DNA from: Bdellovibrionota bacterium | GTDB taxonomy: Bacteria; Bdellovibrionota; UBA1018; CAUJDS01 | NCBI GenBank assembly: GCA_963169695.1 | Contig: CAUJDS010000011.1 | Span: forward strand, 57,001-121,000 | Direction of reading: 5' to 3' | Length of the DNA stretch: 64,000 bases | In this document: in pieces, positions 1-64,000 of the stretch | How positions within the stretch are numbered: position 1 is the first letter of the stretch | Layout of the letters: every line of letters begins with the position of its first letter | The notes under the pieces: generated by a model | Told to the model about the DNA's origin: nothing | The model's input: the letters and a program-made list of their open reading frames with translations, nothing else | The model's database searches: none | Position numbers and translations under genes: made by a program

Positions 1-655
1 CACTAGCCATCAAGCTGCCCCAGGAACTCATCGGTGCCTGAACACCCAGACCTAAGTAGCTCAAAAAAGCTTCCAAAAGCATCACACTCGGAATCGTCAA
101 TGTCGTGTAAGCGACAATAGGCCCAAGGATATTGGGAAGAATATGGAGAAATAAAATTCGAAAATGACTAAAGCCAAATCCCTTGAGGTTCAGTACAAAC
201 TCCGCCTGCCTTACTTGGGCAACTTGTCCCCGTACAACACGAGCCATCGTCAACCACTCCACGGCACCAATTGCCAGAAAAAGGAGGAGCAAGTGCCGAC
301 CAAAAACTACCGTCAGCAGAATAATAAATATAATAAAGGGCAAAGCATAGAGTGCGTCTGCGATTCGCATCATCAAGCTATCGATTTTTCCACCACAATA
401 GCCGGCTAGACCTCCCCAGATAACGCCGATTACGAGAGAAACAAAAGTTGCAGCAAACCCCACCAGAAAGCTAATGCGAGCACCTACTAGGATGCGAGCC
501 AGGAGATCCCTCCCAAGCGTATCGGTCCCCATCCAGTGCTCCCACGAAGGCGGCGTTGCGCCTAAGTTGAGTGACTGCTGATCAAAGGTGTGGGTAGCAA
601 AAAGAGGCCCAATCCCTGCAAGAAGCATGAGGGCAAAGAGGGTCCAAAGACTCAT
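1..655 (-). CDS. oppC: Oligopeptide/dipeptide ABC transporter permease, OppC/DppC-like. Partial: the C-terminal part runs off the window start.
   Basis: Manual minus-strand translation gives ...PPSWEHWMGTDTLGRDLLARILVGARISFLVGF...ILPNILGPIVAYTTLTIPSVMLLEAFLSYLGLGVQAP, the classic OppC/DppC signature. The only canonical start is an ATG at about 655. The track's 164..409 plus-strand ORF lies antisense inside this gene. Confidence 0.8.
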   Translation of the reverse strand, partial: MSLWTLFALMLLAGIGPLFATHTFDQQSLNLGATPPSWEHWMGTDTLGRDLLARILVGARISFLVGFAATFVSLVIGVIWGGLAGYCGGKIDSLMMRIADALYALPFIIFIILLTVVFGRHLLLLFLAIGAVEWLTMARVVRGQVAQVRQAEFVLNLKGFGFSHFRILFLHILPNILGPIVAYTTLTIPSVMLLEAFLSYLGLGVQAPMSSWGSLMAS

Positions 656-693
656 CCACGCGAGTGGATGCCGTGTTCGAAAAGCTCGAAGCC

Positions 694-1647
694 CTAAGAT
701 AGATCGCCTCCTTCTTGCAGTCGAATCCTTGGATTCATCGCCATTTGAAGAAAGTCCGAGAGCATATTGAAAGTTACTACCAGAACCGAAAGAAAAACGG
801 TGGTACCGAGAATCATCGTATAATCCCGATTGAATGCAGCTTGAACATAGAATCGACCTAGTCCAGGAATCTGAAACAAAGTCTCCACGACAAAAGACCC
901 TGACAATAGTGCTGCGGCTGCAGGCCCGAGAAAATTCATCACCGGGATCAGAGCGGTGCGAAGCGTATGTCCAATGAGTATCGCTCCTTCACTCAGTCCT
1001 TTTGCTCGTGCGGTGCGAATATAGTCTTCGCGTTGCGTTTCCACGATTCCAGTGCGCATCAATCGCGCGAGGTAGGACGCATAAACGGATCCGAGTGTAA
1101 TCACCGGTAAGATTTTGGAAGCTGGGGAATCCCAACCCGATACCGGGACCCAGCCCAACTTCATTCCGAAAATCCAAACGAGCAATGGCCCCAAAAGAAA
1201 GGACGGAAGACCCATCCCTAGTAGCGACATGCCCATTGCCAAACGGTCCTGCCAAGTTCCTTCGTGGGTCCCCGCCCAAATCCCCAAAGTAAGTCCTATG
1301 ACCATTGCGTAGAATAAAGCATAAACGCCCAGCTCAAACGTTATCCAAACTCCAGCTTCGATCAGCTGATTGACACTTCGATCCGACCGAATAAAGGAAG
1401 GTCCGAGATCACCATGAAGGATGCGCCCGAGGTAGTTGGTATATTGCTGAAAGACGGGTTGATCCAGGTGATAGGTTTCAAGAAGTTTTTCTTGAACCTC
1501 GGCGGGCAAATTTCGATCGCGGTCAAAAGGCCCCCCCGGCGCCAATCGAATCAAGAAAAAGGTCAAACTAATCACAAACCCCAGGACCAAAACACCTTGA
1601 AGAACCCTTCGTATCGCCCATTGAATCAAAGCAGGGCTCCCTTCCAA
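694..1647 (-). CDS. oppB: Oligopeptide ABC transporter permease, OppB/DppB-like.
   Basis: 317 aa. Multi-TM binding-protein-dependent permease fold with a ...RTARAKGLSEGAILIGHTLRTALIPVM... EAA-like loop. It sits between oppA and oppC. Confidence 0.85.
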   Translation of the reverse strand: MEGSPALIQWAIRRVLQGVLVLGFVISLTFFLIRLAPGGPFDRDRNLPAEVQEKLLETYHLDQPVFQQYTNYLGRILHGDLGPSFIRSDRSVNQLIEAGVWITFELGVYALFYAMVIGLTLGIWAGTHEGTWQDRLAMGMSLLGMGLPSFLLGPLLVWIFGMKLGWVPVSGWDSPASKILPVITLGSVYASYLARLMRTGIVETQREDYIRTARAKGLSEGAILIGHTLRTALIPVMNFLGPAAAALLSGSFVVETLFQIPGLGRFYVQAAFNRDYTMILGTTVFLSVLVVTFNMLSDFLQMAMNPRIRLQEGGDLS

Positions 1648-1653
1648 AAGTTG

Positions 1654-3291
1654 CTATGGAGCGGGAGGCTTGAGCCAAAGGTACTTGGCGGGATGACGGT
1701 CCAGCAACTGGGGATCATGGCCTTGGACTTCAGGTCGCAAAAGATACGCACGAGTATAATAATAGACAGGAATGACAGGAACTTCATCCATTAAGAGCGC
1801 TTCCATCTTTTCAAATAGCGCATTGCGCCGCTCCTCTTTCATCTCTACTTCGGTTTCCTTCAACCATTGAGAGTACCGAGGGTTCGACCAACCCGTAAAA
1901 TTATTTCCACCATCTTTGACGAAGAGCTCCAGAAAGGTGCCTGGGTCCATGTAGTCACCAATCCAAGAAGCGCGTGCAATGGTGTACTTTCCTTGCTTGC
2001 GTGAAGCTAAGTAGACCTTCCAATCTTGATTCACCAATTCAACGCGGATGCCTAGGTTCTTCAGCCACATCTGCTGAACAGCCTCCGACATCGTTCGATG
2101 CTCTTCTCCCGAGTTGTAGAGGAGTTCAATGGACGGAAAGCCCTTGCCACCCGGGTAACCAGCTTCCGCCAAAAGCTGTCGCGCTCGATCGACATCATAA
2201 GGAAGCTGCGTCTTCGGCACATACCTTCCAATTCCTGGAGGCGTAAAGGAGTCGGCCGGCTTTTGACCGGCCTTCAAAAGGTGCTCCACAAAACCCTTTC
2301 GATCAAATGCCAAGCTCAGGGCTTGTCGAACGCGTTTGTCATTGAGCGGCTTTTGAGCCGTATTCAACATGTAATAGAAAATTCCCAAATACGGCTCGAT
2401 CCTCAAATAGGTTGAGTTTTCACTCCGATAGGCTTCTACTTTGTGAAGGGGTAAGCTCTCCGTCTTATGAAGGGCTCCCGAACGAAACATTCGTTCCTCC
2501 GTCTGACGACTGTCGATTGGATAAAATCGAATCTCTTTCAAGCGAACCATCGAAGCATCCCAATAGTGAGGATTGGCCTTCGCGACCAACACTTTATTCA
2601 AATCCCATTGAGCCAACTGGAAGGGTCCGTTGCTTACCAGATTTCCAGGTTGCGTCCATTTGCCGTCACGGGCCAATGGACCGCCAAAGGACTCGATAGA
2701 ACCCCGATGCAAGGGATACGTTGGATAGAACTTGAGGATCTCAAGAAAAAAAGGCGTGGGATGCTCTAGAGTGACTTCGAGACTTTGCGGACTAAGAGCT
2801 TTCACTCCCACTTGCGCAAAATCCTTCAAGGAGCCGTCATAAAAAGCTCGTCCATTCTTCAAATGAAAAAGCAAATAAGCATACTCCGCGCCGAGATCTC
2901 TTGTAAGCAATCGTTTCCAGGCAAAAACGAAGTCCTCCGGCACGACCGCGTCCCCATTCGACCACTTCGCGTTTGACTGAAATTCAAAGGTATAAACTTT
3001 ACCGTCTTTAGAGATCCGCCATGACTGGGCTACTCCGGGCAATAGGCCGAGGCCCTTAGGATCTTCTCCGATCAGGCCCTCAAACAAAGTCGAAATCACA
3101 TGATCTTCTGGCACTCCAGTTACGCGATGAGGATCCAATCCAGAGATTTCGGACCCATTTCCTACCGCATAAATTTGATCTCGAGTGAGTTGCGCCAAAT
3201 CATTCTGGCTCCCACCCTGACAACTCACCAACATCGAAACCAAAACTAAAATCCATTTGAGACTATTTTTTTGCATAAATATAGAAATCAA
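1654..3291 (-). CDS. oppA: Peptide ABC transporter substrate-binding protein (family 5 SBP, OppA-like).
   Basis: 545 aa with a signal peptide. SBP_bac_5-like composition throughout. First gene of the opp operon on the minus strand. Confidence 0.8.
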   Translation of the reverse strand: MISIFMQKNSLKWILVLVSMLVSCQGGSQNDLAQLTRDQIYAVGNGSEISGLDPHRVTGVPEDHVISTLFEGLIGEDPKGLGLLPGVAQSWRISKDGKVYTFEFQSNAKWSNGDAVVPEDFVFAWKRLLTRDLGAEYAYLLFHLKNGRAFYDGSLKDFAQVGVKALSPQSLEVTLEHPTPFFLEILKFYPTYPLHRGSIESFGGPLARDGKWTQPGNLVSNGPFQLAQWDLNKVLVAKANPHYWDASMVRLKEIRFYPIDSRQTEERMFRSGALHKTESLPLHKVEAYRSENSTYLRIEPYLGIFYYMLNTAQKPLNDKRVRQALSLAFDRKGFVEHLLKAGQKPADSFTPPGIGRYVPKTQLPYDVDRARQLLAEAGYPGGKGFPSIELLYNSGEEHRTMSEAVQQMWLKNLGIRVELVNQDWKVYLASRKQGKYTIARASWIGDYMDPGTFLELFVKDGGNNFTGWSNPRYSQWLKETEVEMKEERRNALFEKMEALLMDEVPVIPVYYYTRAYLLRPEVQGHDPQLLDRHPAKYLWLKPPAP

Positions 3292-4597
3292 AATACGGCT
3301 GAAGGTCTACCGATATCCGCTCCTGCAGAAACGCTTGAAACATTTCTGTGCTAATCGACTGATACGCGTAAGTCTGCACAAACTCTCTCAAAACCGGAAT
3401 CAAACCATCCAGCGAAGTATGTTTCGCAAAGAGTCGATCCAATTTTGAAAAGAAGACCGATCCTACATCATAAGCATAAATCGATGTATCCCGCTTGTAC
3501 GGAGAGAACCCCGAAAGCTTCTCATGAAGTCCCTTGAGTGCTTCGTCCTTAGCCCTCGGATATCCATTGTCTCTCCAACGTGCCAATCCTTCATCAATCC
3601 AGCCAGAATTGCCGCTGCGGGGTCGCACGCCTCGCGCGTACCACGAATGAAACATTTCATGCGACAGTGCCCAAACCGAGCTATCGGTCGCACCACCATA
3701 TTCCATTCCGCCTCCAGCGGGTGTGACATGTCCCACAAATTTTTCAAAAAGATAGGGTCCAAAGTTGGATTCAATTTCTGCGAAATACCCTGGGGCGAGT
3801 TTTGCGGCGCTGCGAACCTCTCCTGCATCACGGCTATAAAACGTCAATGGTACCTCATGGCCCTCGCTGACTACTTTTACTGTTTCAAAGTTGTAGAATC
3901 GGGGATCCAGGAGGTGAAAGAAAAAACTCGACGACGAAAAAAACTCAGGAAACTGTATGACATACGCTAAGTCCGAAACTCTCGTGACTCGACCATTGGA
4001 TATCACTCGATGAGGAGTCTTGAGTCCTTCTATTTCGATGCGTAGCTCGAAGGGATAATCATCCCACTCCATATTAGATGGAAAATACCTTTCCATGTAG
4101 CCGCGGCCGAAGACATTGCCGTCCAAATTCCGGTCACTCATGCGATTCATAAAGTCTACATTTGAGGCGCCAAAGACTAAATTCGCACTTGCCTTCAAAG
4201 AATGAGTGATTCGTAACTGATGTTTTCCTTGGGCTGTCGGCTCAGGGAGCCTTCGAAACAGGGTAACTTTGTCTGGATCCGACACTTCAAGAACCTTGTT
4301 TCCTGGTGAGAAAGTACCGTCAATTTCATAGGTCAAAAGTGAAGGAACCAAATCAAATAGCGCATAGCCATCTTCCGCTTGATAGAAGTCGATTACAGTT
4401 TCTACAAAAGCCACTCGCTTAGAAAAATCAATCCTCAACCTAGAATGCGAACTCAAAATATCAATAAAGACCGACTTTTGACCGTCAATTGAGAAAGCCG
4501 GAGGTGCCTTTTTGAGATCTTCTTGCGCGTTGGCAATGGATCCCATCGCAAAGGCAAAACAAAGGACCGCCCAAATTTTTTTAATTCTTAGCCCCAT
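3263..4597 (-). CDS. Secreted zinc metallopeptidase, M1-family-like (HEXXH-W).
   Basis: N-terminal signal peptide (MGLRIKKIWAVLCFAFAMGSIANA). HEMFHSWYARGV zinc-binding motif resembling the M1 HEXXHXW signature. 444 aa. Confidence 0.6.
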   Translation of the reverse strand: MGLRIKKIWAVLCFAFAMGSIANAQEDLKKAPPAFSIDGQKSVFIDILSSHSRLRIDFSKRVAFVETVIDFYQAEDGYALFDLVPSLLTYEIDGTFSPGNKVLEVSDPDKVTLFRRLPEPTAQGKHQLRITHSLKASANLVFGASNVDFMNRMSDRNLDGNVFGRGYMERYFPSNMEWDDYPFELRIEIEGLKTPHRVISNGRVTRVSDLAYVIQFPEFFSSSSFFFHLLDPRFYNFETVKVVSEGHEVPLTFYSRDAGEVRSAAKLAPGYFAEIESNFGPYLFEKFVGHVTPAGGGMEYGGATDSSVWALSHEMFHSWYARGVRPRSGNSGWIDEGLARWRDNGYPRAKDEALKGLHEKLSGFSPYKRDTSIYAYDVGSVFFSKLDRLFAKHTSLDGLIPVLREFVQTYAYQSISTEMFQAFLQERISVDLQPYFDFYIYAKK

Positions 4598-4623
4598 GAA
4601 TCCCCCCTAGAAAGCTTCGTGAA

Positions 4624-5670
4624 CTATGGTTTCACCAAACTCTTTCTTTCGTTATCACGACCCATGCAGAGCAAGAAGGGGTTTTCACATTGACGCGCTT
4701 GGAACTCCGACTTTGAACGCAATCCTAACCAACGCTCTTGGACAAGGACTTGACCAATGGATCCGCCCAACGTTCCACCGGGTCCTAAGAGGACCAGATG
4801 ATCGGGCGCAAATTCCTTCAAACCAACCACCAGCGATTTTGTAAAATCATATGGCTCAAGGACTTGCGTTCGCAGCGTATAGCCCCTCAACGCTTCGGGA
4901 TCGGTGCTTTCTGGATACCAAATCGCACCCCTTCCATCGATGATTGGCATCGTTGGCGACTGAAATAAATCCGAAGGCAGTGCAGACAAACCTCTTTCAG
5001 AAACACTCTCCAATAGTGGTGTATGAAACGCAGCATGATGAAGCAATCGCATAGGATAGCGAGAATCTTTTTTGGGGAGTGCTTCAGCAATCGCCTTGAG
5101 ACCTGCTTCATTTCCCGCAAGTACCAGCATTCCACCCAAACGAATGGATAAAAAGAGTTCTGCCCCTGGCGTTGCTCGAACCGTCTCCATCTTTTGCATA
5201 ACACTTGCTTCTTCTTCTTTATTGCAAGTCCAATCGTCGTTGCAAACGGGATAAACGATTTGTCCTCCGATGATGCCATCCTTCATCATGGAACCCATGG
5301 TGTTCACCACCGATATCCCTGCATCTCCTTGCAAAGCCCCGGAGGCCGCCAAGGTAAGGTACCACCCCATGGAATTGCCCAAGACAGCAACCACTTCGTA
5401 TCGCTCGGAATCTAATTCAAAAAAATCCACCATTGAGCATGCATAAATCAAAGCGGACGCATTTTCTCCGGGAGTATGAAGCGCAGACTGAAATGAAGAA
5501 GCACTATCAAGGTCTTGGACTTTCGGCTGACCCTGTTGGGTGCGATACGCATCTACCGAACTCAAAAATGCCTGATACTTCTGCGCGTATTTTTTGAGGT
5601 AGCCCAATTCTTCTCGATTATAGGATCCTCGTCCGGGACAAATCACGACGATTTTTTTTCTTTGGCTCAC
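4624..5670 (-). CDS. Acyltransferase-domain protein, FabD (malonyl-CoA:ACP transacylase)-like fold.
   Basis: VVICPGRGSY... aligns with the FabD FVFPGQGSQ. VLGNSMGWYLTLAASG aligns with the GHSLGE nucleophile elbow (H->N). LLHHAAFHTP aligns with the FabD His201 region. Confidence 0.55.
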   Translation of the reverse strand: MSQRKKIVVICPGRGSYNREELGYLKKYAQKYQAFLSSVDAYRTQQGQPKVQDLDSASSFQSALHTPGENASALIYACSMVDFFELDSERYEVVAVLGNSMGWYLTLAASGALQGDAGISVVNTMGSMMKDGIIGGQIVYPVCNDDWTCNKEEEASVMQKMETVRATPGAELFLSIRLGGMLVLAGNEAGLKAIAEALPKKDSRYPMRLLHHAAFHTPLLESVSERGLSALPSDLFQSPTMPIIDGRGAIWYPESTDPEALRGYTLRTQVLEPYDFTKSLVVGLKEFAPDHLVLLGPGGTLGGSIGQVLVQERWLGLRSKSEFQARQCENPFLLCMGRDNERKSLVKP

Positions 5671-7901
5671 GGCTTGATCTCCAGAATTTCACAAATCTTT
5701 TTAGCAATACTTTCTTTACTTGGAAGTCCACTGGTTGCCGCAACTCCGAGCGGTATAAAACAGTCTTCCGCAGCCTCGCGATGCAATCGAGGCCCTCGCG
5801 GCAGTCGCTCTGCCAGCATGGCCATCAATCCTTCACTTAAGGATCCTGTTCTTCGACATTCCTCAACCATCAAGACATGCTTATCCTGCGCAACCAACTC
5901 ACAAAGTTCTTTTTCTCGAATCGGAGCAATCCATCGAAGGTCCACGATACGAAGTTTAACTTGTGCAACCTGCTTGAGGTGATCAGCTGCTTGTCGTGTA
6001 AGAAAGGTTCCATTCGCATAGGTAATCACGGTAAGGTCAGGCTTGGTTCCCGGATGAGTTTCGTAGATGCCAAATTCTCCAATTTGAATTTCCTCATTGC
6101 CAAAGGGATCGGGGTAATAATCGGCCCACAAATCATCGCCTTTTTCGTGAAGGTCCCTGGTCATATAGAGCGCAATGGGTTCAATGAACACGACCACGCG
6201 CTGATCGCAAACAGCGGCCTTTGCGCAAGAACGCAACATCAACGCCGCATCCCGACCCCGAGAAGGGGTTGCTATGATCAAGCCAGGAATGTCACGTAAA
6301 ACAGCCAAAGAATTATCGTTATGAAAATGCCCGCCGAATCCTTTCTGATAAGCTAATCCCGCTATTCTTAAGACCATCGGATTGGTGTAAAGCCCTTGCG
6401 AAAAAAAGGGCAGTGTCGAAGCTTCGCCTCGAATCTGGTCCTCGGCATTGTGGAGGTACGCCAAGAACTGAATTTCAGGAATAGGCACCATTCCATTGTG
6501 GGCCATACCCATTGCTGCACCCAGAATGCTGGTTTCATCTAATGCTGTATCAAAGACCCTCTTTAAGCCAAATTTTGATTGAAGGCCCGAAGTGATTCCA
6601 TAGACTCCGCCCTTCTTTCCAACATCTTCTCCAAAGAGAACTGTTTGTGGATACTTCGCCATCAAATCAGCCAGCCCCCATGTCAAATGCTTCGAAAGCG
6701 GCTGCTTCTCTCCAAGCGACTTGGCCTCTTTGGCAAAGAGCGCGGGACGCTGAGCCTGGAGCGTCTCGAGTGGAACACTCAGCACTTTCTTGAGGGAGGG
6801 AGGCAGGATGCTCTCCATTACCGCCTGCGACGTTCTCAATTTTGGACGCGTGATGGCCACTTCAGCCACACGCTCCATTTGTTTGCGCGTTTTTTCGTAG
6901 AGTTCAACGATCGCTTCTTTAGACAGCAATCCGTTCTCTAATACCAATCGCGCACTATGCAAGAGCGGATCCTGTTCTTCCGTTTCAAGAATTTGCTGCT
7001 GGGAATGGTAGGTGGATTCAATGTCAGAGCCCGCATGGGCAAGCAGCCGCACAGCTCGAAAATGCAGAAAAGCCGGCTTGCGAAAAGTCCTGACATAGTA
7101 CTCTACTTCGCGCGCAACTCGTGCCGTATCCAGAAGGCTAAGCCCGTCACACGCAAAGTACTTCATGACTCCACGCTTGGAGAATGCCTGTCCAATCCAC
7201 CCCTGGGGTGTCGGTACGGATATCCCAATCCCATTGTCCTCGCAGACAAAGACCAAAGGCAGCGGAATCCCCTGATAAGCAATCCACTCCGCTTGATTGA
7301 AGGCGGTTTGTGCAGTGGCATGATTGGATGAAGCATCTCCAAAACTACAAACCACAACTCCGTCATGCGGAATAACCGGCTCTAGTTTCAACTGACGGGA
7401 TCGCGCAATAGAATAGGCGGCGCCCACTGCCTTGGGCAGATGACTGGCAATGGTCGAGGTTTGGGGCGGTATGGACAAAGCCTTACTTCCAAAAACTTTA
7501 TGTCGCCCGCCTGAAATCGGATCCTCGGAAGAAGCCACAAAAGAGAGCATCAAATCATAGGTCGGCGTCGTACCCGGAACTTGCTTGCTACGCTGAGTAA
7601 AAAACGCGCCACTGCGATAATGCAGAAATGCCATATCGCTCGGCCGAAAGGCTTGGGCAATGGCTGCGTTTCCCTCATGCCCCGCACTACCAATGGTGTA
7701 AAATGATTCACCCCTCGCACGAAGCTTGCGGGCAAGCAGGTCACCATGACGACTCATGATCTGAGTGTGAAACAGGTCCACCAACTGGTAAGGGCTGAGC
7801 CCACTTTCGTCCAATGAAGTGGATGAGAGCGGGATAGGAAATTGCTCTTCCAGAACGGTTTTTTTAAAAGCTTCATCGACCGCATCTGCACGATTGATCA
7901 T
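5667..7901 (-). CDS. Fused TPP-dependent 2-oxoacid dehydrogenase E1 component (alpha+beta in one 744-aa chain).
   Basis: The N-terminal half has an E1-alpha TPP-binding region (GDASSNHATAQTAFN..., EDNGIGISVPT). The C-terminal half has transketolase-like pyrimidine-binding and C-terminal domains (GEDVGKKGGVYGITSGL...). The length matches the fused alpha/beta E1 family. Confidence 0.75.
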   Translation of the reverse strand: MINRADAVDEAFKKTVLEEQFPIPLSSTSLDESGLSPYQLVDLFHTQIMSRHGDLLARKLRARGESFYTIGSAGHEGNAAIAQAFRPSDMAFLHYRSGAFFTQRSKQVPGTTPTYDLMLSFVASSEDPISGGRHKVFGSKALSIPPQTSTIASHLPKAVGAAYSIARSRQLKLEPVIPHDGVVVCSFGDASSNHATAQTAFNQAEWIAYQGIPLPLVFVCEDNGIGISVPTPQGWIGQAFSKRGVMKYFACDGLSLLDTARVAREVEYYVRTFRKPAFLHFRAVRLLAHAGSDIESTYHSQQQILETEEQDPLLHSARLVLENGLLSKEAIVELYEKTRKQMERVAEVAITRPKLRTSQAVMESILPPSLKKVLSVPLETLQAQRPALFAKEAKSLGEKQPLSKHLTWGLADLMAKYPQTVLFGEDVGKKGGVYGITSGLQSKFGLKRVFDTALDETSILGAAMGMAHNGMVPIPEIQFLAYLHNAEDQIRGEASTLPFFSQGLYTNPMVLRIAGLAYQKGFGGHFHNDNSLAVLRDIPGLIIATPSRGRDAALMLRSCAKAAVCDQRVVVFIEPIALYMTRDLHEKGDDLWADYYPDPFGNEEIQIGEFGIYETHPGTKPDLTVITYANGTFLTRQAADHLKQVAQVKLRIVDLRWIAPIREKELCELVAQDKHVLMVEECRRTGSLSEGLMAMLAERLPRGPRLHREAAEDCFIPLGVAATSGLPSKESIAKKICEILEIKP

Positions 7902-7956
7902 ACAATAGACGTCCTACTTACGAGATGGTAAACCCTAGTTATCGAGAGGTCTTACT

Positions 7957-9123
7957 GTGGCAAGTTATCAATCTTTAGACTATTTGGAAACCGAGTCCCT
8001 ATTTAATGAAGACGAAATCCTTATTCGCGACTCAGTGCGTGACTATATGGAGTCCAACGTCCTACCCAAACTTCAAGAAGCCAATCGCAAAGAAGAATTT
8101 CCTATGGAAATTGTTCCAGGCATTGCCAAGTTAGGACTCCTTGGCGCCAACCTCAAAGGCTATGGTTGCGCGGGCATAGGGGATGTCGCCTATGGGTTGG
8201 TGATGCAGGAACTTGAGCGAGCCGATAGTGGAGTACGATCCTTTGTGTCCGTTCAAGGTGCGTTAGTCATGTATCCCATTCACACTTATGGCAGCGAGGA
8301 GCAAAAGCAGAAATACCTTCCTCACCTCGCGAGTGGAAAAATGATCGGTTGCTTTGGATTGACGGAGCCCGACTTCGGTTCTGATCCAGGCGGAATGATC
8401 ACGCGAGCCGAAAAGGTTTCTGGCGGCTACAAACTCAATGGCAATAAAATGTGGATCACCAACGGGTGCATTGCGGATGTCGCAGTGGTTTGGGCGAAGC
8501 TCGACGGCAAAGTTCGTGGCTTCTTAGTGGACAAAGGCACCAAGGGATTTTCAACCACGCGTATGAAAGGCAAATTTTCCTTACGAGTCAGCATCACCTC
8601 AGAATTGCATTTTCAAGATTGCGTTGTTCCAGAGACCAACCTCCTTCCTGGCGTCACAGGACTCAAAGGCCCTCTCTCTTGCCTTACTCAAGCTCGACAT
8701 GGAATTGCTTGGGGAGTGATCGGTGCTGCAACAACCTGCTACCAGACGGCCTTGGAATACACCAAGGCTCGCAAAATGTTTGACAAGCCCTTGGCTGGCT
8801 ACCAACTCATTCAAGCCAAGTTGGCTCGTATGGTTCAAGAAATCAGCAAAGCCCAACTCCTCGCTCACCATGTAGGACGACTCAAAGAAAAAGGCAGGCT
8901 TCAACCCCATCATGTTTCGCTCGCCAAGATGAACAACTGCCGAATGGCCCTCGATGTGGCCAGAGACGCAAGAGATATGCTCGGCGCCAATGGAATCATC
9001 GACGAGTATCCAGTGATACGTCATATGATGAATCTTGAGACCGTAAATACTTACGAAGGTACTGAGGACATTCACCGTCTTGTTATCGGTGCTGAAGTGA
9101 CTGGCTTGCCTGCCTATCGATGA
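7957..9123 (+). CDS. gcdH: Glutaryl-CoA dehydrogenase.
   Basis: 388 aa. Near-colinear similarity to eukaryotic and bacterial GCDH across the whole length (GYGCAG..., FGLTEPDFGSDP, GIAWGV, MNLETVNTYEGTEDIH). Confidence 0.9.
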   Translation: MASYQSLDYLETESLFNEDEILIRDSVRDYMESNVLPKLQEANRKEEFPMEIVPGIAKLGLLGANLKGYGCAGIGDVAYGLVMQELERADSGVRSFVSVQGALVMYPIHTYGSEEQKQKYLPHLASGKMIGCFGLTEPDFGSDPGGMITRAEKVSGGYKLNGNKMWITNGCIADVAVVWAKLDGKVRGFLVDKGTKGFSTTRMKGKFSLRVSITSELHFQDCVVPETNLLPGVTGLKGPLSCLTQARHGIAWGVIGAATTCYQTALEYTKARKMFDKPLAGYQLIQAKLARMVQEISKAQLLAHHVGRLKEKGRLQPHHVSLAKMNNCRMALDVARDARDMLGANGIIDEYPVIRHMMNLETVNTYEGTEDIHRLVIGAEVTGLPAYR

Positions 9124-9881
9124 GCGTCTGGCAATTCCTACTTGTTTTTGCTGCCTGCTTCTCGGGAGGCTTTGTGGATGCGATTGCGGGCGGAGGAGGA
9201 CTTCTCTCTTTTCCTGCAATCCTTGCATTGGGACTCACTCCTGCTCAGGTGCTCGGGACCAACAAGCTTATCGCGGCGCCCGGTACTGCAGTCTCTGTTT
9301 GGCGCTTCTATCGCAACCGACTCATTGACCCAAGGATCGCCGGCTTTGCTTTTGCGCTGACACTCTTGGGCTCTTGGCTTGGAGCGGCTGCATCCAGCTT
9401 TCAGACCAAGCGATCGTTCACTATGATACTTTTGGCCGTGATACCTGTCGTAATCTTTCTGAATTACCTCAAAGATCGTCGCAAGCGAGCGGGCCACCCA
9501 AAGCAACTCACAGCGATTCAGATTTCTTGGAGAGCCGCACTCTGTGGATTTGCACTGGGATTCTACGACGGGGTCTTTGGCCCAGGCACTGGGACTTTCT
9601 TGATGATCGCTTTTGTTTTTTCACTCGGCCTAGATTATCGAAGTGCGAGTGTTCAAGCTCGCGTGGTGAACCTTGGATCCAATCTCGCAGCGTTTGTTTT
9701 CTTCTTTTCTCGCGGAGAAATTGTTTGGGCCGTTGGATTGGCTGGCATAGCTGGAGGCATTTCAGGAAACTACCTAGGCAGTGGAATGCTCATGGATCCT
9801 CGCCGCGACCTGGTCAAACCCCTCCTCTACTTTGTCCTTGGACTCTTGATGGTGAAATGCGCATGGGATCTTGTCGGGTAA
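9120..9881 (+). CDS. TSUP family (TauE/SafE, DUF81) anion exporter membrane protein.
   Basis: 253 aa, polytopic. FSGGFVDAIAGGGGLLSFPAL...GTNK motif in both halves. Start overlaps the gcdH stop (ATGA). Confidence 0.8.
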   Translation: MSVWQFLLVFAACFSGGFVDAIAGGGGLLSFPAILALGLTPAQVLGTNKLIAAPGTAVSVWRFYRNRLIDPRIAGFAFALTLLGSWLGAAASSFQTKRSFTMILLAVIPVVIFLNYLKDRRKRAGHPKQLTAIQISWRAALCGFALGFYDGVFGPGTGTFLMIAFVFSLGLDYRSASVQARVVNLGSNLAAFVFFFSRGEIVWAVGLAGIAGGISGNYLGSGMLMDPRRDLVKPLLYFVLGLLMVKCAWDLVG

Positions 9882-9981
9882 TGGGCAGTGCATCGACGAA
9901 GTTAGAAATTTCCGTCATGGAGGCTACCTCCCATTCGCCAAAAAAAAAGACGGGCCTTGATGACCATCGATACCCAATAAA

Positions 9982-10021
9982 TTAGCAATTGCGTAATTTC
10001 GCAAGTTCTTATACAATGGAG
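9982..10021 (+). promoter_or_regulatory. Putative autoregulated promoter and operator of the toxin-antitoxin pair.
   Basis: Perfect palindrome TTGCG-taattt-CGCAA (about 9989-10004) overlaps a -35-like TTGCGT. A 17-bp spacer separates it from -10 TACAAT (about 10012-10017). GGAG Shine-Dalgarno precedes the ATG at 10026. Confidence 0.5.
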
Positions 10022-10025
10022 ACCT

Positions 10026-10331
10026 ATGCCTGGACAGCGCTCCTATAAAATAGCTCCCATTACAGTGAATGGCATTAAAATCGTTCGTGTGATCATCGAC
10101 AACCATTATAGAGAAAATCATGCTGAGCATATGAATGACGAGCTGATTCTAAAGTTGGTTATAGAGCTCGATGGCAGAAAAGAATTGCCAGAAACTAAAA
10201 CTGGGCAGTATTCGTACTTCGCTACTTTAATTGAATTAGATCAGAAGCAATACCGATTGATATGGCTACTTGAAGATCACGCGCTTTATGTAGGAGTTGT
10301 GAACGCTTACAGAGATAAAAGGAGGAAGTGA
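10026..10331 (+). CDS. DUF4258-like toxin of a type II toxin-antitoxin module.
   Basis: 101 aa. HYRENHAEHMNDELILKLVIELDG ... YRLIWLLEDHALYVGVVNAYRDK matches the DUF4258 pattern (HA.ERM.ER.I...L.G ... VVITAY). AT-rich (about 38% GC) islet. Followed 3 bp later by an XRE-HTH gene. Confidence 0.55.
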   Translation: MPGQRSYKIAPITVNGIKIVRVIIDNHYRENHAEHMNDELILKLVIELDGRKELPETKTGQYSYFATLIELDQKQYRLIWLLEDHALYVGVVNAYRDKRRK

Positions 10332-10334
10332 AAA

Positions 10335-10637
10335 GTGAGATTTCCAAGTGAAAGAGAATTAAAAACTATCCGTAAAAAACTGGAGAAGGTTGAGCCCTCT
10401 CGCACGCTTCCTAAAAATGCAAGCAAGGCTGACGAATTGAAATATAAACTTTGTGAGAAATTTGTATGCTACTTGCTTGATCATAAGATGACGCAAATTC
10501 AACTGGCAAAGAAACTCAAGATTGATCCGTCTCGAGTCAATGAAATTGTGAAATATAGAATTGATCTGTATACGATCGATAAGCTGATGGATCTTGCAGA
10601 GAAGCTCCGTTTGGAATTTGAAGTTGAAGTGGCTTAA
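10335..10637 (+). CDS. XRE-family helix-turn-helix antitoxin (HigA-like position downstream of the toxin).
   Basis: 100 aa. MTQIQLAKKLKIDPSRVNEIV is a canonical XRE HTH. Tightly coupled to the upstream toxin ORF. Confidence 0.6.
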   Translation: MRFPSERELKTIRKKLEKVEPSRTLPKNASKADELKYKLCEKFVCYLLDHKMTQIQLAKKLKIDPSRVNEIVKYRIDLYTIDKLMDLAEKLRLEFEVEVA

Positions 10638-10740
10638 GATTGACCGCTATAGAGTCACCGCCTCAATATGAATGAGTAGTCGTAAAATGGAAAGACAGAC
10701 CGCCTTACGCGCCATCGGCCCGCGGCACCCCAGTATAGGC

Positions 10741-13700
10741 TCAAGGCTCCGCCCTCAGAAGACGAAACCCAATGTCGCCGTAGCGAAGCTCGGGATGATA
10801 CCAACGCCGCCGAGAAGAGCGCAGATAACGGGCGTCGTGGCGCCAACTGCCGCCCCGAATCACTCGAGTGGAGTCCGCCTGGACGGCAGCACCGATGGGA
10901 TCCATCAAGGTCTGGCCAGAGGGGATATCCCCGTGTGCGTCCTCGCACCACTCCCAGACATTGCCAGCTATGTCATAAATCCCAAAATTATTGGGCTTAA
11001 GCCCTGCGACCGGATGGGTCTTGCTGCCAGAGTTGCTCTCGAAGTACGCATACTCAGGTAGATCGGATGCGCTCTTGCCAAAGAAATACTGCGTCTTGCT
11101 TCCAGCTCTTTGGAGGTACTCACGTTCGGCCTCGGATGGAAGGCGGTAGCTCCGGCCGGTAACTTCTGAGAGCTTCACAAGGTAGGCATGAGCGTCAGTC
11201 CAGCTGACTTGCTCAACAGGTCGATTGATGCGTTCGGGGGAGAAAACAGAGACTTTTATTCCGGCAGCGTTTTTATTGAAGTGGCTTGGGTCTTGTTTCA
11301 TCAAAAGCTGATACATCCCTTGAGTGACCGAGGCCTGCGCTGCAGAAAAAGCACGGGTCAAGACCACCTGGCGCTCGCCTTCGTCTTCGGGAGACCCCAT
11401 GGTGAAGCTCTTTCTCTCCCCACGTCTGATAATGGGCTGGTACTCAAAGCTCTCGGCCTTAGCGTATTTGGCAAAGTCCTCTAGCACGCCTTGGTCTTTG
11501 GCAAGCCGCCTAAAATGCAACAAATCCGATGTCGCATGAAAGGCTTTGATGAGTGGCTCTTGCTGAGAATGTGGAACTTCTTGGAGCAATTCTCCAAAGA
11601 CATCAAACGTACCGGATCCATGAGTCGCTTTGAGGATGGGGAGCTTAAACGACACATCGACTCCAGGATCTCGGATCCACCGAGTGATGCGATTGTTGAG
11701 TGCATCGACACGAGGATGGGGTTTTGTCTTAGGGCCTTTCCTAAGGATGCTCTGATAGGCGCGTATTGCTAGGTGATTTCTGGCAAGGTCTTCATCGCGC
11801 ACAAGCCTTATTGCTAAGGCCTTGCTTGAAGGAACTTGTGAACCAAGCGCCCAGCCAAGCTGTCTAGCAATCGCCGTATCATTGACAAGCTGTCGGATAA
11901 ATCTTCGGCCCATGGGCATGACGTAGGTCTCGAATTCAGTACCTTTTGCTAGGTTTGCAAAGTGCACCATGGGAGCCATTTCTGCCGTTGCAAGGGCATG
12001 CTTGGCTGCAACCAAGAGCGCCCGAGCCTTGTCATCGCTTAAGGCCTTGGAGTCCACAATCGCTTTTGCGAGGCCTGGCATGTGCTTAGTAAAGGCCACT
12101 TCAAGCGCTTCTCGAAACCTTGGGTCTGAGTTGTGCCGAAATTCTTGAAAAATTTGTAATCCATTCGAATCCGATAGTAGCGTGCGAAGGCTATGGGCCC
12201 GCGTATGCAGGTCGTACTTCAGTAAGTCCGTAAGACTAAATCCAAGACCTACGTCTTTGAGCTTTGTATACTCTGCTACCGTAAGCCCACGGGTATCGGT
12301 GAGTTCAATGACGGGCTTTGCAGCCTCAATCTGATCGGCACTAAGGCCCAAGGATGCTTGGACTTTGATAAGCATCTCTCCATCTTTGTCCCCTTCAATG
12401 GACTGAGCACCCAAGATCGCGCGCTCGAGTGCCGGAGTACTCTTGAGATTGGTGACAGGCTGATACCTTGCATGGTCCAAAGTGGTGACCACAATAGCTT
12501 GTTTCCCATCTTCTCCCGCAAGGATCCTCTCATCGTGTTGGAGTCTTACGAGATAGCCATTCTCAAGGTATTCTGCTTTGACATAGTTATGAGCATCTGG
12601 CTGATGGTCCGCCATGTACTGATCCAAGGCCTTCCAGCCCTGGGGAAGTGTGAAGCGAGCTTTCTCTTTGGCCCCTTCCATCAATCCCTCCTTGGCGGCT
12701 GGAGTGTTGTAGAGGTTGCTGTGCTTTTTGAGATCTGCCACCGCCACCTCTTGCACTCCGTAATCGTGTGCCACGAGCCTTCGCACCATTTCGACATCGG
12801 ATTTTTCTAACGTAGGGCCTTGGATCGAAATGACGTACGGAACGGATCTTCCACTTTCTTCCGCAAGAAAACTCAGAGCGTACCCGTCAGGTCTGGAGTT
12901 GGGGTTATCACCGAGACGGATGTAGTGTTTTTTGACTCGCTTAAGCAGCGACCAAAAAGGACCATTTTGAATCGAGCAATCATCCCCATAACACCCTGTC
13001 ACCATCCCCACGAGCGCCGGAAGCGTCTCAATCGATAGTGCTTGCACGGTTGGTGCAGGACCAGGGTCACCGGGAGGGCGAGGGATTTTTCTCATCGCTG
13101 CTTGGAAGTCTTTTTCGATCATCTGCTTGCGGATCCGTCCTAGCTGACGAGGCACTTCTCCTAGTCCTACCGACCTTCCTCCTTCTTTGGCTTCTACGGC
13201 AGCATTCACTAACGAGTCCAAATGATCCCCAAAGAAGTCTCCATAGAAGTTCTCAAGTTTTTCTGGAGTGCTAGCTAGGATGGCTCCTTCGATTTGAGGT
13301 AAATCATTTGAGAGATTCTTAAACTTCGCTTTGCCATCACCATCAAATAAATACGGCGCAACCTTAAGCAATCGATCCACCTGGGCCTGAAAACCCTTTG
13401 CATCGTGCAAGCCTTGCCCATTGACGGCTTGAGCTTTGAGCTGCTTAAGTGCTCCCAGAAAACTTCCCGGCTCGCCATGAAGAAGGATCGCCCTAAGATC
13501 TTCCACACGGGCTTGCTTGAATGCTTGGATCGCACCCACATTGTAAATCTTGCTATCTGCTGATTTCAGGTACCTAAGGCTTGTGATCCTAGGTCCATGG
13601 ATCTGAAGGCCCGCAAAGTCCTCTCCCAATACCTTCTTCAAACCCGGAACATGCGAGTACAACTCCAAGAGACTTCTGCGGTACTGAAGGTTGGCAGTCA

Positions 13701-13881
13701 CTTGATCCGGGTGCTCATTCAATAGACTTAGGATAAAACTCAGCTGCTCTTCCGTCGTATCTACCTTCGCCGTCCATGCTTTCTGCAGGCAATCGCGCAC
13801 GCTTCCCCACGCCGGCGCAACTGCACAACACGTCAAAACCAGCGCTGAAATCAGCAACCTAACCCTCACCGCACACTCCAT
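10741..13881 (-). CDS. Large secreted protein with a C-terminal formylglycine-generating enzyme (FGE/SUMF1, DUF323) domain. The N-terminal ~850 aa have no recognisable domain.
   Basis: The C-terminal ~200 aa carry the FGE-sulfatase signature (SWTDAHAYLVKL..., GNVWEWCEDAH, RVIRGGSWRHDARYLRSSRR, GFRL). The likely start is the ATG at 13881 (MECAVRVRLLISALVLTCCAVAPAWG signal peptide), not the track start at 14031. Confidence 0.65.
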   Translation of the reverse strand: MECAVRVRLLISALVLTCCAVAPAWGSVRDCLQKAWTAKVDTTEEQLSFILSLLNEHPDQVTANLQYRRSLLELYSHVPGLKKVLGEDFAGLQIHGPRITSLRYLKSADSKIYNVGAIQAFKQARVEDLRAILLHGEPGSFLGALKQLKAQAVNGQGLHDAKGFQAQVDRLLKVAPYLFDGDGKAKFKNLSNDLPQIEGAILASTPEKLENFYGDFFGDHLDSLVNAAVEAKEGGRSVGLGEVPRQLGRIRKQMIEKDFQAAMRKIPRPPGDPGPAPTVQALSIETLPALVGMVTGCYGDDCSIQNGPFWSLLKRVKKHYIRLGDNPNSRPDGYALSFLAEESGRSVPYVISIQGPTLEKSDVEMVRRLVAHDYGVQEVAVADLKKHSNLYNTPAAKEGLMEGAKEKARFTLPQGWKALDQYMADHQPDAHNYVKAEYLENGYLVRLQHDERILAGEDGKQAIVVTTLDHARYQPVTNLKSTPALERAILGAQSIEGDKDGEMLIKVQASLGLSADQIEAAKPVIELTDTRGLTVAEYTKLKDVGLGFSLTDLLKYDLHTRAHSLRTLLSDSNGLQIFQEFRHNSDPRFREALEVAFTKHMPGLAKAIVDSKALSDDKARALLVAAKHALATAEMAPMVHFANLAKGTEFETYVMPMGRRFIRQLVNDTAIARQLGWALGSQVPSSKALAIRLVRDEDLARNHLAIRAYQSILRKGPKTKPHPRVDALNNRITRWIRDPGVDVSFKLPILKATHGSGTFDVFGELLQEVPHSQQEPLIKAFHATSDLLHFRRLAKDQGVLEDFAKYAKAESFEYQPIIRRGERKSFTMGSPEDEGERQVVLTRAFSAAQASVTQGMYQLLMKQDPSHFNKNAAGIKVSVFSPERINRPVEQVSWTDAHAYLVKLSEVTGRSYRLPSEAEREYLQRAGSKTQYFFGKSASDLPEYAYFESNSGSKTHPVAGLKPNNFGIYDIAGNVWEWCEDAHGDIPSGQTLMDPIGAAVQADSTRVIRGGSWRHDARYLRSSRRRWYHPELRYGDIGFRLLRAEP

Positions 13882-14059
13882 CGCTCTCCTGTCGGCATGA
13901 CAAAGGACATATTTTATGCACACACCCGAATCACCTCGAATTTTACTTCCTAGGGATTCTGAGCGCCATCCGACGTGGTCTTTGTAAACCTTTGACGGCG
14001 CAGATTCAAAGCAATGGTCTCCAAAAAGCACTTTGAGTCATTTTTTTGACTCTCCTACC

Positions 14060-15547
14060 TTAGAATATCCGATCTACAAAAATTCCATGAAACGTATAGG
14101 GAATAGGATAGTCGAAATGCAACCTGCACATCGGCTTAAGCTCGTCACCCCAGGCATCAAGCACCTGAAGGTAGGATCGATCGCGATGCGAATCATAGAC
14201 CATTGAAAGCAAATAGCCGTCATCTTCCGCTCGAGGCCGAGCACGAGGAACAAAGATCGCTTCTGTGGTCGTATGGCCTTTGTCACAATCCCATCGCTGA
14301 GCATTTCCGGTCGGGACATGAACCTTAAAAAGGGCGCTATAAAAATCACAGGCGTCCTTGACGTCCTCCCGAAATCCAGCGAAGTAGGTCCACTCATAAT
14401 GCGTATTCACTGCAGCAGGCGCAATCGTTGGAAATTCTCCGTGAAGCTCCAACCTTTTATGATTGCGAATGGATTTGCTATCCGTCTCAATCTCCATTCG
14501 ATACACACTCTGATCTTGCCCATTCGGCGTAAGGACTCCACTCATCACCGAGCGAATCCACTCCATCCCTATGGCCGAAGTGGAGGCCATATAATCCACA
14601 ACAATCTTATTTTCACTCCGAAAGGCATTGACCACATGGACTGCCAAAAGTCCTTCGATCTTTTTTCTCCACGCTTGTGTCACATCATCCAGCGGAACCA
14701 CGATCACTTCACAACCTTTCTCAGGTGAGAATCGAAGCGAAGCATCAAAAGACTCGCCTTTCACGATGACATTGAACGGATTAGAAAAAATGGGAGAACA
14801 AATAAATACGATCGCATCGTCCACTACGGCAAAGTCATGAACAAACGCTGATGCGTTGTACCTCACCGCCCCTAAGTACCGCGCCGGACCTTCGTCAGGT
14901 AGGCAATACAAATCCAACGATGGAATCGGAAGCGGTCGAAATCCAAATGCATAATGCGCCCGTCTCGTCGGTACATATTTAGGATGAGCAGTGAAGGAAT
15001 ACCGCACAACCCCACCCAAGTCCGTAGGTCCAAGTGTCTCGAGAGTCTTAGGATCAATCTCAGTTGGATGACTTGCTTCGTAGAGTGCAAAGAGTCGGTG
15101 CTGCCACTCAAAAAGCGCCGTATTGGCAAGGTTGGCACCTGCACGTGAATCCCACATTGAGCGAATTCGAGTGGTAATTTTGGGTGCAGCTGCTCCGAAC
15201 CGAGCCAAGATGGGATGTCCCGCTTGATGTTCTTGATCTAACCCGCAATCTACCAGCCGACACGCACCCCAAGCCCCGCTTTCATTGATTCGGACGGCGG
15301 CGATTAAACCTTCTCCGTCAAACCAATGTGCATGCCTTTTGCCAAACGACTCGAAGGTCCCTGGCCCTACGCGATAAAGGCAACCTTGAAGATCTCGAGG
15401 TAGAATGCCCTCTACCCTTAGGGGTTCGAATTCATGTGCTCGGTCTGGCGTTTTTAGACTTCTAAATCCTGTAAACTTGGCGCTCGACGGCTGCTCCATG
15501 GTGTTCTCCCAGGAGGGAGTGTGACTTGATTGAACCCGATTGACCAT
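14060..15547 (-). CDS. Carotenoid cleavage oxygenase family protein (RPE65/lignostilbene dioxygenase-like).
   Basis: 495 aa. N-terminal FEPLRVEGILPRDLQGCLYRVGPG...HWFDGEGL motif typical of carotenoid oxygenases. Conserved His-containing beta-propeller blades. Confidence 0.7.
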   Translation of the reverse strand: MVNRVQSSHTPSWENTMEQPSSAKFTGFRSLKTPDRAHEFEPLRVEGILPRDLQGCLYRVGPGTFESFGKRHAHWFDGEGLIAAVRINESGAWGACRLVDCGLDQEHQAGHPILARFGAAAPKITTRIRSMWDSRAGANLANTALFEWQHRLFALYEASHPTEIDPKTLETLGPTDLGGVVRYSFTAHPKYVPTRRAHYAFGFRPLPIPSLDLYCLPDEGPARYLGAVRYNASAFVHDFAVVDDAIVFICSPIFSNPFNVIVKGESFDASLRFSPEKGCEVIVVPLDDVTQAWRKKIEGLLAVHVVNAFRSENKIVVDYMASTSAIGMEWIRSVMSGVLTPNGQDQSVYRMEIETDSKSIRNHKRLELHGEFPTIAPAAVNTHYEWTYFAGFREDVKDACDFYSALFKVHVPTGNAQRWDCDKGHTTTEAIFVPRARPRAEDDGYLLSMVYDSHRDRSYLQVLDAWGDELKPMCRLHFDYPIPYTFHGIFVDRIF

Positions 15548-15559
15548 GGGTAATCTAGG

Positions 15560-15907
15560 CTAGGATCGATGCGGCTTGAGCTCAAAGGTATTTTCAATTG
15601 CAACGACTTCGTAGATCACGCCTTCATATGGATGAGCATCCAAAAGTGCTTTCACTGCCGCATCCACGACATGCTCTGGGCAATAGATCTCCACACGATA
15701 TTCTGCAACTTTTTCGAAAGCGCCTACCTGGCCGATAAAAGGATTGGCCCCAACCATCGGCTGAAACTGACCTTCGCCAAGGACCTGCCAGCACTGTCGC
15801 TCGTAATGGATGAAGCTTCCGGCGCCGGTAGCGAAGACAGCATCTTTGACTGCTTCGAGGTGCGCGACGGGAACGTAAAACGCCAATTTTTTAAATCTCA
15901 TCGCCAA
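15560..15907 (-). CDS. Standalone PII-like domain protein homologous to the insert domain of NIF3/YqfO proteins.
   Basis: 115 aa. FYVPVAHLEAVKDAVFATGAGSFIHYERQCWQVLGEGQF.P.VGANPFIGQVGAFEKVAEYRVEIYCPEHVVDAAVKALLDAHPYEGVIYEVVAIEN aligns with the YqfO central insert. No flanking NIF3 core domains. Confidence 0.6.
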   Translation of the reverse strand: MAMRFKKLAFYVPVAHLEAVKDAVFATGAGSFIHYERQCWQVLGEGQFQPMVGANPFIGQVGAFEKVAEYRVEIYCPEHVVDAAVKALLDAHPYEGVIYEVVAIENTFELKPHRS

Positions 15908-15928
15908 CTCTCCTCTTCGGTGTGAAAA

Positions 15929-17608
15929 CTAAGCAAGCTTCTTGTATCGCACGCGCTTAGGCTCCAATGCTTCGGCACCGAGTCGGCGCTTCTTGTCTTC
16001 CTCATAGTCATGGAATCCACCTTCCACCATGACGACTCGGCTCTCACCTTCAAAGGCCATGACATGGGTGCAGATACGATCTAAGAACCAGCGATCATGG
16101 CTAATCACCAATGCGCACCCACCAAAGTTCTCCAAGGCCTCTTCGAGTGCACGCATCGTATTGACATCAAGGTCGTTGGTCGGCTCATCCAGCAAAATGA
16201 CATTGGCTCCGGACTTAAGGACCTTGGCCAGGTGAACGCGATTGCGTTCTCCACCCGAAAGGTTCTTCACTTGCTTCTGCTGATCCGATCCTGAAAAATT
16301 AAATCGTGCGCAATAGGATCGCGAACTCACTTCGCGATTGCCCAGCAAGATAGTTTCGTTCTTACCATCGGAGATTTCTTCCCAAACGGTATTTTCGCCA
16401 TTGAGCACATCACGTGACTGATCGACATAAGCGAGCTTGACACTGTCTCCAACACGGATCGTGCCTCGGTCCGGCTTCTCTTGTCCCGTGATCATACGGA
16501 AGAGTGTGGTCTTACCTGCACCGTTTCCTCCAATGATTCCGACAATGCTCCCTGCAGGAATATTGAAATTGAAATTCTCAAAAAGAACTTTGTCGCCATA
16601 TCCCTTGAAAAGCTCATTGCCTTCAATAACCAACTGGCCCAAACGTGGCCCAGCGGGAATAAAGATTTCCATTTCTTCACTGCGATTGGCAGTGTCTTGG
16701 CTCAGTAGTTTTTCGTAAGCACTGACGCGCGCCTTGCTCTTGGCTTGACGAGCCTTGGGTGACATTCGGATCCACTCCAACTCTCGAGCCAAAGTCTTCT
16801 GTCGCTTCGAAGCGTGCTTTTCTTCTAGCTCCATTCGCTTTTCTTTTTGCTCAAGCCACGAGCTGTAATTGCCCTTCCACGGAATTCCTTCACCGCGATC
16901 CAATTCCAAAATCCACTGCGCGCTATTATCAAGAAAGTAGCGATCGTGAGTCACTGCTACCACGGTGCCTTCATACTCTTGCAAGAACCGCTCAAGCCAA
17001 TTAACCGACTCAGCATCCAAATGGTTGGTAGGCTCGTCCAATAAAAGCAAATGCGGCTTCTGAAGCAAAAGACGGCAAAGTGCAACGCGGCGACGTTCTC
17101 CACCAGAAAGCGTCTTGATCTTGGCTTCACTAGGAGGCAGTCGCAGAGCTTCGGCGGCCTGTTCTATCTGGCGATCAATCTCCCAGCCATTGGCGTGGTC
17201 GATTTTTTCTTGAAGCTTGCCTTGTTCTTCGAGGAGCTTTTCCATCTTGTCGGGGTCGAGGTCTGGATCCGCAAACGCTTCACTGATTTCTTGGAAGCGA
17301 GCCAAGTGCCGAACAATGTCTCCCATCCCTTCCATGACGGCATCGCGGACGGCTTGGTCTTCTTTAAACTGAGGCTCCTGTGGGAGGAATCCGACTGTAA
17401 AACCTTCTGTAAGATGGGCCTCGCCATTAAAGTTCTTTTCGACGCCAGCCATGATCTTAAGCAGCGTCGACTTACCAGAACCATTGAGACCCAATACTCC
17501 GATTTTGGCACCGTAGTAATAAGAGAGCGACACGTCCTTCAGGACGGCCTTATTGGGTGGATAGAGCTTGCTCACCTTTGACATCGAGAAAATGAATTTT
17601 TCAGCCAT
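15929..17608 (-). CDS. ettA: ABC-F ATPase, energy-dependent translational throttle EttA.
   Basis: MAEKFIFSMSKVSKLYPPNKAVLKDVSLSYYYGAKIGVLGLNGSGKSTLL parallels E. coli EttA. Two ABC cassettes with a linker. The true start is the ATG at 17608 (residue M30 of the track ORF). Confidence 0.88.
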   Translation of the reverse strand: MAEKFIFSMSKVSKLYPPNKAVLKDVSLSYYYGAKIGVLGLNGSGKSTLLKIMAGVEKNFNGEAHLTEGFTVGFLPQEPQFKEDQAVRDAVMEGMGDIVRHLARFQEISEAFADPDLDPDKMEKLLEEQGKLQEKIDHANGWEIDRQIEQAAEALRLPPSEAKIKTLSGGERRRVALCRLLLQKPHLLLLDEPTNHLDAESVNWLERFLQEYEGTVVAVTHDRYFLDNSAQWILELDRGEGIPWKGNYSSWLEQKEKRMELEEKHASKRQKTLARELEWIRMSPKARQAKSKARVSAYEKLLSQDTANRSEEMEIFIPAGPRLGQLVIEGNELFKGYGDKVLFENFNFNIPAGSIVGIIGGNGAGKTTLFRMITGQEKPDRGTIRVGDSVKLAYVDQSRDVLNGENTVWEEISDGKNETILLGNREVSSRSYCARFNFSGSDQQKQVKNLSGGERNRVHLAKVLKSGANVILLDEPTNDLDVNTMRALEEALENFGGCALVISHDRWFLDRICTHVMAFEGESRVVMVEGGFHDYEEDKKRRLGAEALEPKRVRYKKLA

Positions 17609-17717
17609 GTCGGGGATATAGCACATTATTTTGAGCCGGCACCACTGAGAACTGACTTCGAATTTGCGCCGCAGGCCGGACCCTTGACAAATCACTTCTA
17701 TAAGCTAATCAGAGCTC

Positions 17718-19181
17718 ATGAAAACTTCGCTTCGATGGCTCGCCTTGGCAGTGACTGTTTCTTCTATCTCCCTTCCCTTCACCCCTTTTCGAAGCCAAGC
17801 CTTTGCACAATCGCCTCCCGCTGCGCATCGAGACCAGGCTTCTCGATTGCTGGAGCGGCTCTTACAACAAAGTGATCCAACTGCCATGGAGCAAATCATT
17901 CGGAGTCAAAAGCTTCAGGCAGTATTGGACCTTGCCTGGACGAGGTACCATGAAGAAGGAAGCACAAAGTATATAGACTACTACCGGACTCTGCGTGCCT
18001 ACCTTGCTTATGAAAATAGCTCAGCTCCTGCGCTCGCACTCTTGGGTAGTGAATCCGATAGGCTCCTCACCGTGGTCCAAGAATGGGATATTCTCTTTGT
18101 AGCAGGAGACCTTTATTTTAGGATCTTACGAGCCGCGCCGGGCCTTACCCCCCAGGAGCGCACTGATCGATGGAAGAAATTGGTCGAAGCCGTTGCGAAG
18201 AATCCCTTCTACCGAAGCAATGTTAATCGCGAATTCGATCAGGAGCCCGTTTGGATCAGGGACTGGGACTACGCTAAAATCCTTGCTGATTCTGATATTT
18301 ATCCTTTCATCCTAGCGAATCAAGGAAGCGACGAACCATCTTGGCTCACGATGAGGCGATTAATCGAGCATCAAAATCTTACCAATCCTGAGCTTTTTCC
18401 CGCTTTTCTGCACCTCTTTGTCAGATACACCCTAAACTCCACCTGGAGCCGCTTCAATCCTCCTCCCACTGAACAGAGTCAAGCTGCACTCAAACTCGTC
18501 TCGGAAGCTGTCACTGGAATCGGACTCCTTCCAGTTGCAGACGCAGTGAAATCCCGCGCGCTTGAGGTTCTGATGCGATCGGAGGTCATGGCGCGAGTCC
18601 ACGATCACCTGGCAATATTGGCTCACAAGAAATTTTCAGATTACCCTCTCGAGACCAATGAAGGGCCCTTTGTCCTGCGTGGACTCGATATGATCTCAGC
18701 GATGAACCAAGAGGTGCTTCGTACGGGGCAAGCCCAACTCACCCCACTACTAGTCCTTGATTACCTGCCACTTATGACCCATTTGTATGGAGATGTGGAT
18801 TGGGATTTTGAATTCCTGGATAGGGATAAAGTGAAGGCAATTTTGGATACCGCAAATTCCCTTCTCCCCGTCGAAGTATCGGAGTCAAGAACCTTTATGG
18901 ACAAAGCCACTTCCGCTGAAGCCCTTTTTCCACAGCCGACGGAGTCCCTTCTTGTAAGCTGGAAGGAAATCCTTCGAGGAAATATGCGACATTACCCTAT
19001 CAATAAAAGCATCGGGCATTCAGAGGGAATAAGGCATCCGTACCTGAACGAAGGCAAGTATGGTTATGGGTTGGCCAATCTTTCTTCGATTGGGCAATAC
19101 TCCGAAGACAAAGAAATCCGAATCGTGGCAAATGCTGTTGCCAATAATCTGAGGGGCTGGGTTACTTCCCTGATTCGGTGA
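17718..19181 (+). CDS. Secreted hypothetical protein (487 aa).
   Basis: Signal peptide MKTSLRWLALAVTVSSISLPF...AFAQ. No recognisable domain. Confidence 0.5.
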   Translation: MKTSLRWLALAVTVSSISLPFTPFRSQAFAQSPPAAHRDQASRLLERLLQQSDPTAMEQIIRSQKLQAVLDLAWTRYHEEGSTKYIDYYRTLRAYLAYENSSAPALALLGSESDRLLTVVQEWDILFVAGDLYFRILRAAPGLTPQERTDRWKKLVEAVAKNPFYRSNVNREFDQEPVWIRDWDYAKILADSDIYPFILANQGSDEPSWLTMRRLIEHQNLTNPELFPAFLHLFVRYTLNSTWSRFNPPPTEQSQAALKLVSEAVTGIGLLPVADAVKSRALEVLMRSEVMARVHDHLAILAHKKFSDYPLETNEGPFVLRGLDMISAMNQEVLRTGQAQLTPLLVLDYLPLMTHLYGDVDWDFEFLDRDKVKAILDTANSLLPVEVSESRTFMDKATSAEALFPQPTESLLVSWKEILRGNMRHYPINKSIGHSEGIRHPYLNEGKYGYGLANLSSIGQYSEDKEIRIVANAVANNLRGWVTSLIR

Positions 19182-19313
19182 GAAGGTACGGACTTACTTT
19201 TGGGACTCAATGCATTATTTTGACGCACAGGGTCTCAAAAGCAAGCGCGCGCCTTATCTAAAAAATCACATATTGTACTAAAGTCTTTTGATCAGATATC
19301 GATAAGTCATTGA

Positions 19314-19961
19314 ATGACTATTTTTGTCAGATTAAGGCAGTTTCTTCTCCTTTCATCCTTCCTGGCTGGGCTGTTTTTGCTTTCGCAGGCGGCAGCCCAG
19401 CCGCAGGCTCCCAAATCAGGGGCATCGGACGCTCAGAAGCGCCAAGCCAAAGAGAAAGAAACCGAGGAAGATAAGTACGACCGACTCGACGGCAAAGGCG
19501 CCTCCGGCAAAACCGTGGACGTTATCGAGTTTGCCGGCAACTTCGAAATTCACGTCTATCCGGGTGGCAGTACGCAGGGACTTTCTGTCAAAGTCGACCG
19601 AAGGAATAAGGACAAGCCAGTCGCAGTCATCGCTTACCGCTTCAACAACCAGGCACCACTCGTACGTCGAGCCATCCTCAGCATTCCGCTTTCGGACGGA
19701 TTCCTGTCCTATCGAGACACTAGCGTAACCGAATACGATAAATTTATTTTTAGCAATAATGAGTTAGCCGGTAAGGAACTGGTCAAATACAAGCTGGATC
19801 CTCCTCCGAAGCAACTCTACCCGGAAGGACATCCCGCCAATGATGTTCAAGCAGCGGCAGTTCGCGATGAACGGGAGCCTGCAAACAGTCCTCCAAAAAC
19901 TCCAGAAGTCGAGCAACCCACTGTCGACGAAAACGGCAGCCTCAAATCGTTCTCTTGGTAA
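19314..19961 (+). CDS. Secreted hypothetical protein (215 aa).
   Basis: Signal peptide (LLSSFLAGLFLLSQAAAQ). Charged, K/E-rich N-terminal region. No known domain. Confidence 0.45.
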   Translation: MTIFVRLRQFLLLSSFLAGLFLLSQAAAQPQAPKSGASDAQKRQAKEKETEEDKYDRLDGKGASGKTVDVIEFAGNFEIHVYPGGSTQGLSVKVDRRNKDKPVAVIAYRFNNQAPLVRRAILSIPLSDGFLSYRDTSVTEYDKFIFSNNELAGKELVKYKLDPPPKQLYPEGHPANDVQAAAVRDEREPANSPPKTPEVEQPTVDENGSLKSFSW

Positions 19962-19965
19962 AAGA

Positions 19966-20952
19966 CTAGCGACTATTCTGCCTTACTTTTTGAAACACCT
20001 CGTCGCTTAATCTCTTTGCCTCACTTTTTGTCAATGCCTTGGATCGAACAAAGTCCCGCAACTCCCTATCGAAAACACGCTTACCTTGGCGAGACAGAGT
20101 AGATCTCAGCTCGGTCATCATTGCTTTGCCCTGCAGGTCGGTTTGCTTTCCTGCAAGATAACTCCGTGGTGGAAAGCTCCCGAAACTCCAAAACAACTCA
20201 GCCAAACTTTCCTCGGCGTCAGCCGGACTCTCCAAGATCGTTACAAAGCTATGCTCGGTCATCAGGTCCAGCGAGGATGAGACGGACCTAAGATGGTTGC
20301 GTACCTCTTCCTGAAACTTCCATTCACTGAACAGCCTCTTGGAATTTTCAAGGTGAACCAAAAATGCGGCCCATTCGGACGTCACATCAACTACACGCTT
20401 CGGCAAGAGCAAGTACCCAAAGAGTCCGTGATTGCGATAATCATGGGAGAAGTAATCCGGGTTCGAAGTAGACACCGTATAGCGGCGTCTGGCCCAATTT
20501 CTTCCCACTTCCACACTCGCCAGGCCACCAAAGGTTGTTTTTTCATACGTAAAGGCTGTCACCCACGGCGCATCAGGATCGTCACCCTGCTGCAGTTCTA
20601 AGATTCTGGCATTCAGACGCGCGAGGTCTGGAATAGACAAGAATCGATTCTCCACACCAGTAACTTGAAATTTCTCACACCACTTGGGTGCAATTCGAAT
20701 CGCATCAAAGAAAGGTTCGGCTATTCCAGGATTGGTATGGGCATTATTCTTTTTGATCGCAAAATGATGGATCGCTCCACCCTGTGGGAATGAAGTTTTA
20801 TTACGCTCTCGCATTTCGTAGAGCACGTAAGCCTGCTTGGGGATTGAGCGATAACCTGGAAGAAAAGTAAACGCGCAGTCGTCTTCTTGCGACTGCGCGC
20901 TACTTACAAAAACCAATAAGAGCGTAAATCGAAGTAGCCAGTTTAAACCCAC
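19966..20952 (-). CDS. Secreted hypothetical protein (328 aa).
   Basis: Signal peptide (LLRFTLLLVFVSSAQSQ). No known domain. Confidence 0.45.
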   Translation of the reverse strand: MGLNWLLRFTLLLVFVSSAQSQEDDCAFTFLPGYRSIPKQAYVLYEMRERNKTSFPQGGAIHHFAIKKNNAHTNPGIAEPFFDAIRIAPKWCEKFQVTGVENRFLSIPDLARLNARILELQQGDDPDAPWVTAFTYEKTTFGGLASVEVGRNWARRRYTVSTSNPDYFSHDYRNHGLFGYLLLPKRVVDVTSEWAAFLVHLENSKRLFSEWKFQEEVRNHLRSVSSSLDLMTEHSFVTILESPADAEESLAELFWSFGSFPPRSYLAGKQTDLQGKAMMTELRSTLSRQGKRVFDRELRDFVRSKALTKSEAKRLSDEVFQKVRQNSR

Positions 20953-21025
20953 CCCTTCGTCGTACTTCCGAGTGGCTCGGGTGGCAAGACGAAGTGCGTC
21001 CGTTCACCGGGATAACGGTGACGAA

Positions 21026-22222
21026 TTAAACTCCGATTCCGCCGCCACAACCAACTCCTGTGCAACCTCCACCGGTTCCACCACCTGCCGGTACAAGACA
21101 GTAGTTGACGTCAACAATGGACTGAGCGTGGCCAGGTTGAAGTAGTCGAACCACATTGGTGAGACTTTGGTACTGAAACGTTGATTCTACACCATCCACA
21201 TAGACGTGAATACTCGCTGGGTCAATTTCTGGCCGAGCCAACGTGATCTCAGTAATCAGGGTCAAGCTTCTGCTGACGAGTTGACCAATGCTCGCAAGTC
21301 CTTGGTCGAAGTGTCCATTCGCCATATTGACAGCGATTCCGAGCGCGTACTGAATGGCGTCCATGTATCCCCAGCCATATTCATTTTCACCGCCCGATGG
21401 AACATGATCGCGATCACTGTAAACAATGCCGCTGATCAAGACAGGCTTGTCGCCTTTGACTGATTTCACCAAGTTCACGGTAGACTCGTGAGTGACATTT
21501 CCGCAATACTGAGTGAAGGCCGGAAGCTCCAAGTATTCTGGGTCAAAAACACGTTGAACGCCAGCGGGATAGCGGGCACAAATATCATTCTCATCCGAGA
21601 TAAAGACCACTGCAAGTGCGGCTTCATCTCTCAAGAATCCCTGCTGCTTGATGGACTGCAAGCGCGGGCCTGTCAATCCATAGCTCAGTGAATACAAGCC
21701 AGCTTCTCCCCCATCCGTACTCCAATCGGTCGCAGAGCCAGTGAGGTTATTGCGAAGCTGCGTTCGAATTTGAGCAGAAGTCATGGTGTCAGAATTGAGC
21801 ACATAAGCATTGGAACTACTGCGTCGGTACAGCTTGCCCGACCAAGTACTATTGTCTCCATGAGCGAGCATAACACCCACTCGGTAACTGGTCTGAGCTG
21901 GAAGTTCGGCGACAAAGGCGTCGATCCCATCGGCTATGGCTGCCCGTTCTTGATCTAAAGAGCCGGAGGTATCGGTAACAAATAAAATATCTACATCACT
22001 TGCAATTTGCTCTTCTGGTTGAACCAAGCGCTGATTGAAACAGCTAGGCTGGGTATCAGGTGGATCCACGGTTCCACCACCCTGACTTTCAACAGTAAGG
22101 GCATTATTGATCGCCTGTTTGGCTTGGTCTGTAAGCTCACAAGCCTGAAGAGCAACGCCCATGACCACCATGGCCGCGGCTGTAGAGAGTGTTCCATAAC
22201 TCTTTGAGTGACTTGCCTTCAT
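21026..22222 (-). CDS. von Willebrand factor type A (vWA) domain lipoprotein with a Gly/Cys-rich C-terminal tail.
   Basis: MIDAS motif DILFVTDTSGSLD. Lipobox (VALQAC). C-terminus PAGGGTGGGCTGVGCGGGIGV. Likely start is M16 (MKASHSK...) of the track ORF. Confidence 0.65.
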   Translation of the reverse strand: MKASHSKSYGTLSTAAAMVVMGVALQACELTDQAKQAINNALTVESQGGGTVDPPDTQPSCFNQRLVQPEEQIASDVDILFVTDTSGSLDQERAAIADGIDAFVAELPAQTSYRVGVMLAHGDNSTWSGKLYRRSSSNAYVLNSDTMTSAQIRTQLRNNLTGSATDWSTDGGEAGLYSLSYGLTGPRLQSIKQQGFLRDEAALAVVFISDENDICARYPAGVQRVFDPEYLELPAFTQYCGNVTHESTVNLVKSVKGDKPVLISGIVYSDRDHVPSGGENEYGWGYMDAIQYALGIAVNMANGHFDQGLASIGQLVSRSLTLITEITLARPEIDPASIHVYVDGVESTFQYQSLTNVVRLLQPGHAQSIVDVNYCLVPAGGGTGGGCTGVGCGGGIGV

Positions 22223-22267
22223 GCGATCTCCCAATCTGGCGACTTCCCGTCGTCGTATATTTAACAT

Positions 22268-22358
22268 TTATTAACATTATGCATTATGTTTCATTATTCA
22301 GCAAGTCATGGCATTTTACGAGTTATTTCATAAGGTTATATGCTAGCCTCAGTGGCAT
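22268..22358. promoter_or_regulatory. AT-rich divergent intergenic region with TTAACATT direct repeats.
   Basis: ttaacatttattaacattatgcattatgtttcattattcag lies between the divergently transcribed vWA and GT87-like genes. Repeated TTAACATT and ATTATG motifs suggest a regulator binding site. Confidence 0.35.
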
Positions 22359-23492
22359 ATGACTGGGTTGATCCGAGGTTTTAGGCGCATAAACCCCCTT
22401 TGGCTGCTGGCCCTTCTCTGGGGTGTAGGCATGGTTGCTGGGGTCTACCGATCGTGGATCACTCGCTGCTATACCGACTTTGATGTCTACTATGATGCTG
22501 GCACGAGGTTCTACCAGGTGCTTCGGGGCCAAGCAGCCGACTTCACTGTTCGAACCGACGAGACTTCGCCCTTTCGATACGCGCCCTTTCTTGGGTGGCT
22601 TTTTATTCCGCTTACCTTCTTACCTCGTTACGGAGCATTGGCGGTCTGGGCTTTCCTTCAATGGTGCTGTTACGGTTGCTCTCTTTGGCTATTACGAAAA
22701 CATTTCAAACTTTCCGCCGGATCTTGCTGGATTGTCTTTTTGGGAACTTTGCGATTCGCGGTGGACAATGCAAACATCGGCCAAATTTCTGCACTGGACC
22801 TTTTACTCCTCACTTTTGCAGCTACCTCTACGTCAGCAACTTTTAGCGGATGGAGCCTCGCTGCAACATCGTTAATCAAAATTCGGCCTTTGGCATTTGC
22901 CGGTATCTGGATCCTCAGAAAAGACTGGAAACGCATTCGCTCTTTGGGAATGGGATTGGTGGTACTGATCCTTCTTTCACTCAGCTTTGGGCACGAGGCT
23001 TTCCTCTATTGGACAAAAAATCTCTTTCATACATCCTTGATTCACGCTTCCAGCTTTGGCAATCAAGCACTTTGGGGAGTGTTTTCACAAAATACAAACT
23101 ACGGTTCGCTTCTTCATCACACCTTGGCAGTATGCACATTGATTGGATTTTACAGGCTCTGGCTTCGTCACCGAAAGAACTTTAATTTAGGTTGGTCCTT
23201 AGGAATTGTATGGATCCTCGCCTTCGGAATGCTCACTTGGAAAAACACTTTTATCCTTCTGGCATTTCCACTGAGTTACGTACTGACCCTAAAAAGCTCG
23301 TCATCCACGCGATTGGCGTTGGGAGCATCGCTGATTTTTCTTCTCAGCTCTCGCGAAGTGATTGGATGGCTTTCCGTCCCGATCTATGATGCGACGATGC
23401 TCTACCGCACCACTGCAGTCCTTAGCCTTCTTCTGATTCCCCTAGCCCTGATCGGCTCCAAAGAAAGCGCCTCTGCCCGCAAACATCGGTGA
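22359..23492 (+). CDS. Polytopic membrane protein, DUF2029/GT87-like (PimE-type mannosyltransferase family).
   Basis: 377 aa with 9 or more TM segments. N-terminal ...YTDFDVYYDAGTRFYQVLRGQ resembles the GT87 DUF2029 signature. Confidence 0.5.
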   Translation: MTGLIRGFRRINPLWLLALLWGVGMVAGVYRSWITRCYTDFDVYYDAGTRFYQVLRGQAADFTVRTDETSPFRYAPFLGWLFIPLTFLPRYGALAVWAFLQWCCYGCSLWLLRKHFKLSAGSCWIVFLGTLRFAVDNANIGQISALDLLLLTFAATSTSATFSGWSLAATSLIKIRPLAFAGIWILRKDWKRIRSLGMGLVVLILLSLSFGHEAFLYWTKNLFHTSLIHASSFGNQALWGVFSQNTNYGSLLHHTLAVCTLIGFYRLWLRHRKNFNLGWSLGIVWILAFGMLTWKNTFILLAFPLSYVLTLKSSSSTRLALGASLIFLLSSREVIGWLSVPIYDATMLYRTTAVLSLLLIPLALIGSKESASARKHR

Positions 23493-26139
23493 GTCGGCAG
23501 CGAACGCATTCCTTCTCCAAACGAGGCTTTGCTTCGTAATGACCCTGCTTAATCGATCGAACACTTTCCTCGACCAGAGCCTTCGCGCGGGACCAAATCA
23601 CTTCAGGTTCGTCCGAGAATAGCGAGGCTTTGGAGCGTGTATGGGTAAGTGATCCGGGATTTTTTCCGTTGTAAGCTTCCAAGAAAATTCCACGCGCGCG
23701 ACTCACTTCTCGTCCTAAACTAACGTATTGCGCGCCCAAGACTTCTTGCCCCAATTTTTCGCGAGCCGCGACCGCATAAAAAGGAAGCTGAAGGCGATAC
23801 CCCTGCTCTAGAATTTCGGCACCGGTCGGAACGTCCGTTGTCGTCTTATAGTCGATCACAAAGACACCGTCGACATGCTGATCCAAGCGGTCTGGCACTC
23901 CGCGCACCAGCGTCCCATCTACTTCCAACTCCAAGACTTGCTCGCGTTCGACCGAGTAGAGTTTTGTTTCGGAACGAGCACGATACACTTGCTCGTCGTC
24001 CCAAAAACTCACCAAAATCTTCATCAATCGCCCTTTGACGTATTGTTCAGAATGCCGGCCTTTCATCCAACCCGCAGGATTGCGCTCGGACCATGCGCGC
24101 TCAAGGGCTCCAGCAAGATTGACGTCTTGCCCCTTCTCTCGGTCCTGTAAGATCCATTCAATTGCTCGATGAAGGATGGTACCCCGAACATCTGGCCAAA
24201 GTTCATCCTCAGGCTCGCGCTCATCTTGTATCTTCCAGCGATGGTCTACTAACGCCTGGAAGGAGCAGCGGGTATAACGATCCAATTCGGTCGCTTCAAG
24301 GTGCTTCTTTCCGCGATTTTCCCAGTTGGGCAGCTTCACCGATCGACATTGGATTCGTGTCGTGTTGCGATAACTCAAAAGGCGCTCTTTTCGAGGCTGA
24401 TCGATGACTCGATTCCAATTCACCGGAATTTTTTCTGCGATCAACTCATCGATATTGCGTAGTTCTTTGCCTTGACCATCATACGAGGCGAGGTGCCAAT
24501 GAACTTCTTTGGCTCCCACAAACCACTGCAGCAGGAGTCGCTGCCGGTCCTCCTGAAGGCCTCGCAATCCCTCAATCTGAAAGTCCACAGCAAGCCATTC
24601 TCGTTCTTTCCAAGAAAGTGCCATATCCGATTCGGTTGGTTCCCAATACAAATCCCGTTCTCCCAATCCAAAGAAATGAACGGCGACGCGCTCTCCTTCC
24701 TTCCAAAGTGGCGCTTGCTGGAAAAGGTGAATCTCCACCCCCTCCTGTGCAACCAGACGTTGTACCGAAGGAGCAATTTCTTCCAGAAGCTCTTGGAGCT
24801 TCTTCAGCCAGGACAACACTGGAAGCGCAAGGGTCTCCTGCTTGAGAAACTCCCAATCTACGCTGAGTGATTCATACACCCTCGTCAAGAACTCTCGCTC
24901 ATCTCCCGTTTCAAAACAGGCCTCATGCTGGACTTGGAGCTGCTCCAAGGTGAGCCGCTGAGAAAACCTGCCCTGAAGCGTGGCAAGTTCTTTGCCCAGC
25001 CCTGCTAAGACACCACCTTGATAGCCCTGTAAACCACGACGAAGTCCTCGTCGCTGAATCTCTCGGGTCAAAACTTGTTTCTCGGAGCCTGAATACTGCG
25101 GTAAAGACCAGAGCCATTCAAGAACCTTTGATCTCTCAAAGCGCTGCCCAACTAGTTGAAGCGGAAGAAGGATGCGCTTGGAAACCTCTGCTTGCCGAAC
25201 AGACAAGGGGTCACGCGTTTCTCGCGTGGCAATTCCCGCTGCTTTCAATCCTCTCCGCAAGGACCTCCGAAGCTCAGGACGATCCGGAATAACAAGAAGG
25301 CTACGCTCCCCGGACTCTTTTTTTGCGAGAGTGTCTGCCAGGGCACTTACTGCTTCATCCCAGGTATGGGCTCGGTGAAGCGTCCACACATCATTTGTCG
25401 TGGAATCCATCCCCGTTTTGACCCATTCACAAGAAACGCACTTGGCCACCTCGTCTAAAAAACTCTGCTCCAAGGATTCTGAGTCGCTCTGGTAAAGATA
25501 GACCCACTCCACTCCCCGCCAGCCTTCGGGAATAGCTCCATCCCGCAGGCGATCCCGCGCCAATCGCAAAAGCAGCGGCGAATCCACTCCCCCGTACGAA
25601 TCAAGGTAGGACTCATACGCATCCGCCATGCGTAGGATTTCTTCTCTCAAAACGGAGTGCGCGTTCTTCTCTGCCAATCTTGCTAGTAGGACTTCACGCT
25701 CTTCAAGCTCTGCATACAATCCGCGTGTCTTCTGAAGTGCTCGATCCAATCGCTTAAGAAATCCTGCACGCTTCTGAAATTTTCGCAGCTCCGGAAAGTA
25801 AACTGCGATCTCTTGCCGTCTCAGGAGCATTTCTAAGATTGCCCGTCGCACACCGGGAGAAACAAGGACTCGGTCCGGCACTACTTGTTGCGCTAGCTCC
25901 TGAATGGAGCAGATCTGGTGAGAAAGGAGCGATCCGCCTCGCGCAAAGATTTGTTCCTTGGCAGCCTCCTTAGAAAGACCCCGTCCTAGGCAGATCCGCT
26001 TCCTGGCACGCAGCCCACTGAAGTCCGACCAGTCCAACTGACTTATAGGTAATGCAGACGCGTATTTCCCCAATCGCGAGACTCCAAGTCTATCTTGGGC
26101 ACCCGTCCGGACTTCTTGCGGGTTTCTCCAATCAGCCAA
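23422..26139 (-). CDS. PD-(D/E)XK nuclease superfamily protein, AddB/RecB-nuclease-like with a C-terminal Fe-S cysteine cluster.
   Basis: 905 aa. RecB-type nuclease motif GVFVIDYKTT. C-terminal CVRC...C cysteine set as in AddB. No Walker A motif seen. Its 5' end overlaps purM by about 97 nt, so the true start may be downstream. Confidence 0.6.
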   Translation of the reverse strand: MADWRNPQEVRTGAQDRLGVSRLGKYASALPISQLDWSDFSGLRARKRICLGRGLSKEAAKEQIFARGGSLLSHQICSIQELAQQVVPDRVLVSPGVRRAILEMLLRRQEIAVYFPELRKFQKRAGFLKRLDRALQKTRGLYAELEEREVLLARLAEKNAHSVLREEILRMADAYESYLDSYGGVDSPLLLRLARDRLRDGAIPEGWRGVEWVYLYQSDSESLEQSFLDEVAKCVSCEWVKTGMDSTTNDVWTLHRAHTWDEAVSALADTLAKKESGERSLLVIPDRPELRRSLRRGLKAAGIATRETRDPLSVRQAEVSKRILLPLQLVGQRFERSKVLEWLWSLPQYSGSEKQVLTREIQRRGLRRGLQGYQGGVLAGLGKELATLQGRFSQRLTLEQLQVQHEACFETGDEREFLTRVYESLSVDWEFLKQETLALPVLSWLKKLQELLEEIAPSVQRLVAQEGVEIHLFQQAPLWKEGERVAVHFFGLGERDLYWEPTESDMALSWKEREWLAVDFQIEGLRGLQEDRQRLLLQWFVGAKEVHWHLASYDGQGKELRNIDELIAEKIPVNWNRVIDQPRKERLLSYRNTTRIQCRSVKLPNWENRGKKHLEATELDRYTRCSFQALVDHRWKIQDEREPEDELWPDVRGTILHRAIEWILQDREKGQDVNLAGALERAWSERNPAGWMKGRHSEQYVKGRLMKILVSFWDDEQVYRARSETKLYSVEREQVLELEVDGTLVRGVPDRLDQHVDGVFVIDYKTTTDVPTGAEILEQGYRLQLPFYAVAAREKLGQEVLGAQYVSLGREVSRARGIFLEAYNGKNPGSLTHTRSKASLFSDEPEVIWSRAKALVEESVRSIKQGHYEAKPRLEKECVRCRLTDVCGQRRFLWSRSGLGESEEG

Positions 26140-27074
26140 GCCATTTTACCAGAACGATGAATCGCTCCAATCACTGGGCCGACATCTTTGGGCTTCACCG
26201 CTAGAACCATTCCAAGTCCCATATTGAAGGTCTGAGCAGCTTCTTCAAATTTTATTTTCCCGGTATGGCGCAGCCAAGTATAGCATGGCGCGATCTCTTC
26301 GAGAGGCGGCAGCACCAGATCATAATCCAGTTTGTCGCTGATCCTTGGTAGGTTCAAAAAACCCGACCCCGTAATATGGGCCATGCCCTGAACCCAGCCT
26401 TTTTCTATGACTGGCCAAAGCGAGCGCACATAAATCTCGGTTGGACTTAATAGGGCTTTGACGAGGTCCTTACGGTTCTTTCCGGATTGGGGCAGGAGTT
26501 TTCTGAGGAGGCTGTAGCCATTGCTATGAAACCCGCTGGAGGCCACTCCCACCAGTGCCAAACCTGATGGCAAAGCCTTCTTAGGCAGTAGCTGCTTTGA
26601 GGATAAAAAACCTACTGCAAAACCTGCCAAATCATACTCACCTTTTTGGTAGATACCAGGCATCTCAGCGGTTTCGCCACCGACGAGTGCGCATTCGGCC
26701 ATCTCACAACCCTTGACGATTCCTGAGAGTACTTTCTTGGCGGTTGAAAGCTTGAGTCCTCCCGTTGCAAAGTAGTCCAGAAAAAATGCCGGCTTGGATC
26801 CCACACAGAGCAAGTCATTGACAGACATCGCAACCAAGTCGATGCCAATAGTTGAATGAATTCCCGATTCAAAAGCCAATTTCAGCTTAGTTCCAACTCC
26901 ATCAGTCGTAGCCGCGACATACTGAGCACCAGATCGAATCACGGACGCATAGCCACCAATCGAAGGATGGACTTTGGATGCCTGATTTCCTCGATTCATT
27001 TTCTGAATGCTGCTCACCAGCTGATCGCCGCGTTTTCGAGAAACTCCTGCTTTTTCGTACGTCCACGTCTTCAT
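26043..27074 (-). CDS. purM: Phosphoribosylformylglycinamidine cyclo-ligase (AIR synthetase).
   Basis: 343 aa. PurM N-terminal and C-terminal domain motifs (GGYASVIRSG..., DGVGTKLKLA, GGETAEMPG). Confidence 0.88.
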   Translation of the reverse strand: MKTWTYEKAGVSRKRGDQLVSSIQKMNRGNQASKVHPSIGGYASVIRSGAQYVAATTDGVGTKLKLAFESGIHSTIGIDLVAMSVNDLLCVGSKPAFFLDYFATGGLKLSTAKKVLSGIVKGCEMAECALVGGETAEMPGIYQKGEYDLAGFAVGFLSSKQLLPKKALPSGLALVGVASSGFHSNGYSLLRKLLPQSGKNRKDLVKALLSPTEIYVRSLWPVIEKGWVQGMAHITGSGFLNLPRISDKLDYDLVLPPLEEIAPCYTWLRHTGKIKFEEAAQTFNMGLGMVLAVKPKDVGPVIGAIHRSGKMAWLIGETRKKSGRVPKIDLESRDWGNTRLHYL

Positions 27075-27080
27075 ACTACC

Positions 27081-28667
27081 TCAGTGCTTAAAATGCCTAC
27101 GACCACTCATCATCATCCCGAGACCCCTTTGATCACATTCCGCAATAACTTCTGAATCCTTGATGCTCCCACCTGGCTGCACAATCCAAGCTATTCCAGC
27201 CTCGGCACAAACCTGAATGGAATCCGCAAAAGGGAAGAACGCATCGCTAATGAGAAGCGATTGCTTGAGATCTCCGGGCCATTGTGATTCCTTCAGGGTC
27301 TTCTTGGCGCGAGGAATTGCTAAAATCTGAATCGCATCAATTCGATTGGGCTGCCCTTGTCCCGCGCCAATCAACTGGTAGCCACGTTTCTCTGGAAGCT
27401 CTCTCACCAACGCAATGGCATTGGACCGCAGGCATCGCGTTACTGCTATACCAAAAGAAGTCAACGATCTGAATTCTTCAGGAAATGTCTTTTTCGTTAC
27501 GGACTTCAATTCCTCTTCTCCGCCACTGTCGGGAGATTGCATCAAACGGCCACCAGGAATAGCGGTCACTAGTTGGTCAGCCCAAGGCTCAATCCTTCTC
27601 AGCGACAATGCTTTCAGTTTTTTTCGCGATCGCAGCAAGGCATTCAATTCCTTAGAACCCGAAGCCAATCCCGGGGCAGCAACCAATTCTACAAATCGTG
27701 GGGCCAACCATTCTGCGGACTCTTGCGTAAGAGGATCACTGAAGCACAGCACTCCACCGAAAGCGGAAACGGGGTCTCCCTCCCACGCAGCCTGAAGTGC
27801 CTTAAGCTGAGACTGCGGTTCTGCTCGATTGATCCACGCTACTCCACAAGGATTGCCGTGTTTGACTATGACGACGCCGGTCCGCCCAGGAAAGCCTCGA
27901 TGCAATTCTTGAGTAAGATCATAAGCAGCCGTCATATCCAAAACATTATTGTAAGAGAGCGCCTGATCGGTCAGAGGCTTCTCAGAACCCACGGGCCAAG
28001 CAATCGGAGAATTCGGATCGACTTGCATCGAGGCCGTTTGATGCGGATTCTCGCCATAGCGTAGGGTCAAGGTCTCGCAACCTCTCAATTTTCTTTCTAT
28101 GGCGGAATCATAGTCCGCTACTCGCCTCCAAGCCTCCAATGCCGCTTGGCGAATGGTACTCTCTTCCACGCCATTAGTCCGATTCAATTCCAGAATCACT
28201 TGTGGATACTGCTTAGGATCGGTGAGCACGAGACAATCCGGCACACTCTTCGCCGCAGCTCGCACCCACGTAGGTCCGCCGATATCTATTTCTTCATGCA
28301 AGGCTCTAGCGTCCTGAAGCAAGTCCATTTTTTCAGCAGCTTTTTCAAAAGGATAGAAATTAATGACCACGGCATCAATAGGAAGCAGCCCTAGCTTCTT
28401 GAGATCGGCTTCATCTTTTTCGTCACCACGGCGATAGAGCAAACCGCTCCCAACCTGAAAAGAGAGTGTTTTCATCCGTCCCTGAAAGGCTTCAGGATTC
28501 CCAGTGATCTTCTCAATCGGCACAACCGACAGGCCTGCATCGACAAGAACTTGCGCCGTCTTGCCAGTTGCTACTAGTTCTGCGCCCGCCTTCGCAAAAG
28601 CATGGCCCAACTCAGCCAACTGATCTTTATTTGACACACTCAAGAGAACCCTTCGAGGTCGAAGCAC
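27081..28667 (-). CDS. purH: Bifunctional AICAR transformylase/IMP cyclohydrolase.
   Basis: 528 aa. N-terminal MGS-like domain (RVLLSVSNKDQLAELGHAFAKAGAELVATGKTA). C-terminal AICARFT domain. Confidence 0.88.
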   Translation of the reverse strand: MLRPRRVLLSVSNKDQLAELGHAFAKAGAELVATGKTAQVLVDAGLSVVPIEKITGNPEAFQGRMKTLSFQVGSGLLYRRGDEKDEADLKKLGLLPIDAVVINFYPFEKAAEKMDLLQDARALHEEIDIGGPTWVRAAAKSVPDCLVLTDPKQYPQVILELNRTNGVEESTIRQAALEAWRRVADYDSAIERKLRGCETLTLRYGENPHQTASMQVDPNSPIAWPVGSEKPLTDQALSYNNVLDMTAAYDLTQELHRGFPGRTGVVIVKHGNPCGVAWINRAEPQSQLKALQAAWEGDPVSAFGGVLCFSDPLTQESAEWLAPRFVELVAAPGLASGSKELNALLRSRKKLKALSLRRIEPWADQLVTAIPGGRLMQSPDSGGEEELKSVTKKTFPEEFRSLTSFGIAVTRCLRSNAIALVRELPEKRGYQLIGAGQGQPNRIDAIQILAIPRAKKTLKESQWPGDLKQSLLISDAFFPFADSIQVCAEAGIAWIVQPGGSIKDSEVIAECDQRGLGMMMSGRRHFKH

Positions 28668-28670
28668 TTT

Positions 28671-29318
28671 CTATCTCCTCTTCAAAACTTCATTGGTGAG
28701 TTCATTTTTGTCGTCTGCAGTTTTAGGGAAAACCTGAGACAGCTCTTCACCTAATTTTTCAATTCGTGCGCAGACTCCTTCCATTCCTTTGGAGGATCTC
28801 CATACCGTACAAAGATCTGTCACGAGTTTTTTCCAATAGGACTCGGACATTCGCAAATAAGCTTCCTTATCTGCGATAACTTCGATAGCGCGTTCCATGT
28901 CCGACAGGTAAATCAAAACTCCGTTGTGTTGGCGTGTCTCAGCCAAACCCTGTAGCAAAAACTGCGCTAGGGCTTCTCTTCTCAATGAGGCTGCAACTAT
29001 CTTTTGTGAGAGCGTCTTACGCTTCAGCCAAGGAAGAAAGGCCAGTCCATTGCCAATCGCCATGCCGAGTGTTTGCCAAAATAAAATTTCCACGAGACCC
29101 TGATTCCAACTTGGGGCCTGAAGGTACTGAATCCATAGAATCATCGAAGCAAAAATCCAACCCAGAATTGCCCAAAACGCATGAACCCAAGCTGCTGGCG
29201 TACTAGAAGTAGCCATTACGATTGCAATTTCAGCGTTCGTGAGCGACTCCGCATGCTCAACTGCTTTTTGGATTTGCTCCTGATCTTTTATATTAAGTGG
29301 GTCTTTTTTGGATATCAT
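28671..29318 (-). CDS. TPM-like domain membrane protein (third member of the LemA/TPM triplet).
   Basis: 215 aa. Central TM helices. Weak TPM-fold pattern (...NAEIAIVMATSS...GVLIYLSDMERAIEVIADKEA). Confidence 0.45.
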   Translation of the reverse strand: MISKKDPLNIKDQEQIQKAVEHAESLTNAEIAIVMATSSTPAAWVHAFWAILGWIFASMILWIQYLQAPSWNQGLVEILFWQTLGMAIGNGLAFLPWLKRKTLSQKIVAASLRREALAQFLLQGLAETRQHNGVLIYLSDMERAIEVIADKEAYLRMSESYWKKLVTDLCTVWRSSKGMEGVCARIEKLGEELSQVFPKTADDKNELTNEVLKRR

Positions 29319-29327
29319 TGCTTCACC

Positions 29328-30095
29328 CTACCATCGTCCTGATGCACCGCCACCTCCAAAACCACCGCCTCCTCCGCCGAAGCCACCACCACCAAATCCA
29401 CCACCGCCTCCGAAACCTCCCCCACCAAAACCCCCGCGACCTGACCATCCTCTTCGCCGCGACCAATTTTGTGAATGACCGCCTCCAAGTGAACTGAGAT
29501 AAACAAATAGAATCAGCACAAAGATCAAAAAGATAATGGTGCTTACCTGACCTGCCCTACCATCACTTATTCGACCCTTTACAGCCGGAGCCTGAATGGA
29601 TGGATCCAAATGATGAAGAATAGTCAAATAGGCACTACGAATACCCTCGCTGTAATTCCCGGCTCGAAAGAAAGGAACCAACTGATCTTGAATAATCTCC
29701 GAAGCAACTGCATCTGGAATTTCTCCTTCCAGGCCATACCCTACTTCGATCCGCATTTGTCGCTCTTTGGGAGCAATGAGTAACAAAACCCCGCGATCCG
29801 AGCCCTTCACTCCGAGTTTCCACTTCTCGGCCACGGCAATACTGAAGGATTCGATGGCGTGCCCTTGCAAAGAAGCTGGAATATAGACCGCCAACTGGAT
29901 GCCCTTGGATTGATAGACCTCTAGCAACTCCTTGGCCAAGACCTCACGCTCTGGAGAAGAAAGCAGTCCAGCGGAGTCCATAATAGGATCTCGCAATTCC
30001 GGAATGGTCTTCTTGAGGTCATCATTCAAAGCCGCCTGCGATACCAAGGCCGCAAATAAGATGGCAAGACTCCATCCGGCAAAACGAAGCTTCAT
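29328..30095 (-). CDS. TPM domain protein (YgcG-like) with a C-terminal Gly/Phe-rich tail.
   Basis: Signal peptide. TPM domain (DSAGLLSSPEREVLAKELLEVYQSKGIQLAVYIP...GVLLLIAPKERQMRIEVGYGLEG). Tail GGFGGGGFGGGGGFGGGG. The tail produces the low-complexity DNA repeat at about 29,340-29,440. Confidence 0.75.
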   Translation of the reverse strand: MKLRFAGWSLAILFAALVSQAALNDDLKKTIPELRDPIMDSAGLLSSPEREVLAKELLEVYQSKGIQLAVYIPASLQGHAIESFSIAVAEKWKLGVKGSDRGVLLLIAPKERQMRIEVGYGLEGEIPDAVASEIIQDQLVPFFRAGNYSEGIRSAYLTILHHLDPSIQAPAVKGRISDGRAGQVSTIIFLIFVLILFVYLSSLGGGHSQNWSRRRGWSGRGGFGGGGFGGGGGFGGGGFGGGGGGFGGGGASGRW

Positions 30096-30680
30096 TTAGA
30101 AACTCACTTTAGGAGTCTCTTGTGCTGACTCAGCGGCCTTAAAGGTTTCTCGTACTTGCAAATCCAAAAGGTACTTAGCCGTCAGGTTGGTCGGAAAGTA
30201 TCGAACCTTCTTATTGTAATTAGCCACCTGATCAATATAGCGTGTGCGAGCTACTGCGATTCGATTTTCAGTGCCTTCTAGCTGAGCCTGAAGAGAAAGA
30301 AAATTCTGATTGGCTTTGAGGTCTGGGTAACGCTCAATCGAAACTAGAAGGCGCCCCAGACTTCTGCCAAGCTGATCTTGAGCGGCCTGATATTTTTGAA
30401 ACATCTCCGGATTCGAAAGATCCTTTGCGTTGAGCTGGATTTGGGTGGCTTTGGCTCGCGCTTCAATTACGGCTTGCAGCGTATCTTTTTCATGCTTCGC
30501 GTATCCCTTAACCGTCTCTACCAAGTTCGGAATCAAGTCCGAACGACGCTGAAACTGATTTTGAACTTCAGACCACGAAGCTTTGACGTCTTCATCCAGT
30601 CCTTGAAGCGAATTGTACCCACAGCCCGCAAGACTTAGGTTGAACAAAACAAGTACCACTAAACTCTTAACCATCTTCAT
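30096..30680 (-). CDS. lemA: LemA family protein.
   Basis: 194 aa. N-terminal anchor followed by the LemA signature (GYNSLQGLDEDVKASWSEVQNQFQRRSDLIPNLVETVKGYAKHE). Confidence 0.8.
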   Translation of the reverse strand: MKMVKSLVVLVLFNLSLAGCGYNSLQGLDEDVKASWSEVQNQFQRRSDLIPNLVETVKGYAKHEKDTLQAVIEARAKATQIQLNAKDLSNPEMFQKYQAAQDQLGRSLGRLLVSIERYPDLKANQNFLSLQAQLEGTENRIAVARTRYIDQVANYNKKVRYFPTNLTAKYLLDLQVRETFKAAESAQETPKVSF

Positions 30681-31459
30681 TTTCCACTTACCTCCTGAAA
30701 CGCATTTTGAAACATCAACAGACCATCACCCGGTCCCCCAGCTCGATCAGGCTGGTAGGTCCACTCGGGATGAGAAGTCCATCGCACAAAGGCCTCGGGA
30801 TGCGGCATTAATCCAAAGATCCTTCCCGTCGAATCACATAGCCCTGCCAAACCAAAGGCGCTGCCATTTGGATTTTGTTCATACTTCAAACACATCATTC
30901 CGTAGCGTTCAAACTTACTTACGACTTCTGCGCTATGAGAGCCCTGAAACAAAATCCTACCCTCACCATGACGAATCGGAAGGTCAATCGTCCCCATTCG
31001 CTTGAGCCAAACGCAAGAATCACTTCCTCGCACAACCCGCACCCATTTATTTACGAACTTGCCTTGCTCGTTATTGGTTATGGTGACTGACTTTCCAAAG
31101 ATGCCTAGGCGAATCAAAGCCTGAAATCCGTTACAAACTCCAAGCACTAGGCCGCCGCGCGCTGCAAAAGCTGCAAGATCCCAACGCAAGCCATGCTGAA
31201 TTTTGAGGGCCAGTAGCTTTCCTGATGAAAGATCATCCGCAAACGAGAAGCCGCCCGGCAGCGCCAGCACCGAGTAACGCGACGACAGGTGGTCAAGCGT
31301 CATGCTCTCGGCAATCATATCGTTGAGGTGCCGTATCTCTGCTTCAAACCCAACGAGCCTCAAGGCTTCCGCTGTTTCTGTTTCGCAGTTGATGCCATCT
31401 CCCGTAATGACCAACGCACGCAAAGGTGAACTCATTCCCAATATCCTTCCCGACTCCAA
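30677..31459 (-). CDS. purQ: Phosphoribosylformylglycinamidine synthase glutaminase subunit PurQ.
   Basis: 260 aa type-I glutamine amidotransferase. Catalytic LGVCNGFQAL. Lies directly downstream of purL. Confidence 0.8.
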   Translation of the reverse strand: MESGRILGMSSPLRALVITGDGINCETETAEALRLVGFEAEIRHLNDMIAESMTLDHLSSRYSVLALPGGFSFADDLSSGKLLALKIQHGLRWDLAAFAARGGLVLGVCNGFQALIRLGIFGKSVTITNNEQGKFVNKWVRVVRGSDSCVWLKRMGTIDLPIRHGEGRILFQGSHSAEVVSKFERYGMMCLKYEQNPNGSAFGLAGLCDSTGRIFGLMPHPEAFVRWTSHPEWTYQPDRAGGPGDGLLMFQNAFQEVSGK

Positions 31460-34400
31460 GCCTTACGGCATAAATCCATGTCCAAGCTCCAAGACTCCGG
31501 TTTTACACCAGTCTGAAATTGAACTTCCAAACGAGGCGCCTTCTGCACATGGCCCATCGCCAAGAAGGGGACCTCATAGTTTTTCCACTCGGCCTCTAAG
31601 AATTGAGTATGAGCCGGAGAACAGGAGACGACGAAAGAGTGAAACCCCTCTCCAAAGCAAAACTCCCACGGATCCTCATAACGAGGAACCTGAATCAATC
31701 CGCCAAGCCCCCTTCCAAGAATACTCTCCACAACCGCTACCAAAACTCCGCCTTCCGACACATCATGAACGGAGGACAAACGTTCTTGATGCTCGCCCAG
31801 ACTTCCGCCCAACCAACGATAAATTCGCTGCGCCACTCTCCAGTCTGGAAGTCCCAATCGGTGCTCTTTGGTAAGGAGATTCGATGTTGGCAACACTGCT
31901 GAATTCTGCGAGCCACCCTTTTCTCGAATACGCTCCATCAGCATGGCGTGCATTTCTGAACCCAGGAGTCCAAATTGCCGGCCGCCTAATAGATAGATAC
32001 TCTGGCCGTCACCCTTGAAATCCGCCGTACGTGCCTTACGTATATCTTTGACTCGTCCCATGGCTGTGACTAGCAACGTGGGCGGTACCGAAATCCGGAT
32101 TTCTTTGCCTTCGCGCTTTCCGACGTAGTCATTCTTCATGGAATCTTTGCCCGATATCAAGGGCGCGCCCAATTCCAAACAAGCGTCACGCAAGCCAAAA
32201 CAGGCTCGGACCAAGGCACCCGCTTTCTCGGTATCCACCAGTGGATCAGGCCAACAGAAATTATCGACCAGTGCCAACATGGACTCGGCTGTCCCATACT
32301 CGGCACCAACGGCAAGGATGTTTCGAACGGATTCATCCACCGCACTTTGGGCCATGAGGTAGGGATCCAAATCCGAAAGCTTGGGGTTGATTCCGCATCC
32401 AACAGCGATTCCAATATTCTTATTGGGTTTTGGCTTCAAGACGGCAGCATCATTGGGACCACTAAACTCACTAGGCGTCCCCACCATTCGAGTATGGAGC
32501 GGTTTGATCACAGACATCCCTTGAACTTCATGGTCATACTGACGGATCAGCCATTCCTTAGACGCAATATTGGGGCGCTCAAGAAGCTCCAAGAGGCGCT
32601 TAGGTCCATCGATCGAAAAGTCCCATTCAATTTTTCCTGGTGTCTGATTTTCATGGGTCCAACTCGCTTCGATTTCGAGGGTTGGTCCACCATGATGAAG
32701 GAACTTGAGGTCAATCAATGCCAGGGCTTTTCCGTTATATAGGATTTCAAAAAATCCGCTGGTATTGAACTCACCAAGGTCACTGACTTCTACACCGCGT
32801 CTTTGCGCAAGCACCTTAAAGGCATCACGCTTCTCAGGCGGAACCGCAACGGTCATTCGCTCTTGGGATTCACTGATCACCAGTTCGTAGGGCCGAAGTC
32901 CTGGGTACTTGGTTTTGGCAAGTCCCACGTCGATCTTTGCGCCACCGCTCAGGGTTGCAAGCTCACCCACTGAGGAAGACAATCCGCCCGCTCCATTGTC
33001 GGTAAGCGTGCGATACAATCCAAGGTCGCGCGCTTCCAAAATAAAGTCGCTCATACGCTTCTGAGTAATGGGATCACCCAACTGAACGGCGGAGGTAGGA
33101 GAACTTTCTTGAAGGGCCAAAGAAGAAAACGTCGCTCCATGAATCCCGTCTTTACCGATTCTTCCTCCCACCATAAAGACTCGATCGGAAGGTCGAATCT
33201 CCTTGGTCTGACAAGGGATACCTCCGCTCATGCGTGGCATGATTCCGCCCGTACCGCAATAAATGAGGGGTTTGCCAAGAAAGCGATCATCAAAAACCAA
33301 GGCGCCATTGACGGTTGGAATCCCACTTTGATTTCCGCCGTCTTCCACTCCTTTGCGAACCCCATCTAAAATTCGACGCGGATGCAAGATACGATCAGGC
33401 AAAGGGGCCAGGTAGTCTGGTTTTGCCACGCAGAATACATCAGTATTGAAAATGGGTTTGGCACCGCGTCCACATCCCAAGATATCGCGATTGACGCCAA
33501 CGATTCCGGTAAGTGCGCCGCCATAAGGATCCAAGGCGGATGGAGAATTATGCGTTTCGACTTTGATACAAATGGCATCTTCTTCATCGAGCGCAACAAT
33601 GCCCGCGTTGTCCTTGAATACGGATAGGAGCCAAGGTCGTTGAATCTCTGCCGTAGTTCCAGCAATCGTGGTCTTAAAAAGACTATCTACTCGCTCTGGC
33701 AAACTCGAACGTACACCCCAAGGGCTCTCACCGATTTCACGATAGTGAATCGTCGCATTGAATATCTTATGTTTGCAGTGCTCAGACCAAGTCTGTGCAA
33801 AAACTTCCATCTCCACATCCGTGGGCTGAATGGGCAAATCTCGATCCGTGCGAAGCGACTTCACGCGATTGTCTTGAAAGTGCTTTCGAATAGCTTTCAT
33901 CTCGTCCAACGAAAGTGCCCAGAGTGCTTCGCGGCTCATATCCGTCAGCGCTTGATCATTGAGGCCGTCGAGCGCCACTTCATGAACGCGATCTGAACCC
34001 TTCATTGGACTTCTCGAAAACCCAAACCGCACATGATCTGGTTGAAAGCGTTCATTTGAGCGCAGCTCAACAGCAGGAACGAGGGTCCACGAGTGAATCA
34101 ATTCATTACTCAAGACATCTTTGGCAAGCAAGGTTACGTCGGATTCTTTGAGGTCCACGCCTTCCAAAACCAAAAGACAACCACTTGATGCTCGAGGATG
34201 GGTGTTCTTTCCAGCAAGCACAATATCCAAAGCTTCGCGCGCTGACCGTCCAACATTGTCTGTGACGCCTGGACGAAAACGGCGCTCAATCCCCCAGAAA
34301 TTTCCCGATCGCTGAGGAGCCGATTCAAAGAGGTCCAAAAGGCCGCCGTGAGACCCTGCCGTAGAAGGAATCAAATCGCCTGTAAAAAGCCAATTGACCA

Positions 34401-34602
34401 CGGGGTCATGAAAAATGGCGCTCACCGCAGGGATCACTTGTTCGCGTGGAGCCTGAACCTCTAACCAATAGACTTGCAACATCCGCGCCCAGCGAATTGC
34501 GCGCCGAATCTTTGGATGGGCCATCTCGATTCGTCGAAGGATTCGATCTGCTTCGGGGTCATTGAATTCTGGACGACGTGCAACTTCAACTCGGACGAAC
34601 AA
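31432..34602 (-). CDS. purL: Phosphoribosylformylglycinamidine synthase PurL. Large-type architecture but no C-terminal glutaminase domain.
   Basis: 1056 aa. N-terminal large-PurL-type domain followed by duplicated AIRS-like FGAM synthetase domains. Length lies between the small (~740 aa) and large (~1300 aa) PurL forms. A separate purQ follows. Confidence 0.8.
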   Translation of the reverse strand: MFVRVEVARRPEFNDPEADRILRRIEMAHPKIRRAIRWARMLQVYWLEVQAPREQVIPAVSAIFHDPVVNWLFTGDLIPSTAGSHGGLLDLFESAPQRSGNFWGIERRFRPGVTDNVGRSAREALDIVLAGKNTHPRASSGCLLVLEGVDLKESDVTLLAKDVLSNELIHSWTLVPAVELRSNERFQPDHVRFGFSRSPMKGSDRVHEVALDGLNDQALTDMSREALWALSLDEMKAIRKHFQDNRVKSLRTDRDLPIQPTDVEMEVFAQTWSEHCKHKIFNATIHYREIGESPWGVRSSLPERVDSLFKTTIAGTTAEIQRPWLLSVFKDNAGIVALDEEDAICIKVETHNSPSALDPYGGALTGIVGVNRDILGCGRGAKPIFNTDVFCVAKPDYLAPLPDRILHPRRILDGVRKGVEDGGNQSGIPTVNGALVFDDRFLGKPLIYCGTGGIMPRMSGGIPCQTKEIRPSDRVFMVGGRIGKDGIHGATFSSLALQESSPTSAVQLGDPITQKRMSDFILEARDLGLYRTLTDNGAGGLSSSVGELATLSGGAKIDVGLAKTKYPGLRPYELVISESQERMTVAVPPEKRDAFKVLAQRRGVEVSDLGEFNTSGFFEILYNGKALALIDLKFLHHGGPTLEIEASWTHENQTPGKIEWDFSIDGPKRLLELLERPNIASKEWLIRQYDHEVQGMSVIKPLHTRMVGTPSEFSGPNDAAVLKPKPNKNIGIAVGCGINPKLSDLDPYLMAQSAVDESVRNILAVGAEYGTAESMLALVDNFCWPDPLVDTEKAGALVRACFGLRDACLELGAPLISGKDSMKNDYVGKREGKEIRISVPPTLLVTAMGRVKDIRKARTADFKGDGQSIYLLGGRQFGLLGSEMHAMLMERIREKGGSQNSAVLPTSNLLTKEHRLGLPDWRVAQRIYRWLGGSLGEHQERLSSVHDVSEGGVLVAVVESILGRGLGGLIQVPRYEDPWEFCFGEGFHSFVVSCSPAHTQFLEAEWKNYEVPFLAMGHVQKAPRLEVQFQTGVKPESWSLDMDLCRKAWSREGYWE

Positions 34603-35236
34603 AGGCCCTCCTCTCGGGGCCTGCGCCCCGGTTCTCTACCATAAACTTCTCTGACAAAATCCAATTCAGGGCTCGAGGATAGAGGTCATGCTCTAGCTCA
34701 AGGCCCTTTTTTTCGACTTCTGAAATGGAAGTCAAATGCTGAATATCAAATGCTTCCTGTGCACAAACAGGTCCTTCGTCCATCCCTTCACTGACCAAAT
34801 GAACGGTGACTCCGGTAACTTTAGCGCCATAGTGAAAAGCCTTGGCGTAACTACCCAATCCAGGAAAAGCTGGCAAAAGCGAAGGATGAATGTTCACCAC
34901 GCGCTGATAGCCTTTGCCCGAATCAAATGCGCCTAAAAACTCAGGGGATAAAAGACGATCATACCCCGCGAGTACAACAAACCCCACCCTTTGAGCACGC
35001 AATAGCAATAAGACACGTTGGTCATAGCTAGTCCGAGATTCTTGAGGAAGGGCAATCAAACATTCTGAATGAACTTTTGCTTCGCTAGCATAAGCCAGGA
35101 CAGGAGCCTTCTCCCGATTGGAAAGCACTAAAACCGGGTCGTGTTGCAAATCCCCGCGCCGACAAGCTTCTAGGATTGCCTTGGCATTGCTTCCACGGCC
35201 CGAGGCCAAAATAGCAAATCGCTGACGTATGCTCAT
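34586..35236 (-). CDS. purN: Phosphoribosylglycinamide formyltransferase.
   Basis: MSIRQRFAILASGRGSNAKAIL... with the PurN motif. The true start is the ATG at 35236 (M70 of the track ORF). Start overlaps the purD stop (ATGA). Confidence 0.85.
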   Translation of the reverse strand: MSIRQRFAILASGRGSNAKAILEACRRGDLQHDPVLVLSNREKAPVLAYASEAKVHSECLIALPQESRTSYDQRVLLLLRAQRVGFVVLAGYDRLLSPEFLGAFDSGKGYQRVVNIHPSLLPAFPGLGSYAKAFHYGAKVTGVTVHLVSEGMDEGPVCAQEAFDIQHLTSISEVEKKGLELEHDLYPRALNWILSEKFMVENRGAGPERRAFVRPS

Positions 35237-36513
35237 AAGACGCCTACGTCCTCTCGGTTCTGCATTCCTCGAAACCGCATGGTCTCCAATCGCTGGTAGG
35301 CCAACGCACGCGCCTCTTCCAATTTTGGCGCCTGTCCCAATGCACCAAGTACGCGTCCTCCAGAAGTCACGCCGGGTTCTTTCATACCAGCAACAAATCC
35401 AGAGGGATCTTGGCACGACCGAAGCGACTCCTTCCACTTCCAACCCGAAACAGAATCACCTTTCACGGGCGCATCAGGATATCCTTCGGCGGCACCGACG
35501 ACATAGACTGCCGCGCGATCATGAAATCCAACACGCACCTGATCGTGTTGCCATCCTTCGCCCGTAGCTACTCGCATAACCCATTGCCAAAGATCGTCTT
35601 TCATACGCGGAAGCAAGACTTGCGCTTCTGGATCTCCGAGCCTTGCATTGAATTCCAAAACCGAGAGCCGCTGCGTACTAGAATTGAAAATCAATCCTGC
35701 ATAGAGGATTCCATGAAATGGGGTTCCGCGCTTTTTCATTTCATGAAGCACAGGAAGGAACACATCCTTTCGCACTCGCTCAAAAGCTTCTTCTGTTTGA
35801 AACAAAGCGACTGGACTGTAGGCGCCCATGCCACCCGTATTAGGACCTAGGTTTTTGGTTTGGAGGCGCTTGTAATCTCGAGAAGTATCCCAAAGCGCTA
35901 CGCGATCACCGCGACAGAACGCCATCCAAGAAACCTCTTCTCCCTCTAAAAACTCTTCAATGACGACGTTGCCCGACAATTCCAATAGTGTCTCTAACGC
36001 CTGACTTGCATCCTTGCGTGTCGAGCAAATCTTGACGCCTTTGCCGAGTGCGAGTCCGTCTGCTTTGATCACCCAAGGAGACTTGAATCGATCGAGCGCA
36101 CGCTCACCCGCACTTCGATCTGTGACGCTGACCCAAGCGGCTGTATCAACCTTTGCAGCTTGCATGATTTCTTTTGCAAAGGACTTGCTGGATTCTAATT
36201 TTGCGCCGGTCGCGAGCGGTCCAAGTGCTGGAATACCTGCTGCTACGAAGTGATCGCAGAGCCCTTGAGCAATGGGATCATCTGGCCCAACCACTGCACA
36301 TTGAACACCTTCGGTTTTTGCTCGCTGAACGATTTCTTCAAATCCAATTTCTGGATTCCAAACTTCGAGCGACCATTGGGATTCTTTTTCTGGAACGGCT
36401 GCAATATGAGACGCCACCCAAATGAGTCGAGTCACCTCAGTCGACTGCGCCAACTTCCAAGCCCACGCGTGCTCTCTCGCACCAGAGCCATAAAGAAGGA
36501 CCGTCGCTCCCAC
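35233..36513 (-). CDS. purD: Phosphoribosylamine--glycine ligase.
   Basis: ATP-grasp. VLLYGSGAREHAWAWKL N-terminal motif. The start is probably a GTG at about 36513 that overlaps the purC stop (TAGTG); the exact start is uncertain. Confidence 0.82.
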   Translation of the reverse strand: MGATVLLYGSGAREHAWAWKLAQSTEVTRLIWVASHIAAVPEKESQWSLEVWNPEIGFEEIVQRAKTEGVQCAVVGPDDPIAQGLCDHFVAAGIPALGPLATGAKLESSKSFAKEIMQAAKVDTAAWVSVTDRSAGERALDRFKSPWVIKADGLALGKGVKICSTRKDASQALETLLELSGNVVIEEFLEGEEVSWMAFCRGDRVALWDTSRDYKRLQTKNLGPNTGGMGAYSPVALFQTEEAFERVRKDVFLPVLHEMKKRGTPFHGILYAGLIFNSSTQRLSVLEFNARLGDPEAQVLLPRMKDDLWQWVMRVATGEGWQHDQVRVGFHDRAAVYVVGAAEGYPDAPVKGDSVSGWKWKESLRSCQDPSGFVAGMKEPGVTSGGRVLGALGQAPKLEEARALAYQRLETMRFRGMQNREDVGVL

Positions 36514-37793
36514 TAGCTTCCCTCCATATGGACAGAGTATTCTTGCAGCACCCGATCGAGTGACCACGCTTGAGCAAACCAACGTTTGCCCGTGAGTTCA
36601 TTGGCGAGTGCTTGATAAAGCTGAGAAACCCATTCACGCTTGGCCTTCGGGAGGGACTGGGGCTGCTCAGCAACTAATTTTTTCCAATCCAAGATCCCTT
36701 TGGCCTTGGCCTCCTCTTTTGCTCGCTCTACGCCTTGATACCAACTCGTTGTACGGTAATGCGAACGAAGCGCTTCCTTCGAAAGTTGAATGCCGTTCTT
36801 GAGGATCCGTAGTTCATCCGGACCAATCGCATCCACGAGCATCAACTCCCCAGTCTCCGTCAAACCCCATTCGAGTTTTCCGTCAGCGAGTTCGAGGCCC
36901 GATCGAGCGCAAAGGTCTTTGAGGTAGCCAGCCACCCAAACGGTCTTTAAGAAAAGCTCCTCAAGAATCCTCGCAGGAATTCCACAGAGATTGATGGCTT
37001 CGGTGGTTCCGATCCTACGATCTTCGGATTCGAGCTTCGTCGAAAACTCGATCACCGGAAAATCCCACTTCGTGCCGGGTTCTACTCCACGCGCCATGAC
37101 CTCAGGAGGTAGCGCAAGGTTCTTCCAATAATCCGCGTGTTTTTGAACGTAAGAAACCAAAGAACTTCCCGGTGGGCACGAAAAACGAAACAGAACCTCA
37201 AGTGGAATCAACCGAGGAGGCTTGGTCGCCCGGACGGGCGAGTAATCCAAGACCGAGCGCCCCAAAAAGACATCCTCTCTCGGGCGCTCTACTGCTACCT
37301 TCCGCACCACGAGGTGCCGAAAAACCTCGGGATCTGGCTTTTCAAATAGTTCACTCGAGAGCCTTGGCTGAACACCCCCACCATCCATCAAAGAAGCCAC
37401 CAACGAAGATGGTGCAACCCCAAGCATGTGAGTGAGGAGACCTTTTTGCTTCAGCACCTCACCGATTTCATTGAAGGTTGAATTGATTGAGACGGGCTCT
37501 GCAGTCTTACGTTTGGGACTCGCTGCTCCCAGGGCTGACATACCTTTGCGAATCTGCAGTGCGGTCTCTGATTTCGAGAATCGCTCCCACGATCGAGGAT
37601 CCTGCAACCGCTCGTACCAGCAAGCTGCGAGAATGGCCAATGCAGCGCCTTTTTCTGGAAGGAGGTCGGGCATCCTTCCCCAATCAAATACCGAATAAGC
37701 GTCCGTATAGTGAAAGAGGAGCGCGTCCGAGCCTTCAAATTGAACGGGTCCCAGTACGTCTTTGACGGATCCACGATAAAGGGTAGAAATCAC
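36513..37793 (-). CDS. purC: SAICAR synthetase (phosphoribosylaminoimidazole-succinocarboxamide synthase), long form with a ~150-aa insertion.
   Basis: MISTLYRGSVKDVL, IPLEVLFR, LADGKLEWG and LVDAIGPDELRI match PurC motifs. 426 aa against the usual 240-300. Confidence 0.75.
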   Translation of the reverse strand: MISTLYRGSVKDVLGPVQFEGSDALLFHYTDAYSVFDWGRMPDLLPEKGAALAILAACWYERLQDPRSWERFSKSETALQIRKGMSALGAASPKRKTAEPVSINSTFNEIGEVLKQKGLLTHMLGVAPSSLVASLMDGGGVQPRLSSELFEKPDPEVFRHLVVRKVAVERPREDVFLGRSVLDYSPVRATKPPRLIPLEVLFRFSCPPGSSLVSYVQKHADYWKNLALPPEVMARGVEPGTKWDFPVIEFSTKLESEDRRIGTTEAINLCGIPARILEELFLKTVWVAGYLKDLCARSGLELADGKLEWGLTETGELMLVDAIGPDELRILKNGIQLSKEALRSHYRTTSWYQGVERAKEEAKAKGILDWKKLVAEQPQSLPKAKREWVSQLYQALANELTGKRWFAQAWSLDRVLQEYSVHMEGS

Positions 37794-37808
37794 TCTCTCT
37801 CCTCCAAG

Positions 37809-39296
37809 TTAATTCGAAGTGGAGCGGCGATCGGATTCTCTCGTTTCCGCAAATCGCAGCCCCGTAGCTACATCGGTAGGATATTTTCCATTGAGGCATG
37901 CCATACAGGGATTACTAATCTTCTTGTTCCCATTGGCACTTTCTTCGATCGACTTTTGAAGGCCCTCTTCCGTGATATAAATCACAGCATCCGCACCTAA
38001 CAAAGATTCAATCTCGGCATTGCTACGCTGATAGGCCACCAACTCTGACCCACTAGGAAAATCAATGCCATAATAACAGGGGTTCTTAATGGGAGGACAG
38101 GTCGATACAAAATAGACTTTCTTCGCCCCTGCATTGCGCACGTGCTGAATCAAACGTGTGGAAGTCGTTCCACGAACAATGGAATCATCGACCAAGACCA
38201 CTTCTTTCCCTTTGATCTCGGATTTTACGGGCGAGAGCTTCAACTCTACTGCGCGACGTCTCTTGTCATCAGAATCTAGAATAAAGGTTCGCTTGATGTA
38301 GCGATTTTTAATCAAGACTTCGCGATAGGGAATTCCCAATTCCTCCGAAACTGCAATAGCTGCAATTCGGGAGGTCTCTGGCACCGGCACAATCATATCT
38401 GGTTTGATGCCCCTTTTTGAAAACTCGGCTTTCAATTGCGTAGCGAGGTTCTTTCCTAAATTGATTCGTGTCCGATAGACTGGCGTCTCGTCCAATACCG
38501 ATTCAGGCGATGCAAAATAGACCCACTCAAACATACAAGGTCTGCGAGGCTTTCCGCCCAGCACCTTCGTAAAGACTTCTCCCTTGAGATTGATGGCAAT
38601 CACTTCACCGGGTTCAAGGTTTCGGACAATCTGATAGCCATTGAAATCCAAAGCTACGCTTTCGGATGCAACCATATGCGCTTCACCCGAGGGCAACGAT
38701 CCTTCTTTCTTTCCCCAGATCATCGGACGCAATCCAAGCCGATCTCGAAAGGCGACCATTCCAAACCCTGCAACAAGTAGCGCGACACAGTAGCTGCCGT
38801 TGACATGATCCATAAGGCCACTCACTGCGTGGCAGATCGTCTCGAACTTCAATTCTTCCGTCACTGGACCATGGGCAACAAGTCCTTCAGAAAAGAGATT
38901 CAAAAGAACTTCGCCATCCGAGTGCGAAAGTGGATGCCGCTTGCTTTCTTTGATCTGTCGCTTCAGCAAGTCCGAGTAATTGACGGTGTTTCCGTTTTGC
39001 ACCAATCCAATTCCGTAAGGATAGTTGGAGACAAAGGGCTGAACGTCGCTGAGATCCCCTTTTCCAATGGTAGAATAACGCGCATGACCAATCGCCATCT
39101 CGCCGGTGAGGGTTTCAAATTTCTCTCGAGTAAAAACGGATTCGACTAGTCCTGTATTTCTGACGCGGTGAAAACCTTCTGAGTCATAAGTAAGGATGCC
39201 AGCGGCGTCCTGACCGCGATGCTGCAGCGTAGTAAGCCCAAGAAAGGCTTCCCGAGCTGAGGAAGGAGAACCGATGATTCCGACGACGCCGCACAT
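37809..39296 (-). CDS. purF: Amidophosphoribosyltransferase.
   Basis: MCGVVGIIGSP... N-terminal Cys nucleophile. PRTase domain. 495 aa. Confidence 0.9.
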   Translation of the reverse strand: MCGVVGIIGSPSSAREAFLGLTTLQHRGQDAAGILTYDSEGFHRVRNTGLVESVFTREKFETLTGEMAIGHARYSTIGKGDLSDVQPFVSNYPYGIGLVQNGNTVNYSDLLKRQIKESKRHPLSHSDGEVLLNLFSEGLVAHGPVTEELKFETICHAVSGLMDHVNGSYCVALLVAGFGMVAFRDRLGLRPMIWGKKEGSLPSGEAHMVASESVALDFNGYQIVRNLEPGEVIAINLKGEVFTKVLGGKPRRPCMFEWVYFASPESVLDETPVYRTRINLGKNLATQLKAEFSKRGIKPDMIVPVPETSRIAAIAVSEELGIPYREVLIKNRYIKRTFILDSDDKRRRAVELKLSPVKSEIKGKEVVLVDDSIVRGTTSTRLIQHVRNAGAKKVYFVSTCPPIKNPCYYGIDFPSGSELVAYQRSNAEIESLLGADAVIYITEEGLQKSIEESANGNKKISNPCMACLNGKYPTDVATGLRFAETRESDRRSTSN

Positions 39297-39446
39297 TTTG
39301 CGTCTTGTTTATCATAAACTTTATCGCGTTAGCACTGCTTTTGACGTTTAATACAGAAGTGAATACAATCATTTCCGGGGGGAGGCTTAACTGGTGCTTG
39401 TGGTGCCGGCTAGGTCCATCAACGAATTCACTTCAGATTTGGGGGA

Positions 39447-39677
39447 TTGATGTCTGCTCTTGCTAGTAGCCCGGTAACGGGCGTAATCGATGAGTCCTTG
39501 GTGATCATCGACTTTGGAAGATACGAAGGTCGTACCGTCCGAGATATCGGAGAGGTAGATCCCAGCTTCTATCAACAACTTGCTACCGAAAAGGAGAAGG
39601 GCATCTTTGCGATTCGTCGTCATCGCGACAAGTCGTTTCGGCTCTACATGAATCCTCTGTCTTCACTCGACCAGTGA
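39447..39677 (+). CDS. Small DUF3820-like protein (76 aa). Tentative.
   Basis: DFGRYEGRTVRDIGEVDPSFYQQLA resembles the FGKYKG.TL.E....D..YL.WL motif of the DUF3820/ExoX C-terminal-like family. Convergently overlaps the dapF 3' end by about 15 nt. Confidence 0.35.
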   Translation: MMSALASSPVTGVIDESLVIIDFGRYEGRTVRDIGEVDPSFYQQLATEKEKGIFAIRRHRDKSFRLYMNPLSSLDQ

Positions 39678-40454
39678 GTAGGTCCCGACAAAGACCTCGT
39701 GGGCTGGACCTCGGAGAATAGCTCCGGATCCCGGTCCCAGCCACTCCACAGTGGCTCGCCCACCGGGAAGCTCCACCGTAACGGGAGATTTTCCACCCTG
39801 CAAAGCAATAGCTGCGGCGGCCGACGCACAAGCACCCGATCCACAGGCCAAAGTTGCGCCTGCACCCCGCTCCCAAATCCCGACACGAAGCTGCCTAGGT
39901 CCCTGGACCTCCACCCACTCTACATTAGTTCGATCAGGGAAGTCTGGGTGCACCTCTAACTCCGGGCCCCAGCGCTCCACATCAGCCTGCGTCCAATTTT
40001 GCGCAAAAAGCACGAGATGAGGATTGCCGACATGGACCACCACAGCCGGAATTTCCTGATCGCCGACTCGCATAGTCCTGGGGGGCTTCACATCCAACTC
40101 CCCCATTTCTACGGCCACCCAGTTGGGTGATTCGACACGAAGGGTCTGTTCACCTTTGACGGTGCGTACCTTAGCTACTGGCTTATTCAGAAACACGCCC
40201 ACCGCTCGCAATCCATTGCCGCACATCTCTGCCTGGGACCCATCGGCATTCCAAAATTTTACATGTGCGTCGAGTCCCGATCCATCTGGCAACAATTCGA
40301 TGAGTTGATCGCATCCAATCCCCCAACGGCGATCAGCCATAGCTTTGGCTTGCTGGGACGAGAGTTGCTTTTCTTTTCTTTCCTCGCGATGATCCACCAG
40401 GACGAAATCATTGCCGAGAGCTGTGAGTTTCCAAAATTTGAGTGACCGCACCAA
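39663..40454 (-). CDS. dapF: Diaminopimelate epimerase.
   Basis: 263 aa. FWKLTALGNDFVLVD, an active-site Cys-containing GNG motif, and a duplicated fold. Confidence 0.88.
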   Translation of the reverse strand: MVRSLKFWKLTALGNDFVLVDHREERKEKQLSSQQAKAMADRRWGIGCDQLIELLPDGSGLDAHVKFWNADGSQAEMCGNGLRAVGVFLNKPVAKVRTVKGEQTLRVESPNWVAVEMGELDVKPPRTMRVGDQEIPAVVVHVGNPHLVLFAQNWTQADVERWGPELEVHPDFPDRTNVEWVEVQGPRQLRVGIWERGAGATLACGSGACASAAAAIALQGGKSPVTVELPGGRATVEWLGPGSGAILRGPAHEVFVGTYSLVE

Positions 40455-40521
40455 ACCTCCAAGGGACCTAAGGTTTTGCTATATCCCGTTGGCTCCAGTA
40501 AGATAAAGAGGATTATCTGAC

Positions 40522-42243
40522 ATGAAAGATCTACGCATCCTCAAAAAATTGATCCCCTACCTTCGTCCGTACCTTCGCCTCATCTTGGTGAGCTTGGCCC
40601 TAAGCATTCCGCTATCCCTTCTTCGCACAAGCCCGGTTGTGATCGTCAAGTATTTAGTAGACCAATTCCTAATCAAAAAAGAAGCCAAGTACCTCTACCT
40701 CTTTCCACTCGCGGTGATCGGGATCTTTGGCTTGAACTTCGTGATTCGTTTTTTTCACTACTACTGCCTTCGCGTGGTGATTGTTCGAGTCAATCAAAAG
40801 ATCAAAAACGACGTCTACCAACACCTCTTAGGGCTTTCTCCCGATTACTTCACTCAGCAGAGCACGGGGTCGCTGATGTCTCGCGTGGCCAGCGATCCAC
40901 AGTACATCGATGGCGGACTTTCTTGTCTCAATGTTCTGATACGAGAACCGCTGACTTTTACCTTTCTTTTGGGAGCCGCATTCTACCTCAATTGGAAGCT
41001 TACGCTCATTACGCTGGCGATTTTTCCGATGCTGGCTTGGGTTTTTCGAGCCACGGGCCGCAACCTCAAACGCTACATCCACCGCATGACAGAAGAGAGC
41101 GAGCGCGTTTTCTCCCACCTTCAAGAAGCGTTTACTGGATTTCGAGTGATCAAACTGTTTCGGCTCGAAAAGTATGTGCGCAAGAAATTCAGAAACCGAA
41201 CGGAAGAATTTTCTCGTATCGCGCTTAAGACTGCCGTCTTAGAAGAAATTGCGCACCCGGCGGTAGAGCTGATCACGGCATTTGCTATTGCAGGTGTTAT
41301 CTACTCAGGCGGATCCATGGTCTTGAGCGGTACCATGACGTCGGGCGATCTTCTGGCTTTCTTCACCGCATTTGCAATCATGATTGATCCCATTCGCAAG
41401 CTCAATGACGTCAACATCAAGCTCCACCAAGCCGCAGCTGCTACCGAGCGGGTCATGGATATTCTCTCCTGGAAGTCACGTTTGCCGCAAAGCCAGCATC
41501 CTTCTCGCCTTCGCAGCTTCGAAGACAGCATCCGGTTTGAAAAGGTAAGCTTCGCGTATCCAGACCAGCCCGACCGCATGGTGCTGAAGAACCTTTCTTT
41601 TAACCTAAATAAAGGCAGTGTCATTGCGTTGGTGGGAGCCAGCGGCTCTGGCAAGAGTTCTGCGACTTATCTGATGGCTCGTCTTTATGACGTTTCCGAA
41701 GGAAGGATCTTGATGGATGGACACGACATCCGTAACCTTCCAGTAGAGGACCTTCGCAACCTTATTTCGGTAGTGAGCCAAGATGTCTTTCTGTTTAATG
41801 ACACCATTGCCGAGAACATTCGATGCGGAAAACTCGGTGCGGGGATGGACAAGATTCGAGAAGCTGCCCAGAAAGCCAATGCCCTTGAGTTTATTGAAAG
41901 TATGCCCGAAGGCTTTAACTCGATCATCGGAGATCGCGGAATCAAACTTTCTGGTGGAGAACGTCAGCGCATATCGGTAGCACGCGCGTTCTTGAGGGAA
42001 GCGCCACTTTTGATTTTGGATGAAGCAACGTCCAACTTGGATACCGTTGCAGAACGTGCCGTTCAAACGGCCTTAGAGGACTTGATGGCGGATCGTACAA
42101 CGTTGATTATCGCCCATCGACTGTCCACGGTACGAAAGGCCAACGAGATTCTCGTCCTCAAACACGGATCCGTTATTGAGCACGGTACCCACCAGTCCCT
42201 CCTCGACCACTCCGGTGAGTACGCCCGCTTCCACGCGCTCTAA
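40522..42243 (+). CDS. msbA: ABC transporter permease/ATPase fusion, MsbA-like lipid exporter family.
   Basis: 573 aa. Six-TM N-terminal domain. Walker A GASGSGKSS. LSGGERQRISVARA signature. Walker B ILDEATSNLD. Confidence 0.75.
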   Translation: MKDLRILKKLIPYLRPYLRLILVSLALSIPLSLLRTSPVVIVKYLVDQFLIKKEAKYLYLFPLAVIGIFGLNFVIRFFHYYCLRVVIVRVNQKIKNDVYQHLLGLSPDYFTQQSTGSLMSRVASDPQYIDGGLSCLNVLIREPLTFTFLLGAAFYLNWKLTLITLAIFPMLAWVFRATGRNLKRYIHRMTEESERVFSHLQEAFTGFRVIKLFRLEKYVRKKFRNRTEEFSRIALKTAVLEEIAHPAVELITAFAIAGVIYSGGSMVLSGTMTSGDLLAFFTAFAIMIDPIRKLNDVNIKLHQAAAATERVMDILSWKSRLPQSQHPSRLRSFEDSIRFEKVSFAYPDQPDRMVLKNLSFNLNKGSVIALVGASGSGKSSATYLMARLYDVSEGRILMDGHDIRNLPVEDLRNLISVVSQDVFLFNDTIAENIRCGKLGAGMDKIREAAQKANALEFIESMPEGFNSIIGDRGIKLSGGERQRISVARAFLREAPLLILDEATSNLDTVAERAVQTALEDLMADRTTLIIAHRLSTVRKANEILVLKHGSVIEHGTHQSLLDHSGEYARFHAL

Positions 42244-42300
42244 CCCAAAAAGGTGCCAAAAAACGTGTCTCACACGTTTATTGGCACCTATTGAGGAACC
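42244..42300. repeat. Intergenic repeat family, copy 1 (ccaaaaaggtgcc + hairpin + ggcacctattg).
   Basis: Shares the ccaaaaagg, AAACGTGT/ACACGTTT palindrome and ggcacctattg motifs with copies at 43.5 and 44.2 kb. Confidence 0.55.
42256..42283. terminator. Bidirectional rho-independent terminator hairpin between convergent genes.
   Basis: aaaAAACGTGT-ctc-ACACGTTTatt. An 8-bp perfect stem flanked by A and T runs, between the msbA-like stop (42243) and the lipoprotein gene stop (42288). Confidence 0.6.
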
Positions 42301-42884
42301 TCTAGAACTTCATAACTGTAATAACTGCCGTCAAGCGCGCGGTCTTCGAATCCAATCCAAACCTTCTCGCTACTTTCCGCAAGTATTTCAAATTGGTAAC
42401 TCCACCCTGCATCACCACTCAACTGGAATAGGTTGCGAGCTATTCTCTCCCACTTCAGGTCCAAATCCTTGGCATAAACTGGAACTTTCTTAGGAAGGCG
42501 CGGCCCCAAGGAAGAAGTGAAAGCTGCGAAGTCCAGATTTTGAGGTTCAAATCTTGGACTTCCGATAGCCTCATTCAATGCAAGCCCTTGCAGGGCTCCA
42601 AACTCAGCAATTGCACAAACCCGATAGTTCTTAAACTTGTGGAAGCTGGCGGTCGTCTCAGGCAGGGACTGAGCTCGATAAGCCTTTAGCCAGCTCTCGC
42701 AATTGTTGATACCCTTCTTGATCAATGTGCGTTTTATCTTCAGCACCTTTGCGGACTGTGCATCGGCAAGTAAGGCTTTGTCAAAGACTCGAATAGAATC
42801 TTGCTGAGATGTCTGCTGAGCACTCGAACAAGCGGTTGATAGTGCCAACGCAAATAGAAGGACTGCAAAACTACTTCTTCTCAT
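42288..42884 (-). CDS. Lipoprotein of unknown function, co-transcribed with the upstream lysozyme-like gene.
   Basis: Signal peptide and lipobox (ALALSTAC). 198 aa. Start overlaps the upstream gene's 3' end by 14 nt. Confidence 0.5.
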   Translation of the reverse strand: MRRSSFAVLLFALALSTACSSAQQTSQQDSIRVFDKALLADAQSAKVLKIKRTLIKKGINNCESWLKAYRAQSLPETTASFHKFKNYRVCAIAEFGALQGLALNEAIGSPRFEPQNLDFAAFTSSLGPRLPKKVPVYAKDLDLKWERIARNLFQLSGDAGWSYQFEILAESSEKVWIGFEDRALDGSYYSYEVLEVPQ

Positions 42885-43449
42885 TGAAACCCTTCATACC
42901 GGTTAGAAGATCGGCTTCTTTTCTCCTTCTGGTAGGATAGCGATCGCCAAAATTTCTTAGTTCGCTTTCAACCTTTGCCCATTCGTTCTTCTTTACGTGA
43001 TTCCAAAGATTCGGCGCTCGGCGTTCAAGGTTTGGTCCATATTGATAGGAAACAGAAAGAATTACTGTCTGTGCTTCCTGCTCCAGCTCATCAAAACTCT
43101 TGGAGTCTTTCGCATCCCTCGTTCTGTTATATACTTGCCTTATGCGTTCGAGATGCCGCACTTGAATCGCCCGGTCCAGATCTCCGGCCTCAACTGCACT
43201 CAGGACCAGGGGCTTCTTCTTTATAAAATCCACAGCCTTGGACCCTTTTAATCCTAAGTAAGGAGTCAATTTAGTGCGAGTAACATCTTTAATGGATAAA
43301 CTCTTGAGGTCTTCGGCACTCAACTGCCCCAAATCCACCCCAGTTGCTGCAGTTACACCACTTCCACTGGCACTCGAATCTGGTACGTAACCCTTGAGCA
43401 CTCGAGCACCTTCTAACGATTCAATAAACCGAAAATCTGGTCTAGCCAT
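42871..43449 (-). CDS. GH24 (phage T4-type) lysozyme-like protein.
   Basis: N-terminal FIESLEGARVLKGYVPD...SGVTAATGVDLG matches the catalytic Glu/Asp region of GH24 lysozymes (EGxRLxAYxD). C-terminal ...ILSVSYQYGPNL...W..V......W.......RR..E..LL matches the GH24 C-lobe pattern. No signal peptide. Confidence 0.55.
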   Translation of the reverse strand: MARPDFRFIESLEGARVLKGYVPDSSASGSGVTAATGVDLGQLSAEDLKSLSIKDVTRTKLTPYLGLKGSKAVDFIKKKPLVLSAVEAGDLDRAIQVRHLERIRQVYNRTRDAKDSKSFDELEQEAQTVILSVSYQYGPNLERRAPNLWNHVKKNEWAKVESELRNFGDRYPTRRRKEADLLTGMKGFNEKK

Positions 43450-43500
43450 GAAGTCGAGCTAGCCCTCCAATTAGCCAAAGTCAACGAAACACAGCAATAG

Positions 43501-43545
43501 CTATGACGCGCCTCGGGCCAAAAAGGTGACGGGCACCTTTTAAAA
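43501..43545. repeat. Intergenic repeat family, copy 2 (tgacgcgcctcgggccaaaaagg + hairpin).
   Basis: The 23-mer tgacgcgcctcgggccaaaaagg (43504-43526) is identical to 44172-44194. It is followed by the hairpin AAAAGGTG-acggg-CACCTTTT. It lies in the divergent region between the lysozyme-like gene and the 43557 lipoprotein gene. Confidence 0.55.
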
Positions 43546-43556
43546 AGGTCTTCAAT

Positions 43557-44162
43557 ATGCTAATGCCCGGCAATATGAAAATATTACTCAGAATGCTCCT
43601 TTTATCCCTTCTGCCGGCCGCCTGTGCCACTCCCCGTTTTGATGCACGAATAGAGCCCAATCAGGGTGACTCTGCTCAAATCAATGCGGCAATCGATGGT
43701 GTAACAGAAGAGCAGGAGAACGAAATCAAAGTCCATATGGGAAGCTTGCCAGCTGGAGTTCGAATCAATGGGGAAACGGTCGAACTCAGCAGTTCCTCAC
43801 CTCTAAAATATTTAGGACCAGTTCATACGACAGGTGGAAGTGGAGTTTTTCAATGGTCCTTCAACGATGACCGTACCGAGTGGTGCAGCGTTAGTAACGT
43901 TCTTACCATCGCTACAGGCTTCCTCTGGTCAATTTTGCCAATGCACTATCCTTGTTGGCCGTCTTACACATCAGACAGCCTCGAATCTGTCGAAATGAGG
44001 AAAACACACCTCCTTCGCGCGCTTAAGCGTGCGACCGTTGCAGCCGGAGGAAGTATTTTAGTCGTAAGATCGTTCGGACGAGTCGAAATCTTCAATGGCT
44101 TGACCGGCCATCACCTCGATTCAACCGAAATGGTCAATGCGCAAGGCTGGGCTTTCAAATAG
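43557..44162 (+). CDS. Lipoprotein of unknown function (201 aa).
   Basis: Signal peptide and lipobox (LLSLLPAAC). Confidence 0.45.
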   Translation: MLMPGNMKILLRMLLLSLLPAACATPRFDARIEPNQGDSAQINAAIDGVTEEQENEIKVHMGSLPAGVRINGETVELSSSSPLKYLGPVHTTGGSGVFQWSFNDDRTEWCSVSNVLTIATGFLWSILPMHYPCWPSYTSDSLESVEMRKTHLLRALKRATVAAGGSILVVRSFGRVEIFNGLTGHHLDSTEMVNAQGWAFK

Positions 44163-44169
44163 CGGAACA

Positions 44170-44270
44170 ACTGACGCGCCTCGGGCCAAAAAGGAAAAAA
44201 CGTGTGAGACACGTTTTCTGGCACCTATTGGCACGTTTTCTGGCACCTATTGGCAGCACCTATTGGCACC
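44170..44270. repeat. Intergenic repeat family, copy 3: 23-mer, inverted hairpin and tandem 21/22-bp direct repeats.
   Basis: tgacgcgcctcgggccaaaaagg (44172-44194). The hairpin AAACGTGT-gag-ACACGTTT (44198-44216) is the exact reverse complement of the 42.26-kb hairpin. cgttttctggcacctattggca occurs twice in tandem, followed by a third partial gcacctattggcacc. Confidence 0.6.
44195..44220. terminator. Bidirectional rho-independent terminator hairpin between convergent genes.
   Basis: aaaaAAACGTGT-gag-ACACGTTTtct between the 43557..44162 (+) gene and the 44272..47349 (-) gene. Confidence 0.55.
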
Positions 44271-44271
44271 T

Positions 44272-47200
44272 TTATTCCGCTTTGGAAGAAGTGCTGCGGT
44301 AGCGGGCGGCGGCTTCTTTGAGTTCGTCTTTTTTTGCAATGAGGCTACTGGAAATGGATTCGCAACTCGCATCTCCATCATCCATTTTTGATTCACCGGT
44401 TGTCTTCTTCTCAGCGGTCTTATCTCTATTGGCCCGCAAGTCTCGCAAGTCAGCATTCTTTTCTTCTTTTTCTTTTTCTATACGGTCTATTTCATCTTGG
44501 AGATTCTTGCCATTGGCTGAATCAAACGCCGCTTTTCTAAAATCATATTCTCTTTGATCTCTTCTTGCAGCATCCTCCGCTGCGGTCACTTTCGATCGAA
44601 GCTCGTTGTATTCAGCATTCAGTTGGTTTAATACACTTTCAGCTCGAGTCTTATCACTCTGTAATCTTGGCACTTTCTCTGGGTTTTTCTTATCGCCTTC
44701 GGTTGCCTCATAAAAAGCTTTGTCGGCATTTTTTAAAGCCTCATTTGCCACAAACCAGCCACTGCTATCACCAGATTTTTTAAAATTATTTAACCGAGCT
44801 GAAAGCACCTCCAACTCGGACTTCGAGGTCAACCACGTTTTTTCAATTGCTTGAAAATTGGTCTCTTTAGTACCGTAGCTCGCATCATTCTTCGACTTGA
44901 GCGCCGCCAGGTCGGACTTCAACTTTCGAATTTCCTCTTCAGCATCTTTCACTTTCTTCTCAGAACTTGCAATGGAAGCCAGGTCCCTAGCATTACTAGT
45001 CCCAGTCACTTTGCTCACGCCAGATCTCAGGATATCTGCGATATCCCGTGGCAGGTCATTGATCACAAGCTCCATATTCGACGTAAATTCTTTGAGTCGG
45101 TCGGTACCACCAAATTTATCTTCCATCCATGCGCAGGATTCCTTGAACTTGATACCAAGGGCTTCAAGTTCCTTGGCTTTGTCCTTCAAGCGATCCAAAG
45201 AACATTCGGACTTCAGCTCTTCGATTTCTTGAGAGACTTTGGCGATCTTCTGATTCTCTTTTTCTAATTCGGCTGCCTTCTCAGTGACCTTAGACAACTC
45301 ACCATTGAGGTCGCTCGAACCAAAATCAATCAACGGAGTACCTTGCATTTGTCCCGCAATAAGCCCCATAACATTCGTGCTTTTGCCCGGAATAGTAATC
45401 GGTTCGCCACTTGCTGTTTTTCCGACAACCTCTTGTGGTGCCTCAACCGGCGAAATGTACTTAAACCGAAAACCACCCGAAACTCTCAAGTCTTTTCCCG
45501 ATAGGTATTTGGATATCTTATCCAGCTGAGTCTTGATACTAGCAGCGTCTCCCGCAGGCCCACTGAGTGCCTGGCCAATAGTTTTGAGCTTGGTCGTGTA
45601 GCGTTCTTCCGCCAATCTCGCTGCCTCTTGCTGATTGCTTCGTACTTCGTTCACCGTGCGAATAAAATTGGTCGTCTGCTGCTGAAGGTTGCTAATAAAC
45701 CCTTCGATTCCTGCTCCGGGAATGGTCAAATTCTTTACGTAAGTGCCACCCTTGAAAGTCATGCTCGTAACCGAGACCTGGGGGTCGTCGCCGCGAACCA
45801 GAGAGCCCAATGTTTTTTTGAGGTCATTCAGGCAATTTTCTTCTGCATAGCCCAATGAGCTATCACACTGTTTGGTAGGAATGGCCACGTGGCCAGCACC
45901 TAGGACGCGCGCCACATTTTGAATATCAGCGGTATACTGCCCCAACATGGTCTGCGCAATTTGTTTGGAGGTTCGGCGAGTTTCTTCAATCTCTCGCTTC
46001 TTGTTGGCCAATGGGGTGCCTTCTTGTTTGGTACGACTGTTCACCGTCTTAAAGGCTGCGCTATAACAACCGCTCACTGCTGCATTGAGGAATCCTAGCA
46101 GATTGATTCCCGGCGTACTGATTCCAGAAAAGCGCTTGTTCAAGGTGGCAATCAATTCTTCCTTGGACATGATATTGAACGTCTGCCCGCCATAAGCTTC
46201 GGCAGCCTGAGGATTGGTAGCCGCACCTTTGGTCTTTGGCACATCCCCAAAAAGGCGTGCTAGCTGACTCTTCACCAAATTAGCGGTACTTGCGGCAGAT
46301 TTTTTATTAGCTGTACGGGTCTTGGCCTGGCCATCCTCGCCACGAAGGGATTCTTGCTCAATGCGTTCCAACAAAGCTTGCTCTCGACTACAAGAAACCG
46401 TTTGGCCAAGTTGCTCGCCTTTTCCAAGACACTTCATATTTGGGTCTGGTGTCTCTCGGAAGCAACGCTCAGTCTCTTCCATAATGGAGACGGACCATTG
46501 TTGATTGTATTCGGTGACTTTCTTTCTGAGATCCGACATAGCACGACTAACAACGGCTGAATCATTTTCGAGGCGGACGTTGAAATCTCCCTGGCCACGG
46601 GCCAACTTTTCTTTGAGTTGAAGGAGTCCGTCCTGTCCAACGGCTGGATTACCCGAAAGCTTAAGTTGAACTTCTTGTTGCTGCTGACCCAATTCTTCGA
46701 GCGCCTGACGATAGCCTTTTTGTACACGAAGGTTTTCGTCTACTTCCGATTGAAGGGGCGAGGCCAAAGAAGACGCGAATTGCTGAAAACTGCTGCCCTT
46801 TTCTACCAGACAAGCTACTTCCTGTTGCACGTAGTTGGCTTTGTTGATCTTACAAATATTGGCTTCTATTGCTGCCGCGTTATCTTGAATCAAACTACTC
46901 GTGGCCTTGAGACTAAAAACTCCCGTCTTATCTTTTACTGAAGAGGAGCTACAAGAAGGCGCAGATAGCACGGGGGTCACTTCCGGACAGTCGACTTCTA
47001 GCCCCATCGCGTTCTGCGCGCTACCGACGAAGGCTGAGTTAGAAATCTTCTTTGCTTTGGTATCTGTATAGCCAAGGTCCTCGTCTTCCGTAGCCTTTGG
47101 CGCTGCTTTGCTTTGCCTTGCTACTTGAATCACTTTACCTGTCAGACATTGATAGGGAAGCGACGGAGATGCTAGCCCGGTCAAATTGACATTGGACGAT

Positions 47201-47349
47201 GAGAAGTTGGTGGAAGGTCCCCAGGCAGCCGGCAAGTTTACCGAGGGCGCATTCACTGCAGCTGCATGGGCAAAAAGCACAACTCCTAAACCCGTAGGAA
47301 TAAGAAATCCAATGACCATTGCAAAATGAGGACGAAACAAACCCCGCAA
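44272..47349 (-). CDS. Large secreted coiled-coil protein (1025 aa), unknown function.
   Basis: N-terminal signal/TM (VIGFLIPTGLGVVLFAHAAAV). Long K/E/Q-rich predicted coiled-coil segments. Multiple Cys pairs. No recognisable catalytic domain. GC lower than its surroundings. Confidence 0.6.
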   Translation of the reverse strand: MRGLFRPHFAMVIGFLIPTGLGVVLFAHAAAVNAPSVNLPAAWGPSTNFSSSNVNLTGLASPSLPYQCLTGKVIQVARQSKAAPKATEDEDLGYTDTKAKKISNSAFVGSAQNAMGLEVDCPEVTPVLSAPSCSSSSVKDKTGVFSLKATSSLIQDNAAAIEANICKINKANYVQQEVACLVEKGSSFQQFASSLASPLQSEVDENLRVQKGYRQALEELGQQQQEVQLKLSGNPAVGQDGLLQLKEKLARGQGDFNVRLENDSAVVSRAMSDLRKKVTEYNQQWSVSIMEETERCFRETPDPNMKCLGKGEQLGQTVSCSREQALLERIEQESLRGEDGQAKTRTANKKSAASTANLVKSQLARLFGDVPKTKGAATNPQAAEAYGGQTFNIMSKEELIATLNKRFSGISTPGINLLGFLNAAVSGCYSAAFKTVNSRTKQEGTPLANKKREIEETRRTSKQIAQTMLGQYTADIQNVARVLGAGHVAIPTKQCDSSLGYAEENCLNDLKKTLGSLVRGDDPQVSVTSMTFKGGTYVKNLTIPGAGIEGFISNLQQQTTNFIRTVNEVRSNQQEAARLAEERYTTKLKTIGQALSGPAGDAASIKTQLDKISKYLSGKDLRVSGGFRFKYISPVEAPQEVVGKTASGEPITIPGKSTNVMGLIAGQMQGTPLIDFGSSDLNGELSKVTEKAAELEKENQKIAKVSQEIEELKSECSLDRLKDKAKELEALGIKFKESCAWMEDKFGGTDRLKEFTSNMELVINDLPRDIADILRSGVSKVTGTSNARDLASIASSEKKVKDAEEEIRKLKSDLAALKSKNDASYGTKETNFQAIEKTWLTSKSELEVLSARLNNFKKSGDSSGWFVANEALKNADKAFYEATEGDKKNPEKVPRLQSDKTRAESVLNQLNAEYNELRSKVTAAEDAARRDQREYDFRKAAFDSANGKNLQDEIDRIEKEKEEKNADLRDLRANRDKTAEKKTTGESKMDDGDASCESISSSLIAKKDELKEAAARYRSTSSKAE

Positions 47350-47598
47350 GACACATCCCCCGATACCTTATTATTTTACAGGGTTAATAGCGGATTTGAA
47401 AAGGGAAACTACCATCCGCTTGCCCAATCCGAGAAGCCGTTGAGTTACAGGCAAGTAGTCAAAGAACTGTCGGATTTTTAGACAGGGACTGTTTAGCGAT
47501 TGGACAGCGGAAGTGGTTTGCCGAATGCACGATGAAAATCATACGTCATTAAGAAGCTCCTTGAAGTCTGCAGAGGTTTTCACCGGAGCCACCCGGCC

Positions 47599-49262
47599 CC
47601 AGCAAGGCGGGTTTGATTCTTGGAAGTGGGTAATGGATGACAGGAAGGGGAGCAGCGAGGGAGGCAAAATTGAAAGAGTATTTTCAGTAAGGACCCGTGA
47701 ATACTCGTTTCATTGACTCCCTTTCTGCGCGCGAAATGGAAAGGAATTTTTCATCATCCTATTTGTAATTCAGAATTTTTCTCAAATTTTCTGTCATTTT
47801 TGCTTGACCGAGTTTTTTTATAAAAGGGTATTCTTCATTCAGTAAATCCAAGCAATGCGTAATGTCCTATTGCACGCGCATAATGCCTCAGTAGAGCATC
47901 GTTCGCTTAGCAATCCTCCGGGCTCATTTGAATGCTTGTATCGAGTCTCCTATAGAAGACTAAGGACTAAATATTCGACCAAAAATTCCGTGATAAGTAG
48001 TTTCGAAGAAAAAGAAACGGAGAAATGCAATGCTGCAAAATGAATCCACTCAAGCGTCAAAGATTAAAAATATTAGCACAGAACAATCGCCTTCTAGCCT
48101 CAAGGGATTGTCGGATTCTCAGTTGCAGCTTCGAATCCGAGAGCTTGCCAAAGCGGAACAGAGACTGACTTTACAAGTGCTGCTTCACCTCAAAGAAATC
48201 TCCGATCGCAAGCTCCATGCAAAGCTTGGATATGCTTCCTTATGGGAATATGCGGTGAAAGAACTAGGCTATTGCGAGGCTTCCGCTTCCTCTCGTATTG
48301 CGGCGATGCGACTGATGGTGAGTGTTCCAGAAGCTAGGACTCAGATCGAAAACGGGAAACTCACACTTTCTCAGGCAGCAAGGATTCAGCAGTTTATTCG
48401 CAAGGAGAATCAAGTTTCTTCTCAGCCCATTACGAAAAGCGAAACCAAAGCAATCATCCAGGCCTCCGTAGGTACTTCCATCCGAGAGACCCAGAGGATG
48501 CTCGAAGCCAAAGCCCAAGAACGAAGACCCAGCCTGATTGCAGAAAAGCCGAATCAACCTACTATCTCCTTCCAAGCCGATGAAGAAACCATGCAAATGC
48601 TAGAAAGGCTCCGAGAGCTGCGTGGAAACTTGGGAGCCTTGGAGTTATTTAAGCTAAGCCTGAGAACCACTTTAGACAAACTCGATCCACTCCGAAAGAA
48701 GCAGAAGGTAATAGGAAATAGCAAACCAGATCCATCCCTTTTTGCGCAGAAACCCGAGGATGATTGCCTCGTTTTTGATAGGAATTTATGCCCAACTTCT
48801 CCGAAGCCTTCACGCTTTATTCCGCAATGGATTCGGATCGAAGTGGCTAAGCGTAGCAAAGGCCAGTGCGAGTACCATAGTCCTTTAAACGGCAAGCGAT
48901 GCGAGAGTCGGTACCGCGTTCAATACGACCACATTGTGCCGATTGCTCGTGGGGGAGTAGGAACGCTAGCTAACATTCAGCACCTTTGCGGACTGCACAA
49001 TCGTACAAAGGGGGTGCAGATGGAGGCTGCGTACTTCGGGGTAGGACATGCAGTTGCGCCACCAGAAAGAAGAAGCTAATTTTGGTACTTATAGTGAGTA
49101 CGCGCGCGCGAAGAAGGGAAATGTTTTGATTGGCTAACAGGCAACTGTAAAATGCATGAATGTTTTGCAATTTTGAACCTACTTTTTGCACCCCCTCACC
49201 CTTGCTGTTCTCCATCCTGTCATCCATTGCTAACTTCCAAGAATCAAACCCGCCTTGCTGGA
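47599..49262. mobile_element. TIR-bounded cassette carrying an HNH endonuclease gene (putative small mobile element).
   Basis: Left repeat 47599-47655 (ccagcaaggcgggtttgattcttggaagtgggtaatggatgacaggaaggggagcagc). The right repeat 49201-49262 is its imperfect reverse complement. The first 29 bp are identical and overall identity is about 85% over about 60 bp. The pseudo-ORFs 47513..47716 (+) and 48970..49269 (-) encode the same QQGGFDSWK.MDDR peptide because of this symmetry. Confidence 0.6.
48030..49079 (+). CDS. HNH endonuclease domain protein (C-terminal HNH, N-terminal ~250 aa uncharacterised).
   Basis: C-terminal CEYHSPLNGKRCESRYRVQYDHIVPIARGGVGTLANIQHLCGLHNR is an HNH motif (CxxH..C...DHIxP...GG...N...LC..HN). 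Confidence 0.8.
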   Translation: MLQNESTQASKIKNISTEQSPSSLKGLSDSQLQLRIRELAKAEQRLTLQVLLHLKEISDRKLHAKLGYASLWEYAVKELGYCEASASSRIAAMRLMVSVPEARTQIENGKLTLSQAARIQQFIRKENQVSSQPITKSETKAIIQASVGTSIRETQRMLEAKAQERRPSLIAEKPNQPTISFQADEETMQMLERLRELRGNLGALELFKLSLRTTLDKLDPLRKKQKVIGNSKPDPSLFAQKPEDDCLVFDRNLCPTSPKPSRFIPQWIRIEVAKRSKGQCEYHSPLNGKRCESRYRVQYDHIVPIARGGVGTLANIQHLCGLHNRTKGVQMEAAYFGVGHAVAPPERRS

Positions 49263-49465
49263 GTTGCACTGGTGCTATTTAGGGTCGTTGAATGGTCAGT
49301 GGCTTAGAGGAAGATGCCTACCAGGAACAAGCGGAACGATGCTCTCCTGTAGATTCGCATAAAGCTACGATGAATCACGTCCTCCCTGCGAGGGCTAACG
49401 AGAATGGGCCTGGGCTCGAATTATTTCTTGCAAGCCCGAGTTGGGTTCATTAAACCCAAGAAATC

Positions 49466-49936
49466 ATGAAACGACGCTATTGGATCCTAAAGAACGAAGT
49501 GACGGACTACTCCATCGATGAAATGAAAAAAGACGGACAGACCGATTGGACGGGAGTCCGCAACTACCAGGCTCGTAATTTTATGATGAAGGACATGAAA
49601 GCTGGAGACTGGGCCTACTTCTACCACAGCAATGCTGAGCCTCCGGGATGCGCCGGCATTATAGAGATCTCTCGCGAAGCAAAGCCCGACCTCACGGCAC
49701 TAGACCCCAAGAGCAAATACTTCGAAAAGCGGGCCACCAAGGAAAACCCTGTATGGCATTGTGTTCAAGTAAAGTTCAAACGAAAGCTGAAGCGTCTCGT
49801 ACCCCTCAGCGAACTTCGAGAAAACCCAAAGCTCAAAGACCTCTTACTTCTCCAACGAGGAAGTCGACTTTCGATCACGCCCGTCAGCCAAGAAGCATTT
49901 GAAGAAATAGAAAGAATGTCCAAAGAGATCCGATAG
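49466..49936 (+). CDS. EVE domain protein (PUA-like, DUF55).
   Basis: 156 aa. MKRRYWILKNEVTDYSIDE...WTGVRNYQARNFMMKDMKAGDWAYFYHS...GCAGIIEISREAKPD... matches the EVE/thymocyte-nuclear-protein-1-like fold signature. Confidence 0.8.
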   Translation: MKRRYWILKNEVTDYSIDEMKKDGQTDWTGVRNYQARNFMMKDMKAGDWAYFYHSNAEPPGCAGIIEISREAKPDLTALDPKSKYFEKRATKENPVWHCVQVKFKRKLKRLVPLSELRENPKLKDLLLLQRGSRLSITPVSQEAFEEIERMSKEIR

Positions 49937-49940
49937 TGCT

Positions 49941-51545
49941 TTATCGCCTTCCAAATACAACATCCAAAGCACACCGAATCAAGGAACGCCTTTCAACGCT
50001 CTTTGAAGACTCCTTGCCTTTATCCGGATCCAAGAGTGGCTCGAGAAAGGACCTCAGGGCCAACTGACCTTTTGCCTCATTGGTATAGAAATCATGCAAC
50101 ACCGCCTGACCGGGTTTGACCCAGGCCAGAGTGGATTGATCAGTCCCAAGTACCAGCGTCTTTTGAAAGTCCGCGTGGAGGTTAGCCATATGCAAAAATC
50201 CACTATCTTGGGTAATTATGGCGCTGGCTTCTTTCATTGCTGAATACCATATGGGTTTGAGGTCCGGCTCGGCTGGAAGGAATGCAAGCTTGCCTGTTTG
50301 CTCTTGGTATTTTTTCAAAAATGCTTCCGCCTTTGCATAAGCTGATTGAATAGCTTTTTGTTCTTCAGCGTAGTGCTGCGAACTTGGATTCTCCAGTGGT
50401 GTAACTATAATGCGGGTACGGGGATTGACCGAATGGACCGTGCGAAGGATCGCTTCCAGTGCTGCATCTACCTTAGGTCCAATAACCGCCGTCTTAAAGG
50501 TTCCAGCTGTGTTGAGATTCAAAACAAGTAGTGGACCGTCCTGTGACCGAAAGGACGAGCTCAAAAAAGCCCTCCATGCGTTCTCTTCCGCGGGCATTTT
50601 CAACAAAGTGGCCGGAATATGAAAGTCCACGGGAGTCCCAAACAGCACGCCACTTTGCATGCCACTCACTTCATAATTAGACCTGCTCCTGCCAATAAAC
50701 AGATCCTTCCACTTGTCCCAAATCTGATGCCCTGATTCCTGATGACTCGTTTCAATCAGAGAACGCTGAGCTGGGGTGAGGTTCTTGTTCCAAGAGTAAA
50801 CCTCCGCAAGTCCCCCTTCCGTCAGAATCGCCGTCCCTTCTATCGCCTTCAGACGATCTCGGATCGCTTTCTTTACGTGATGGGCTACCCAGCTACTTGC
50901 TTGAGCAATTCTCTCGTTAGATCGCTTGTCAAAAGGTAGTTTCTCTCGCAATCGCCTACGAATTACCGTATTAACAATTTCTCCATCCAAATAACTCGCG
51001 TCCACATAGTAAAGCGTCGTGGGATGTTGAAGTGGCGCCAGCATCTTGCCAAGAAAAGGCTCTAGCTCCCACTTCCAACTCACTGGTGATTTGAAATCGG
51101 TATCCGCCGCATACCGTTCAATTTGACTAAAGACATCCTGACCAATGACTTCCGGAAGCCTCATCGGCTCCAATATCAATCCGCGCTGCGCTCTCAGAAT
51201 ATCTACAAACGGGCTGGTTACGTGCAAAGGAGTTGTTGGAAAAGCGGACTGAATCCCATTCAGCGCCGAAAATCCAAATAGCACCGTATCGCCAAGGTAG
51301 GAGCGATAGCTCAAGAGATGTACCTTCTCCCAAGGCAACCTGATCAATCCGGTAGCCTCTACCATGCTTCGAGGCAAGGGTCCCGTTATCCCAGCAACAC
51401 GCAGGAAATCCGCCCAAAATCCGGGTGGAACCTTCCGGGGTTCCGCTGCAAACACGGAGACCTGCAAGGCCAAGAAAAGGCACAAAAACAAATGTCGCTT
51501 GCAGTGCCGGCCTATGAACTTCTTGAAGAACATCCCTTTCCTCAC
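49941..51545 (-). CDS. Secreted hypothetical protein with a GT9 (heptosyltransferase)-like C-terminal region.
   Basis: Signal peptide (LFLCLFLALQVSVFAA). C-terminal ...IITQDSGFLHMANLHADFQKTLVLGTD resembles the GT9 xTNDSGPMHLAAA...LFG motif. The N-terminal half has no known domain. Confidence 0.4.
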   Translation of the reverse strand: MRKGMFFKKFIGRHCKRHLFLCLFLALQVSVFAAEPRKVPPGFWADFLRVAGITGPLPRSMVEATGLIRLPWEKVHLLSYRSYLGDTVLFGFSALNGIQSAFPTTPLHVTSPFVDILRAQRGLILEPMRLPEVIGQDVFSQIERYAADTDFKSPVSWKWELEPFLGKMLAPLQHPTTLYYVDASYLDGEIVNTVIRRRLREKLPFDKRSNERIAQASSWVAHHVKKAIRDRLKAIEGTAILTEGGLAEVYSWNKNLTPAQRSLIETSHQESGHQIWDKWKDLFIGRSRSNYEVSGMQSGVLFGTPVDFHIPATLLKMPAEENAWRAFLSSSFRSQDGPLLVLNLNTAGTFKTAVIGPKVDAALEAILRTVHSVNPRTRIIVTPLENPSSQHYAEEQKAIQSAYAKAEAFLKKYQEQTGKLAFLPAEPDLKPIWYSAMKEASAIITQDSGFLHMANLHADFQKTLVLGTDQSTLAWVKPGQAVLHDFYTNEAKGQLALRSFLEPLLDPDKGKESSKSVERRSLIRCALDVVFGRR

Positions 51546-51585
51546 TTACGACAAGCATCCCGCGAGTCGTACCTTCTCGCTTAGT

Positions 51586-52647
51586 CTACGCGGCTTCCTT
51601 CGCAACTTCACGAATCAAATCACGGATTGAATCCGCTTGTGGCACACTGGCCGCCTCTAAGGGATCTGCCAAACCCACTCCAGGCAGGAAAGCTCCCGCC
51701 AACAAGCGAGGCCGTGCAACCAAGTCGTAGAAATGCTCTTCCACCGCTCGACGCAATAGGTGCTCACCAAAATTAGAAACTTCCGTATCTTCGTTGATAA
51801 AGACCGCACGACGCGTCTTCTTGATCGACTCCGAAATCATTGCCCAATCATAGGGCCATAAAGTTCGAAGATCGATGACCTCGGCCGAAATACCTTCTTG
51901 CGCTTCCAACTCTTGCGCAACTTGCTTGGCAATCGGGAGCGTCCGACCGTAAGAAACCACGGTCACTTGCTTGCCTGGTTTAACGATCTTGCCCTTACCT
52001 AGTTCAATCGTAAAATCCGTCAACCCCTCAGGCCACTTTGGTTTCCACTGGGTGCGGTCACCCAACGGCGCATCGATTCGGTCTCGCAGTTCTTTTTCAT
52101 TCTCGGGTTCGCCAGGGATGAGGTCTTCACCTTTTACGCGAAGGAGTGCCTTTGGCTTGAGGTACATCGTCGGATTAGGATCCTTCATGCACGCAATCAA
52201 AAGTCCGTAGGCATCCAAGGCATTGGAAGGCATTACAATCTTCCAACCAGGGATATGGGTCGCCGTCGCATCAAAAGAATGCGAATGATAAATAGCTCCA
52301 CGGATACCGCTTCCAACAGGCGTCATCACCGTCATCGGAAGATTCCAGTCGCCATTGGATGCCCAGCAAGCATTGCCAGCGAGCTTCAAGAGGTCAATGG
52401 TGTTGTAGATGTAATCGCAGAACTGAATCTCAGCCACGCATCGATCTCCAGCCAAGGCAATCCCCATTGCTGCACCAATAATGCCACGTTCGTCCAAGGG
52501 AGAATTCCAAGTCTTCGTCAAACCTTGGGTAGCCGTGAATACTCCACCCAGCGGCGGACCCACATCTTCGCCAAAGATATCAGTCACACCAAGTTTGGTT
52601 TCACCCACATGAAGCGCCATTCGAATGGCCTGTGCAATCGTTGCCAT
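51586..52647 (-). CDS. 2-oxoacid (branched-chain/pyruvate) dehydrogenase E1 component beta subunit.
   Basis: MATIAQAIRMALHVGETKLGVTDIFGEDVGPPLGGVFTATQGL. Transketolase-like pyrimidine-binding and C-terminal domains. Start at M20 of the track ORF. Confidence 0.85.
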   Translation of the reverse strand: MATIAQAIRMALHVGETKLGVTDIFGEDVGPPLGGVFTATQGLTKTWNSPLDERGIIGAAMGIALAGDRCVAEIQFCDYIYNTIDLLKLAGNACWASNGDWNLPMTVMTPVGSGIRGAIYHSHSFDATATHIPGWKIVMPSNALDAYGLLIACMKDPNPTMYLKPKALLRVKGEDLIPGEPENEKELRDRIDAPLGDRTQWKPKWPEGLTDFTIELGKGKIVKPGKQVTVVSYGRTLPIAKQVAQELEAQEGISAEVIDLRTLWPYDWAMISESIKKTRRAVFINEDTEVSNFGEHLLRRAVEEHFYDLVARPRLLAGAFLPGVGLADPLEAASVPQADSIRDLIREVAKEAA

Positions 52648-52648
52648 C

Positions 52649-53734
52649 TTACCAACCTTTTCCTCTCTGGCCAAAATAGACGTAGTCGTAAATCGTCGAA
52701 GCATCTGGCATCGGCTCTTGCTTCACTTGCTTAGCCATATCTAAGAATTCTTGCGTGTAACGATCTCGCAATTCATCCATCTGCTTTCGTGTCATGACTT
52801 TGGATTCTTCCAACTTCTTTTCAAAAAGCACTAAGGGGTCCGCTTCGCCACCTACAAAGTTGGCTCCACTTGCTGAACTATGCCCGTAGAGACGCGATAC
52901 GCGCGCTTCAATAAAGAAAGGCTTTCGTTCTTTGCGAATGTAATCCATCGCCTCTTGAATCGCTTGATACGACTCTTCAACGTCGTTTCCGTTGATGGTG
53001 CGTGACTCAATCCCGAAAGCACGAGCACGATCCGAAATTTGTTTTTCGCCGTGCTGACCTTCCGAAGGCGTAGAGATCCCGTACGAGTTATTGGTTACAA
53101 TAATCAATATCGGTAGTGGATTGATTGGACGAGAAGCCCAGATCAAGCACGAAGCAAATTCACCTTCCGCTGTGCCGGCATCACCACCATTGACGATGGT
53201 GATTCCAGTACCGCCATGGCGTTTTTGCGCAATGGCCGTCCCAATCGCTGAAGCGTATTGGGTTTCGATCGTCGAAGAAATCGGAACAATGTTCCATTTG
53301 CGAATGGAGTAATGATTCGAAAAATTTCTTCCGCCCGAATACGGATCGGTTGCCACGTTTTTCATTTGGCGAATGGAGCCAATCGGTTCTGCCCCCATCG
53401 CTAATACAATGGCACTCGAACGATAGTGAAGGTGAAGGTAATCATAGTCCTTGCCTTCGCCTTTTTTGACCTGAAGACCTAGCGGAACGTTGAACGCTTC
53501 TTCGCCGGGACCTCCAATCCAAAAATATCCGTCCGACTGCTTGTACATCTTGATGAGACGTTCTTCGAGAACGCGCGACTTCACCATGACATCATGAATG
53601 CGAGTCAAGACTTCGGGGCTGATACGCGCTTTGGAGTCGTTGGACTTCAACTGCGTGACATTGTCTTGGTTACCTTTGGAGCGCTCCGGCGATGCCGAAG
53701 CGGTACGGGCTGCTACTTTCAAATGCGACTTCAA
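52649..53734 (-). CDS. 2-oxoacid dehydrogenase E1 component alpha subunit (TPP-binding).
   Basis: 361 aa. TPP-binding motif (GDAGTAEGEFASCLIWASRPINPLPILIIVTNN). YR.H phosphorylation-loop-like region. Confidence 0.85.
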   Translation of the reverse strand: MKSHLKVAARTASASPERSKGNQDNVTQLKSNDSKARISPEVLTRIHDVMVKSRVLEERLIKMYKQSDGYFWIGGPGEEAFNVPLGLQVKKGEGKDYDYLHLHYRSSAIVLAMGAEPIGSIRQMKNVATDPYSGGRNFSNHYSIRKWNIVPISSTIETQYASAIGTAIAQKRHGGTGITIVNGGDAGTAEGEFASCLIWASRPINPLPILIIVTNNSYGISTPSEGQHGEKQISDRARAFGIESRTINGNDVEESYQAIQEAMDYIRKERKPFFIEARVSRLYGHSSASGANFVGGEADPLVLFEKKLEESKVMTRKQMDELRDRYTQEFLDMAKQVKQEPMPDASTIYDYVYFGQRGKGW

Positions 53735-53869
53735 GGGCTTTCCTCCTGCCTCTATTTATCGGATAAAACCCACCCTACATAATAACGCTACGGTCCACAA
53801 GTCGTTCAGTTTCGAGAACAGCAAAAAAAAGCTTGGCGTTTTTTTGACAGTTGGGCTTATGACTGAGAG

Positions 53870-54475
53870 ATGACTCGGTTGGCGCTCACTTTTTATGATT
53901 CGTATCGTAGTTTGGTCCGGGGAAAGACCCGTATTGGCCTTGCCTGGATCTTCGCGGCTTGGATGGTGCTTACCACCCGAGAAAATCCTCAATGGCCTGG
54001 GATTTTAGTCTGTTTTTTTGGCGCATCGCTCCGATTCTGGGCAAGTGGGTATCTGCGAAAAGATTCCGAGATGTCCATTGGGGGGCCTTATCGCTGGACC
54101 CGCAATCCCCTCTATCTTGGGACCTACCTGATGGCAGTGGGCGCTGCGCTAGCTGCAGAACAATGGGCCTTTGCACTTTTTGTTAGCGTGGCCTTTGCTT
54201 CCGTCTATCGATTTATTATTCAAGATGAGGAAGCCAAATTACTTCGTCTCTTTGGGGAGACTTATCGCCGCTACTTGGAAGTGGTGCCCCGCTTCTTTCC
54301 ACTACGCGGAAGAGCCAATGATGCCATTGCAAAAGAGCTGTCGTCGCAAGAAGGTCTACGTTTTTCGTGGGCAGTGGCCATGCAAAACAAAGCATTTGAG
54401 GCCTATTACACTTGGGCCGCACTCGTTGGCTTTATGGCCATTCTCGCTGCTTTTTGGCAGCATTACTCTGGTTGA
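53870..54475 (+). CDS. Membrane methyltransferase of the isoprenylcysteine carboxyl methyltransferase/PEMT family.
   Basis: 201 aa. 4-5 TM segments. GPYRWTRNPLYLGTYLMAVGAA motif. Confidence 0.7.
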   Translation: MTRLALTFYDSYRSLVRGKTRIGLAWIFAAWMVLTTRENPQWPGILVCFFGASLRFWASGYLRKDSEMSIGGPYRWTRNPLYLGTYLMAVGAALAAEQWAFALFVSVAFASVYRFIIQDEEAKLLRLFGETYRRYLEVVPRFFPLRGRANDAIAKELSSQEGLRFSWAVAMQNKAFEAYYTWAALVGFMAILAAFWQHYSG

Positions 54476-54957
54476 TCCCATCCGTCTAATCGAACCGCAA
54501 CGCCATAGCCATCCGCAAGATCCAGAATTTCGCGAGCCCAAGCCCAATGCTCCAGACGAACAACAATGACCGTGATTCCCTCGGCGGAAGCTTCGAACTG
54601 AAATCGTGCTGCGCCCCCCTTCACTCCCAGCCTCTTCTTAACGGCCATCACAAACGCAGTTGTCGGATCTAGCGGTCCCACTTCACTAGGACCTGTGCCA
54701 AACCAGGTTCGGGTTCGAAGCTCCTCCGGAATAAGAGGACGACGACGCAACAAAAGGTTTGCCTCGCGCTCTCCCGTCTGCCTTAGATGAGGAAGTACTT
54801 CCGCACGCCAGGCCTTAAAGCAATGCACTGGCGAGACACCTTCTTTTCCGTCTTCTGTGTGAGCATTTGCAAATGAAGCCGCTACTCCGCTCGTCAGTAA
54901 CGCAAAGCCGGCGACGCACCCCCGTGCACACAATTTCAATCCATCCATTTTGACCAT
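54463..54957 (-). CDS. Secreted hypothetical protein (164 aa).
   Basis: Signal peptide (LCARGCVAGFALLTSGVAASFANA). No known domain. Confidence 0.4.
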   Translation of the reverse strand: MVKMDGLKLCARGCVAGFALLTSGVAASFANAHTEDGKEGVSPVHCFKAWRAEVLPHLRQTGEREANLLLRRRPLIPEELRTRTWFGTGPSEVGPLDPTTAFVMAVKKRLGVKGGAARFQFEASAEGITVIVVRLEHWAWAREILDLADGYGVAVRLDGWDQPE

Positions 54958-55058
54958 CCGCCGAAATCCTAGCTAACACTCCCCGGGAATGCAAGGTACT
55001 GGACGACCTCAGCTGAGTTCGTTAAGGTTGCCGGAGCTCAATATTGAAAGGGGGCTCT

Positions 55059-55706
55059 ATGAAATCCATTATCGAATCACGTCACCTACTCAAACATCCT
55101 TACTACCAAGCTTGGGAGTGCGGAATGTTGCCCGCATCGTCGCTTCAGCACTACGCTGCTCAGTACTTTCATCATGTGCAGGCTTTTCCACGCTACCTAA
55201 GCGCCATCCACTCGCAAATGAAAACGGTTGAAGAGCGCCAGAGCATTCTTGAAAACCTCATTGATGAGGAACGTGGAACAGAAAACCATCCAGAACTCTG
55301 GCTTCGCTTTGCAGAGGGAATGGGAATCACTCGCCAAGAAGTCATGGCAAGCCAACCTGAGCCGGCTGTGCGCAATATTATGGAAACTTTTCTTGGATCT
55401 GCTCGCAATTCAGCGGCCCAAGGATTGGGTGCGCTCTATGCTTATGAGAGTCAGGTTCCTCAAATTGCGGAATTCAAAATAGCTGCGTTGAAGAAATTCT
55501 ATCTTCAAAACCAAACTCCCGCGGATCAACAACGAACACTTCGGTTTTTTGAAGTGCATCGTCAAGCCGATGTTTATCACACGGAAGCGGTTGAATCGCT
55601 GATCAACGGCCTACCAGCCGAGCAGAAGGCAGAAGCAGAAGTCGCCTGCAAAAAGGCAGCCGACGCCCTATGGAGCTTTCTCGACTCCATGCCGATCCAA
55701 GCTTAA
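55059..55706 (+). CDS. PqqC/TenA/CADD-like (haem-oxygenase-fold) protein.
   Basis: LKHPYYQAWECGMLPASSLQHYAAQYFHHVQAFPRYLSAI resembles the PqqC/CADD N-terminal motif. Likely ATG at 55059 preceded by an AAAGGGGG Shine-Dalgarno; the track start at 55044 is a TTG. Confidence 0.6.
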   Translation: MKSIIESRHLLKHPYYQAWECGMLPASSLQHYAAQYFHHVQAFPRYLSAIHSQMKTVEERQSILENLIDEERGTENHPELWLRFAEGMGITRQEVMASQPEPAVRNIMETFLGSARNSAAQGLGALYAYESQVPQIAEFKIAALKKFYLQNQTPADQQRTLRFFEVHRQADVYHTEAVESLINGLPAEQKAEAEVACKKAADALWSFLDSMPIQA

Positions 55707-56410
55707 GGTAGATCAAACCATAGGATTTCGCATCCATCGGCTCCCGCGACAAACGTCAGGTTGGTTTCGGAGCTGATGGATGCACCATCTCCGGCCTTTA
55801 CTTTATGCTCCTGCAACATTCCATCTCCCCGCACCACTTGAAGCCAACCATAGCGTCTCTGCCCTAGCGGAAGCTCCACTGATTTATTGGAAGCCACTCG
55901 AACTCCAAATAACTTTGCGTCTTGATGAATCGCTATGGATTCACTCTCTCCATTCGGACTAGCCAGTAGCGTAAGTGCTCCAGAATCCAGATTTTTACTA
56001 AAGGACTTCTGATCATAGCGAGGAGCCCCGTCTTTCTGATTGGGAAGGATCCAGATTTGAAGAAAATGTACTTTTTCTTCAAAGTCCGGATTGAACTCGC
56101 TATGAGTCACGCCTTTGCCGGCACTCATGTACTGCACTTCACCAGGGAGAATGACCGATCCATTGCCCATGCTATCTTTGTGCTGCAATTTTCCTTCAAT
56201 GACGTAGGAAAGAATCTCCATGTTTTGGTGAGCATGGGTTCCAAATCCCTTTTCGGGCTCTACCCGATCTTCATTGATGACGCGAAGCTCACGGTAACCC
56301 ATGAACCTTGAATCCCGATAGTCTCCAAAGGAAAAGGTATGAAAGCTTTTTAGCCAACCGTGGTCTGCAAGACCTCGCTCATCCGAACGCCGTAATTCTA
56401 TCATTTTCAT
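55703..56410 (-). CDS. Pirin family cupin protein.
   Basis: 235 aa. HTFSFGDY...GFGTHAHQNMEILSYVIEGKLQHKDSMGNG matches the pirin N-terminal cupin with metal-binding His residues. Confidence 0.85.
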   Translation of the reverse strand: MKMIELRRSDERGLADHGWLKSFHTFSFGDYRDSRFMGYRELRVINEDRVEPEKGFGTHAHQNMEILSYVIEGKLQHKDSMGNGSVILPGEVQYMSAGKGVTHSEFNPDFEEKVHFLQIWILPNQKDGAPRYDQKSFSKNLDSGALTLLASPNGESESIAIHQDAKLFGVRVASNKSVELPLGQRRYGWLQVVRGDGMLQEHKVKAGDGASISSETNLTFVAGADGCEILWFDLP

Positions 56411-56469
56411 TACTCCTTCTCGTTCAATACTTCATTGAAACTCACGTCCTAACATGGCATTTCTGACAT

Positions 56470-58467
56470 TTGACAGTGGGGGATCAGGCTATCTTAAAAA
56501 AACTTATGACACTAGGGATACTCCTGCTTGGCCTTGATGGAATGGCCTGGGCACAGGATTATCGGACCGTCCGAAAAGAATTAGAGGCGGCATTCTCACA
56601 ATTGGCTGACGCGGGTGATTCGAAGGAAGTCGAGGCCTCCCAGGGGCGTATCCAAACTTGGATCAGTGAGTGGGAAAAGCATCCCACCGAGATGGGCGAT
56701 CAGGCCTTGCTCTTGATCGGCAGAAAATACCTCTCCTCTGAAAAAGATCCGGAAATTCAGCGTAGTGCCGCCTCCCTTCTTCTTAGCACCTTGAAGCGCC
56801 ATCCTTGGGCGAGAAATGACCTTCTGGCTTTTGCCGAAACTGAGATTCCATCCAAACCCTTTCTCGGCCAACTCCTAAAGGCAGACCTGCCCAATGCTGA
56901 AATGCTCGAACGTTCGCTACAGATTCTCCTTCGCCGTCCTGACTACGCGGTGGATCTCGCGATGGCACTCTTTGACAATAATGGTCGTACGTGGAAGTCT
57001 GTCTTTCTGGAACGGCGCGATCTCCTCGCCCGAGTCCTGGACACTCGCAACCTTGAACGCGCATTTGAGAACTGGATCTCTCTGCACTCTTTGATTCATA
57101 GTGAAATTTCGAAGGAAGAGCTTTTCAATACGCCAGCGTTCTTTAATGCCTGGCTTCGCGAAGGCCGAGCCATTCCAGAACTGCGAAGTAGAGCTGAGAC
57201 TTTAGTCAACAGTGCGAGCCTTGAAGACCTGCCTGCCCTTGCCAAAGATCCCAGGACCTACGTTTCTCAGCTAGCCATTCCTAGGCTCCTCTCGCTCCAT
57301 TTAACTGAGGCCATACAAAGAGATCTACCTAATGGACTTGTTCAAGATCTTTTTTGGCGATGGAATGAAGTTGAAGAAGATTCAGACTTTTCTTCCATAC
57401 CTGGAACTTTTTTCATCCTTGGACGATTGTCAACTCAGAGTGATATCGCCGCAATCACAAAGAAAGGGTGGAATCAAGGCTGCGCTACTCCCTTCGTTCG
57501 AAATTTCTTCCGCTTTCTCGGTAGAACGGACGCCTCGAAGCCATTACCCGAAGTGACCCATCAGTGGATCCTTCGTCAAATGAAAAACTGCCCTTGTCCG
57601 AAGATCCACCCTTTGCTCGACTCCTACTTTGCTTATACCTCTCCCGACGAGCCCACCCAAAGTGGGCTTGCAAAGCAAATCGCAGCCATCATAGAAAGCC
57701 GAACTGCATTATCCGAAGATAATCCTCTCGCTTTGGACTTAGAATGGTCCCTTCCTATCAATATTCTGCTGGGCGCCGCCGGCTCCACCAACTGTGAGAA
57801 AATACTTCTTTGCTCTACTTGCTCTATCAATGCAAGATTGTTGGCGCTCTTTCACTACGGAAAATACCATCTCATCGAACCCTATTTTGACGAATTTGAA
57901 AGACTCTTCCACGCCCTCATCGAAGAGAAAAAGGGAAACGATACAGACTGGATTTACAAGACAAAGGATTTTTTTGAAGTGCTCAGCGAATCGCCTAGCG
58001 AACGGCGCCGAATGGAAGAGGTGCTACTTCATGAACTTCAAACCCAGGACGAAAAAGGAATCTACTGGCTCCTTATATCACTTTCATCGTCGCCGCTCTA
58101 TTCTAGCGATTTAATAAATCAGTTACTACGACTGATTCAGCCTATTGGCGGGCCCGTTCCTATTTGGTTGGTTCTCAATACCGTACGCAACCTACTGGAG
58201 AGACCTGATAAATTTGATGAAGCGACTTTTTACGCTGCATTTGATCAAATCCACAACGTCGTCGTGGCTACCAAAGAACTTCACTTCGTCAAACAAGAAC
58301 GGTACTGGGCGTTGATTATGAGCCGAGCTACCGAAGAAAAAGTTGTGGCCTACCTTGGCAATACTTCTGGTTGGAAACCCAAGGAAATGGAACGTTTTGT
58401 AAGAGCAACGCTCTACGTCCTAAAAAAACTCAACCTCGAGCCACCACCTGCTTTGCTTCAATACTAA
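56470..58467 (+). CDS. Secreted hypothetical protein (665 aa), helical-repeat-like.
   Basis: Signal peptide (MTLGILLLGLDGMAWAQ). The probable start is the internal M at about 56506. No known domain. Confidence 0.45.
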   Translation: MTVGDQAILKKLMTLGILLLGLDGMAWAQDYRTVRKELEAAFSQLADAGDSKEVEASQGRIQTWISEWEKHPTEMGDQALLLIGRKYLSSEKDPEIQRSAASLLLSTLKRHPWARNDLLAFAETEIPSKPFLGQLLKADLPNAEMLERSLQILLRRPDYAVDLAMALFDNNGRTWKSVFLERRDLLARVLDTRNLERAFENWISLHSLIHSEISKEELFNTPAFFNAWLREGRAIPELRSRAETLVNSASLEDLPALAKDPRTYVSQLAIPRLLSLHLTEAIQRDLPNGLVQDLFWRWNEVEEDSDFSSIPGTFFILGRLSTQSDIAAITKKGWNQGCATPFVRNFFRFLGRTDASKPLPEVTHQWILRQMKNCPCPKIHPLLDSYFAYTSPDEPTQSGLAKQIAAIIESRTALSEDNPLALDLEWSLPINILLGAAGSTNCEKILLCSTCSINARLLALFHYGKYHLIEPYFDEFERLFHALIEEKKGNDTDWIYKTKDFFEVLSESPSERRRMEEVLLHELQTQDEKGIYWLLISLSSSPLYSSDLINQLLRLIQPIGGPVPIWLVLNTVRNLLERPDKFDEATFYAAFDQIHNVVVATKELHFVKQERYWALIMSRATEEKVVAYLGNTSGWKPKEMERFVRATLYVLKKLNLEPPPALLQY

Positions 58468-58534
58468 AATCGCTTCATTTGGAGTGACAGGAAGCCGTCT
58501 CCTCTGGCATTCTTGCGGATGAAAAAAGGAATCC

Positions 58535-58828
58535 ATGCTTATGAAAATTTGCGCCTTCCTCGCGCTTGCCCTCGGCATCGCTCTTTCGTCCTATGCTCAC
58601 GCGGAAACCGTCTTAGTCAAGGTAGAAGGGATGGTTTGCTCGTCTTGCGCTAAGAAGATTGAGAAAGACCTCTCCGCCCTACCGTCAGTCCAATCCGCCA
58701 AAGTGGAATTCAAAAAACACCTCGTCAGAATAGATACGCAAAAAGGTATCCAACTCGAGGATGCTCTGATTGAGAAAACACTCACGGATGCTGGATTTCA
58801 TCTGAAGTCGATTAAACGAGTAAACTAG
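58535..58828 (+). CDS. Periplasmic heavy-metal-associated (HMA) domain metallochaperone, MerP/CopZ-like.
   Basis: Signal peptide followed by the GMVCSSCAKKIEKDL metal-binding CxxC motif. 97 aa. Confidence 0.8.
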   Translation: MLMKICAFLALALGIALSSYAHAETVLVKVEGMVCSSCAKKIEKDLSALPSVQSAKVEFKKHLVRIDTQKGIQLEDALIEKTLTDAGFHLKSIKRVN

Positions 58829-59619
58829 GGCTTAAGCTGCTGCACTACCGAGCGATGCATCTGCCATAGATGCGTGTAAAGCTTTCGACCCTCGTCTGTA
58901 AGCACGTAACGAGTACCCTCTTCCAATCGGATCCACTTAGCTGTTTCGAAAAAGCTCAAAGCACTTGCTAGGCTGCTAAAACTCACCACGCCTGCTAGTT
59001 GAGTACCAATGCCCTCTCGCGTGGCAACAGGAGTAAAATCAATCGCACCGAGAACCATCAGTCGCGAGTTAGCGACGGAGAAAGTAACCGAACCATCGCC
59101 CCTCGAGCGTATCCATGGCCCCTTAAGGGATGGAGTTTCAGGCATCACCGTGGCTTCAGTGCCCAGAACATCTTTTCTCAATGAAACATAAGCATCGATA
59201 TAGCCATGATGATCCAGCCACTCGGTACCCGATGCAGCTACCTTATACCCGGATGGGGTACGAGCTCCTTCACTGACAAAGCCCATTTCTTTGAGGCGCT
59301 CCAACGTTTGCAGGGCAGCCTTTTCCGATATTGCCCTACTGGCAGCGATACTCGTCAAAGTGGATTTTGGGGTTTTTCGAAAGCTGGCCAGGAAAAGTCC
59401 ATCCATCAAAGATGGTAGCTTGGGATGCTTTTTGCGGTAGGCGATCAGACTCTGGAAGCTCTCCTTCATTTCAGCAGGCGTAGGAACTGGGACGGAAGCG
59501 AAGGTCTCATAGACACAACTCCATCGGCGCCTGACGGCTTCATTGTCCGCAAAGGAGGAGGCCGAATACTGGGTGACCGTAAGTAGCGATAGAAGGAGAC
59601 CAAACCAAGCCATGCGCAT
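58825..59619 (-). CDS. Secreted hypothetical protein (264 aa).
   Basis: Signal peptide (MRMAWFGLLLSLLTVTQYSASSFA). No confident domain assignment. Confidence 0.4.
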   Translation of the reverse strand: MRMAWFGLLLSLLTVTQYSASSFADNEAVRRRWSCVYETFASVPVPTPAEMKESFQSLIAYRKKHPKLPSLMDGLFLASFRKTPKSTLTSIAASRAISEKAALQTLERLKEMGFVSEGARTPSGYKVAASGTEWLDHHGYIDAYVSLRKDVLGTEATVMPETPSLKGPWIRSRGDGSVTFSVANSRLMVLGAIDFTPVATREGIGTQLAGVVSFSSLASALSFFETAKWIRLEEGTRYVLTDEGRKLYTHLWQMHRSVVQQLKP

Positions 59620-59675
59620 AACCTAAGCTTATCATCCTTTGGTAGAATAATTCCAGCGCCGCGTTAAGTAGGCCC

Positions 59676-60095
59676 TTATTCTAGGAAATAGGCCCGGTTC
59701 TTTTCCTCGGGCAGAGCGCAGTCCTTAGAAGGTCGAAAAATTTTGTGCCGATGCCGGGCGATAAAATTATAAAACCCATCTCGTTTTGCCGGCGAGACTC
59801 GTTTAAGCCAAAGGGACATCTGATATCCCCATATGCCTAGACGAGGCAGGATCTGAAGGATCGCTTCACTTCGTTCATAGAGTCGACCATCCTGCCAGAG
59901 CATGACCGTGTCCGAAGTCTTGGCTTGTACCCCAATAAGGAGAAGAGCGGTTTTTCCCTGGAGAGGAGCAAATTGAAATACATGCTTCTCGTCATGCTTC
60001 AGCACCCACTGAACAACGCGATTGCAGAGGCCGCACTTGCCGTCGTAGAAAACCACAGGCTGGCTTGGAAGCGGTGTTTGGAGGGAAGAACTCAT
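59676..60095 (-). CDS. Thiol-disulfide oxidoreductase DCC family protein (DUF393).
   Basis: VVFYDGKCGLCNRVVQWVLKHD...FAPLQ is the DCC-family CxxC signature. 139 aa. Confidence 0.8.
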   Translation of the reverse strand: MSSSLQTPLPSQPVVFYDGKCGLCNRVVQWVLKHDEKHVFQFAPLQGKTALLLIGVQAKTSDTVMLWQDGRLYERSEAILQILPRLGIWGYQMSLWLKRVSPAKRDGFYNFIARHRHKIFRPSKDCALPEEKNRAYFLE

Positions 60096-60183
60096 GTCCT
60101 CTTCTTACAATACTCTCTCGCGGCTGCCTATTGGACTTTACCCCCTTTAAAAACTCAGACCTTTCCGCTATAGCCACGAATGC

Positions 60184-60930
60184 ATGCGGTCGAAACTAAG
60201 TGTTCTCTTTTTGCTCCTCATTTTCCTTACTTCGCCTGAAGAAATACTGGCGAGCTCGCCCATTCGAACGACTTTTTACGATAGTTGCCAGGCCACTCTA
60301 GTTGATGACCCGCTCTGGAAAAAGCTAGATCAATTCAAAGCCCTGATGCAGTCCCTCCAACCTGAGCTCATCAGTCGAATGCTCCAGCAAATTGAAAATG
60401 AAGACCCGTTCTCTCTAATAGTTCCGAGACAAATGCGCATACCTGAAAAAATCCTCAAAGAACCCCGATGCGGGATCGCAGTCAAGCACCTCAGAGCGAT
60501 TTTAGAAGAGCATGGCATTACGTTTAAACAGCACCTTATCATTCTTCCGGATCAGTACCATCGCTCGGGGGACCATACTTTTCTTGTCGTTGAACTCGAA
60601 GGTCACCGAATTATTCTCGACCCAACTTATCAGCAATTCATCTACGACTTTATTTATCTCCCCTACTACTCTAGAGACTCCATCGATACCGCTGGGTATT
60701 TTCCACAGGAACAAATTTTGGTTTTGCCCGAAGAACACCTCGATCTATTTATTCAGTCCTTCGTAGACGCGAGAAATCACCTTCTCCAGCAGTGGCAAAG
60801 CGCCTATGGCATTCTAAAAGAACCTCCGGACAAGCCGAGAGTTCTTGCGATGACTGATGCTCGATTTGCAGCCTTTATGAAAGAACCTTGGAATTTTATG
60901 GAGCCAAGGTATTCCATCGAGAAGGATTGA
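60184..60930 (+). CDS. Secreted hypothetical protein (248 aa).
   Basis: Signal peptide (LSVLFLLLIFLTSPEEILA). No known domain. Confidence 0.4.
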   Translation: MRSKLSVLFLLLIFLTSPEEILASSPIRTTFYDSCQATLVDDPLWKKLDQFKALMQSLQPELISRMLQQIENEDPFSLIVPRQMRIPEKILKEPRCGIAVKHLRAILEEHGITFKQHLIILPDQYHRSGDHTFLVVELEGHRIILDPTYQQFIYDFIYLPYYSRDSIDTAGYFPQEQILVLPEEHLDLFIQSFVDARNHLLQQWQSAYGILKEPPDKPRVLAMTDARFAAFMKEPWNFMEPRYSIEKD

Positions 60931-60960
60931 TCTACCGTTGAGACCTAGCGTCGCGAAATG

Positions 60961-63900
60961 CTACATATTCCTGCGGTATTTGCCGCCGACTTCATAGAGC
61001 GCGTGAGTCATCTGCCCTAAAGTACAAACGCGACTGGTCTCCATCATCTGGTCGAAGAGATTTTGGTGGGTAACGGCTGCTTCTTGCAGCCCCCGAAGAG
61101 CGATGGCCCCTTCTTTGGCAAAACGCTTTTTCATTTCTGCCACCGTGCGAATCTGGGCTGCTTTTTCTTCCTCAGTCGATCGTATCACTTCACGAGGCAG
61201 AACGGTCGGCGAGCCTTCTTTTGATAGAAACGTATTGACCCCAACAATAGGATACTCTCCCGAATGCTTCAGCGTCTCGTAGTAGAGGGACTCTTCTTGA
61301 ATCTTTCCACGCTGGTACATGGTCTCCATCGCACCTAGTACTCCGCCACGTTCCGTGATGCGATCAAACTCTGCAAGCACGGCAGCTTCTACTTGATCCG
61401 TCAAATACTCCAAAAGGTAGGACCCTTGAAATGGATTTTGATTCTTCGTCATGCCAAATTCGTAGTTAATCACCATTTGAATCGCGATTGCCCTTCGAAC
61501 GGATTCTTCCGTCGGTGTCGTAATGGCTTCGTCATAGGCGTTGGTGTGAAGCGAATTGCAACTATCCGCAATGGCATACAAAGCCTGAAGTGTCGTCCGA
61601 ATGTCATTGAATGCAATCTCTTGTGCGTGAAGCGATCGTCCCGAGGTCTGAATATGGTACTTAAGTTTCTGTGAACGCTCGGATGCTCCGTACTTGAGTT
61701 TCATTGCCTTGGACCAGATGCGACGTGCCACCCTTCCAATCACGGCATACTCGGGATCCACACCGTTGGAGAAGAAGAACGAAAGATTGGGCGCAAAGTC
61801 ATCCGCCACCATTCCGCGCGAAAGGTAATACTCCACGAAAGTAAATCCATTCGCCAACGTAAAGGCTAACTGAGAAATCGGATTGGCCCCTGCTTCGGCG
61901 ATGTGATAGCCCGAAATCGAAACCGAATAAAAATTACGAACGTGATGCTTGATGAAAGACGCTTGAACATCGCCCATCAATTTCAATGCAAATTCCGTCG
62001 AAAAAATGCAAGTATTCTGCGCCTGATCTTCTTTCAGAATATCTGCCTGCACGGTCCCACGAACCGAGGCAAGCGCCTGAGCACGGATCTTCTCGTAGAC
62101 GTCGTGAGGGAGGTGATCCTTTCCAGAGGAGCCCAAGAGCAGAAGTCCAAGTCCATCGTTCCCTTCGGGCAAGGGACCAAGGTAACAAGGCCGAGGCATT
62201 CCAAGCTTGCGATAATACTCTTCGATGCGCTTGGCAACGACTTCTGCTTCGCCACGACGAATGATCTCTTTCTCGCACTGCTGATCAATGGCGGCATTGA
62301 GAAAGAATGCCAGCACCAAGGGGGCGGGACCATTGATGGTCATGGAGACGGAAGTCTTTGGATCACAAAGGTCAAAACCCGAATACAATTTCTTTGCATC
62401 ATCCAAGCAACAAACGGATACGCCTGAGTTTCCTATTTTTCCGTAGATATCCGGACGAAGGTCGGGATCCTCCCCGTATAAAGTCACGGAATCAAATGCG
62501 GTGGATAGCCGAAGTGCGGGCATTCCTTGAGACACATAATGAAACCTGCGATTGGTTCGCTCCGGAGCCCCTTCACCCGCAAACATTCTCGTAGGGTCTT
62601 CAAATTCACGCTTAAACGGAAACACGCCCGCCGTGAAAGGAAATAATCCTGGGACATTTTCTTGCCCTTCCCAACGCAAAACCTCGCCCCACGATTCTAG
62701 TTTGGGTACCAAGACCTTTGGAATTCGTGTGTGGGACAAGCTCTCGGTATGGGTTCGGACCACCATCTCGCGGTCTCGCACTTTGAATCGGTATTCATCC
62801 GCTTCGTAGCGTTTTCGCTTGTCTTCAAAGCCTTTTAGTTTTTCGAGTGCGGGAGCACCCAATTCCTTTTCGAGCTTTTGCTGCTCGGACTGCAGCTTCT
62901 TTTGCAAGGTGGGCTCGGCATCCTTTGCTAGGTAAGCCGCAGTCTCTGTCACACTCTGCAGTTTTCTGGCTTGAATCGCTTGGACTTCTAATGATTCATT
63001 GTAAGCCCTTATCGTTTCTGCAATCTCAGACAAGTAGCGTGTGCGCTGGGGCGGAATGATCGATACCTTCTTGGACTCTTCCGTCACCTTGAGCGGCGAA
63101 GCGATTCGAAATTGTGAGCCGTGACTTTGGGCAAGTCGCTCCGTCATTTTTTGGTAGAGGCGTTCGGTCCCGGGATCGCTGAATTGTGAAGCAATGGTGC
63201 CATATACCAAAAGGTCTTCGTCTTTGGCATCAAAGAGCTTTCTGGCACGTTGGTACTGCTTCTTGACGTCGCGAAGGGCGTCGTGTGCACCTCGCCGATC
63301 GAATTTATTGATGGCGATCAAGTCTGCATAATCGATCATGTCGATTTTCTCGAGCTGCGTAGCTGCGCCGTACTCCGGCGTCATCACATAGAGCGAAAGA
63401 TCCGAATGATCCACCACTTCGGTATCGGATTGACCGATGCCGGAGGTTTCGAGAATCACCAAATCAAATGGCGCCAGCTTCATGAGCTGAAGCGCCGACT
63501 GAACATTTTTGGCCAGTGCAAGATTGGCCTGACGTGTTGCCATGGAACGCATGTAGATTCCGGGATGATAAATAGCGTTCATCCGGATACGGTCACCCAA
63601 CAGGGCTCCGCCCGTTTTTCGTTTGGAAGGGTCGACCGACAAAATCCCTATTCGAATTTTCGGAAAGTCCCGCAAAAACCTCCGAACCAACTCGTCCACG
63701 AGAGAAGACTTACCCGCTCCTCCCGTACCCGTCACACCGAGGACGGGGATCTTTGACGAGGCCGCCTTTGCTGCAACTTCTGCAATCCATTTGGAGTCGG
63801 GAGCGTTTTCTGGCGCCTCTGCAAAGCTAAGCAAGCGAGCGAGGGTCGTCCAGTTACCTTGCTGAAGGGACTTCCAAGCATCCTTCGGAAAATCAAAGAG

Positions 63901-64000
63901 TGAATAATCCGATTCCCTCAGGACTTCATTGATCATGCCCTGCAGTCCCAGAGCGCGTCCGTCATCCGGGGTAAAAATCCGCGCAACCTTGGTCTCTCCC
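60961..64000 (-). CDS. icmF: Fused isobutyryl-CoA mutase (B12 domain + MeaB-like GTPase + mutase). Partial: the N-terminal B12-binding domain extends beyond the window end.
   Basis: MeaB G-domain ([19 protein letters not shown]) followed by the methylmalonyl/isobutyryl-CoA mutase substrate-binding TIM barrel. The minus-strand frame stays open upstream of the 63936 ATG to the window edge (...[26 protein letters not shown]), as expected for the B12-domain C-terminus. Confidence 0.8.

Follow-up and report, generated by a model that had tools for sequence, protein, structure and literature searches.

A putative toxin-first toxin-antitoxin operon with an unclassified BECR-fold toxin and a promoter-overlapping operator in a Bdellovibrionota chromosome

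Genomic organization of the locus

The 64-kb stretch of DNA analysed here (hereafter referred to as the window) contains, at positions 9982–10637, an islet holding two small co-oriented genes, a predicted toxin gene (ORF1) and a predicted antitoxin/autorepressor gene (ORF2), together with the putative control elements listed in Table 1. The two genes are separated by just 3 bp (AAA) after the TGA stop codon of ORF1, in agreement with the sizes of 101 and 100 aa and the spacing given in an earlier note on this DNA. At a GC content of 0.384 (38.4%), against a window mean of 0.497 (49.7%), the islet is the GC minimum among 656-bp segments of the 64 kb, and equally low values are reached by 0.06% of sliding windows. 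Its description as AT-rich is therefore borne out, while the figure of about 52% GC originally given for the surrounding DNA is slightly high for the window and a fair one for the flanks directly beside the islet, where GC lies between 0.50 and 0.61.

A search for direct or inverted repeats around the islet as insertion marks returned only short matches at chance level, and a metagenome scan for an "empty site" that would delimit the islet, performed with the TauE-family neighbour, found none. Rfam and tRNA scans gave no match in or near the islet.

Table 1. Coordinates of genes and predicted features at the locus, given as positions in the window.
Feature	Position	Strand	Remarks
Operator dyad TTGCG-taattt-CGCAA, TTGCGtaatttCGCAA	9989–10004		Perfect 5-bp arms; predicted ORF2-dimer site
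-35-like hexamer TTGCGT	9989–9994	+	Same as left operator arm; 3/6 consensus positions
-10-like hexamer TACAAT	10012–10017	+	17 nt past -35; sequence reading; 17-bp spacing conserved across loci
ORF1 (predicted toxin gene)	10026–10331	+	ATG start, 101 aa
Putative antitoxin Shine-Dalgarno AGGAGG	10320–10325	+	In toxin C-terminal Arg codons; 9 nt ahead of GTG
ORF2 (predicted antitoxin/autorepressor gene)	10335–10637	+	GTG start, 100 aa
ORF2 residues 1–30, predicted toxin-neutralising segment	10335–10424	+	Motif M-G/R-F-P-S-E-K-E-L...
HTH recognition-helix region, ORF2 residues 64–75, DPSRVNEIVKYR	10524–10559	+	AF2 helix at residues 65–72

ORF1 belongs to an unannotated family with a predicted BECR fold

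Even with the threshold relaxed to E ≤ 10, searches of Pfam, NCBIfam and PADLOC returned no match to ORF1, including zero matches to the anti-phage defence models of PADLOC, and comparison with PHROGs yielded no usable family assignment. Sequence and profile searches of the PDB produced matches to ferritin and CITED2, both dismissed as spurious, and otherwise none. The protein nonetheless has 221 close homologues, all of ~101 aa and with 59–79% identity; no Pfam domain is present in any of them, and those that bear a name are annotated as "hypothetical protein" and derive from Bdellovibrionota MAGs. An exhaustive profile search over 1.84 billion cluster representatives extended the family to 333 clusters at E ≤ 1e-3, giving a family size of about 330 clusters at 50% identity, or hundreds of sequences. 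Longer homologues (147–177 aa), considered as natural toxin-antitoxin fusions, proved to be N-terminal mis-calls in which the operator is translated as "IAKFRN". Among 70 divergent family members (mean identity 34%), H32 is the sole invariant residue, and N15, I24, H27, I41, Y64, Y76, L78, G90 and R96 are kept in at least 90%; the best-conserved positions are H27, K31-H32, Y64, Y76-R77, N93 and R96.

The AF2 model of ORF1 (pLDDT 84.4, pTM 0.74) comprises a beta-hairpin (residues 5–24), two helices (27–32 and 38–46) and four strands (57–95), and thus presents the compact alpha/beta arrangement of helices on a four-stranded antiparallel sheet that defines the BECR fold (RelE/ParE/BrnT). Bona fide toxins dominate the matches of a fold search with this model, with modest scores, and the closest solved structures are BrnT toxins; Foldseek searches of the PDB and BFVD returned nothing below E = 1e-3. 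BrnT corresponds to PF04365 and is represented by the Brucella abortus structure PDB 3U97 and by a Salmonella homologue, PDB 7VD7. Judged by sequence position and secondary structure, K31-H32 and R96 of ORF1 sit analogously to K16-H17 and R72 of BrnT. These three BrnT residues matter for toxicity, as related in passages of PMC13284704 that cite Heaton 2012, and the same holds for K9, H10 and R69 of the RelS toxin (PMC13284704).

Profile comparisons did not extend this structural likeness to the sequence level. PF04365 matched neither ORF1 nor the 70 family members, the family consensus or divergent members, and hhalign comparison of the ORF1-family profile with the BrnT alignment, which is shallow (Neff about 2) and limits the sensitivity of the comparison, gave a probability of 0.2% (E = 0.32), aligning only the last strand (YIGVINAF with VIRIISAR). 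The Gp49/HigB models PF05973, PF05015 and PF09907 were likewise not matched by ORF1. The HMM searches placed it in no family at all, whether of toxins or of non-toxins, and the outcome that would have counted against the earlier note, a placement in a non-toxin family, did not arise.

The DUF4258 label attached to ORF1 by the earlier note was not sustained by these searches. DUF4258 is PF14076, equivalent to Ntox49, and it resembles ORF1 in being a small, biochemically uncharacterised BECR toxin with a downstream partner and a conserved His in the helix before the core. A 2026 preprint places DUF4258 in a colicin-like branch of the BECR RNases, whose members have a "pre-alpha" helix bearing a catalytic His, together with beta4 and, in some cases, strands added before pre-alpha (bioRxiv 10.64898/2026.08.28.747851). 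The ORF1 model, with two extra N-terminal strands followed by a short His-bearing helix, a core helix and four strands, and the concentration of conserved residues on the first helix (H27, H32) and the last strand (N93, R96), would fit such colicin-like BECRs, and DUF4258 partners are strictly downstream in E. coli (PMC10790755). The PF14076 model itself, however, found no match at E ≤ 10 in ORF1, in members of the distant clade, in the family consensus or in nine further divergent members. Sub-threshold matches to PF14076 were obtained for 2 of the 70 family members (best E = 0.03), but with 70 proteins searched against 24,736 models, two matches this weak do not rise above noise. Among solved structures the nearest are those of BrnT and not colicin-like ones, and the partner of ORF1 is an HTH_37 protein (see below), whereas for DUF4258 the typical partners on record are MqsA-like (fusions, PMC11980606). 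We therefore regard it as unlikely that ORF1 is a divergent DUF4258 protein, in which case it would most likely be a tRNA anticodon nuclease and not a BrnT/RelE-like enzyme.

The conserved residues of ORF1 (H27 and H32 in the first helix, R96 in the final strand) suit the colicin-like arrangement and the K16-H17...R72 arrangement of BrnT equally well, and we therefore describe ORF1, on the strength of its model, as a BECR toxin that is unclassified and for which BrnT provides the nearest solved structures. The family it belongs to is an unannotated BECR toxin family without a match to any curated family searched.

ORF2 encodes an HTH_37 regulator with a conserved N-terminal segment

ORF2 was identified as an HTH_37 protein (PF13744, E = 3.2e-8, 33.7 bits against a cut-off of 27), with an HTH_3 score exactly at the cut-off, confirming the XRE-type helix-turn-helix that had been read from its sequence. 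The domain is present in 290/290 database homologues of ORF2, which are named as XRE-type regulators. The HigA equivalog model (TIGR02607) scored 16 bits against a cut-off of 47.7, and PADLOC returned only weak generic HTH matches (E of about 0.007–0.016).

The helix-turn-helix core of ORF2 (residues 31–95) is well folded in the AF2 model, with pLDDT values of 87–91. The N-terminal 30 residues combine low pLDDT (51–59) with an almost invariant sequence, in which F3, P4, L9, L16, E20, P21 and S22 are invariant, and the segment is kept in both clades. A segment of low model confidence that is conserved all the same has the usual look of the partner-binding part of an antitoxin, and we infer that residues 1–30 of ORF2 neutralise the toxin.

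The gene pair is inherited together and the toxin gene decays preferentially

A scan of one genome per species identified 63 related loci, almost all in Bdellovibrionota MAGs, several of which carry two or three copies of the module. In 62 of these 63 loci the ORF1 homologue is directly followed by an ORF2 homologue, the exception falling at a contig end, and nothing else is conserved across loci in the flanks around the pair. Six loci have a tyrosine recombinase gene within the fetched flank, and in no fewer than four (L025, L026, L032, L059) it lies just 5' of the toxin gene; three or four loci have a further ParE-like/HTH pair adjoining the module. These adjoining genes indicate island-like, mobile contexts. 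The module exceeds its flanks in AT content in 50 of 62 loci.

If ORF1 were harmful on its own, the first gene would be lost preferentially and the second retained, and this is the pattern seen across the related loci. Of 60 assessable loci, 14 carry a broken toxin gene and one a broken antitoxin gene (Fisher p = 4.6e-4), the two genes being equally long in this comparison. Among the toxin lesions is a TGG>TGA change at the invariant W80 codon that arose independently in L002 and L008. In-frame stops interrupt the gene in L027 and L052, and frameshifts do so in L015, L055 and L059; what is left of it in L054, L056, L057 and L060–L063 is a remnant with heavy decay or an N-terminal deletion. Some of the toxin disruptions could be MAG assembly errors, which would not explain the asymmetry relative to the equally long antitoxin gene. 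In L024, a distant paralogue of ORF1 is accompanied by an RHH/CopG-like protein (CopG_antitoxin, E = 0.02, below the cut-off) and by no HTH protein; partner exchange of this kind is typical of toxins of toxin-antitoxin systems.

These observations bear on whether the pair could instead be a regulatory cassette unrelated to toxicity, with ORF1 as a harmless accessory to, or co-regulator of, ORF2, for instance an anti-repressor or a small effector-binding partner. Such a role would be in keeping with the lack of a family annotation for ORF1, with the modest scores of its fold matches, and with the many loci in which ORF2 persists next to a decayed ORF1 and hence without a working partner. Set against it are the dominance of bona fide toxins in the fold-search list, the strong bias of inactivating mutations towards ORF1, the presence of several copies per genome in variable, island-like contexts, the placement of conserved His, Lys and Arg residues like those of the BrnT catalytic site, and the RHH-like partner of the distant paralogue, and we consider a cassette of this type improbable. 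A toxin-antitoxin pair is, by contrast, very probable for ORF1 and ORF2 as judged from their sequences. The toxin-first pairing with an XRE-type antitoxin put forward in the earlier note has accordingly held up, on the grounds of the almost universal pairing, the unrelated flanks, the more frequent decay of the toxin gene and the BECR-fold model.

A conserved palindrome overlaps the putative operon promoter

The window contains two exact matches to TTGCG-N6-CGCAA, and the counts of one-mismatch versions are like those of shuffled sequences, so that the palindrome upstream of ORF1 is not statistically unusual by itself. A generic promoter scan also missed the putative promoter, because its -35 hexamer fits the consensus at only three of six positions. 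Given the weakness of both elements in the window alone, their reality was judged by comparison with related loci.

Of 62 related loci, 38 have a perfect dyad of the form TTGxy-N6-y'x'CAA 5' of the toxin gene, against a background of 0.007 per 140 nt elsewhere in the same loci, and most of the loci that lack a perfect dyad carry one-mismatch versions. The two variable positions of the arms differ between clades (CG, CC, TC, CT, TG, CA and AT) and symmetry is kept throughout. Across loci, the type of arm tracks the recognition-helix sequence of the neighbouring antitoxin: CG arms occur with the helix DPSRINEIVKYR, CC arms with D(K/E)AKVSKILHHR, TC arms with xKxDMSRIFNHR, and GGACA...TGTCC arms with DESLMSKVLRYR. 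This series is good evidence, at the level of sequence, for recognition of the dyad by the ORF2 protein.

The left arm of the dyad in the related loci always has the form TTGNNA/T, followed exactly 17 bp downstream by TAnnnT, which is often TG-extended. This constant arrangement points to an operator overlapping the -35 element of the operon promoter, as the earlier note had proposed from the window alone; the sigma70-like hexamers and their 17-bp spacing are likewise as it described them, with the proviso that the -35 is a weak one. ORF2 would thus most likely shut off a promoter shared by both genes through the conserved palindrome. That the palindrome functions rather as an RNA hairpin, either a weak terminator of the upstream TauE-family gene or a 5'-UTR structure, is very improbable, for although a terminator scan flags positions 9989–10004 followed by a T-rich stretch, compensatory arm changes would preserve a hairpin as well as an operator, and the one-mismatch variants are mostly C>T on the + strand and remain G-U compatible, the stem is just 5 bp long, shuffled sequences fold as well as the region does (z = -0.35), the arms co-vary with the adjacent HTH recognition helix, the constant TTG and the -10-like hexamer exactly 17 bp away are not required by a hairpin, and the dyad travels with the module while the upstream genes vary between loci.

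Translation signals suggest a leaderless toxin message

In the window, the toxin ATG lies 8 nt past the -10 hexamer, and in 29 of 33 intact loci the toxin start codon is located 4–10 nt (mode 6) past it. This short distance suggests that the toxin mRNA may be leaderless or near-leaderless, a reading that hangs wholly on the promoter assignment; the 8 nt ahead of the toxin ATG are GGAGACCT, and could serve as a Shine-Dalgarno sequence if transcription begins further upstream. The antitoxin start, by contrast, has a Shine-Dalgarno core of 5 nt or more ahead of it in 58 of 63 loci. From the combination of a leaderless toxin message and a strong antitoxin Shine-Dalgarno we infer that the antitoxin would be produced in excess despite the toxin-first gene order. 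A leaderless toxin with a Shine-Dalgarno sequence placed within the toxin tail would be a simple solution to the problem of the expression ratio in toxin-first operons.

Proposed mode of action

The locus shows the generic traits of a type II toxin-antitoxin system, namely co-inherited, adjacent and co-oriented genes and, as read from the sequence, a DNA-binding antitoxin with an operator at the promoter, and we consider it likely to be a chromosomal operon of this type, with the toxin gene first and an operator overlapping the promoter. A single promoter (TTGCGT-17 nt-TACAAT) would drive both genes, with the dyad operator overlapping its -35 element, and an ORF2 dimer bound to the dyad would repress the operon. 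The ORF1 protein is a predicted endoribonuclease that would arrest translation, with K31-H32 of the first helix and R96, which ends the last strand, presumably playing the roles of K16-H17 and R72 in BrnT. ORF2 may wrap its flexible, conserved N-terminal segment of 30 residues around the toxin and block the active site. Under this scheme the toxin would be poorly translated from its leaderless or near-leaderless mRNA and the antitoxin efficiently from the AGGAGG within the Arg-rich tail of the toxin gene; loss or degradation of the antitoxin would then both free the toxin and de-repress the promoter.

Comparison with known toxin-antitoxin systems

Besides DUF4258, the closest known systems are BrnT/BrnA, HigB/HigA-type modules and RelS/RelI. 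With BrnT/BrnA the module shares the toxin-first order and a BECR-fold toxin of ~80–100 aa; by position, the toxins also have in common a Lys-His pair of the first helix and an Arg ending the last strand, and the C-terminal strand VVNAYR resembles IISARK and lies in the sole segment aligned by hhalign. The module departs from BrnT/BrnA, beyond the failure of the PF04365 and hhalign comparisons, in the extra N-terminal beta-hairpin (residues 5–24) of the ORF1 family, in a spacing from the conserved Asp to the KH pair that is one helical turn shorter, and in its antitoxin, which is an HTH_37 protein where BrnA is an RHH protein.

HigB toxins are ribosome-dependent mRNases, and the HigB/HigA class that combines Gp49 (PF05973) with HTH_37 (PF13744), as in Tn3-family transposons, has the toxin-first order, the HTH_37 antitoxin and the RelE/BECR-superfamily toxin in common with the present module, as well as the expectation of autoregulation at a promoter-operator. 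HTH_37 antitoxins pair with toxins of the RelE superfamily in this same toxin-antitoxin order (PMC7157771). Unlike these systems, ORF1 matches none of the Gp49, HigB or HigB-like models, ORF2 stays well below the HigA equivalog cut-off, there is no sign of ribosome dependence for ORF1, and the ORF1 family is confined to Bdellovibrionota chromosomes, the searches of plasmids, phages and IMG/VR contigs having found none of its members.

A further parallel is the Mycobacterium tuberculosis pair RelS/RelI (Rv2663-Rv2664; PMC13284704), with a BrnT-like toxin that was recognised recently and that standard models missed, a toxin-first order and an HTH-containing antitoxin. The K-H pair and C-terminal Arg required for RelS toxicity have analogous residues, by position, in ORF1, and RelS acts by cutting the 3' end of 16S rRNA. 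The two toxins nevertheless share no detectable sequence similarity, and RelI has a ClpC2-like HTH without a detected operator, whereas the present module has a clear, conserved one.

The module would work like BrnTA or HigBA; its design is ordinary, and the toxin family is one not previously described. It does not overturn current understanding, and as a well-supported new family in a familiar class it would hardly surprise a specialist in toxin-antitoxin systems.

Distribution and implications of the family

The ORF1 family is invisible to the copies of Pfam, NCBIfam and PADLOC that were searched, and annotation tools built on these collections are expected to miss it, so that its description should be of use for the annotation of Bdellovibrionota genomes. 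A second use is as a model of operator/HTH co-evolution, for which the matched series of operators and recognition helices (CG, CC, TC, AT, TG and CA arms) constitutes a compact system for following the evolution of HTH_37 specificity. More tentatively, ORF1 might found a new BECR ribonuclease family confined to the predatory Bdellovibrionota, with an RNA target of its own (e.g. a specific tRNA or an rRNA site) and a leaderless-toxin logic; we hold this wider proposal to be doubtful, and if it were true, the family could serve growth arrest or phage defence in the biphasic life cycle of the predator.

Searches of 50,697 phage records, 72,556 plasmids and the IMG/VR contigs yielded no relatives. 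The single plasmid match, obtained by tblastn in a Rhizobium plasmid, lies antisense within an ABC-transporter gene and was rejected as spurious. A Clostridium phage match has 21% identity (E = 5) and falls within the gene of a 320-aa hypothetical protein that follows a minor tail protein gene. The identical gene pair is present in the same context in four Logan assemblies, where the gene order is acyl-CoA dehydrogenase, TauE-family protein, toxin, antitoxin and FGE-sulfatase-domain protein.

Genomic setting of the module

A gene for a tyrosine recombinase of the phage integrase family was identified in the flank near the toxin-antitoxin (TA) module in six of the related loci (denoted by L numbers), and in L025, L026 and L032 the toxin gene lies directly downstream of it. 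In addition, three or four loci carry a second toxin-first pair just downstream of the module, combining a weak ParE_toxin match with an HTH_31/HTH_3 protein. The presence of recombinase genes and second toxin-first pairs near the module suggests that it sits in TA-rich integrative islands.

Coordinates of features in the related loci and in the window
Sequence	Feature	Position
L025	Tyrosine recombinase	239-1270
L026	Tyrosine recombinase	2621-3832
L032	Tyrosine recombinase	513-1622
Three further loci	Tyrosine recombinase	
L004	Second toxin-first pair	3265-3883
L021	Second toxin-first pair	
L027	Second toxin-first pair	
L024	Region of the distant toxin paralogue (99 aa)	5430-5973
L002	Toxin gene with TGA codon	4001-4297
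L008	Toxin gene with TGA codon	4001-4294
Window	Acyl-CoA dehydrogenase gene	7957-9123
Window	TauE-family gene (PF01925)	9120-9881
Window	Hairpin GGAGG-cta-CCTCC, then nine-A run	9919-9948
Window	1096-aa ORF, - strand	10741-14031

Three copies of the module are labelled Lysobacteraceae, on contigs of 0.43-0.98 Mb (L039, JAGTJX010000003.1; L052, JAGTJX010000004.1; L054, JAGTJX010000001.1), and the carriers of L009 and L048 bear the MAG labels Streptomyces griseus or Nitrospirae. Because every other carrier belongs to the Bdellovibrionota, the three labels seem to stem from faulty binning or naming, although rare transfer of the module beyond this phylum would also account for them.

Variation in toxin, antitoxin and operator

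The toxin codon for the invariant Trp80 is TGA instead of TGG in L002 and L008. These are independent loci from separate MAGs, with toxins 74% and 68% identical to that of the window (ORF1), and in both the remaining toxin ORF and the antitoxin are undamaged. From sequence, we read the two codons as putative convergent nonsense inactivation.

L024 contains a second, distant toxin paralogue without the N-terminal hairpin predicted for ORF1. The gene after it encodes not an HTH_37 antitoxin but an RHH/CopG-like protein of 97 aa, whose match to PF12441 falls below the cut-off (E=0.02). This partner suggests that antitoxin types have been exchanged within the toxin family.

Operators with one mismatch occur upstream of the toxin gene in L009, L010, L022, L024, L025, L028, L032, L049 and L059, and almost all of the changes are C>T on the + strand (e.g., TTGCT...GGCAA and ...CGTAA), which would keep G-U pairing in RNA; the opposite mismatch type was seen in L054 only. 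Common descent of these operators or a mutational bias may explain the C>T excess.

Neighboring features in the window

The 1096-aa ORF is convergent with the islet, and precomputed calls place an FGE-sulfatase domain (PF03781) in its C-terminal part, with no recorded domain in the N-terminal ~700 residues. The hairpin, intergenic after the TauE-family gene, gives a canonical terminator on neither strand. Two alternative starts are called for the TauE-family gene in public assemblies, yielding 235 and 253 aa; in the 253-aa form, the start ATG shares bases with the stop codon that ends the acyl-CoA dehydrogenase gene upstream.

What the first reader, a model, noticed from the sequence alone, without database searches (positions are those of the whole stretch)
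10741..13881. Giant secreted protein whose only recognisable part is a C-terminal FGE/SUMF1 (formylglycine-generating-enzyme-like) domain
The last ~200 aa carry the DUF323/FGE-sulfatase hallmark motifs (GNVWEWC, RGGSW, GFRL). The preceding ~850 aa follow a signal peptide and have no detectable domain. Known FGE-fold proteins are about 300-aa enzymes, or domains fused to kinases (Pkn) or to methyltransferases (EgtB). A 1046-aa secreted fusion is unusual. It sits between the toxin-antitoxin islet and a carotenoid-cleavage oxygenase. The FGE fold often serves as a sulfatase maturase or as a non-catalytic binding module. Either would imply that a large unknown extracellular machine is targeted to, or modifies, a substrate.
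Basis: partly seen in the sequence, partly recalled or inferred. Interest (0 to 1): 0.6.

Follow-up and report, generated by a model that had tools for sequence, protein, structure and literature searches.

The report
Secreted protein with hypervariable binding tip
The "FGE" domain at the end of this 1046-aa secreted protein is not a sulfatase-maturing enzyme: it is the hypervariable ligand-binding tip of the kind rewritten by diversity-generating retroelements (DGRs), joined to an unannotated conserved module with a GNAT-like core, and the retroelement itself is not in the window.

Summary
The ORF (minus strand, 10741-13881, 1046 aa, good RBS, signal peptide) and its C-terminal FGE-sulfatase domain are real. 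The domain is not a formylglycine-generating enzyme. It has no Cys after residue 979, and its closest solved relative by sequence and fold is TvpA, the Treponema DGR variable protein. The N-terminal 825 aa are not an orphan: exhaustive HMMER found 125 representative relatives. They share a ~550-aa module (helical parts plus a GNAT-like core with a near-invariant R-G-x-x-G-x-D-C-S motif). Their C-terminal tails vary (FGE, HEAT/ARM, ankyrin). Three independent relatives with the FGE tail sit next to an HRDC-Avd-reverse transcriptase-template repeat cassette, and their TR/VR mismatches are almost all at adenines. The window has no such cassette in about 74 kb. Its last 43 codons still carry the DGR footprint: strong adenine depletion, and AAY-to-NNY-type differences from a near-identical strain at the slots that are Asn codons in relatives' templates. 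Best reading: a cassette-less (remote, or recently orphaned) DGR variable protein that carries a conserved, probably enzymatic, payload. It probably comes from a Bdellovibrionota-like bacterium. This is a new member of a known kind. The N-module family is new to annotation.

The parts
10741..13881 (-). Whole gene, 1046 codons plus stop
   Evidence: ORF list, translation, identical protein P0001 in NCBI. dN/dS is 0.26 against strain L023, so it is a functional gene.
13886..13890 (-). Shine-Dalgarno AGGAG upstream of the ATG at 13881
   Evidence: Read directly from the sequence.
13804..13881 (-). Signal peptide, aa 1-26 (MECAVRVRLLISALVLTCCAVAPAWG|S)
   Evidence: It is the only hydrophobic window in the protein. 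Most complete homologs have an equivalent N-terminal hydrophobic leader. pLDDT drops at aa 19-29. Inferred, not predicted with a dedicated tool.
13090..13800 (-). N-module, first helical subdomain (aa 28-264) with the conserved W-x-P-x-L ... R-H-P ... N-L-x-[FY]-R-R-N block
   Evidence: Family alignments A2/A3. AF2 pLDDT is mostly 85-98.
12472..13089 (-). N-module, GNAT-like alpha/beta core (aa 265-470) with secondary-structure order b1-a1/a2-b2-b3-b4-a3-b5-a4-b6-b7
12973..12999 (-). Family signature R-G-C-x-G-x-D-C-S (aa 295-303; here T-G-C-Y-G-D-D-C-S, with Thr in place of the near-invariant Arg)
   Evidence: D301 and C302 are >=90% conserved in 108 sequences and invariant in A3. The same T295 is present in strain L023.
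12142..12471 (-). N-module, C-terminal helical subdomain (aa 471-580)
   Evidence: AF2 secondary structure. It is the end of the region covered by most family hits.
11446..12141 (-). Middle all-helical module (aa 581-812), a separately shuffled unit
   Evidence: It is matched on its own by P0110, P0115, P0119, P0123 and P0130, which combine it with the FGE domain but a different N-terminus. No Pfam hit.
10744..11445 (-). FGE-sulfatase / C-type-lectin-fold domain of the TvpA type (aa 813-1046; Pfam match 826-1043)
10744..10872 (-). Variable-region (VR)-like segment, aa 1004-1046: S-T-RVIRGGSW-RHD-A-R-Y-LRSS-R-R-R-W-Y-HPE-L-R-Y-G-D-I-GFRLLRAEP
   Evidence: It is the lowest-A stretch of the gene: 11.6% against 25.9%, and against 19.0+-2.3% expected from its amino-acid sequence (P=0.0004). 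dN/dS is 1.19 and NNY double-hit codons are enriched against strain L023. AF2 pLDDT is <50 only here. It aligns slot for slot with verified VRs and TRs.
10751..10758 (-). IMH-like core CTGAGGGC at the 3' end of the VR (family consensus [CG][GT]GAGGAC; TRs have GAGTAC)
   Evidence: Comparison of ten family VR ends and three TR ends. The window has one mismatch to the consensus. Its functional status is unknown.

Best explanation
This is a DGR variable protein of the TvpA (FGE-type C-type-lectin) class. No retroelement cassette lies nearby. After Sec export, the protein presents three parts. The first is a conserved ~550-aa N-module (helical subdomains around a GNAT-like core with a near-invariant Asp-Cys). 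This is the constant, probably enzymatic, payload. The second is a helical spacer. The third is a C-terminal lectin-fold domain whose ligand-binding face is encoded by the last ~43 codons. In relatives, an HRDC-Avd-reverse-transcriptase cassette copies a template repeat with errors only at adenines and pastes it over this variable region. AAY codons thereby become NNY, which re-targets the protein to new ligands. In this genome the same process has acted on the variable region, but from a cassette located elsewhere in the genome (a remote target) or from one lost recently. Shown here: the domain identities, the family, the DGR status of homologs, and the DGR-type footprint and strain-to-strain hypervariability of this variable region. 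Inferred: export, action in trans, current activity, catalysis by the N-module, and ligand or prey-surface binding.
For: (2) The best homolog, P0007 (same N-module/middle/FGE architecture), lies upstream of HRDC, bAvd, RVT_1 and a TR, and 17/17 TR-VR mismatches are at TR adenines.
(3) Two further independent loci show the same: L003/L004, 18/19 at A, and L010/L011, 14/16 at A.
(4) All FGE-bearing family tails share the scaffold RGGSW-xxx-A-xx-xRSAxR-xxxx-P-xxR-xxx-xGFR, with variation confined to the same slots.
(5) The window VR is A-depleted like verified VRs (11.6% against 8-11%; TRs 22-25%). It is the extreme of the gene and beyond what its amino-acid sequence explains (P=0.0004).
(6) Strain L023 has flanks 0.0-1.3% diverged but differs in the VR at 11 of 42 codons. 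Five of these are double hits at codon positions 1 and 2 with position 3 kept (5/42 against 7/1003 elsewhere, p=5e-5). VR dN/dS is 1.19 against 0.14-0.33 elsewhere.
(7) Writing A at every site where the two VRs differ yields STRVIRGGRW-NNK-A-R-N-LRSS-Q-R-N-WYHPE-N-R-N-G-N-IGFRL. Its Asn and Gln slots coincide with those of the real TRs in L002, L003 and L011.
(8) HRDC-type cassettes are the Treponema-like architecture, the lineage in which remote targets >100 kb from the RT are documented (PMC5758913).
Against: No TR copy (blastn, word size 7), RT, Avd or HRDC was found in the 64-kb window, nor in 6.7 kb further left or 2.9 kb further right. Adenine specificity therefore cannot be shown directly for this gene. 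The VR is identical in assemblies from three runs of one study (ERR10643333/4/5), so no ongoing variation is visible at consensus level. The IMH-like core differs by one base from the lineage consensus (GAGGGC against GAGGAC). The body of the FGE domain and the GNAT-like core are also strongly diverged between the two strains (dS 0.34-0.41). The VR differences could therefore have arrived with an old recombined allele rather than through recent homing. No significant DNA hairpin follows the VR (z=+1.2), but verified relatives are not significant by that test either.
Confidence: 0.8

Rival explanations
1. Fossil target. The gene descends from a DGR target, but the lineage lost its cassette long ago. 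The VR is now a fixed-specificity binding site, and the strain-to-strain VR differences are old alleles exchanged by homologous recombination.
For: No cassette in ~74 kb. The VR is identical in three runs. The IMH core is off consensus by one base. The whole gene is a mosaic island of old divergence (dS up to 0.41 beside a neighbour with 0 differences). The conserved partner ORF of other loci is missing.
Against: Adenine depletion is as strong as in active VRs and exceeds what codon usage explains, although this would decay only slowly. Scaffold codons are perfectly conserved while the variable slots differ. Remote targets are normal for HRDC-type DGRs. Only 74 kb of the genome was inspected, and the NCBI contig alone is 185.5 kb.
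Confidence: 0.3
2. An ordinary, DGR-independent secreted binding protein. The FGE-fold tip evolves fast under conventional diversifying selection, and the resemblance to DGR variable regions is only shared ancestry of the fold.
For: No TR was available to prove adenine specificity. Non-DGR FGE-fold binding domains exist, such as PorK/GldK and kinase or NTPase fusions.
Against: Point mutation plus selection does not readily give five codons changed at both positions 1 and 2 with position 3 kept (p=5e-5). It also does not explain A depletion beyond the amino-acid composition, or variable slots that coincide with Asn codons of homologs' templates. Orthologous-architecture proteins are verified DGR targets.
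Confidence: 0.06
3. A catalytic FGE-fold enzyme: a sulfatase maturase (FGE/SUMF1), a PvdO-like dehydrogenase or an EgtB-like sulfoxide synthase, tethered to a large extracellular machine.
Against: No Cys after aa 979, so no FGE Cys pair. PvdO scores 88 bits against a 500-bit cutoff, and EgtB 51 against 360. There is no DinB/iron-binding domain. No sulfatase motif occurs in the window. TvpA, which PMC5758913 describes as lacking formylglycine-generating activity, is the closest relative.
Confidence: 0.02
4. A sensor arm of an NTPase-based conflict/defence system, in which FGE-fold domains (some DGR-diversified) act as intracellular antigen sensors.
For: The only word-index hits outside the family were NACHT/CHAT/TIR-FGE proteins (P0002, P0004, P0005). 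Toxin-antitoxin-like genes flank this gene and P0110.
Against: The protein has no NTPase, TIR, CHAT or caspase domain and no PADLOC hit. It has a signal peptide, so it is exported rather than cytoplasmic.
Confidence: 0.02

Closest known systems
TvpA (Treponema denticola variable protein 1, PDB 2Y3C) and the 'category b' DGR targets of Wu et al. 2018 (FGE-sulfatase domain with a C-terminal CLec1 variable region)
   Different: TvpA is ~300 aa and consists essentially of the lectin domain. Here the lectin domain follows an ~800-aa extension (N-module plus helical spacer). No cognate TR or RT was found within ~74 kb, so DGR action is inferred from footprints and not shown.
GNAT (GCN5-related N-acetyltransferase) superfamily
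   Different: No sequence-level match to any GNAT Pfam or PDB profile. The b4-a3 loop reads T-x-N-G-x-x-L rather than the acyl-CoA-binding Q/R-x-x-G-x-G/A. The protein is exported, where acyl-CoA is not expected. The family has a near-invariant Asp-Cys that canonical GNATs lack. The core is embedded between large helical subdomains.
Formylglycine-generating enzyme (human SUMF1/FGE, bacterial FGEs)
   Same: Same Pfam family PF03781 and overall fold.
   Different: The catalytic Cys pair is absent (no Cys after aa 979). Sequence similarity is far weaker than to TvpA. There is no sulfatase substrate motif nearby.
PvdO / PorK-GldK / ToxD (non-FGE members of the FGE fold)
   Different: Scores are far below the family cutoffs (PvdO 88 bits against 500, GldK 65 against 350). 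None of them has a hypervariable C-terminal segment.
Bdellovibrio MAT fibre proteins with diversified adhesive tips (PMC10769870)
   Same: Conceptually similar: large secreted proteins of predatory bacteria in which a constant body carries an exchangeable binding tip, one of them a C-type-lectin fold likened to the DGR protein Mtd.
   Different: There is no sequence or architectural relationship. MAT tips vary by gene repertoire, not by retroelement mutagenesis. The Bdellovibrionota origin of the window is itself only inferred from homolog names.

Membership tests
DGR variable (target) protein, FGE-type CLec class | C-terminal C-type-lectin fold of the FGE-sulfatase subtype | tested here: met
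DGR variable (target) protein, FGE-type CLec class | Variable region paired with a template repeat that differs from it only at template adenines | tested here: not met
   No TR-like copy of the 3' 450 nt in the 64-kb window (blastn word size 7). The feature is met in homolog loci L002 (17/17), L003 (18/19) and L011 (14/16). The rest of the genome could not be searched.
DGR variable (target) protein, FGE-type CLec class | DGR reverse transcriptase and accessory gene (Avd/HRDC) in the same genome, usually adjacent | tested here: not met
   tblastn with the L002 cassette proteins finds nothing in the window, and the gene tables of the extended flanks L016 and L019 list no RT, Avd or HRDC. Presence elsewhere in the genome (remote target) is not testable with these tools.
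DGR variable (target) protein, FGE-type CLec class | Hypervariability between strains confined to the VR slots, with the AAY->NNY codon signature and adenine depletion | tested here: met
   Compared with L023: VR dN/dS is 1.19 against 0.14-0.33 elsewhere; 5/42 double-hit, third-base-kept codons against 7/1003 (p=5e-5); the reconstructed template is Asn-rich like real TRs. A content is 11.6% against 19% expected.
DGR variable (target) protein, FGE-type CLec class | IMH at the VR 3' end plus a downstream hairpin/cruciform (PMC3240598) | tested here: inconclusive
   The core is CTGAGGGC against the lineage consensus GAGGAC. No significant DNA hairpin follows (z=+1.2), but verified relatives also score z between -0.85 and +0.7.
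Formylglycine-generating enzyme (FGE/SUMF1) | Pair of catalytic cysteines in the C-terminal segment (RGGS-x-x-C-x-x-x-x-C in true FGEs; motif recalled from general knowledge) | tested here: not met
   The protein's Cys residues are at 3, 18, 19, 31, 297, 302 and 979 only. The corresponding segment reads RGGSWRHDARYLRSS.
Formylglycine-generating enzyme (FGE/SUMF1) | Co-occurrence with sulfatase substrates carrying C/S-x-P-x-R | tested here: not met
   A regex over all six frames of the window found no sulfatase signature. This covers the window only, not the genome.
PvdO / GldK-PorK / EgtB equivalogs (NCBIfam) | Score at or above the curated whole-protein cutoff | tested here: not met
   PvdO 88 bits against 500, GldK 65 against 350, EgtB 51 against 360.
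GNAT acyl-CoA N-acyltransferase superfamily (N-module core) | GNAT fold topology | tested here: met
GNAT acyl-CoA N-acyltransferase superfamily (N-module core) | Acyl-CoA pyrophosphate-binding motif Q/R-x-x-G-x-G/A in the b4-a3 loop, and sequence-profile membership | tested here: not met
   The family consensus at b4-a3 is P-Y-I-x-T-x-N-G-x-x-L-x-x-x-D. No GNAT Pfam family hits any of 54 members at E<=1e-3, nor the isolated core at E<=1. A profile search against PDB sequences gives nothing.
NTPase-based conflict systems with FGE-fold sensors | STAND/NACHT NTPase or effector domain (TIR, CHAT, caspase) in the same protein or operon | tested here: not met
   Pfam and PADLOC scans are negative. 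The neighbours are metabolic genes.

The most novel reading that the evidence does not exclude
A lineage of predatory (Bdellovibrionota-like) bacteria deploys a family of exported enzymes with a GNAT-like core and a catalytic Asp-Cys. This could be an acyl-transferase or hydrolase acting on prey envelope components without acyl-CoA. Its delivery address is a lectin tip that a chromosomal DGR continuously rewrites, in this genome in trans on a remote target. That would amount to a programmable, guided effector for recognising changing prey surfaces. The gene's mosaic allelic divergence would then be a second, recombination-based layer of the same arms race.
Probability: 0.25. Interest if true: 0.75.

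Novelty: new member of a known kind. Interest (0 to 1): 0.5.

Why it matters
The finding turns an apparent oddity (a giant secreted FGE fusion) into an interpretable object: a DGR-type variable protein. It also adds three things that the libraries and papers searched here do not cover. First, a ~550-aa conserved N-module family (125 representative sequences) with a GNAT-like core and an invariant Asp-Cys is fused interchangeably to lectin, HEAT/ARM or ankyrin binding tails and often sits beside a conserved partner ORF. Second, HRDC-type DGRs service this family in Bacteriovoracia- and Bdellovibrionales-related MAGs, and no paper in the searchable library links DGRs to that phylum. Third, this is a cassette-less copy, the kind that large metagenomic DGR surveys miss by design (PMC8144416), yet it is recognisable from footprints alone (adenine depletion, NNY double hits between strains, reconstruction of an Asn-rich template). 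If the payload is an enzyme aimed at other cells, this would be a natural example of retroelement-programmed targeting of an effector.

Tried and rejected
(1) Word-index homology searches. The full-length query returned only FGE-domain fusions. The N-terminal 825 aa returned only itself. A 21-sequence core profile returned nothing at all, probably because the candidate filter was swamped. The exhaustive HMMER search was what revealed the family.

(2) Both genome-contig scans (N-terminal region, then the RPE65 neighbour) found no relative, so no species name was obtained. Exact look-ups of window housekeeping proteins gave unnamed singletons.

(3) I tested whether the downstream HTH gene is a synteny relic of a deleted cassette. 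It has no significant similarity to the HTH genes next to the L002 and L003 cassettes, so the idea is rejected.

(4) The hairpin test for target competence was not discriminating, because verified loci are not significant either.

(5) Direct alignment of the window VR to the L002 and L003 TRs at DNA level showed them too diverged to be cognate (51-56 mismatches, only 18-19 at A). This is as expected for a different DGR.

(6) Viral-contig scans for the IMH/TR pattern and for the family were empty. The afdb50 fold library was unavailable. The first metagenome scan attempt with A3 failed for lack of a conserved block; the retry with A4 gave six loci.

(7) Paralogs or internal repeats in the window: none. 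PADLOC gave no hit. The PHROG hit covers the FGE domain only.

Full report
OBSERVATION. The minus-strand ORF ending at 10741 is real. The longest reading frame starts at a GTG at 14031 (1096 aa). Pfam finds one domain, FGE-sulfatase PF03781, at aa 826-1043 (E=3.7e-36). NCBIfam gives only sub-threshold matches to FGE-fold families: PvdO 88 bits against a cutoff of 500, GldK 65 against 350, EgtB 51 against 360. Nothing in Pfam, NCBIfam, PADLOC, PHROGs or PDB sequences matches aa 1-825. The only hydrophobic stretch is the N-terminal leader, followed by A-W-G|S. Base composition and GC3 match the neighbours. The surrounding 64 kb is ordinary chromosome: 2-oxoacid dehydrogenase, acyl-CoA dehydrogenase, TauE, an ABC-F protein and a purine-biosynthesis cluster.

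THE N-TERMINUS IS A FAMILY, NOT AN ORPHAN. Word-index searches of 5.8 billion proteins returned only the protein itself. An exhaustive phmmer run over 1.84 billion cluster representatives found 125 proteins at E<=1e-3, 92 at <=1e-10 and 34 at <=1e-30. Most align to query residues ~30-575. A few (P0110, P0115, P0119, P0123, P0130) align only to ~585-820. There are therefore two separable modules upstream of the FGE domain. Alignments show a near-invariant R-G-C-x-G-x-D-C-S motif (aa 295-303) plus G333, Y334, P348, Y349, N392, W416, Y434 and R487. The window protein has Thr at the Arg position and Val at Y434, and so does its sister strain. Most complete members begin with a signal peptide, while a ~700-aa subgroup does not. 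Among the 54 best members, the C-terminal partner varies: 9 have FGE-sulfatase, about 7 have HEAT/ARM repeats and 1 has ankyrin. The constant unit is therefore the N-module, and the FGE domain is one of several interchangeable binding tails. The named members come from Bacteriovoracia and Bdellovibrionales MAGs. The window's own proteins are unnamed singletons, so its taxon is inferred only.

The decisive lead came from genomic context. The best homolog, P0007 (34% identity, same three-part architecture), is followed by genes with HRDC, bAvd and RVT_1 domains and by a 47-codon FGE-like mini-ORF. That mini-ORF is a template repeat: across 124 nt it differs from the 3' end of the target gene at 17 positions, and all 17 are adenines in the template. 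A Bacteriovoracia MAG locus (L003/L004) has the same gene order with 18/19 mismatches at adenines. The exception is a T/G at the 3' boundary that also distinguishes TR from VR in L002 (GAGTAC against GAGGAC). Its VR even carries a stop codon created by A-to-T mutagenesis. A microbial-mat metagenome locus (L010/L011) is a third case, with 14/16 at adenines. These are textbook diversity-generating retroelements of the HRDC-containing architecture. According to Wu et al. (PMC5758913), FGE-sulfatase/CLec1 targets are the largest DGR target class, some have N-terminal extensions of unknown function, and the Treponema-like lineage is the one with remote targets more than 100 kb from the RT.

IS THE WINDOW'S COPY A DGR TARGET? 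No template copy of the gene's 3' end, and no RT, Avd or HRDC homolog, exists in the window. The same holds for contigs that extend it by 6.7 kb and 2.9 kb. By the strict definition (a cognate TR), membership is therefore not demonstrated. Four independent footprints say that DGR mutagenesis has nevertheless written this sequence.

(i) The tail RGGSW-RHD-A-RY-LRSS-R-R-RWYH-P-EL-R-YGD-IGFRL fits, slot for slot, the scaffold shared by all FGE-bearing family members and by the verified VR/TR pairs.

(ii) The last 129 nt are the most adenine-poor stretch of the gene: 11.6% against a mean of 25.9%, and only 0.05-0.3% of equal-length windows in the 64 kb are as low. This matches verified VRs (8-11%), whereas TRs have 22-25%. 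Resampling synonymous codons for the same peptide predicts 19.0+-2.3% A (P=0.0004).

(iii) A contig from an unrelated sequencing run (L023, ERR15459719) carries the same syntenic block from a sister strain. The 2.2 kb to the right is identical (0 differences), the 2.3 kb to the left differs by 1.3%, and the VR differs at 11 of 42 aligned codons plus a one-codon indel. The scaffold residues are untouched. Five codons differ at both positions 1 and 2 with position 3 kept: CGC/TAC, CAC/AGC, CGT/TAT, CTT/GCT and TAC/AGC. That is 5/42 in the VR against 7/1003 in the rest of the gene (Fisher p=5e-5). Positions 1+2 against position 3 are 17:6 in the VR and 96:122 elsewhere (p=0.008). NG86 dN/dS is 1.19 in the VR and 0.14-0.33 elsewhere.

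(iv) If both alleles came from one template, every site where they differ must be a template adenine. Writing A at those sites gives STRVIRGGRW-NNK-A-R-N-LRSS-Q-R-N-WYHPE-N-R-N-G-N-IGFRLLRAEP. This is an Asn-rich sequence whose Asn and Gln slots coincide with those of the real templates in L002 (SNRVIRGGSWNNDAQNLRSAQRNNDHPGNRNDNVGLRL), L003 and L011.

Evidence pulling the other way is as follows. The VR is identical in three runs of one study. The IMH-like core is GAGGGC rather than the lineage's GAGGAC. The two strains also differ strongly in the GNAT-like core and the FGE body (dS 0.41 and 0.34, against 0.07 for aa 471-812 and 0 for the adjacent RPE65 gene). The VR alleles may therefore have arrived with recombined old segments rather than by recent homing. 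The hairpin criterion of Guo et al. (PMC3240598) could not discriminate, because verified relatives also lack a statistically significant hairpin.

CONCLUSION ON MECHANISM. I put the probability at about 0.8 that this is a DGR variable protein whose C-terminal lectin face has been diversified by adenine mutagenesis from a cassette not in the window. Within that reading, I rate "still serviced in trans (remote target)" and "orphaned, now fixed" as roughly comparable, with a slight preference for the former given the lineage's known habit of remote targets. Purifying selection outside the VR shows the protein is functional. The most likely working model has three parts: a constant exported payload (the N-module, probably an enzyme using the conserved Asp-Cys on a GNAT-like scaffold), a helical spacer, and a reprogrammable lectin-fold address. 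What the payload does and what the tip binds are unknown. An envelope or prey-surface target is a reasonable guess given the phylum of the named relatives. It is not shown.

COMPARISON AND NOVELTY. The C-terminal domain is a member of the known TvpA-type class by fold, sequence and footprint. The strict DGR criteria (cognate TR, RT) are unmet locally and untestable genome-wide with these tools. It is not an FGE, PvdO, GldK or EgtB (defining features tested and not met), and it is not an NTPase conflict-system sensor. The N-module is not in any profile library tested and resembles GNATs only at fold level. No paper in the searchable library links DGRs with Bdellovibrionota. The largest metagenomic DGR survey does not mention that group, acetyltransferase or GNAT in its main text, and it states that it cannot detect remote targets (PMC8144416). 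Overall this is a new member of a known kind, attached to an undescribed conserved module. Interest is moderate (0.5). It is ordinary for DGR specialists in principle, but it is a useful, testable entry point for retroelement-guided effectors in predatory bacteria and for recognising cassette-less DGR targets from footprints.

Noticed in passing
L002 502-1890; L005 1371-2825; also L011 7845-9179, L013 5089-6423, L014 5761-7095, L012 27-773, L015 302-550: A conserved partner ORF of ~460-484 aa (N-terminal TM segment, Pro-rich linker, no Pfam hit at E<=1) lies directly upstream of the N-module gene in most family loci and overlaps its start in L002 and L005. It is absent from the window and from L003/L004. 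It probably works with the N-module.
   Followed up: partly
window 10741-13881 compared with L023 2304-5444: The whole gene is an island of divergence between two otherwise near-identical strains: 7.9% against 0.0% (right flank) and 1.3% (left flank). It is mosaic, with dS 0.41 in aa 265-470, 0.34 in aa 813-1003 and only 0.07 in aa 471-812, which suggests import of old alleles by recombination on top of the VR hypervariation.
   Followed up: partly
window ~12786-12798 (ends of L017/L022 and L027, run ERR10643334): In one run the assembly breaks inside the gene, within the highly divergent GNAT-like segment. This may reflect co-existing alleles in that sample.
   Followed up: no
L003/L004 13211-13309: The VR of the Bacteriovoracia homolog P0011 carries an in-frame TAG where the template has AAG. 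Mutagenic homing has truncated this allele (the protein ends ...RSAYRFN).
   Followed up: yes
L007 6377-7756 and 8001-10949; L014 1-246 and 9588-10139: Some family loci carry two FGE-domain genes, or two FGE 3' ends, with related VR-like ends (85% and 98.7% identity). These look like multi-target arrangements, or a circular or tandem assembly in L014.
   Followed up: partly
window 10026-10331 (+) and 10335-10637 (+): A 101-aa ORF with no Pfam hit is followed, 3 nt later, by a 100-aa HTH_37/XRE protein. The pair looks like a toxin-antitoxin module, convergent with the target gene. P0110's locus likewise has an AbiEii/AbiEi pair just downstream of its FGE gene (L008 12256-13804).
   Followed up: partly
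window 44272-47349 (-), 56470-58467 (+), 49941-51545 (-), 17718-19181 (+), 48030-49079 (+): Several large ORFs (1025, 665, 534, 487 and 349 aa) have no Pfam domain at E<=1e-5. Together with singleton housekeeping proteins at 90% identity, this suggests a poorly sampled lineage.
   Followed up: no
window 14060-15547 (-): The RPE65-family oxygenase is called with two starts in different sources (495 aa and 479 aa; Met17 at 15499). It is 100% identical at the nucleotide level between the two strains, although it sits 179 nt from the hypervariable gene.
   Followed up: partly
L003/L004 1-2757 and 22673-23270: The DGR-bearing locus of the Bacteriovoracia MAG lies between TraC/TrbC conjugation genes and a phage-type integrase, so that cassette may ride on an integrative conjugative element. 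The window copy is in a core metabolic neighbourhood.
   Followed up: no

Follow-up and report, generated by a model that had tools for sequence, protein, structure and literature searches.

On the minus strand of the window, by which we mean the whole stretch of 64,000 nucleotides analysed here (contig CAUJDS010000011.1, positions 57,001 to 121,000), a row of purine-biosynthesis genes is interrupted by three genes of a different kind, giving the order purF-purC-purD-purN-purL-purQ, lemA, a BA41/YgcG-type TPM gene, a BA42-type TPM gene, purH-purM and an AddB-like nuclease gene. The host row of eight pur genes plus the addB-like gene measures about 16 kb. Its upstream part (31432-39296) comprises purF (37809-39296), purC (36513-37793), purD (35233-36513), purN (34586-35236) and purL (31432-34602), all matched by Pfam and NCBIfam models and set apart by overlaps or gaps of at most 15 nt in the gene calls on L001; purL is of the long form (1056 aa), and its N-terminus carries a weak PurS-like match. 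Directly upstream of the insert lies purQ, encoding the glutaminase subunit of FGAM synthase (30677-31435; PF13507, E 3e-59, and the NCBIfam PurQ models), and directly downstream of it purH, encoding AICAR transformylase/IMP cyclohydrolase (27081-28667; NF002049, 434 bits against a cut-off of 402). The remainder of the row (23422-27074), delimited by profile matches and gene calls, consists of purM (26043-27074; Pfam and NCBIfam) and the gene for an AddB-like PD-(D/E)XK nuclease, which overlaps purM and is called at 23422-26073 on L001, its reading frame extending to a TTG at 26139.

The three inserted genes, likewise on the minus strand, are lemA (30096-30680), the BA41/YgcG-type TPM gene (29328-30095) and the BA42-type TPM gene (28671-29318), the last of which we refer to as the third gene. 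These families are ones that we take to be of the COG1704/COG1512/COG3762 type, and Escherichia coli YgcG is itself a TPM member. The gene identities, the order and the tight packing that a sequence-only reading of this DNA had proposed are all borne out. Pfam and NCBIfam match the three products to the LemA and TPM families only, with no homology to enzymes or regulators of the purine pathway.

Junctions and translation signals

From purQ through purM, neighbouring genes overlap by 4 nt at most and lie no more than 9 nt apart, both in the sequence and in the gene calls on an independent assembly: an ATGA overlap at purQ/lemA, 0 nt between lemA and the TPM gene, 9 nt between the two TPM genes, 3 nt between the third gene and purH, and 6 nt between purH and purM. 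At the purQ/lemA junction (30677-30696) a Shine-Dalgarno sequence, AGGAGG (30691-30696), lies within the last purQ codons, and the ATGA at 30677-30680 places the lemA start over the purQ stop. The third gene/purH junction (28665-28680) is built similarly, with GAGGAG (28675-28680) as a Shine-Dalgarno sequence within the final codons of the third gene, its stop codon TAG at 28671-28673 and the GTG start of purH at 28665-28667. The insertion is exact, in that the C-terminus of PurQ and the N-terminus of PurH align with those of relatives; there the 3' end of purQ contains the corresponding ...CAGGAGG... and leads into purH by way of GTGA, ATGA or short overlaps. To judge from this alignment, the Shine-Dalgarno and ATGA context that the relatives use for purH has here passed to lemA.

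Proteins encoded by the triplet

The lemA product (194 aa) covers the PF04011 profile from position 1 to 149 of 149 with its residues 35-194 (191.3 bits against a cut-off of 26.2; E 1e-56) and matches the solved Thermotoga LemA structure 2ETD (E 1e-35); its nearest homologues, 73-74% identical, are found in Bdellovibrionota MAGs. Its N-terminus is hydrophobic over residues 3-25 and, as read from the translation, shows a signal sequence of the lipoprotein type, its lipobox L-A-G-C lying at residues 16-19, so the membrane anchor is probably a lipid. The LemA helical domain is shared with the magnetosome protein MamQ, yet the score against the NCBIfam MamQ model, 84.5 bits, falls far under the cut-off of 250, for which reason orthology with MamQ was rejected; the locus also lacks any magnetosome context.

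The second protein (255 aa) consists of a signal peptide, a TPM domain at residues 38-158, one transmembrane helix at about 187-205 and a Gly/Phe-rich tail (GGFGGGGFGGGGGFGGGGFGGGGGGFGGGGASGRW), its hydrophobic segments being 5-23 and 187-205. It matches PF04536 over profile positions 1-121 of 125 (121.2 bits, cut-off 22.1; E 3e-35), as well as the PDB entries 2KW7 (E 6e-26) and 7TBR (E 1.5e-20). To BA41 of Bizionia argentinensis (5ANP) the match is full-length, membrane anchor and tail included (residues 8-255, E 1e-15). The genes for BA41 and BA42 presumably adjoin a lemA gene as well.

The third protein (215 aa), which the sequence-only reading had called merely TPM-like, proves to contain a genuine TPM domain. 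Alone it scores 20.6 bits against PF04536, under the cut-off of 22.1, because a transmembrane hairpin splits the domain; all 70 of its 70 aligned homologues, by comparison, match PF04536 (E <= 0.01, best 3e-14), and the family profile matches BA42 (2LT2/4OA3; E 1.3e-21) in two segments, one on either side of the hairpin. An AF2 model built with the alignment (pLDDT 94.6) finds BA42 as its top Foldseek match (E 4e-9, TM 0.87 normalised to BA42) and, as a model, superposes on BA42 of B. argentinensis (4OA3/2LT2/2MPB), including the C-terminal strand that completes the sheet; a single-sequence AF2 model, all-helical and with a pLDDT of 63, was discarded. The hairpin, whose two predicted helices span about residues 43-67 and 75-92, follows the first strand of the TPM domain. 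It measures about 68 residues and falls between the positions equivalent to BA42 residues 38 and 39, whereas BA42 itself is a free-standing soluble domain. The positive-inside rule predicts a cytoplasmic location for the TPM domain of the third protein. A word-indexed search with the third protein recovered itself and one homologue, and an exhaustive HMMER search was needed to bring out the family, which comprises 3255 representative clusters. Since most members, at 200-220 aa, match the query over nearly its full length, most of them probably carry the same hairpin insertion.

Next after BA42 in the Foldseek search rank the AscF chains and Psb32, members of a group of TPM proteins with the same fold (Psb32/TLP18.3 in photosystem II repair, AscF in the mycobacterial CIII-CIV supercomplex) that are described as membrane-associated accessory subunits or assembly factors (PMC13456599; bioRxiv 10.1101/2024.10.28.620569). 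Their sequence identity to the third protein is, however, only 12-14%, and those systems have no LemA partner. For BA41 and BA42, ATPase/ADPase or phosphatase activity has been reported in papers cited by PMC13456599 and PMC11237479; in the papers that the former cites, such activity is reported for some TPM members only, and there is no agreement on the responsible residues.

The purQ-purH junction in relatives and triplets at other loci

In all seven of the nearest purH relatives (L004, L015, L096, L097, L098, L100 and L101), whose purH products are 53-58% identical to that of the window, purQ directly abuts purH; the junction was checked by tblastn in the first five of them. The purQ product of the window is 62-67% identical to those of relatives. 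The nearest relative is labelled Oligoflexia. A scan of a genome collection with purH alone returned two loci, one of them the relative L004, while a metagenome scan with the purH alignment supplied 80 unrelated purH loci from distant bacteria (34-42% identity), which serve as a background control only; in none of these 80, among the matches listed, does a LemA or TPM gene occur within 6 kb of purH. Other unrelated genes do occur in the row of some relatives, between purH and purM in L100 and between purM and the nuclease gene in L015 and L098. With the window, L015 also has in common dapF and a small ExoX-like gene upstream of purF.

Conversely, four independent free-standing LemA-TPM-TPM triplets were found (L010, L011/L012, L013/L014 and L099), none of which (0/4) has pur genes at its locus. 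The LemA homologues nearest to that of the window (74%) are among them, as is the nearest homologue of the third protein (37%). Like the triplet of the window, each consists of three genes that run in one direction with tight spacing and agree in domain content and architecture (L010, L011, L013, L099), the order of the TPM genes being variable (the BA42-type gene is second in L011). The free-standing triplets possess an upstream intergenic region of their own, whereas that of the window is lodged between purQ and purH without intergenic DNA. The statement that such triplets are not normally associated with pur genes is thus upheld by both surveys, and comparative synteny, which had been suggested as a check, places the triplet inside the pur operon in this lineage only. 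The proposal of a novel regulatory linkage fares worse, given that the arrangement is confined to one species-level lineage and that purQ-purH is uninterrupted in every one of the seven nearest relatives. Because the triplet sits in the pur operon of a single lineage, it looks like an insertion that the operon has taken along with it rather than a conserved link to purines.

Origin and age of the insertion

Four sequencing runs (ERR15459719, ERR10643333, ERR10643334 and ERR10643335), assembled independently, all show the same arrangement; one of them represents a second strain, which has 145 differences in 20.5 kb (0.7% divergent) and keeps the triplet intact. Between the triplets of the two strains there are 3 synonymous and 2 non-synonymous changes, too few for a test of selection. 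The triplet is unremarkable in codon usage, with a Karlin B of about 0.32 in the middle of the range for window genes of similar size, and its GC content is only slightly low, at 0.458 for lemA and 0.449 for the third gene where the window averages 0.496±0.022. These figures lend no support to a recent acquisition by horizontal transfer from a distant donor. No meaningful direct or inverted repeats that would betray a mobile element were seen at the borders of the insert, and the window holds no paralogous copy of LemA or TPM. With ordinary composition and streamlined junctions, the insertion does not look very recent. The sequence-only reading had offered a recent neutral insertion as its alternative to a regulatory linkage; the uninterrupted relatives speak for the insertion, and the composition and the junctions speak against its being recent. 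Relative to genomes whose PurH is at most 58% identical, the triplet is best read as a lineage-specific and well-settled insertion at the purQ/purH junction.

Discussion

Judging solely from the spacing of the genes, co-transcription of the triplet with the pur genes is very likely, because the junctions leave no space in which a promoter or terminator could flank the triplet, and the search for such sites detected none. Promoter-like sites (sigma-70 consensus sites only) numbered 9 against 12.5±3.7 expected and terminator-like sites 26 against 20.7±4.2; neither class is enriched, none of the sites at the borders of the triplet is convincing, and the Rfam scan of the whole window returned no riboswitch and no other RNA family. 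It had been argued beforehand that separate promoters and terminators around the triplet, combined with relatives in which the operon is uninterrupted and the triplet stands elsewhere, would speak against a linkage: the uninterrupted operons and the free-standing triplets were found, the flanking promoters and terminators were not.

The account that we consider probable is that a standard envelope module was inserted in this lineage at purQ/purH and is read through without any role in purine synthesis. A LemA/BA41-type/BA42-type TPM module, originating elsewhere in the same genome or in a related bacterium, would have entered exactly at the purQ/purH junction, in this lineage only. As the insert lacks a promoter or terminator of its own, it would be transcribed by read-through from a promoter upstream of purF. 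lemA would then be translated from the signals that serve purH in relatives, and purH, in turn, from the Shine-Dalgarno sequence that the final codons of the third inserted gene contain. The LemA lipoprotein and one TPM domain would lie on the periplasmic side, with the hairpin-anchored TPM domain on the cytoplasmic side, and the likeliest role of the module may be to help assemble or maintain membrane complexes, perhaps including a phosphatase activity. Its place in the pur operon would reflect the tolerance of the row for insertions, together with selection that keeps purH and purM expressed.

A comparable case is yexA of Bacillus subtilis, an uncharacterised ORF inside the pur operon, similarly placed between the FGAM-synthase genes and later pur genes, which proved to be a pur gene, purS. 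The position of purS is nonetheless conserved across many genomes and PurS is an enzyme subunit, whereas the triplet of the window is absent from the operons of relatives; moreover, the PurS-like segment appears, from its weak match, to be already fused to PurL here.

Were the insertion instead selected for a functional linkage, the TPM proteins would be nucleotide phosphatases on both faces of the membrane, co-induced with de novo purine synthesis under purine scarcity so as to salvage or balance purine nucleotides, a scenario to which we grant little credence. The packing does resemble translational coupling with the ribosome-binding context of purH re-used, the streamlined junctions and the retention of an intact arrangement in two strains would also fit positive selection for co-expression, and the full-length likeness of the second protein to BA41 and the membership of the third in the BA42 family bring in the enzymatic activities reported in the papers mentioned above, and with them a possible nucleotide-related role. 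Yet an association with pur genes is found in none of the seven relatives, none of the 80 other purH loci among the matches listed and none of the four other triplets, and TPM activities are weak and disputed, roles as assembly factors (Psb32, TLP18.3, AscF) being equally supported (PMC13456599, PMC11237479, bioRxiv 10.1101/2024.10.28.620569). A literature search on LemA, TPM, YgcG and the operon returned nothing on the function of the module or on a purine link. A functional tie of the triplet to purine metabolism is, at present, unsupported.

Expression mainly from an internal promoter, of the ECF-sigma or another non-consensus type, within purL or purQ and independent of purine status, appears unlikely as well, if less remote. 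Up-regulation of LemA and TPM genes in an sppA mutant of Flavobacterium columnare, an envelope perturbation (PMC13236525), would suit such a promoter, and the promoter scan recognises the sigma-70-type consensus only; that scan, however, found no promoter-like site on the minus strand at 28600-31500, lemA overlaps purQ by 4 nt with its Shine-Dalgarno sequence inside purQ, and the downstream purH and purM require transcription through the triplet in any case. Finally, there is next to no chance that the contig is a chimera in which assembly or binning has fused a LemA locus with pur genes: the genome is metagenome-derived and its closest matches are metagenome assemblies, but both junctions recur in independent assemblies of four runs, one of them from a divergent strain, and the reading frames overlap cleanly. 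The read-through of a settled, lineage-specific insertion is hence the account that we carry forward.

Understood as such an insertion, the locus offers a tidy example of an unrelated cassette settled inside an essential biosynthetic operon, one that would take over the translational-coupling signals of the gene that it displaces and supply new ones for the genes downstream; the locus adds little else. To our knowledge, LemA-TPM-TPM modules are very common and lack an agreed role. It is a long shot that the insertion was selected and that the module is tied to the purine economy in this Oligoflexia/Bdellovibrionota-like lineage, for instance through paired nucleotide phosphatases flanking the membrane; if true, the tie would provide the first physiological handle on a very widespread, uncharacterised bacterial membrane module, since a purine-dependent phenotype would make it experimentally approachable. 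As for the BA42 family, the modelled structure clarifies what would be its common form, namely a TPM domain that faces the cytoplasm and is interrupted by a membrane hairpin, and with this anatomy the module would have a TPM domain on either face of the inner membrane.

Gene order and coherence of the pur row

Twelve co-directional genes, identified with Pfam and NCBIfam, run unbroken on the minus strand from 39296 to 23422: purF (37809-39296), purC (36513-37793), purD (35233-36513), purN (34586-35236), purL (31432-34602; the long 1056-aa form), purQ (30677-31435), lemA (30096-30680; PF04011, E 1e-56), a TPM gene (29328-30095; PF04536, E 3e-35), a third ORF of 215 aa (28671-29318; PF04536 at 20.6 bits, below the cut-off of 22.1), purH (27081-28667), purM (26043-27074) and a gene for an AddB-like PD-(D/E)XK nuclease (23422-26073). 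Read from the DNA, purQ and lemA share an ATGA overlap, and the lemA/TPM, TPM/third gene, third gene/purH and purH/purM junctions measure 0, 9, 3 and 6 nt; gene calls on an independent assembly give comparably tight remaining junctions, so that the order and packing described in the sequence-only reading prove exact to the base.

The PurL of this row is an intermediate form: it carries the FGAR-AT linker (PF18072), and the roughly 200 aa added at its N-terminus match PurS weakly, with 18.9 bits against a cut-off of 22.2; its glutaminase is the separate PurQ beside it, no separate purS occurs in the pur gene row, and the form is common to the relatives (1029-1049 aa). PurC, with 426 aa, is longer than usual (395-439 aa in the relatives), and the alignment of its residues 4-404 to positions 7-274 of 279 of TIGR00081 implies about 130 extra residues. 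The nuclease gene (region 22359-26139) overlaps the end of purM; in four relatives (L015, L097, L098 and L101) a gene for an AddA-like UvrD-helicase/nuclease comes after it, a partner missing in the window, where an opposite-strand GT87 glycosyltransferase gene overlaps its 3' end instead. Divergent from purF and overlapping the end of dapF, a small plus-strand ORF (39447-39677, about 76 aa) has a weak ExoX-like_C match and is kept at the equivalent place in L015; the sole good sigma-70-like site of the region (39341-39369, plus strand) is directed towards it. Elsewhere in the window lie four consecutive ORFs without a Pfam match (17718-22267; 487, 215, 328 and 413 aa), the last with a Gly/Cys-rich C-terminal tail (GGGTGGGCTGVGCGGGIGV), and, within 10741-15547 on the minus strand, a gene whose 1096-aa product ends in an FGE-sulfatase domain, adjoining an RPE65-type carotenoid oxygenase gene.

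The three inserted proteins

Each protein of the triplet belonged to its own family when membership was tested. LemA matches the solved LemA 2ETD (E 1e-35), and the lipobox read in its N-terminus (MKMVKSLVVLVLFNLSLAGC) suggests that it is probably a periplasmic lipoprotein. The second protein combines a signal peptide and a TPM domain with a single membrane helix (about 187-205) and a Gly/Phe tail. Its whole length aligns with BA41 of Bizionia argentinensis (5ANP, E 1e-15), and it also matches the TPM structures 2KW7 and 7TBR.

Judged by Pfam alone the third ORF would be a doubtful TPM protein, a view overturned by the family search, profile, AlphaFold model and Foldseek. An exhaustive HMMER search (E ≤ 1e-3) finds a large family of 3255 representative clusters, mostly of 200-220 aa, although the best non-self match is only 37% identical, and all 70 aligned members match PF04536. 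A small profile of this family recovers BA42 (2LT2/4OA3) with E 1.3e-21 in two pieces, profile positions 4-35 matching BA42 4-38 and 104-207 matching 39-142. The AlphaFold model, built with the alignment and of high confidence (pLDDT 94.6, pTM 0.87), places a strand at 30-36, long helices at 43-67 and 75-92, the remaining α/β sandwich and a C-terminal strand at 212-214; Foldseek ranks BA42 at the top (E 4e-9, TM 0.87), followed by AscF, the cytoplasmic TPM subunit in the CIII-CIV supercomplex of mycobacteria, and then by BA41 and Psb32. The third protein is therefore a BA42-type TPM domain interrupted by a transmembrane hairpin; like, probably, most of its family it is anchored in the membrane by this insertion, whereas solved BA42 (145 aa) is soluble and is the atypical member. 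By the positive-inside rule, the KRK after helix 2 and the uncharged inter-helix loop point to a TPM domain oriented to the cytoplasm, in which case the module would present a TPM domain on either face of the inner membrane, in addition to LemA. Alignments A2 and A3 of the BA42-type family likewise show lengths of mostly about 200-220 aa, a probable membrane hairpin and, at the C-terminus, the conserved motif FP…ADDxNELxN. Which of the two TPM genes comes first varies among triplets, the BA42-type gene being second in the free-standing locus L011.

Comparison with relatives and build of the insertion

The databases hold no close relatives of the source organism, the best purH homologues being 58% identical. 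Seven of the nearest relatives were examined (L004, labelled an Oligoflexia MAG; L015, GCA_900143125.1; L096; L097; L098, GCA_964496965.1; L100; L101). All seven share the order purC-D-N-L-Q-H, with purQ abutting or overlapping purH and neither LemA nor TPM genes between them; L015 additionally has upstream dapF and the small ExoX-like gene ahead of purF. Hence the synteny comparison suggested by the sequence-only reading shows that the triplet is not inside the pur operon everywhere. In the 80 purH loci listed by a metagenome scan, which come from a range of unrelated bacteria, the 6 kb around purH holds no LemA or TPM match. The closest homologues (LemA, with 74% identity in both L011/L012 and the Bdellovibrionaceae MAG L013/L014; third protein, 30% in L010 and 37% in L099) belong to free-standing triplets without pur genes, which bears out the earlier statement that such triplets are widespread and normally unconnected with purine genes. 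Taken together, the free-standing loci and the uninterrupted purQ-purH pairs indicate that the triplet is an autonomous, widespread unit whose placement within the pur operon is confined to the source lineage.

The insertion is clean. The C-terminus of PurQ (…FQNAFQEVSGK*) and the N-terminus of PurH (VLRPRRVLLSVSNK…) align with those of the relatives, and neither gene has lost sequence. In the relatives a Shine-Dalgarno-like …CAGGAGG… lies in the last purQ codons and the purH start overlaps the purQ stop; here the equivalent AGGAGG (30691-30696) and the ATGA overlap now serve lemA, and purH follows a GAGGAG (28675-28680) that the final codons of the third gene provide. The borders carry no meaningful direct or inverted repeats, codon usage of the three genes is typical of similar-size genes in the window, and GC is slightly low (lemA 0.458, third gene 0.449, versus 0.496±0.022). 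The insert therefore looks well settled and unlike a new arrival from a distant donor; it may have come from another genome or from a former place in the same one. Of the signs by which the sequence-only reading would recognise a recent neutral insertion, uninterrupted relatives and free-standing triplets are seen; flanking promoters and terminators were not detected, and the insert does not look very recent.

The row also carries other passengers. In L100 (7565-9173) purH and purM are separated by a response-regulator gene plus an unknown gene on the opposite strand; L015 (12650-14844) has four and L098 (4038-4994) two small unknown genes separating purM from the nuclease gene. These are the relatives' own, unrelated insertions, and the row itself couples pur genes with an AddB-like nuclease gene. 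Since the row tolerates passengers, co-location within it is weak evidence for a shared function.

Transcription and function

The triplet has no intergenic DNA in which a promoter or a terminator could lie. Scanned for consensus sites, the region 23000-41000 gave 9 promoter-like sites (12.5±3.7 expected), none on the minus strand inside or beside the triplet, and 26 terminator-like sites (20.7±4.2 expected), the few near the triplet being 5-6-bp stems with poor T tracts within coding sequence; no Rfam family matched across the whole window. As purH and purM lie downstream without promoter space of their own, transcription must cross the triplet, and its co-transcription with the pur genes is very likely. 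Transcription of the triplet would begin at the purF promoter and read through, with lemA translation coupled to purQ, and selection for purH and purM expression may have excluded terminators from the insert and shaped its junctions.

That the arrangement is an assembly artefact is scarcely conceivable, given that the triplet junctions recur in separate assemblies from four sequencing runs, one of them from a different strain (L001) in which 20.5 kb of sequence contain 145 differences and the arrangement is the same. An undetected internal promoter driving the triplet is unlikely, and would be compatible with the main reading. In the TPM literature, TLP18.3, Rv2345, BA41 and BA42 are reported to have phosphatase or ATPase/ADPase activity, Psb32, TLP18.3 and AscF are assigned roles in assembly or as adaptors, and comparative genomics groups TPM with chaperone-like partners of PspA (PMC13456599; PMC11237479; bioRxiv 10.1101/2024.10.28.620569). 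Co-regulation might have been selected because TPM domains act on purine nucleotides, but this is very improbable: conserved association with pur genes, the one testable mark of a purine-biosynthesis component, fails in the seven relatives, the 80 listed purH loci and the free-standing triplets, and the regulatory linkage raised as a possibility in the sequence-only reading is confined to one lineage. In Flavobacterium columnare, LemA and a TPM gene go up together upon envelope perturbation (PMC13236525). We consider it probable that the module serves membrane-complex assembly or maintenance, without a purine connection.

A LemA/BA41-type/BA42-type module thus sits exactly at the purQ-purH junction in one lineage. 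It adds one more example of a known module, here in a context that is unusual yet limited to a single lineage, and its significance is that of an annotation-level remark.

Follow-up and report, generated by a model that had tools for sequence, protein, structure and literature searches.

The window, the whole 64,000-nucleotide stretch of a Bdellovibrionota MAG that was analyzed, carries two overlapping genes on the minus strand. The first in reading order (42871..43449, ATG start) encodes a 192-aa protein that we assign, from its ORF, the Pfam family PF16754, PDB pesticin matches and AF2/Foldseek, as a stand-alone muramidase of the pesticin C-terminal type with no signal peptide. The second (42288..42884, ATG start) encodes a 198-aa lipoprotein, a putative cognate immunity protein according to its ORF, a partner-family HMM and a Pim-seeded iterative search. 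By their ORF coordinates, the end of the muramidase gene and the beginning of the lipoprotein gene share 14 nt (42871..42884, minus strand), the length given in an earlier sequence-only reading of this DNA, whereas in most homologous modules the overlap is 4 nt (ATGA). The lipoprotein-gene ATG is preceded at 5 nt by an SD-like GAAGGG, and the overlap is consistent with translational coupling. Downstream of the pair, between it and a convergent ABC-transporter gene, inverted-repeat search (I2) and folding revealed an inverted repeat with 21-nt arms (R1; 42248..42292), with about 17 paired bases in its core stem and folding energies of -27.7 kcal/mol (z -8.1) on one strand and -29.5 kcal/mol (z -5.7) on the other. 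Since UUUUU follows on the minus strand, R1 is probably an intrinsic terminator of the pair. A sigma-70 scan found no promoter-like site within 42.1-44.4 kb.

The pair forms an isolated island among housekeeping genes; its neighbors are purC, purF, dapF and an MsbA-like ABC transporter, and metabolic and transport families appeared among the 25 of 41 Pfam families listed for the rest of the window. GC content was about 0.47 in the pair and about 0.50 in the flanks, a gap too small to serve as an argument for transfer. The contig of the closest relative (L091) stops 265 nt past dapF, so that the insertion junction of the island is not visible there. Neither phage genes nor a small membrane-protein (holin) gene lay beside the pair in the ORF list, phmmer seeds for Hcp, TssB, TssC and PAAR had no match within the 64-kb window, and no T6SS family was among the 25 listed; the earlier statement that phage and T6SS genes are missing nearby thus held for the neighbors and for these seeds.

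The 192-aa protein had been described as lysozyme-like (T4 lysozyme/pesticin type), and profile searches narrowed this to the pesticin type. PF16754 (Pesticin C-terminal muramidase) matched with an E value of 3.5e-42 and 144.4 bits against a cut-off of 25.8 bits, residues 5-157 covering profile positions 3-155 of 156. PDB pesticin chains matched at E 2e-17, or 5e-32 with the family profile, and that profile retrieved from the PDB pesticin and weak T4-lysozyme matches, nothing else. Structure prediction, proposed earlier as a check, gave an AF2 model with pLDDT 92.2 and pTM 0.83; Foldseek aligned it to pesticin (4aqn/4arq) with a TM score of 0.83, rmsd 2.2 A and E 3e-11 over 185 columns, and to T4 lysozyme with a TM score of only about 0.5. 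The N-terminus of this protein of about 21.7 kDa is not hydrophobic (the top Kyte-Doolittle 19-residue mean was 0.57), in agreement with the reported lack of a signal peptide. Having no export signal, the muramidase would be made in the cytoplasm, a place without peptidoglycan. No relative above 52% identity was found, and the closest muramidases by sequence (L093 and L094; about 50% identity) are encoded by solitary genes, with no partner beside them.

The key residues of the muramidase are E13, G14, Y21, P23, T33, G37, D39, Q136, W149, R174 and R175. E13, G14, Y21, T33, G37, D39, Q136 and W149 show almost no variation or none in the family alignment A1, where P23, like E13, is nearly invariant or invariant. 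T33, D39, Q136, R174 and R175 paired with pesticin T201, D207, Q301, R339 and R340, respectively, in the alignment of the PDB match, and spacing suggests that E13 and P23 are the equivalents of pesticin E178 and P187; all of these pesticin residues are reported to be essential or conserved (PMC3390615). The residues that TssI2 requires for killing are, by spacing, counterparts of conserved positions in A1 (PMC9620997), and they are conserved in the window muramidase. The catalytic motif first proposed, ESLEG...GYVPD, stands for its Glu, which is E13 in LEG; the Asp of VPD (D24), in contrast, is a variable position in A1, and the conserved Asp is D39, which lies in GVDLG and occurs together with T33. 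E13, T33, D39 and Q136 are kept in the alignment, so that the catalytic residues are present. Judged by sequence and model, the 192-aa protein is a stand-alone muramidase of the pesticin C-terminal type with a T4-lysozyme-like fold and complete catalytic and substrate-binding residues.

The 198-aa protein starts with a signal peptide and lipobox (42828..42884, minus strand), MRRSSFAVLLFALALSTA ahead of C19 with Ser at +2, recognized by a PROSITE-type match and an N-terminal hydropathy peak; LSTAC at residues 15-19, behind the signal peptide, fits the PROSITE lipobox pattern. No hydrophobic segment follows residue 25 (maximum Kyte-Doolittle mean 1.27), and the predicted location of the lipoprotein is periplasmic. 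It had no match in Pfam (E <= 1), NCBIfam, PHROGs, PADLOC or PDB sequences, and its family profile had none in the domain and PDB libraries either. A word-indexed search of 5.8 billion proteins returned the lipoprotein itself only, and phmmer against 1.84 billion representatives returned one weak relative (P0243; E 1.4e-4), which adjoins a pesticin-like gene fragment. An AF2 monomer computed from a two-sequence alignment reached a pLDDT of 43.5, too poor for use.

The lipoprotein was recognized as a family member only via a profile built from the neighbors of muramidase homologues. This partner-family HMM, made from 41 proteins of other genomes that neighbor pesticin-like genes, matched it over its full length (57.5 bits, E 7e-20), which identifies it at the sequence level as a diverged member of a family of partner proteins, about 215 aa long and unannotated. 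Two cysteines of its N-terminal domain, C62 and C90, are conserved across the family. For the C-terminal domain, hhalign against alignment A4, which consists of Pim and five short partners and leaves out the window protein, gave a probability of 95.6% and E 1.2e-8 over 77 columns, pairing residues 111-190 with Pim 27-109. With Pim as the sole seed, an iterative HMM reached the lipoprotein at E 2e-15 among 8873 ORFs; seeding with Pim alone or with the 129-aa Aliivibrio partner alone retrieved the same 61 ORFs, the window lipoprotein included, and the other ORFs listed from the Pim-seeded search all lie at or beside a pesticin-like gene. By these profile comparisons the pesticin immunity protein Pim is a homologue of the C-terminal domain, as are other small secreted proteins that accompany pesticin-domain proteins. 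The Pim-like immunity domain, placed at residues ~111-196 (42297..42554, minus strand) by hhalign against A4 and HMM domain coordinates, contains NLDFAAFTSSLGPRL, W161, D181 and Y188. The description "lipoprotein of unknown function" was thus right about the signal peptide and lipobox (LSTA before C19), and its functional label is corrected by the homology to Pim. The Pfam Pim model PF16765 had no match to the window lipoprotein; it matched Salmonella Pim at 1.6e-51 and missed the Aliivibrio 129-aa partner as well, which shows that the model is narrow. The Aliivibrio toxin (L090, pVSAL840) was considered as a VgrG-pesticin protein accompanied by TsiI2 and rejected as such, since Pfam assigned it LysM, PG_binding_1 and Pesticin domains and no VgrG.

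Comparison of genomic contexts revealed a partner beside the pesticin-like gene in 55 of 80 bacterial genome loci versus 3 of 80 viral loci (Fisher p 3e-19). Non-predatory Proteobacteria commonly carry the muramidase/partner module, and in five Acidobacteriota-type loci (MAGs) the two are fused in one ORF. Many homologous pairs have no secretion genes within 8 kb; of the 55 loci with a partner, only 11 have T6SS genes within that distance, in a few betaproteobacterial lineages (Comamonadaceae and two other betaproteobacterial loci). There, hcp adjoins the pair in nine Comamonadaceae loci, and a PAAR gene lies near the pair in one locus (L048). In L025 the pair is located between tssB-tssC-hcp on its upstream side and a PAAR gene, with TssB, TssC, Hcp and PAAR confirmed by Pfam, and in L026 Pfam identified Hcp upstream of the pair. 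VgrG was considered for the long upstream ORFs of L026, L032 and L064 and rejected, since they gave no hit, aldehyde dehydrogenase/MaoC and Pirin, respectively. The homologues adjacent to hcp or other T6SS genes suggest that the family is delivered by type VI secretion on Hcp. The two-domain partner of about 215 aa, with its two-Cys N-domain and Pim-like C-domain, appears to represent an unannotated immunity family that spans several phyla and stands beside most non-phage stand-alone pesticin-like muramidases, a proposal that we regard as better supported by the sequences than a takeover of the module by predators.

These data suggest that the window pair is probably a toxin-immunity module of the pesticin/Pim type, composed of a muramidase toxin and its cognate periplasmic immunity lipoprotein. 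One of three models in the sequence-only reading, a peptidoglycan-hydrolase effector with an immunity lipoprotein, gained support in this way, from the homology to Pim and from homologous modules next to hcp or in T6SS clusters. The two genes would be co-translated, and a C62-C90 disulfide may form in the N-domain of the lipoprotein. The lipoprotein would bind the muramidase 1:1 in the periplasm and block it, thereby protecting the producer and its kin, while muramidase passed to other cells by a contact-dependent machine would cut MurNAc-GlcNAc bonds there. Several observations count against this explanation: the fused ORFs of the five Acidobacteriota-type loci are awkward for a secreted effector; the closest muramidases, L093 and L094, have no partner; the four T6SS seeds have no match in the 64 kb and only 11 of 55 partner loci are T6SS-linked; and PF16765 misses the lipoprotein. 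Regarding delivery, to our knowledge no T6SS is known for Bdellovibrionota, and the literature contained nothing usable on T6SS in this phylum and no usable report of a stand-alone pesticin-like effector in Acidovorax. Delivery by a T6SS encoded elsewhere in the genome is a tentative possibility; that the pair has no current delivery and is kept mainly for immunity seems unlikely, and another delivery route or a predation-linked use seems more unlikely still.

Pesticin and Pim, encoded on Yersinia pestis pPCP1 and related small plasmids, resemble the window pair in the PF16754 domain, the fold (TM 0.83 to 4aqn), the E/T/D/Q residues, the periplasm-exported partner with a homologous C-domain and the adjacency of the genes. 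Pim is a periplasmic protein that neutralizes pesticin (PMC3390615). Pesticin (357 aa) also has domains for binding of the FyuA receptor and for TonB-dependent translocation, whereas the window enzyme is a bare activity domain and would not enter cells by itself. Pim is soluble, has 141 aa and is encoded convergently to pst, in contrast to the co-directional, overlapping gene for the 198-aa lipoprotein, whose additional N-terminal domain with two conserved cysteines also sets it apart and which PF16765 misses. TssI2-TsiI2 of Vibrio fluvialis and VgrG3cp-TsiV3cp of Vibrio cholerae E1, in which periplasmic immunity proteins bind the pesticin domain (PMC9620997, PMC9927483), likewise combine a pesticin-type muramidase for the target periplasm with an immunity gene directly downstream whose product is Sec-exported. 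Their toxins, however, are C-terminal extensions of VgrG spikes in T6SS clusters, while the window toxin is a free 21.7-kDa protein, and TsiI2, set beside the 198-aa lipoprotein from descriptions rather than sequences, has 127 aa and is not described as a lipoprotein.

Also comparable are the Pseudomonas pairs Tse1-Tsi1, Tse3/Tge1-Tsi3 and Tge2-Tgi2, in which small Hcp-associated peptidoglycan-hydrolase effectors are matched by periplasmic or lipoprotein immunity proteins and which are often encoded at a distance from the T6SS cluster. They share with the window pair a small signal-less enzyme and periplasm-directed immunity, and a homologous Comamonadaceae pair sits directly after hcp; the Tse/Tge-type effectors nevertheless have no detectable sequence relation to the pesticin-like family, for which Hcp dependence would be a prediction from gene linkage.

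Pesticin-like endolysins of phages (Vibrio phages Athena1 and VBM1, Pelagibacter phages) have the same stand-alone architecture and length as the window enzyme, with 42-44% identity, and lie in lysis or early regions beside small membrane proteins with no Pim-like partner. The sequence-only reading had also offered a phage-derived endolysin with a spanin-like lipoprotein; the pair would then be a lysis cassette remaining from a decayed prophage, its endolysin cytoplasmic and its lipoprotein in the outer membrane. Vibrio, Pelagibacter and Pseudoalteromonas phages do indeed have stand-alone pesticin-like proteins, about 43% identical to the enzyme, in the role of endolysins, pesticin-like genes occur in 455 IMG/VR stretches, PHROG 24780 matched the enzyme at E 1e-46, and canonical endolysins are signal-less too. 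However, no holin, prophage or other phage gene surrounds the pair, the 198-aa lipoprotein lacks a membrane segment at its C-terminus and shows homology to Pim rather than to spanins, small membrane proteins take the place of the partner in the phage copy examined (Athena1), and partners accompany 3 of 80 viral versus 55 of 80 genome loci. With holin, spanin-type lipoprotein and phage context all missing, we rejected this origin, which we regard as very improbable. A muramidase acting on the cell's own peptidoglycan (autolysis, programmed lysis, content release) under a dedicated inhibitor, with no transfer, would suit the isolation of the pair among housekeeping genes, the many homologous pairs lacking secretion genes within 8 kb and the existence of fused ORFs. 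Having neither signal peptide nor holin, though, the enzyme would be unable to reach its own sacculus; all characterized relatives of both proteins are inter-bacterial toxins and immunity proteins, and hcp linkage occurs in several lineages. We consider an endogenous role quite improbable.

The third model invoked predation, with a prey-wall hydrolase and a self-protection factor; the muramidase would enter prey by a non-T6SS route to open or dismantle the prey wall and the lipoprotein would shield the predator sacculus, by analogy with Bd3459/Bd3460. In Bdellovibrio bacteriovorus, Bd3459, a Sec-secreted DD-endopeptidase, is paired with Bd3460, an ankyrin self-protection protein, and the secreted wall hydrolases known from Bdellovibrio are Sec-dependent. 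Placement of a wall-hydrolase gene beside a protector of the own wall in the same phylum is a likeness, the logic of toxin and periplasmic protector is the one that a toxin-immunity module follows, and the host phylum and the four T6SS seed proteins without a match in the window fit as well. The host was placed in Bdellovibrionota by its PurF relatives: the named hits listed come almost entirely from Bacteriovoracia, Bdellovibrionia or Bdellovibrionota MAGs, with 60-65% identity, and the top hit has 70%. The window pair differs in the class of both enzyme and protector, since it combines a signal-less muramidase with a lipoprotein lacking ankyrin, and is thus not of the Bd3459/Bd3460 type; its enzyme has no signal peptide for the Sec route. 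The pair is moreover common in non-predatory Proteobacteria and fused in Acidobacteriota-type MAGs, and since no relative exceeds 52% identity, nothing indicates that it is conserved among predators. A predation-specific module seems improbable, and slightly more so the fuller proposal that predatory Bdellovibrionota without T6SS took over a T6SS-type pesticin-like effector as a muramidase against the prey wall and a Pim-like lipoprotein for self-protection, with a novel export route for signal-less proteins.

If the pair is a toxin-immunity module, a hypothetical "orphan" lipoprotein gains a function, and a large immunity family absent from Pfam, NCBIfam and PDB is defined. The partner family would help annotators to separate antibacterial pesticin-like toxins from phage endolysins of the same fold (55/80 versus 3/80 loci), and the hcp-linked copies in Acidovorax and Paracidovorax would nominate a family of small T6SS cargo effectors. 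For Bdellovibrionota, the question would become whether they have a contractile injection system or another use for such toxins. Current understanding would not be overturned by what would be an ordinary pair of toxin and antidote, the antidote belonging to an unannotated family.

The repeats reported on both sides of the pair (42.25 and 43.5 kb) belong to a family with three intergenic copies, which brackets the pair together with a neighboring gene for a 201-aa lipoprotein (LPAA before C; 43557..44162, plus strand). This ORF, listed because the same repeats bracket it, had no relatives or domains in Pfam, NCBIfam, PHROG or PADLOC and no match to the partner or Pim HMMs. R2 (43504..43550), located by repeat search, lies upstream of the muramidase gene in a spacer between divergent genes; it holds an exact 23-mer, TGACGCGCCTCGGGCCAAAAAGG, and is not significant as a hairpin (fold z -0.9 and -0.2). 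R3 (44172..44273), which lies outside the coordinates of the sequence-only reading, consists of the same 23-mer (44172-44194), an R1-like hairpin (86-91%) and repeated CTGGCACCTATTGG units. Bracketing of the pair by copies was therefore correctly seen, but R1 and R2 have only about 11 nt in common (CCAAAAAGGTG), and the real relative of R1 is at 44195-44229, with 86% identity over a 36-nt direct alignment and 91% complementarity over 35-nt arms. The flanking repeats thus appear to be mainly terminator-like hairpins at three intergenic sites, and R3 provides a terminator-like site (44219-44195) for a 1025-aa gene.

The 192-aa muramidase (43449..42871) and the 198-aa lipoprotein (42884..42288) are encoded by minus-strand ORFs that have 14 nt in common, in agreement with the overlapping two-gene arrangement proposed in the sequence-only reading, and a Shine-Dalgarno–like GAAGGG lies 5 nt ahead of the lipoprotein start codon. 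The absence of a signal peptide from the enzyme and the lipoprotein nature of its neighbor, both claimed there, also held: the N-terminus of the muramidase was not hydrophobic (19-residue hydropathy mean peaking at 0.57), and the second product begins with a signal peptide and the lipobox LSTA|C19, after which hydropathy revealed no membrane segment.

Pfam analysis assigned the 192-aa protein to PF16754, the pesticin C-terminal muramidase domain (E 3.5e-42), and pesticin was its only clear PDB sequence match, with E 2e-17 for the single sequence and 5e-32 for the family profile; T4 lysozyme was a marginal match. The AlphaFold model (pLDDT 92.2, from a 26-sequence alignment) superposed on the pesticin activity domain with TM 0.83 and 2.2 A; T4 lysozymes, suggested in the sequence-only reading for superposition, came next with TM about 0.5. 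T33, D39, Q136, R174 and R175 share alignment columns with pesticin T201, D207, Q301, R339 and R340, respectively, and E13 and P23, (nearly) invariant across the family alignment, are by their spacing the putative counterparts of pesticin E178 and P187. Pesticin is inactivated by each of the substitutions E178A, T201A and D207A (PMC3390615). For TssI2, an effector of the T6SS, E844, G845, Y851, T863, G867, D869, Q963, W975 and R1000 proved essential (PMC9620997), and these too have conserved counterparts in the window muramidase. The catalytic motif originally noted (ESLEG...GYVPD) does include the conserved Glu, but its Asp (D24) occupies a variable column, the conserved Asp being D39. These comparisons indicate an intact pesticin-type muramidase without export signal, whose activity is predicted.

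Taken alone, the lipoprotein looked like an orphan: Pfam and NCBIfam gave zero matches, a search of 5.8 billion proteins returned only the protein itself, and phmmer against 1.84 billion representatives yielded one weak relative, P0243. However, inspection of the neighbors in 80 genome loci encoding muramidase relatives revealed, in most of them, a gene lying directly downstream of the muramidase gene, usually with an ATGA overlap, whose product of ~210–225 aa is secreted or a lipoprotein. An HMM built from 41 such neighbors aligned with the entire window lipoprotein (57.5 bits, E 7e-20) and also matched P0243 (123 bits), whose gene adjoins a pesticin-like gene fragment. Common to the family are the motifs LDLRSFxSSL and DE..GNY together with two conserved cysteines, which are C62 and C90 of the window lipoprotein; nothing in Pfam, NCBIfam or PDB matched it. 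As a useful by-product, profile evidence places the partner of the muramidase in a widespread, unannotated family of putative immunity proteins.

Via its C-terminal half, the partner HMM matched two further proteins, which also served as search seeds: the product of the annotated pesticin immunity (Pim) gene of a Salmonella pst plasmid, and that of a 129-aa gene following the gene for a LysM/PG-binding/pesticin-domain protein on Aliivibrio pVSAL840. Iterative searches from either seed alone reached the identical 61 ORFs among 8,873, the window lipoprotein included (about E 1e-15), and the listed ORFs other than the window's all lay at or beside a pesticin-like gene. In a non-circular profile comparison with Pim and five short partners, the lipoprotein scored 95.6% probability (E 1.2e-8), residues 111–190 aligning to Pim 27–109. 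Because HMM, iterative and profile comparisons all link it to Pim, the lipoprotein, formerly described as of unknown function, is recognizable as related to Pim and composed of two domains. Pim, the immunity protein against pesticin, resides in the periplasm and targets the activity domain of the toxin (PMC3390615). The curated Pfam model of Pim (PF16765) matched Salmonella Pim strongly (L088:2991–3416, E 1.6e-51) and missed the window lipoprotein (42288–42884), the ~215-aa family and the Aliivibrio partner (L090:4531–4920); it is too narrow and detects close Pim relatives only, though profile methods join Pim, the Aliivibrio partner and the ~215-aa family.

A Pim-like partner adjoined the muramidase gene in 55 of the 80 genome loci but in only 3 of 80 IMG/VR viral loci (Fisher p 3e-19); linkage of the two families is strong and not phage-specific. 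Phages of Vibrio, Pelagibacter and Pseudoalteromonas carry copies of the enzyme with 42–44% identity, and in the one phage copy examined, that of Vibrio phage Athena1, the enzyme gene is followed by small membrane proteins, the Pim-like partner being absent. Linkage of the pair to hcp or a T6SS was found in several lineages: in one Hydrogenophilales MAG, Pfam identified tssB-tssC-hcp on one side of the pair and a PAAR gene on the other, and in Paracidovorax avenae it placed the pair after hcp; nine Comamonadaceae loci have hcp adjacent to the pair, and one further betaproteobacterial locus has a PAAR gene near it. In the remaining partner-bearing loci, the pairs were isolated amid unrelated genes.

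An endolysin with a spanin-like lipoprotein, one of the original proposals, fails as an explanation, since several of the tested features contradict it. A reading of the pair as an endogenous autolysin with its inhibitor leaves unaccounted for how a signal-less enzyme gets to the wall. Use specifically in predation is a special case, which the data do not separate from the toxin-immunity explanation. The lipoprotein gene is co-directional with and overlaps the muramidase gene, and its product is predicted to be periplasm-directed and to carry a Pim-like domain; it would bind and block the muramidase in the periplasm, and the enzyme would be delivered to other cells, via the T6SS where hcp is linked. 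Judged by homology, the pair is a very divergent pesticin-type muramidase with Pim-type immunity, a known kind of system.

Other arrangements were also observed. The nearest genome-encoded relatives of the window enzyme (L093:6001–6564 and L094:6001–6555; about 50% identity), from a Rhodospirillaceae MAG and an unclassified MAG, both alphaproteobacterial, are solitary genes, with housekeeping or KaiB/KaiC-like neighbors and no Pim-like gene nearby. One or two DUF2589 genes replace the Pim-like partner downstream in L085/L086:8683–10142, and also in L037, L043 and L062 (Sphingomonadales and others), and may represent an alternative partner family of stand-alone pesticin-like genes. In Salinisphaera, a short secreted Pim-like partner (157–168 aa) is encoded immediately upstream of the muramidase gene (L016:7500–7973, L027:7467–7973). 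Muramidase and partner form a single ORF of 404–446 aa in five loci from Pyrinomonadaceae, Acidobacteriota and 'Actinomycetota' MAGs (L006, L008:625–1881, L010:7986–9257, L021 and L035; the 404-aa L006 version is ended by the contig edge), joined by an internal hydrophobic segment that keeps a lipobox at its end (FGISC, AGVAC, SVGC). These ORFs may be a conserved gene fusion cut by signal peptidase II, and do not fit easily with an effector that is secreted in free form. Among the 80 viral loci, the only pairs were on three near-identical IMG/VR contigs (L096, L099 and L100, about 3986–5223); in L096 the pair has genes for a ParB-DNA methylase and a DUF1441 protein as neighbors, and it looks like prophage cargo rather than a lysis cassette.

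In the window, PurF has named relatives at 60–65% identity in Bacteriovoracia, Bdellovibrionia and Bdellovibrionota MAGs, and its closest match overall has 70% identity; on this basis the host is assigned to the Bdellovibrionota. An MsbA-like ABC transporter gene and dapF/purF/purC flank the pair on one side; on the other lie a 201-aa lipoprotein (LPAA|C) gene (43557–44162, plus strand), transcribed divergently from the muramidase gene and enclosed by copies of the local repeat family, and a 1025-aa gene (44272–47349, minus strand) without Pfam match, whose product appears, by eye, to be Lys/Glu/Ala-rich and probably coiled-coil. The 201-aa protein had no match in Pfam, NCBIfam, PHROG or PADLOC and is unrelated to the Pim-like family. 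Genes with a weak HNH match (48030–49079) and an EVE domain (49466–49936) follow on the plus strand, and for the rest of the window the 25 of 41 Pfam families listed include metabolic and transport families. In agreement with the absence of nearby T6SS genes stated in the sequence-only reading, no Hcp, TssB, TssC or PAAR relatives were found in the window, nor any PADLOC match. GC content of the pair is slightly below that of its flanks.

An inverted repeat with 21-nt arms (42248–42292) has folding energies of -27.7 and -29.5 kcal/mol on the two strands (z -8.1 and -5.7); with a minus-strand U-run behind the hairpin, it is probably the terminator of the pair. Its relative at 44195–44229 (86% identical in a 36-nt direct alignment; 91% complementary, 35-nt arms) is a terminator-like site for the 1025-aa gene. 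The spacer copy at 43.5 kb exhibited no significant folding, and no further copies were present within the 64 kb. Repeats thus do occur on both sides of the pair, but the bracketed segment is about 2 kb long and holds three genes. This segment (42.25–44.27 kb), in which no mobility gene is present, may be a trace of local duplication or insertion. An exact 23-nt direct repeat (43504–43526 and 44172–44194) lies on both sides of the 201-aa lipoprotein gene, and just past its second copy the 22-nt unit CACGTTTTCTGGCACCTATTGG is duplicated in tandem at 44210–44253.
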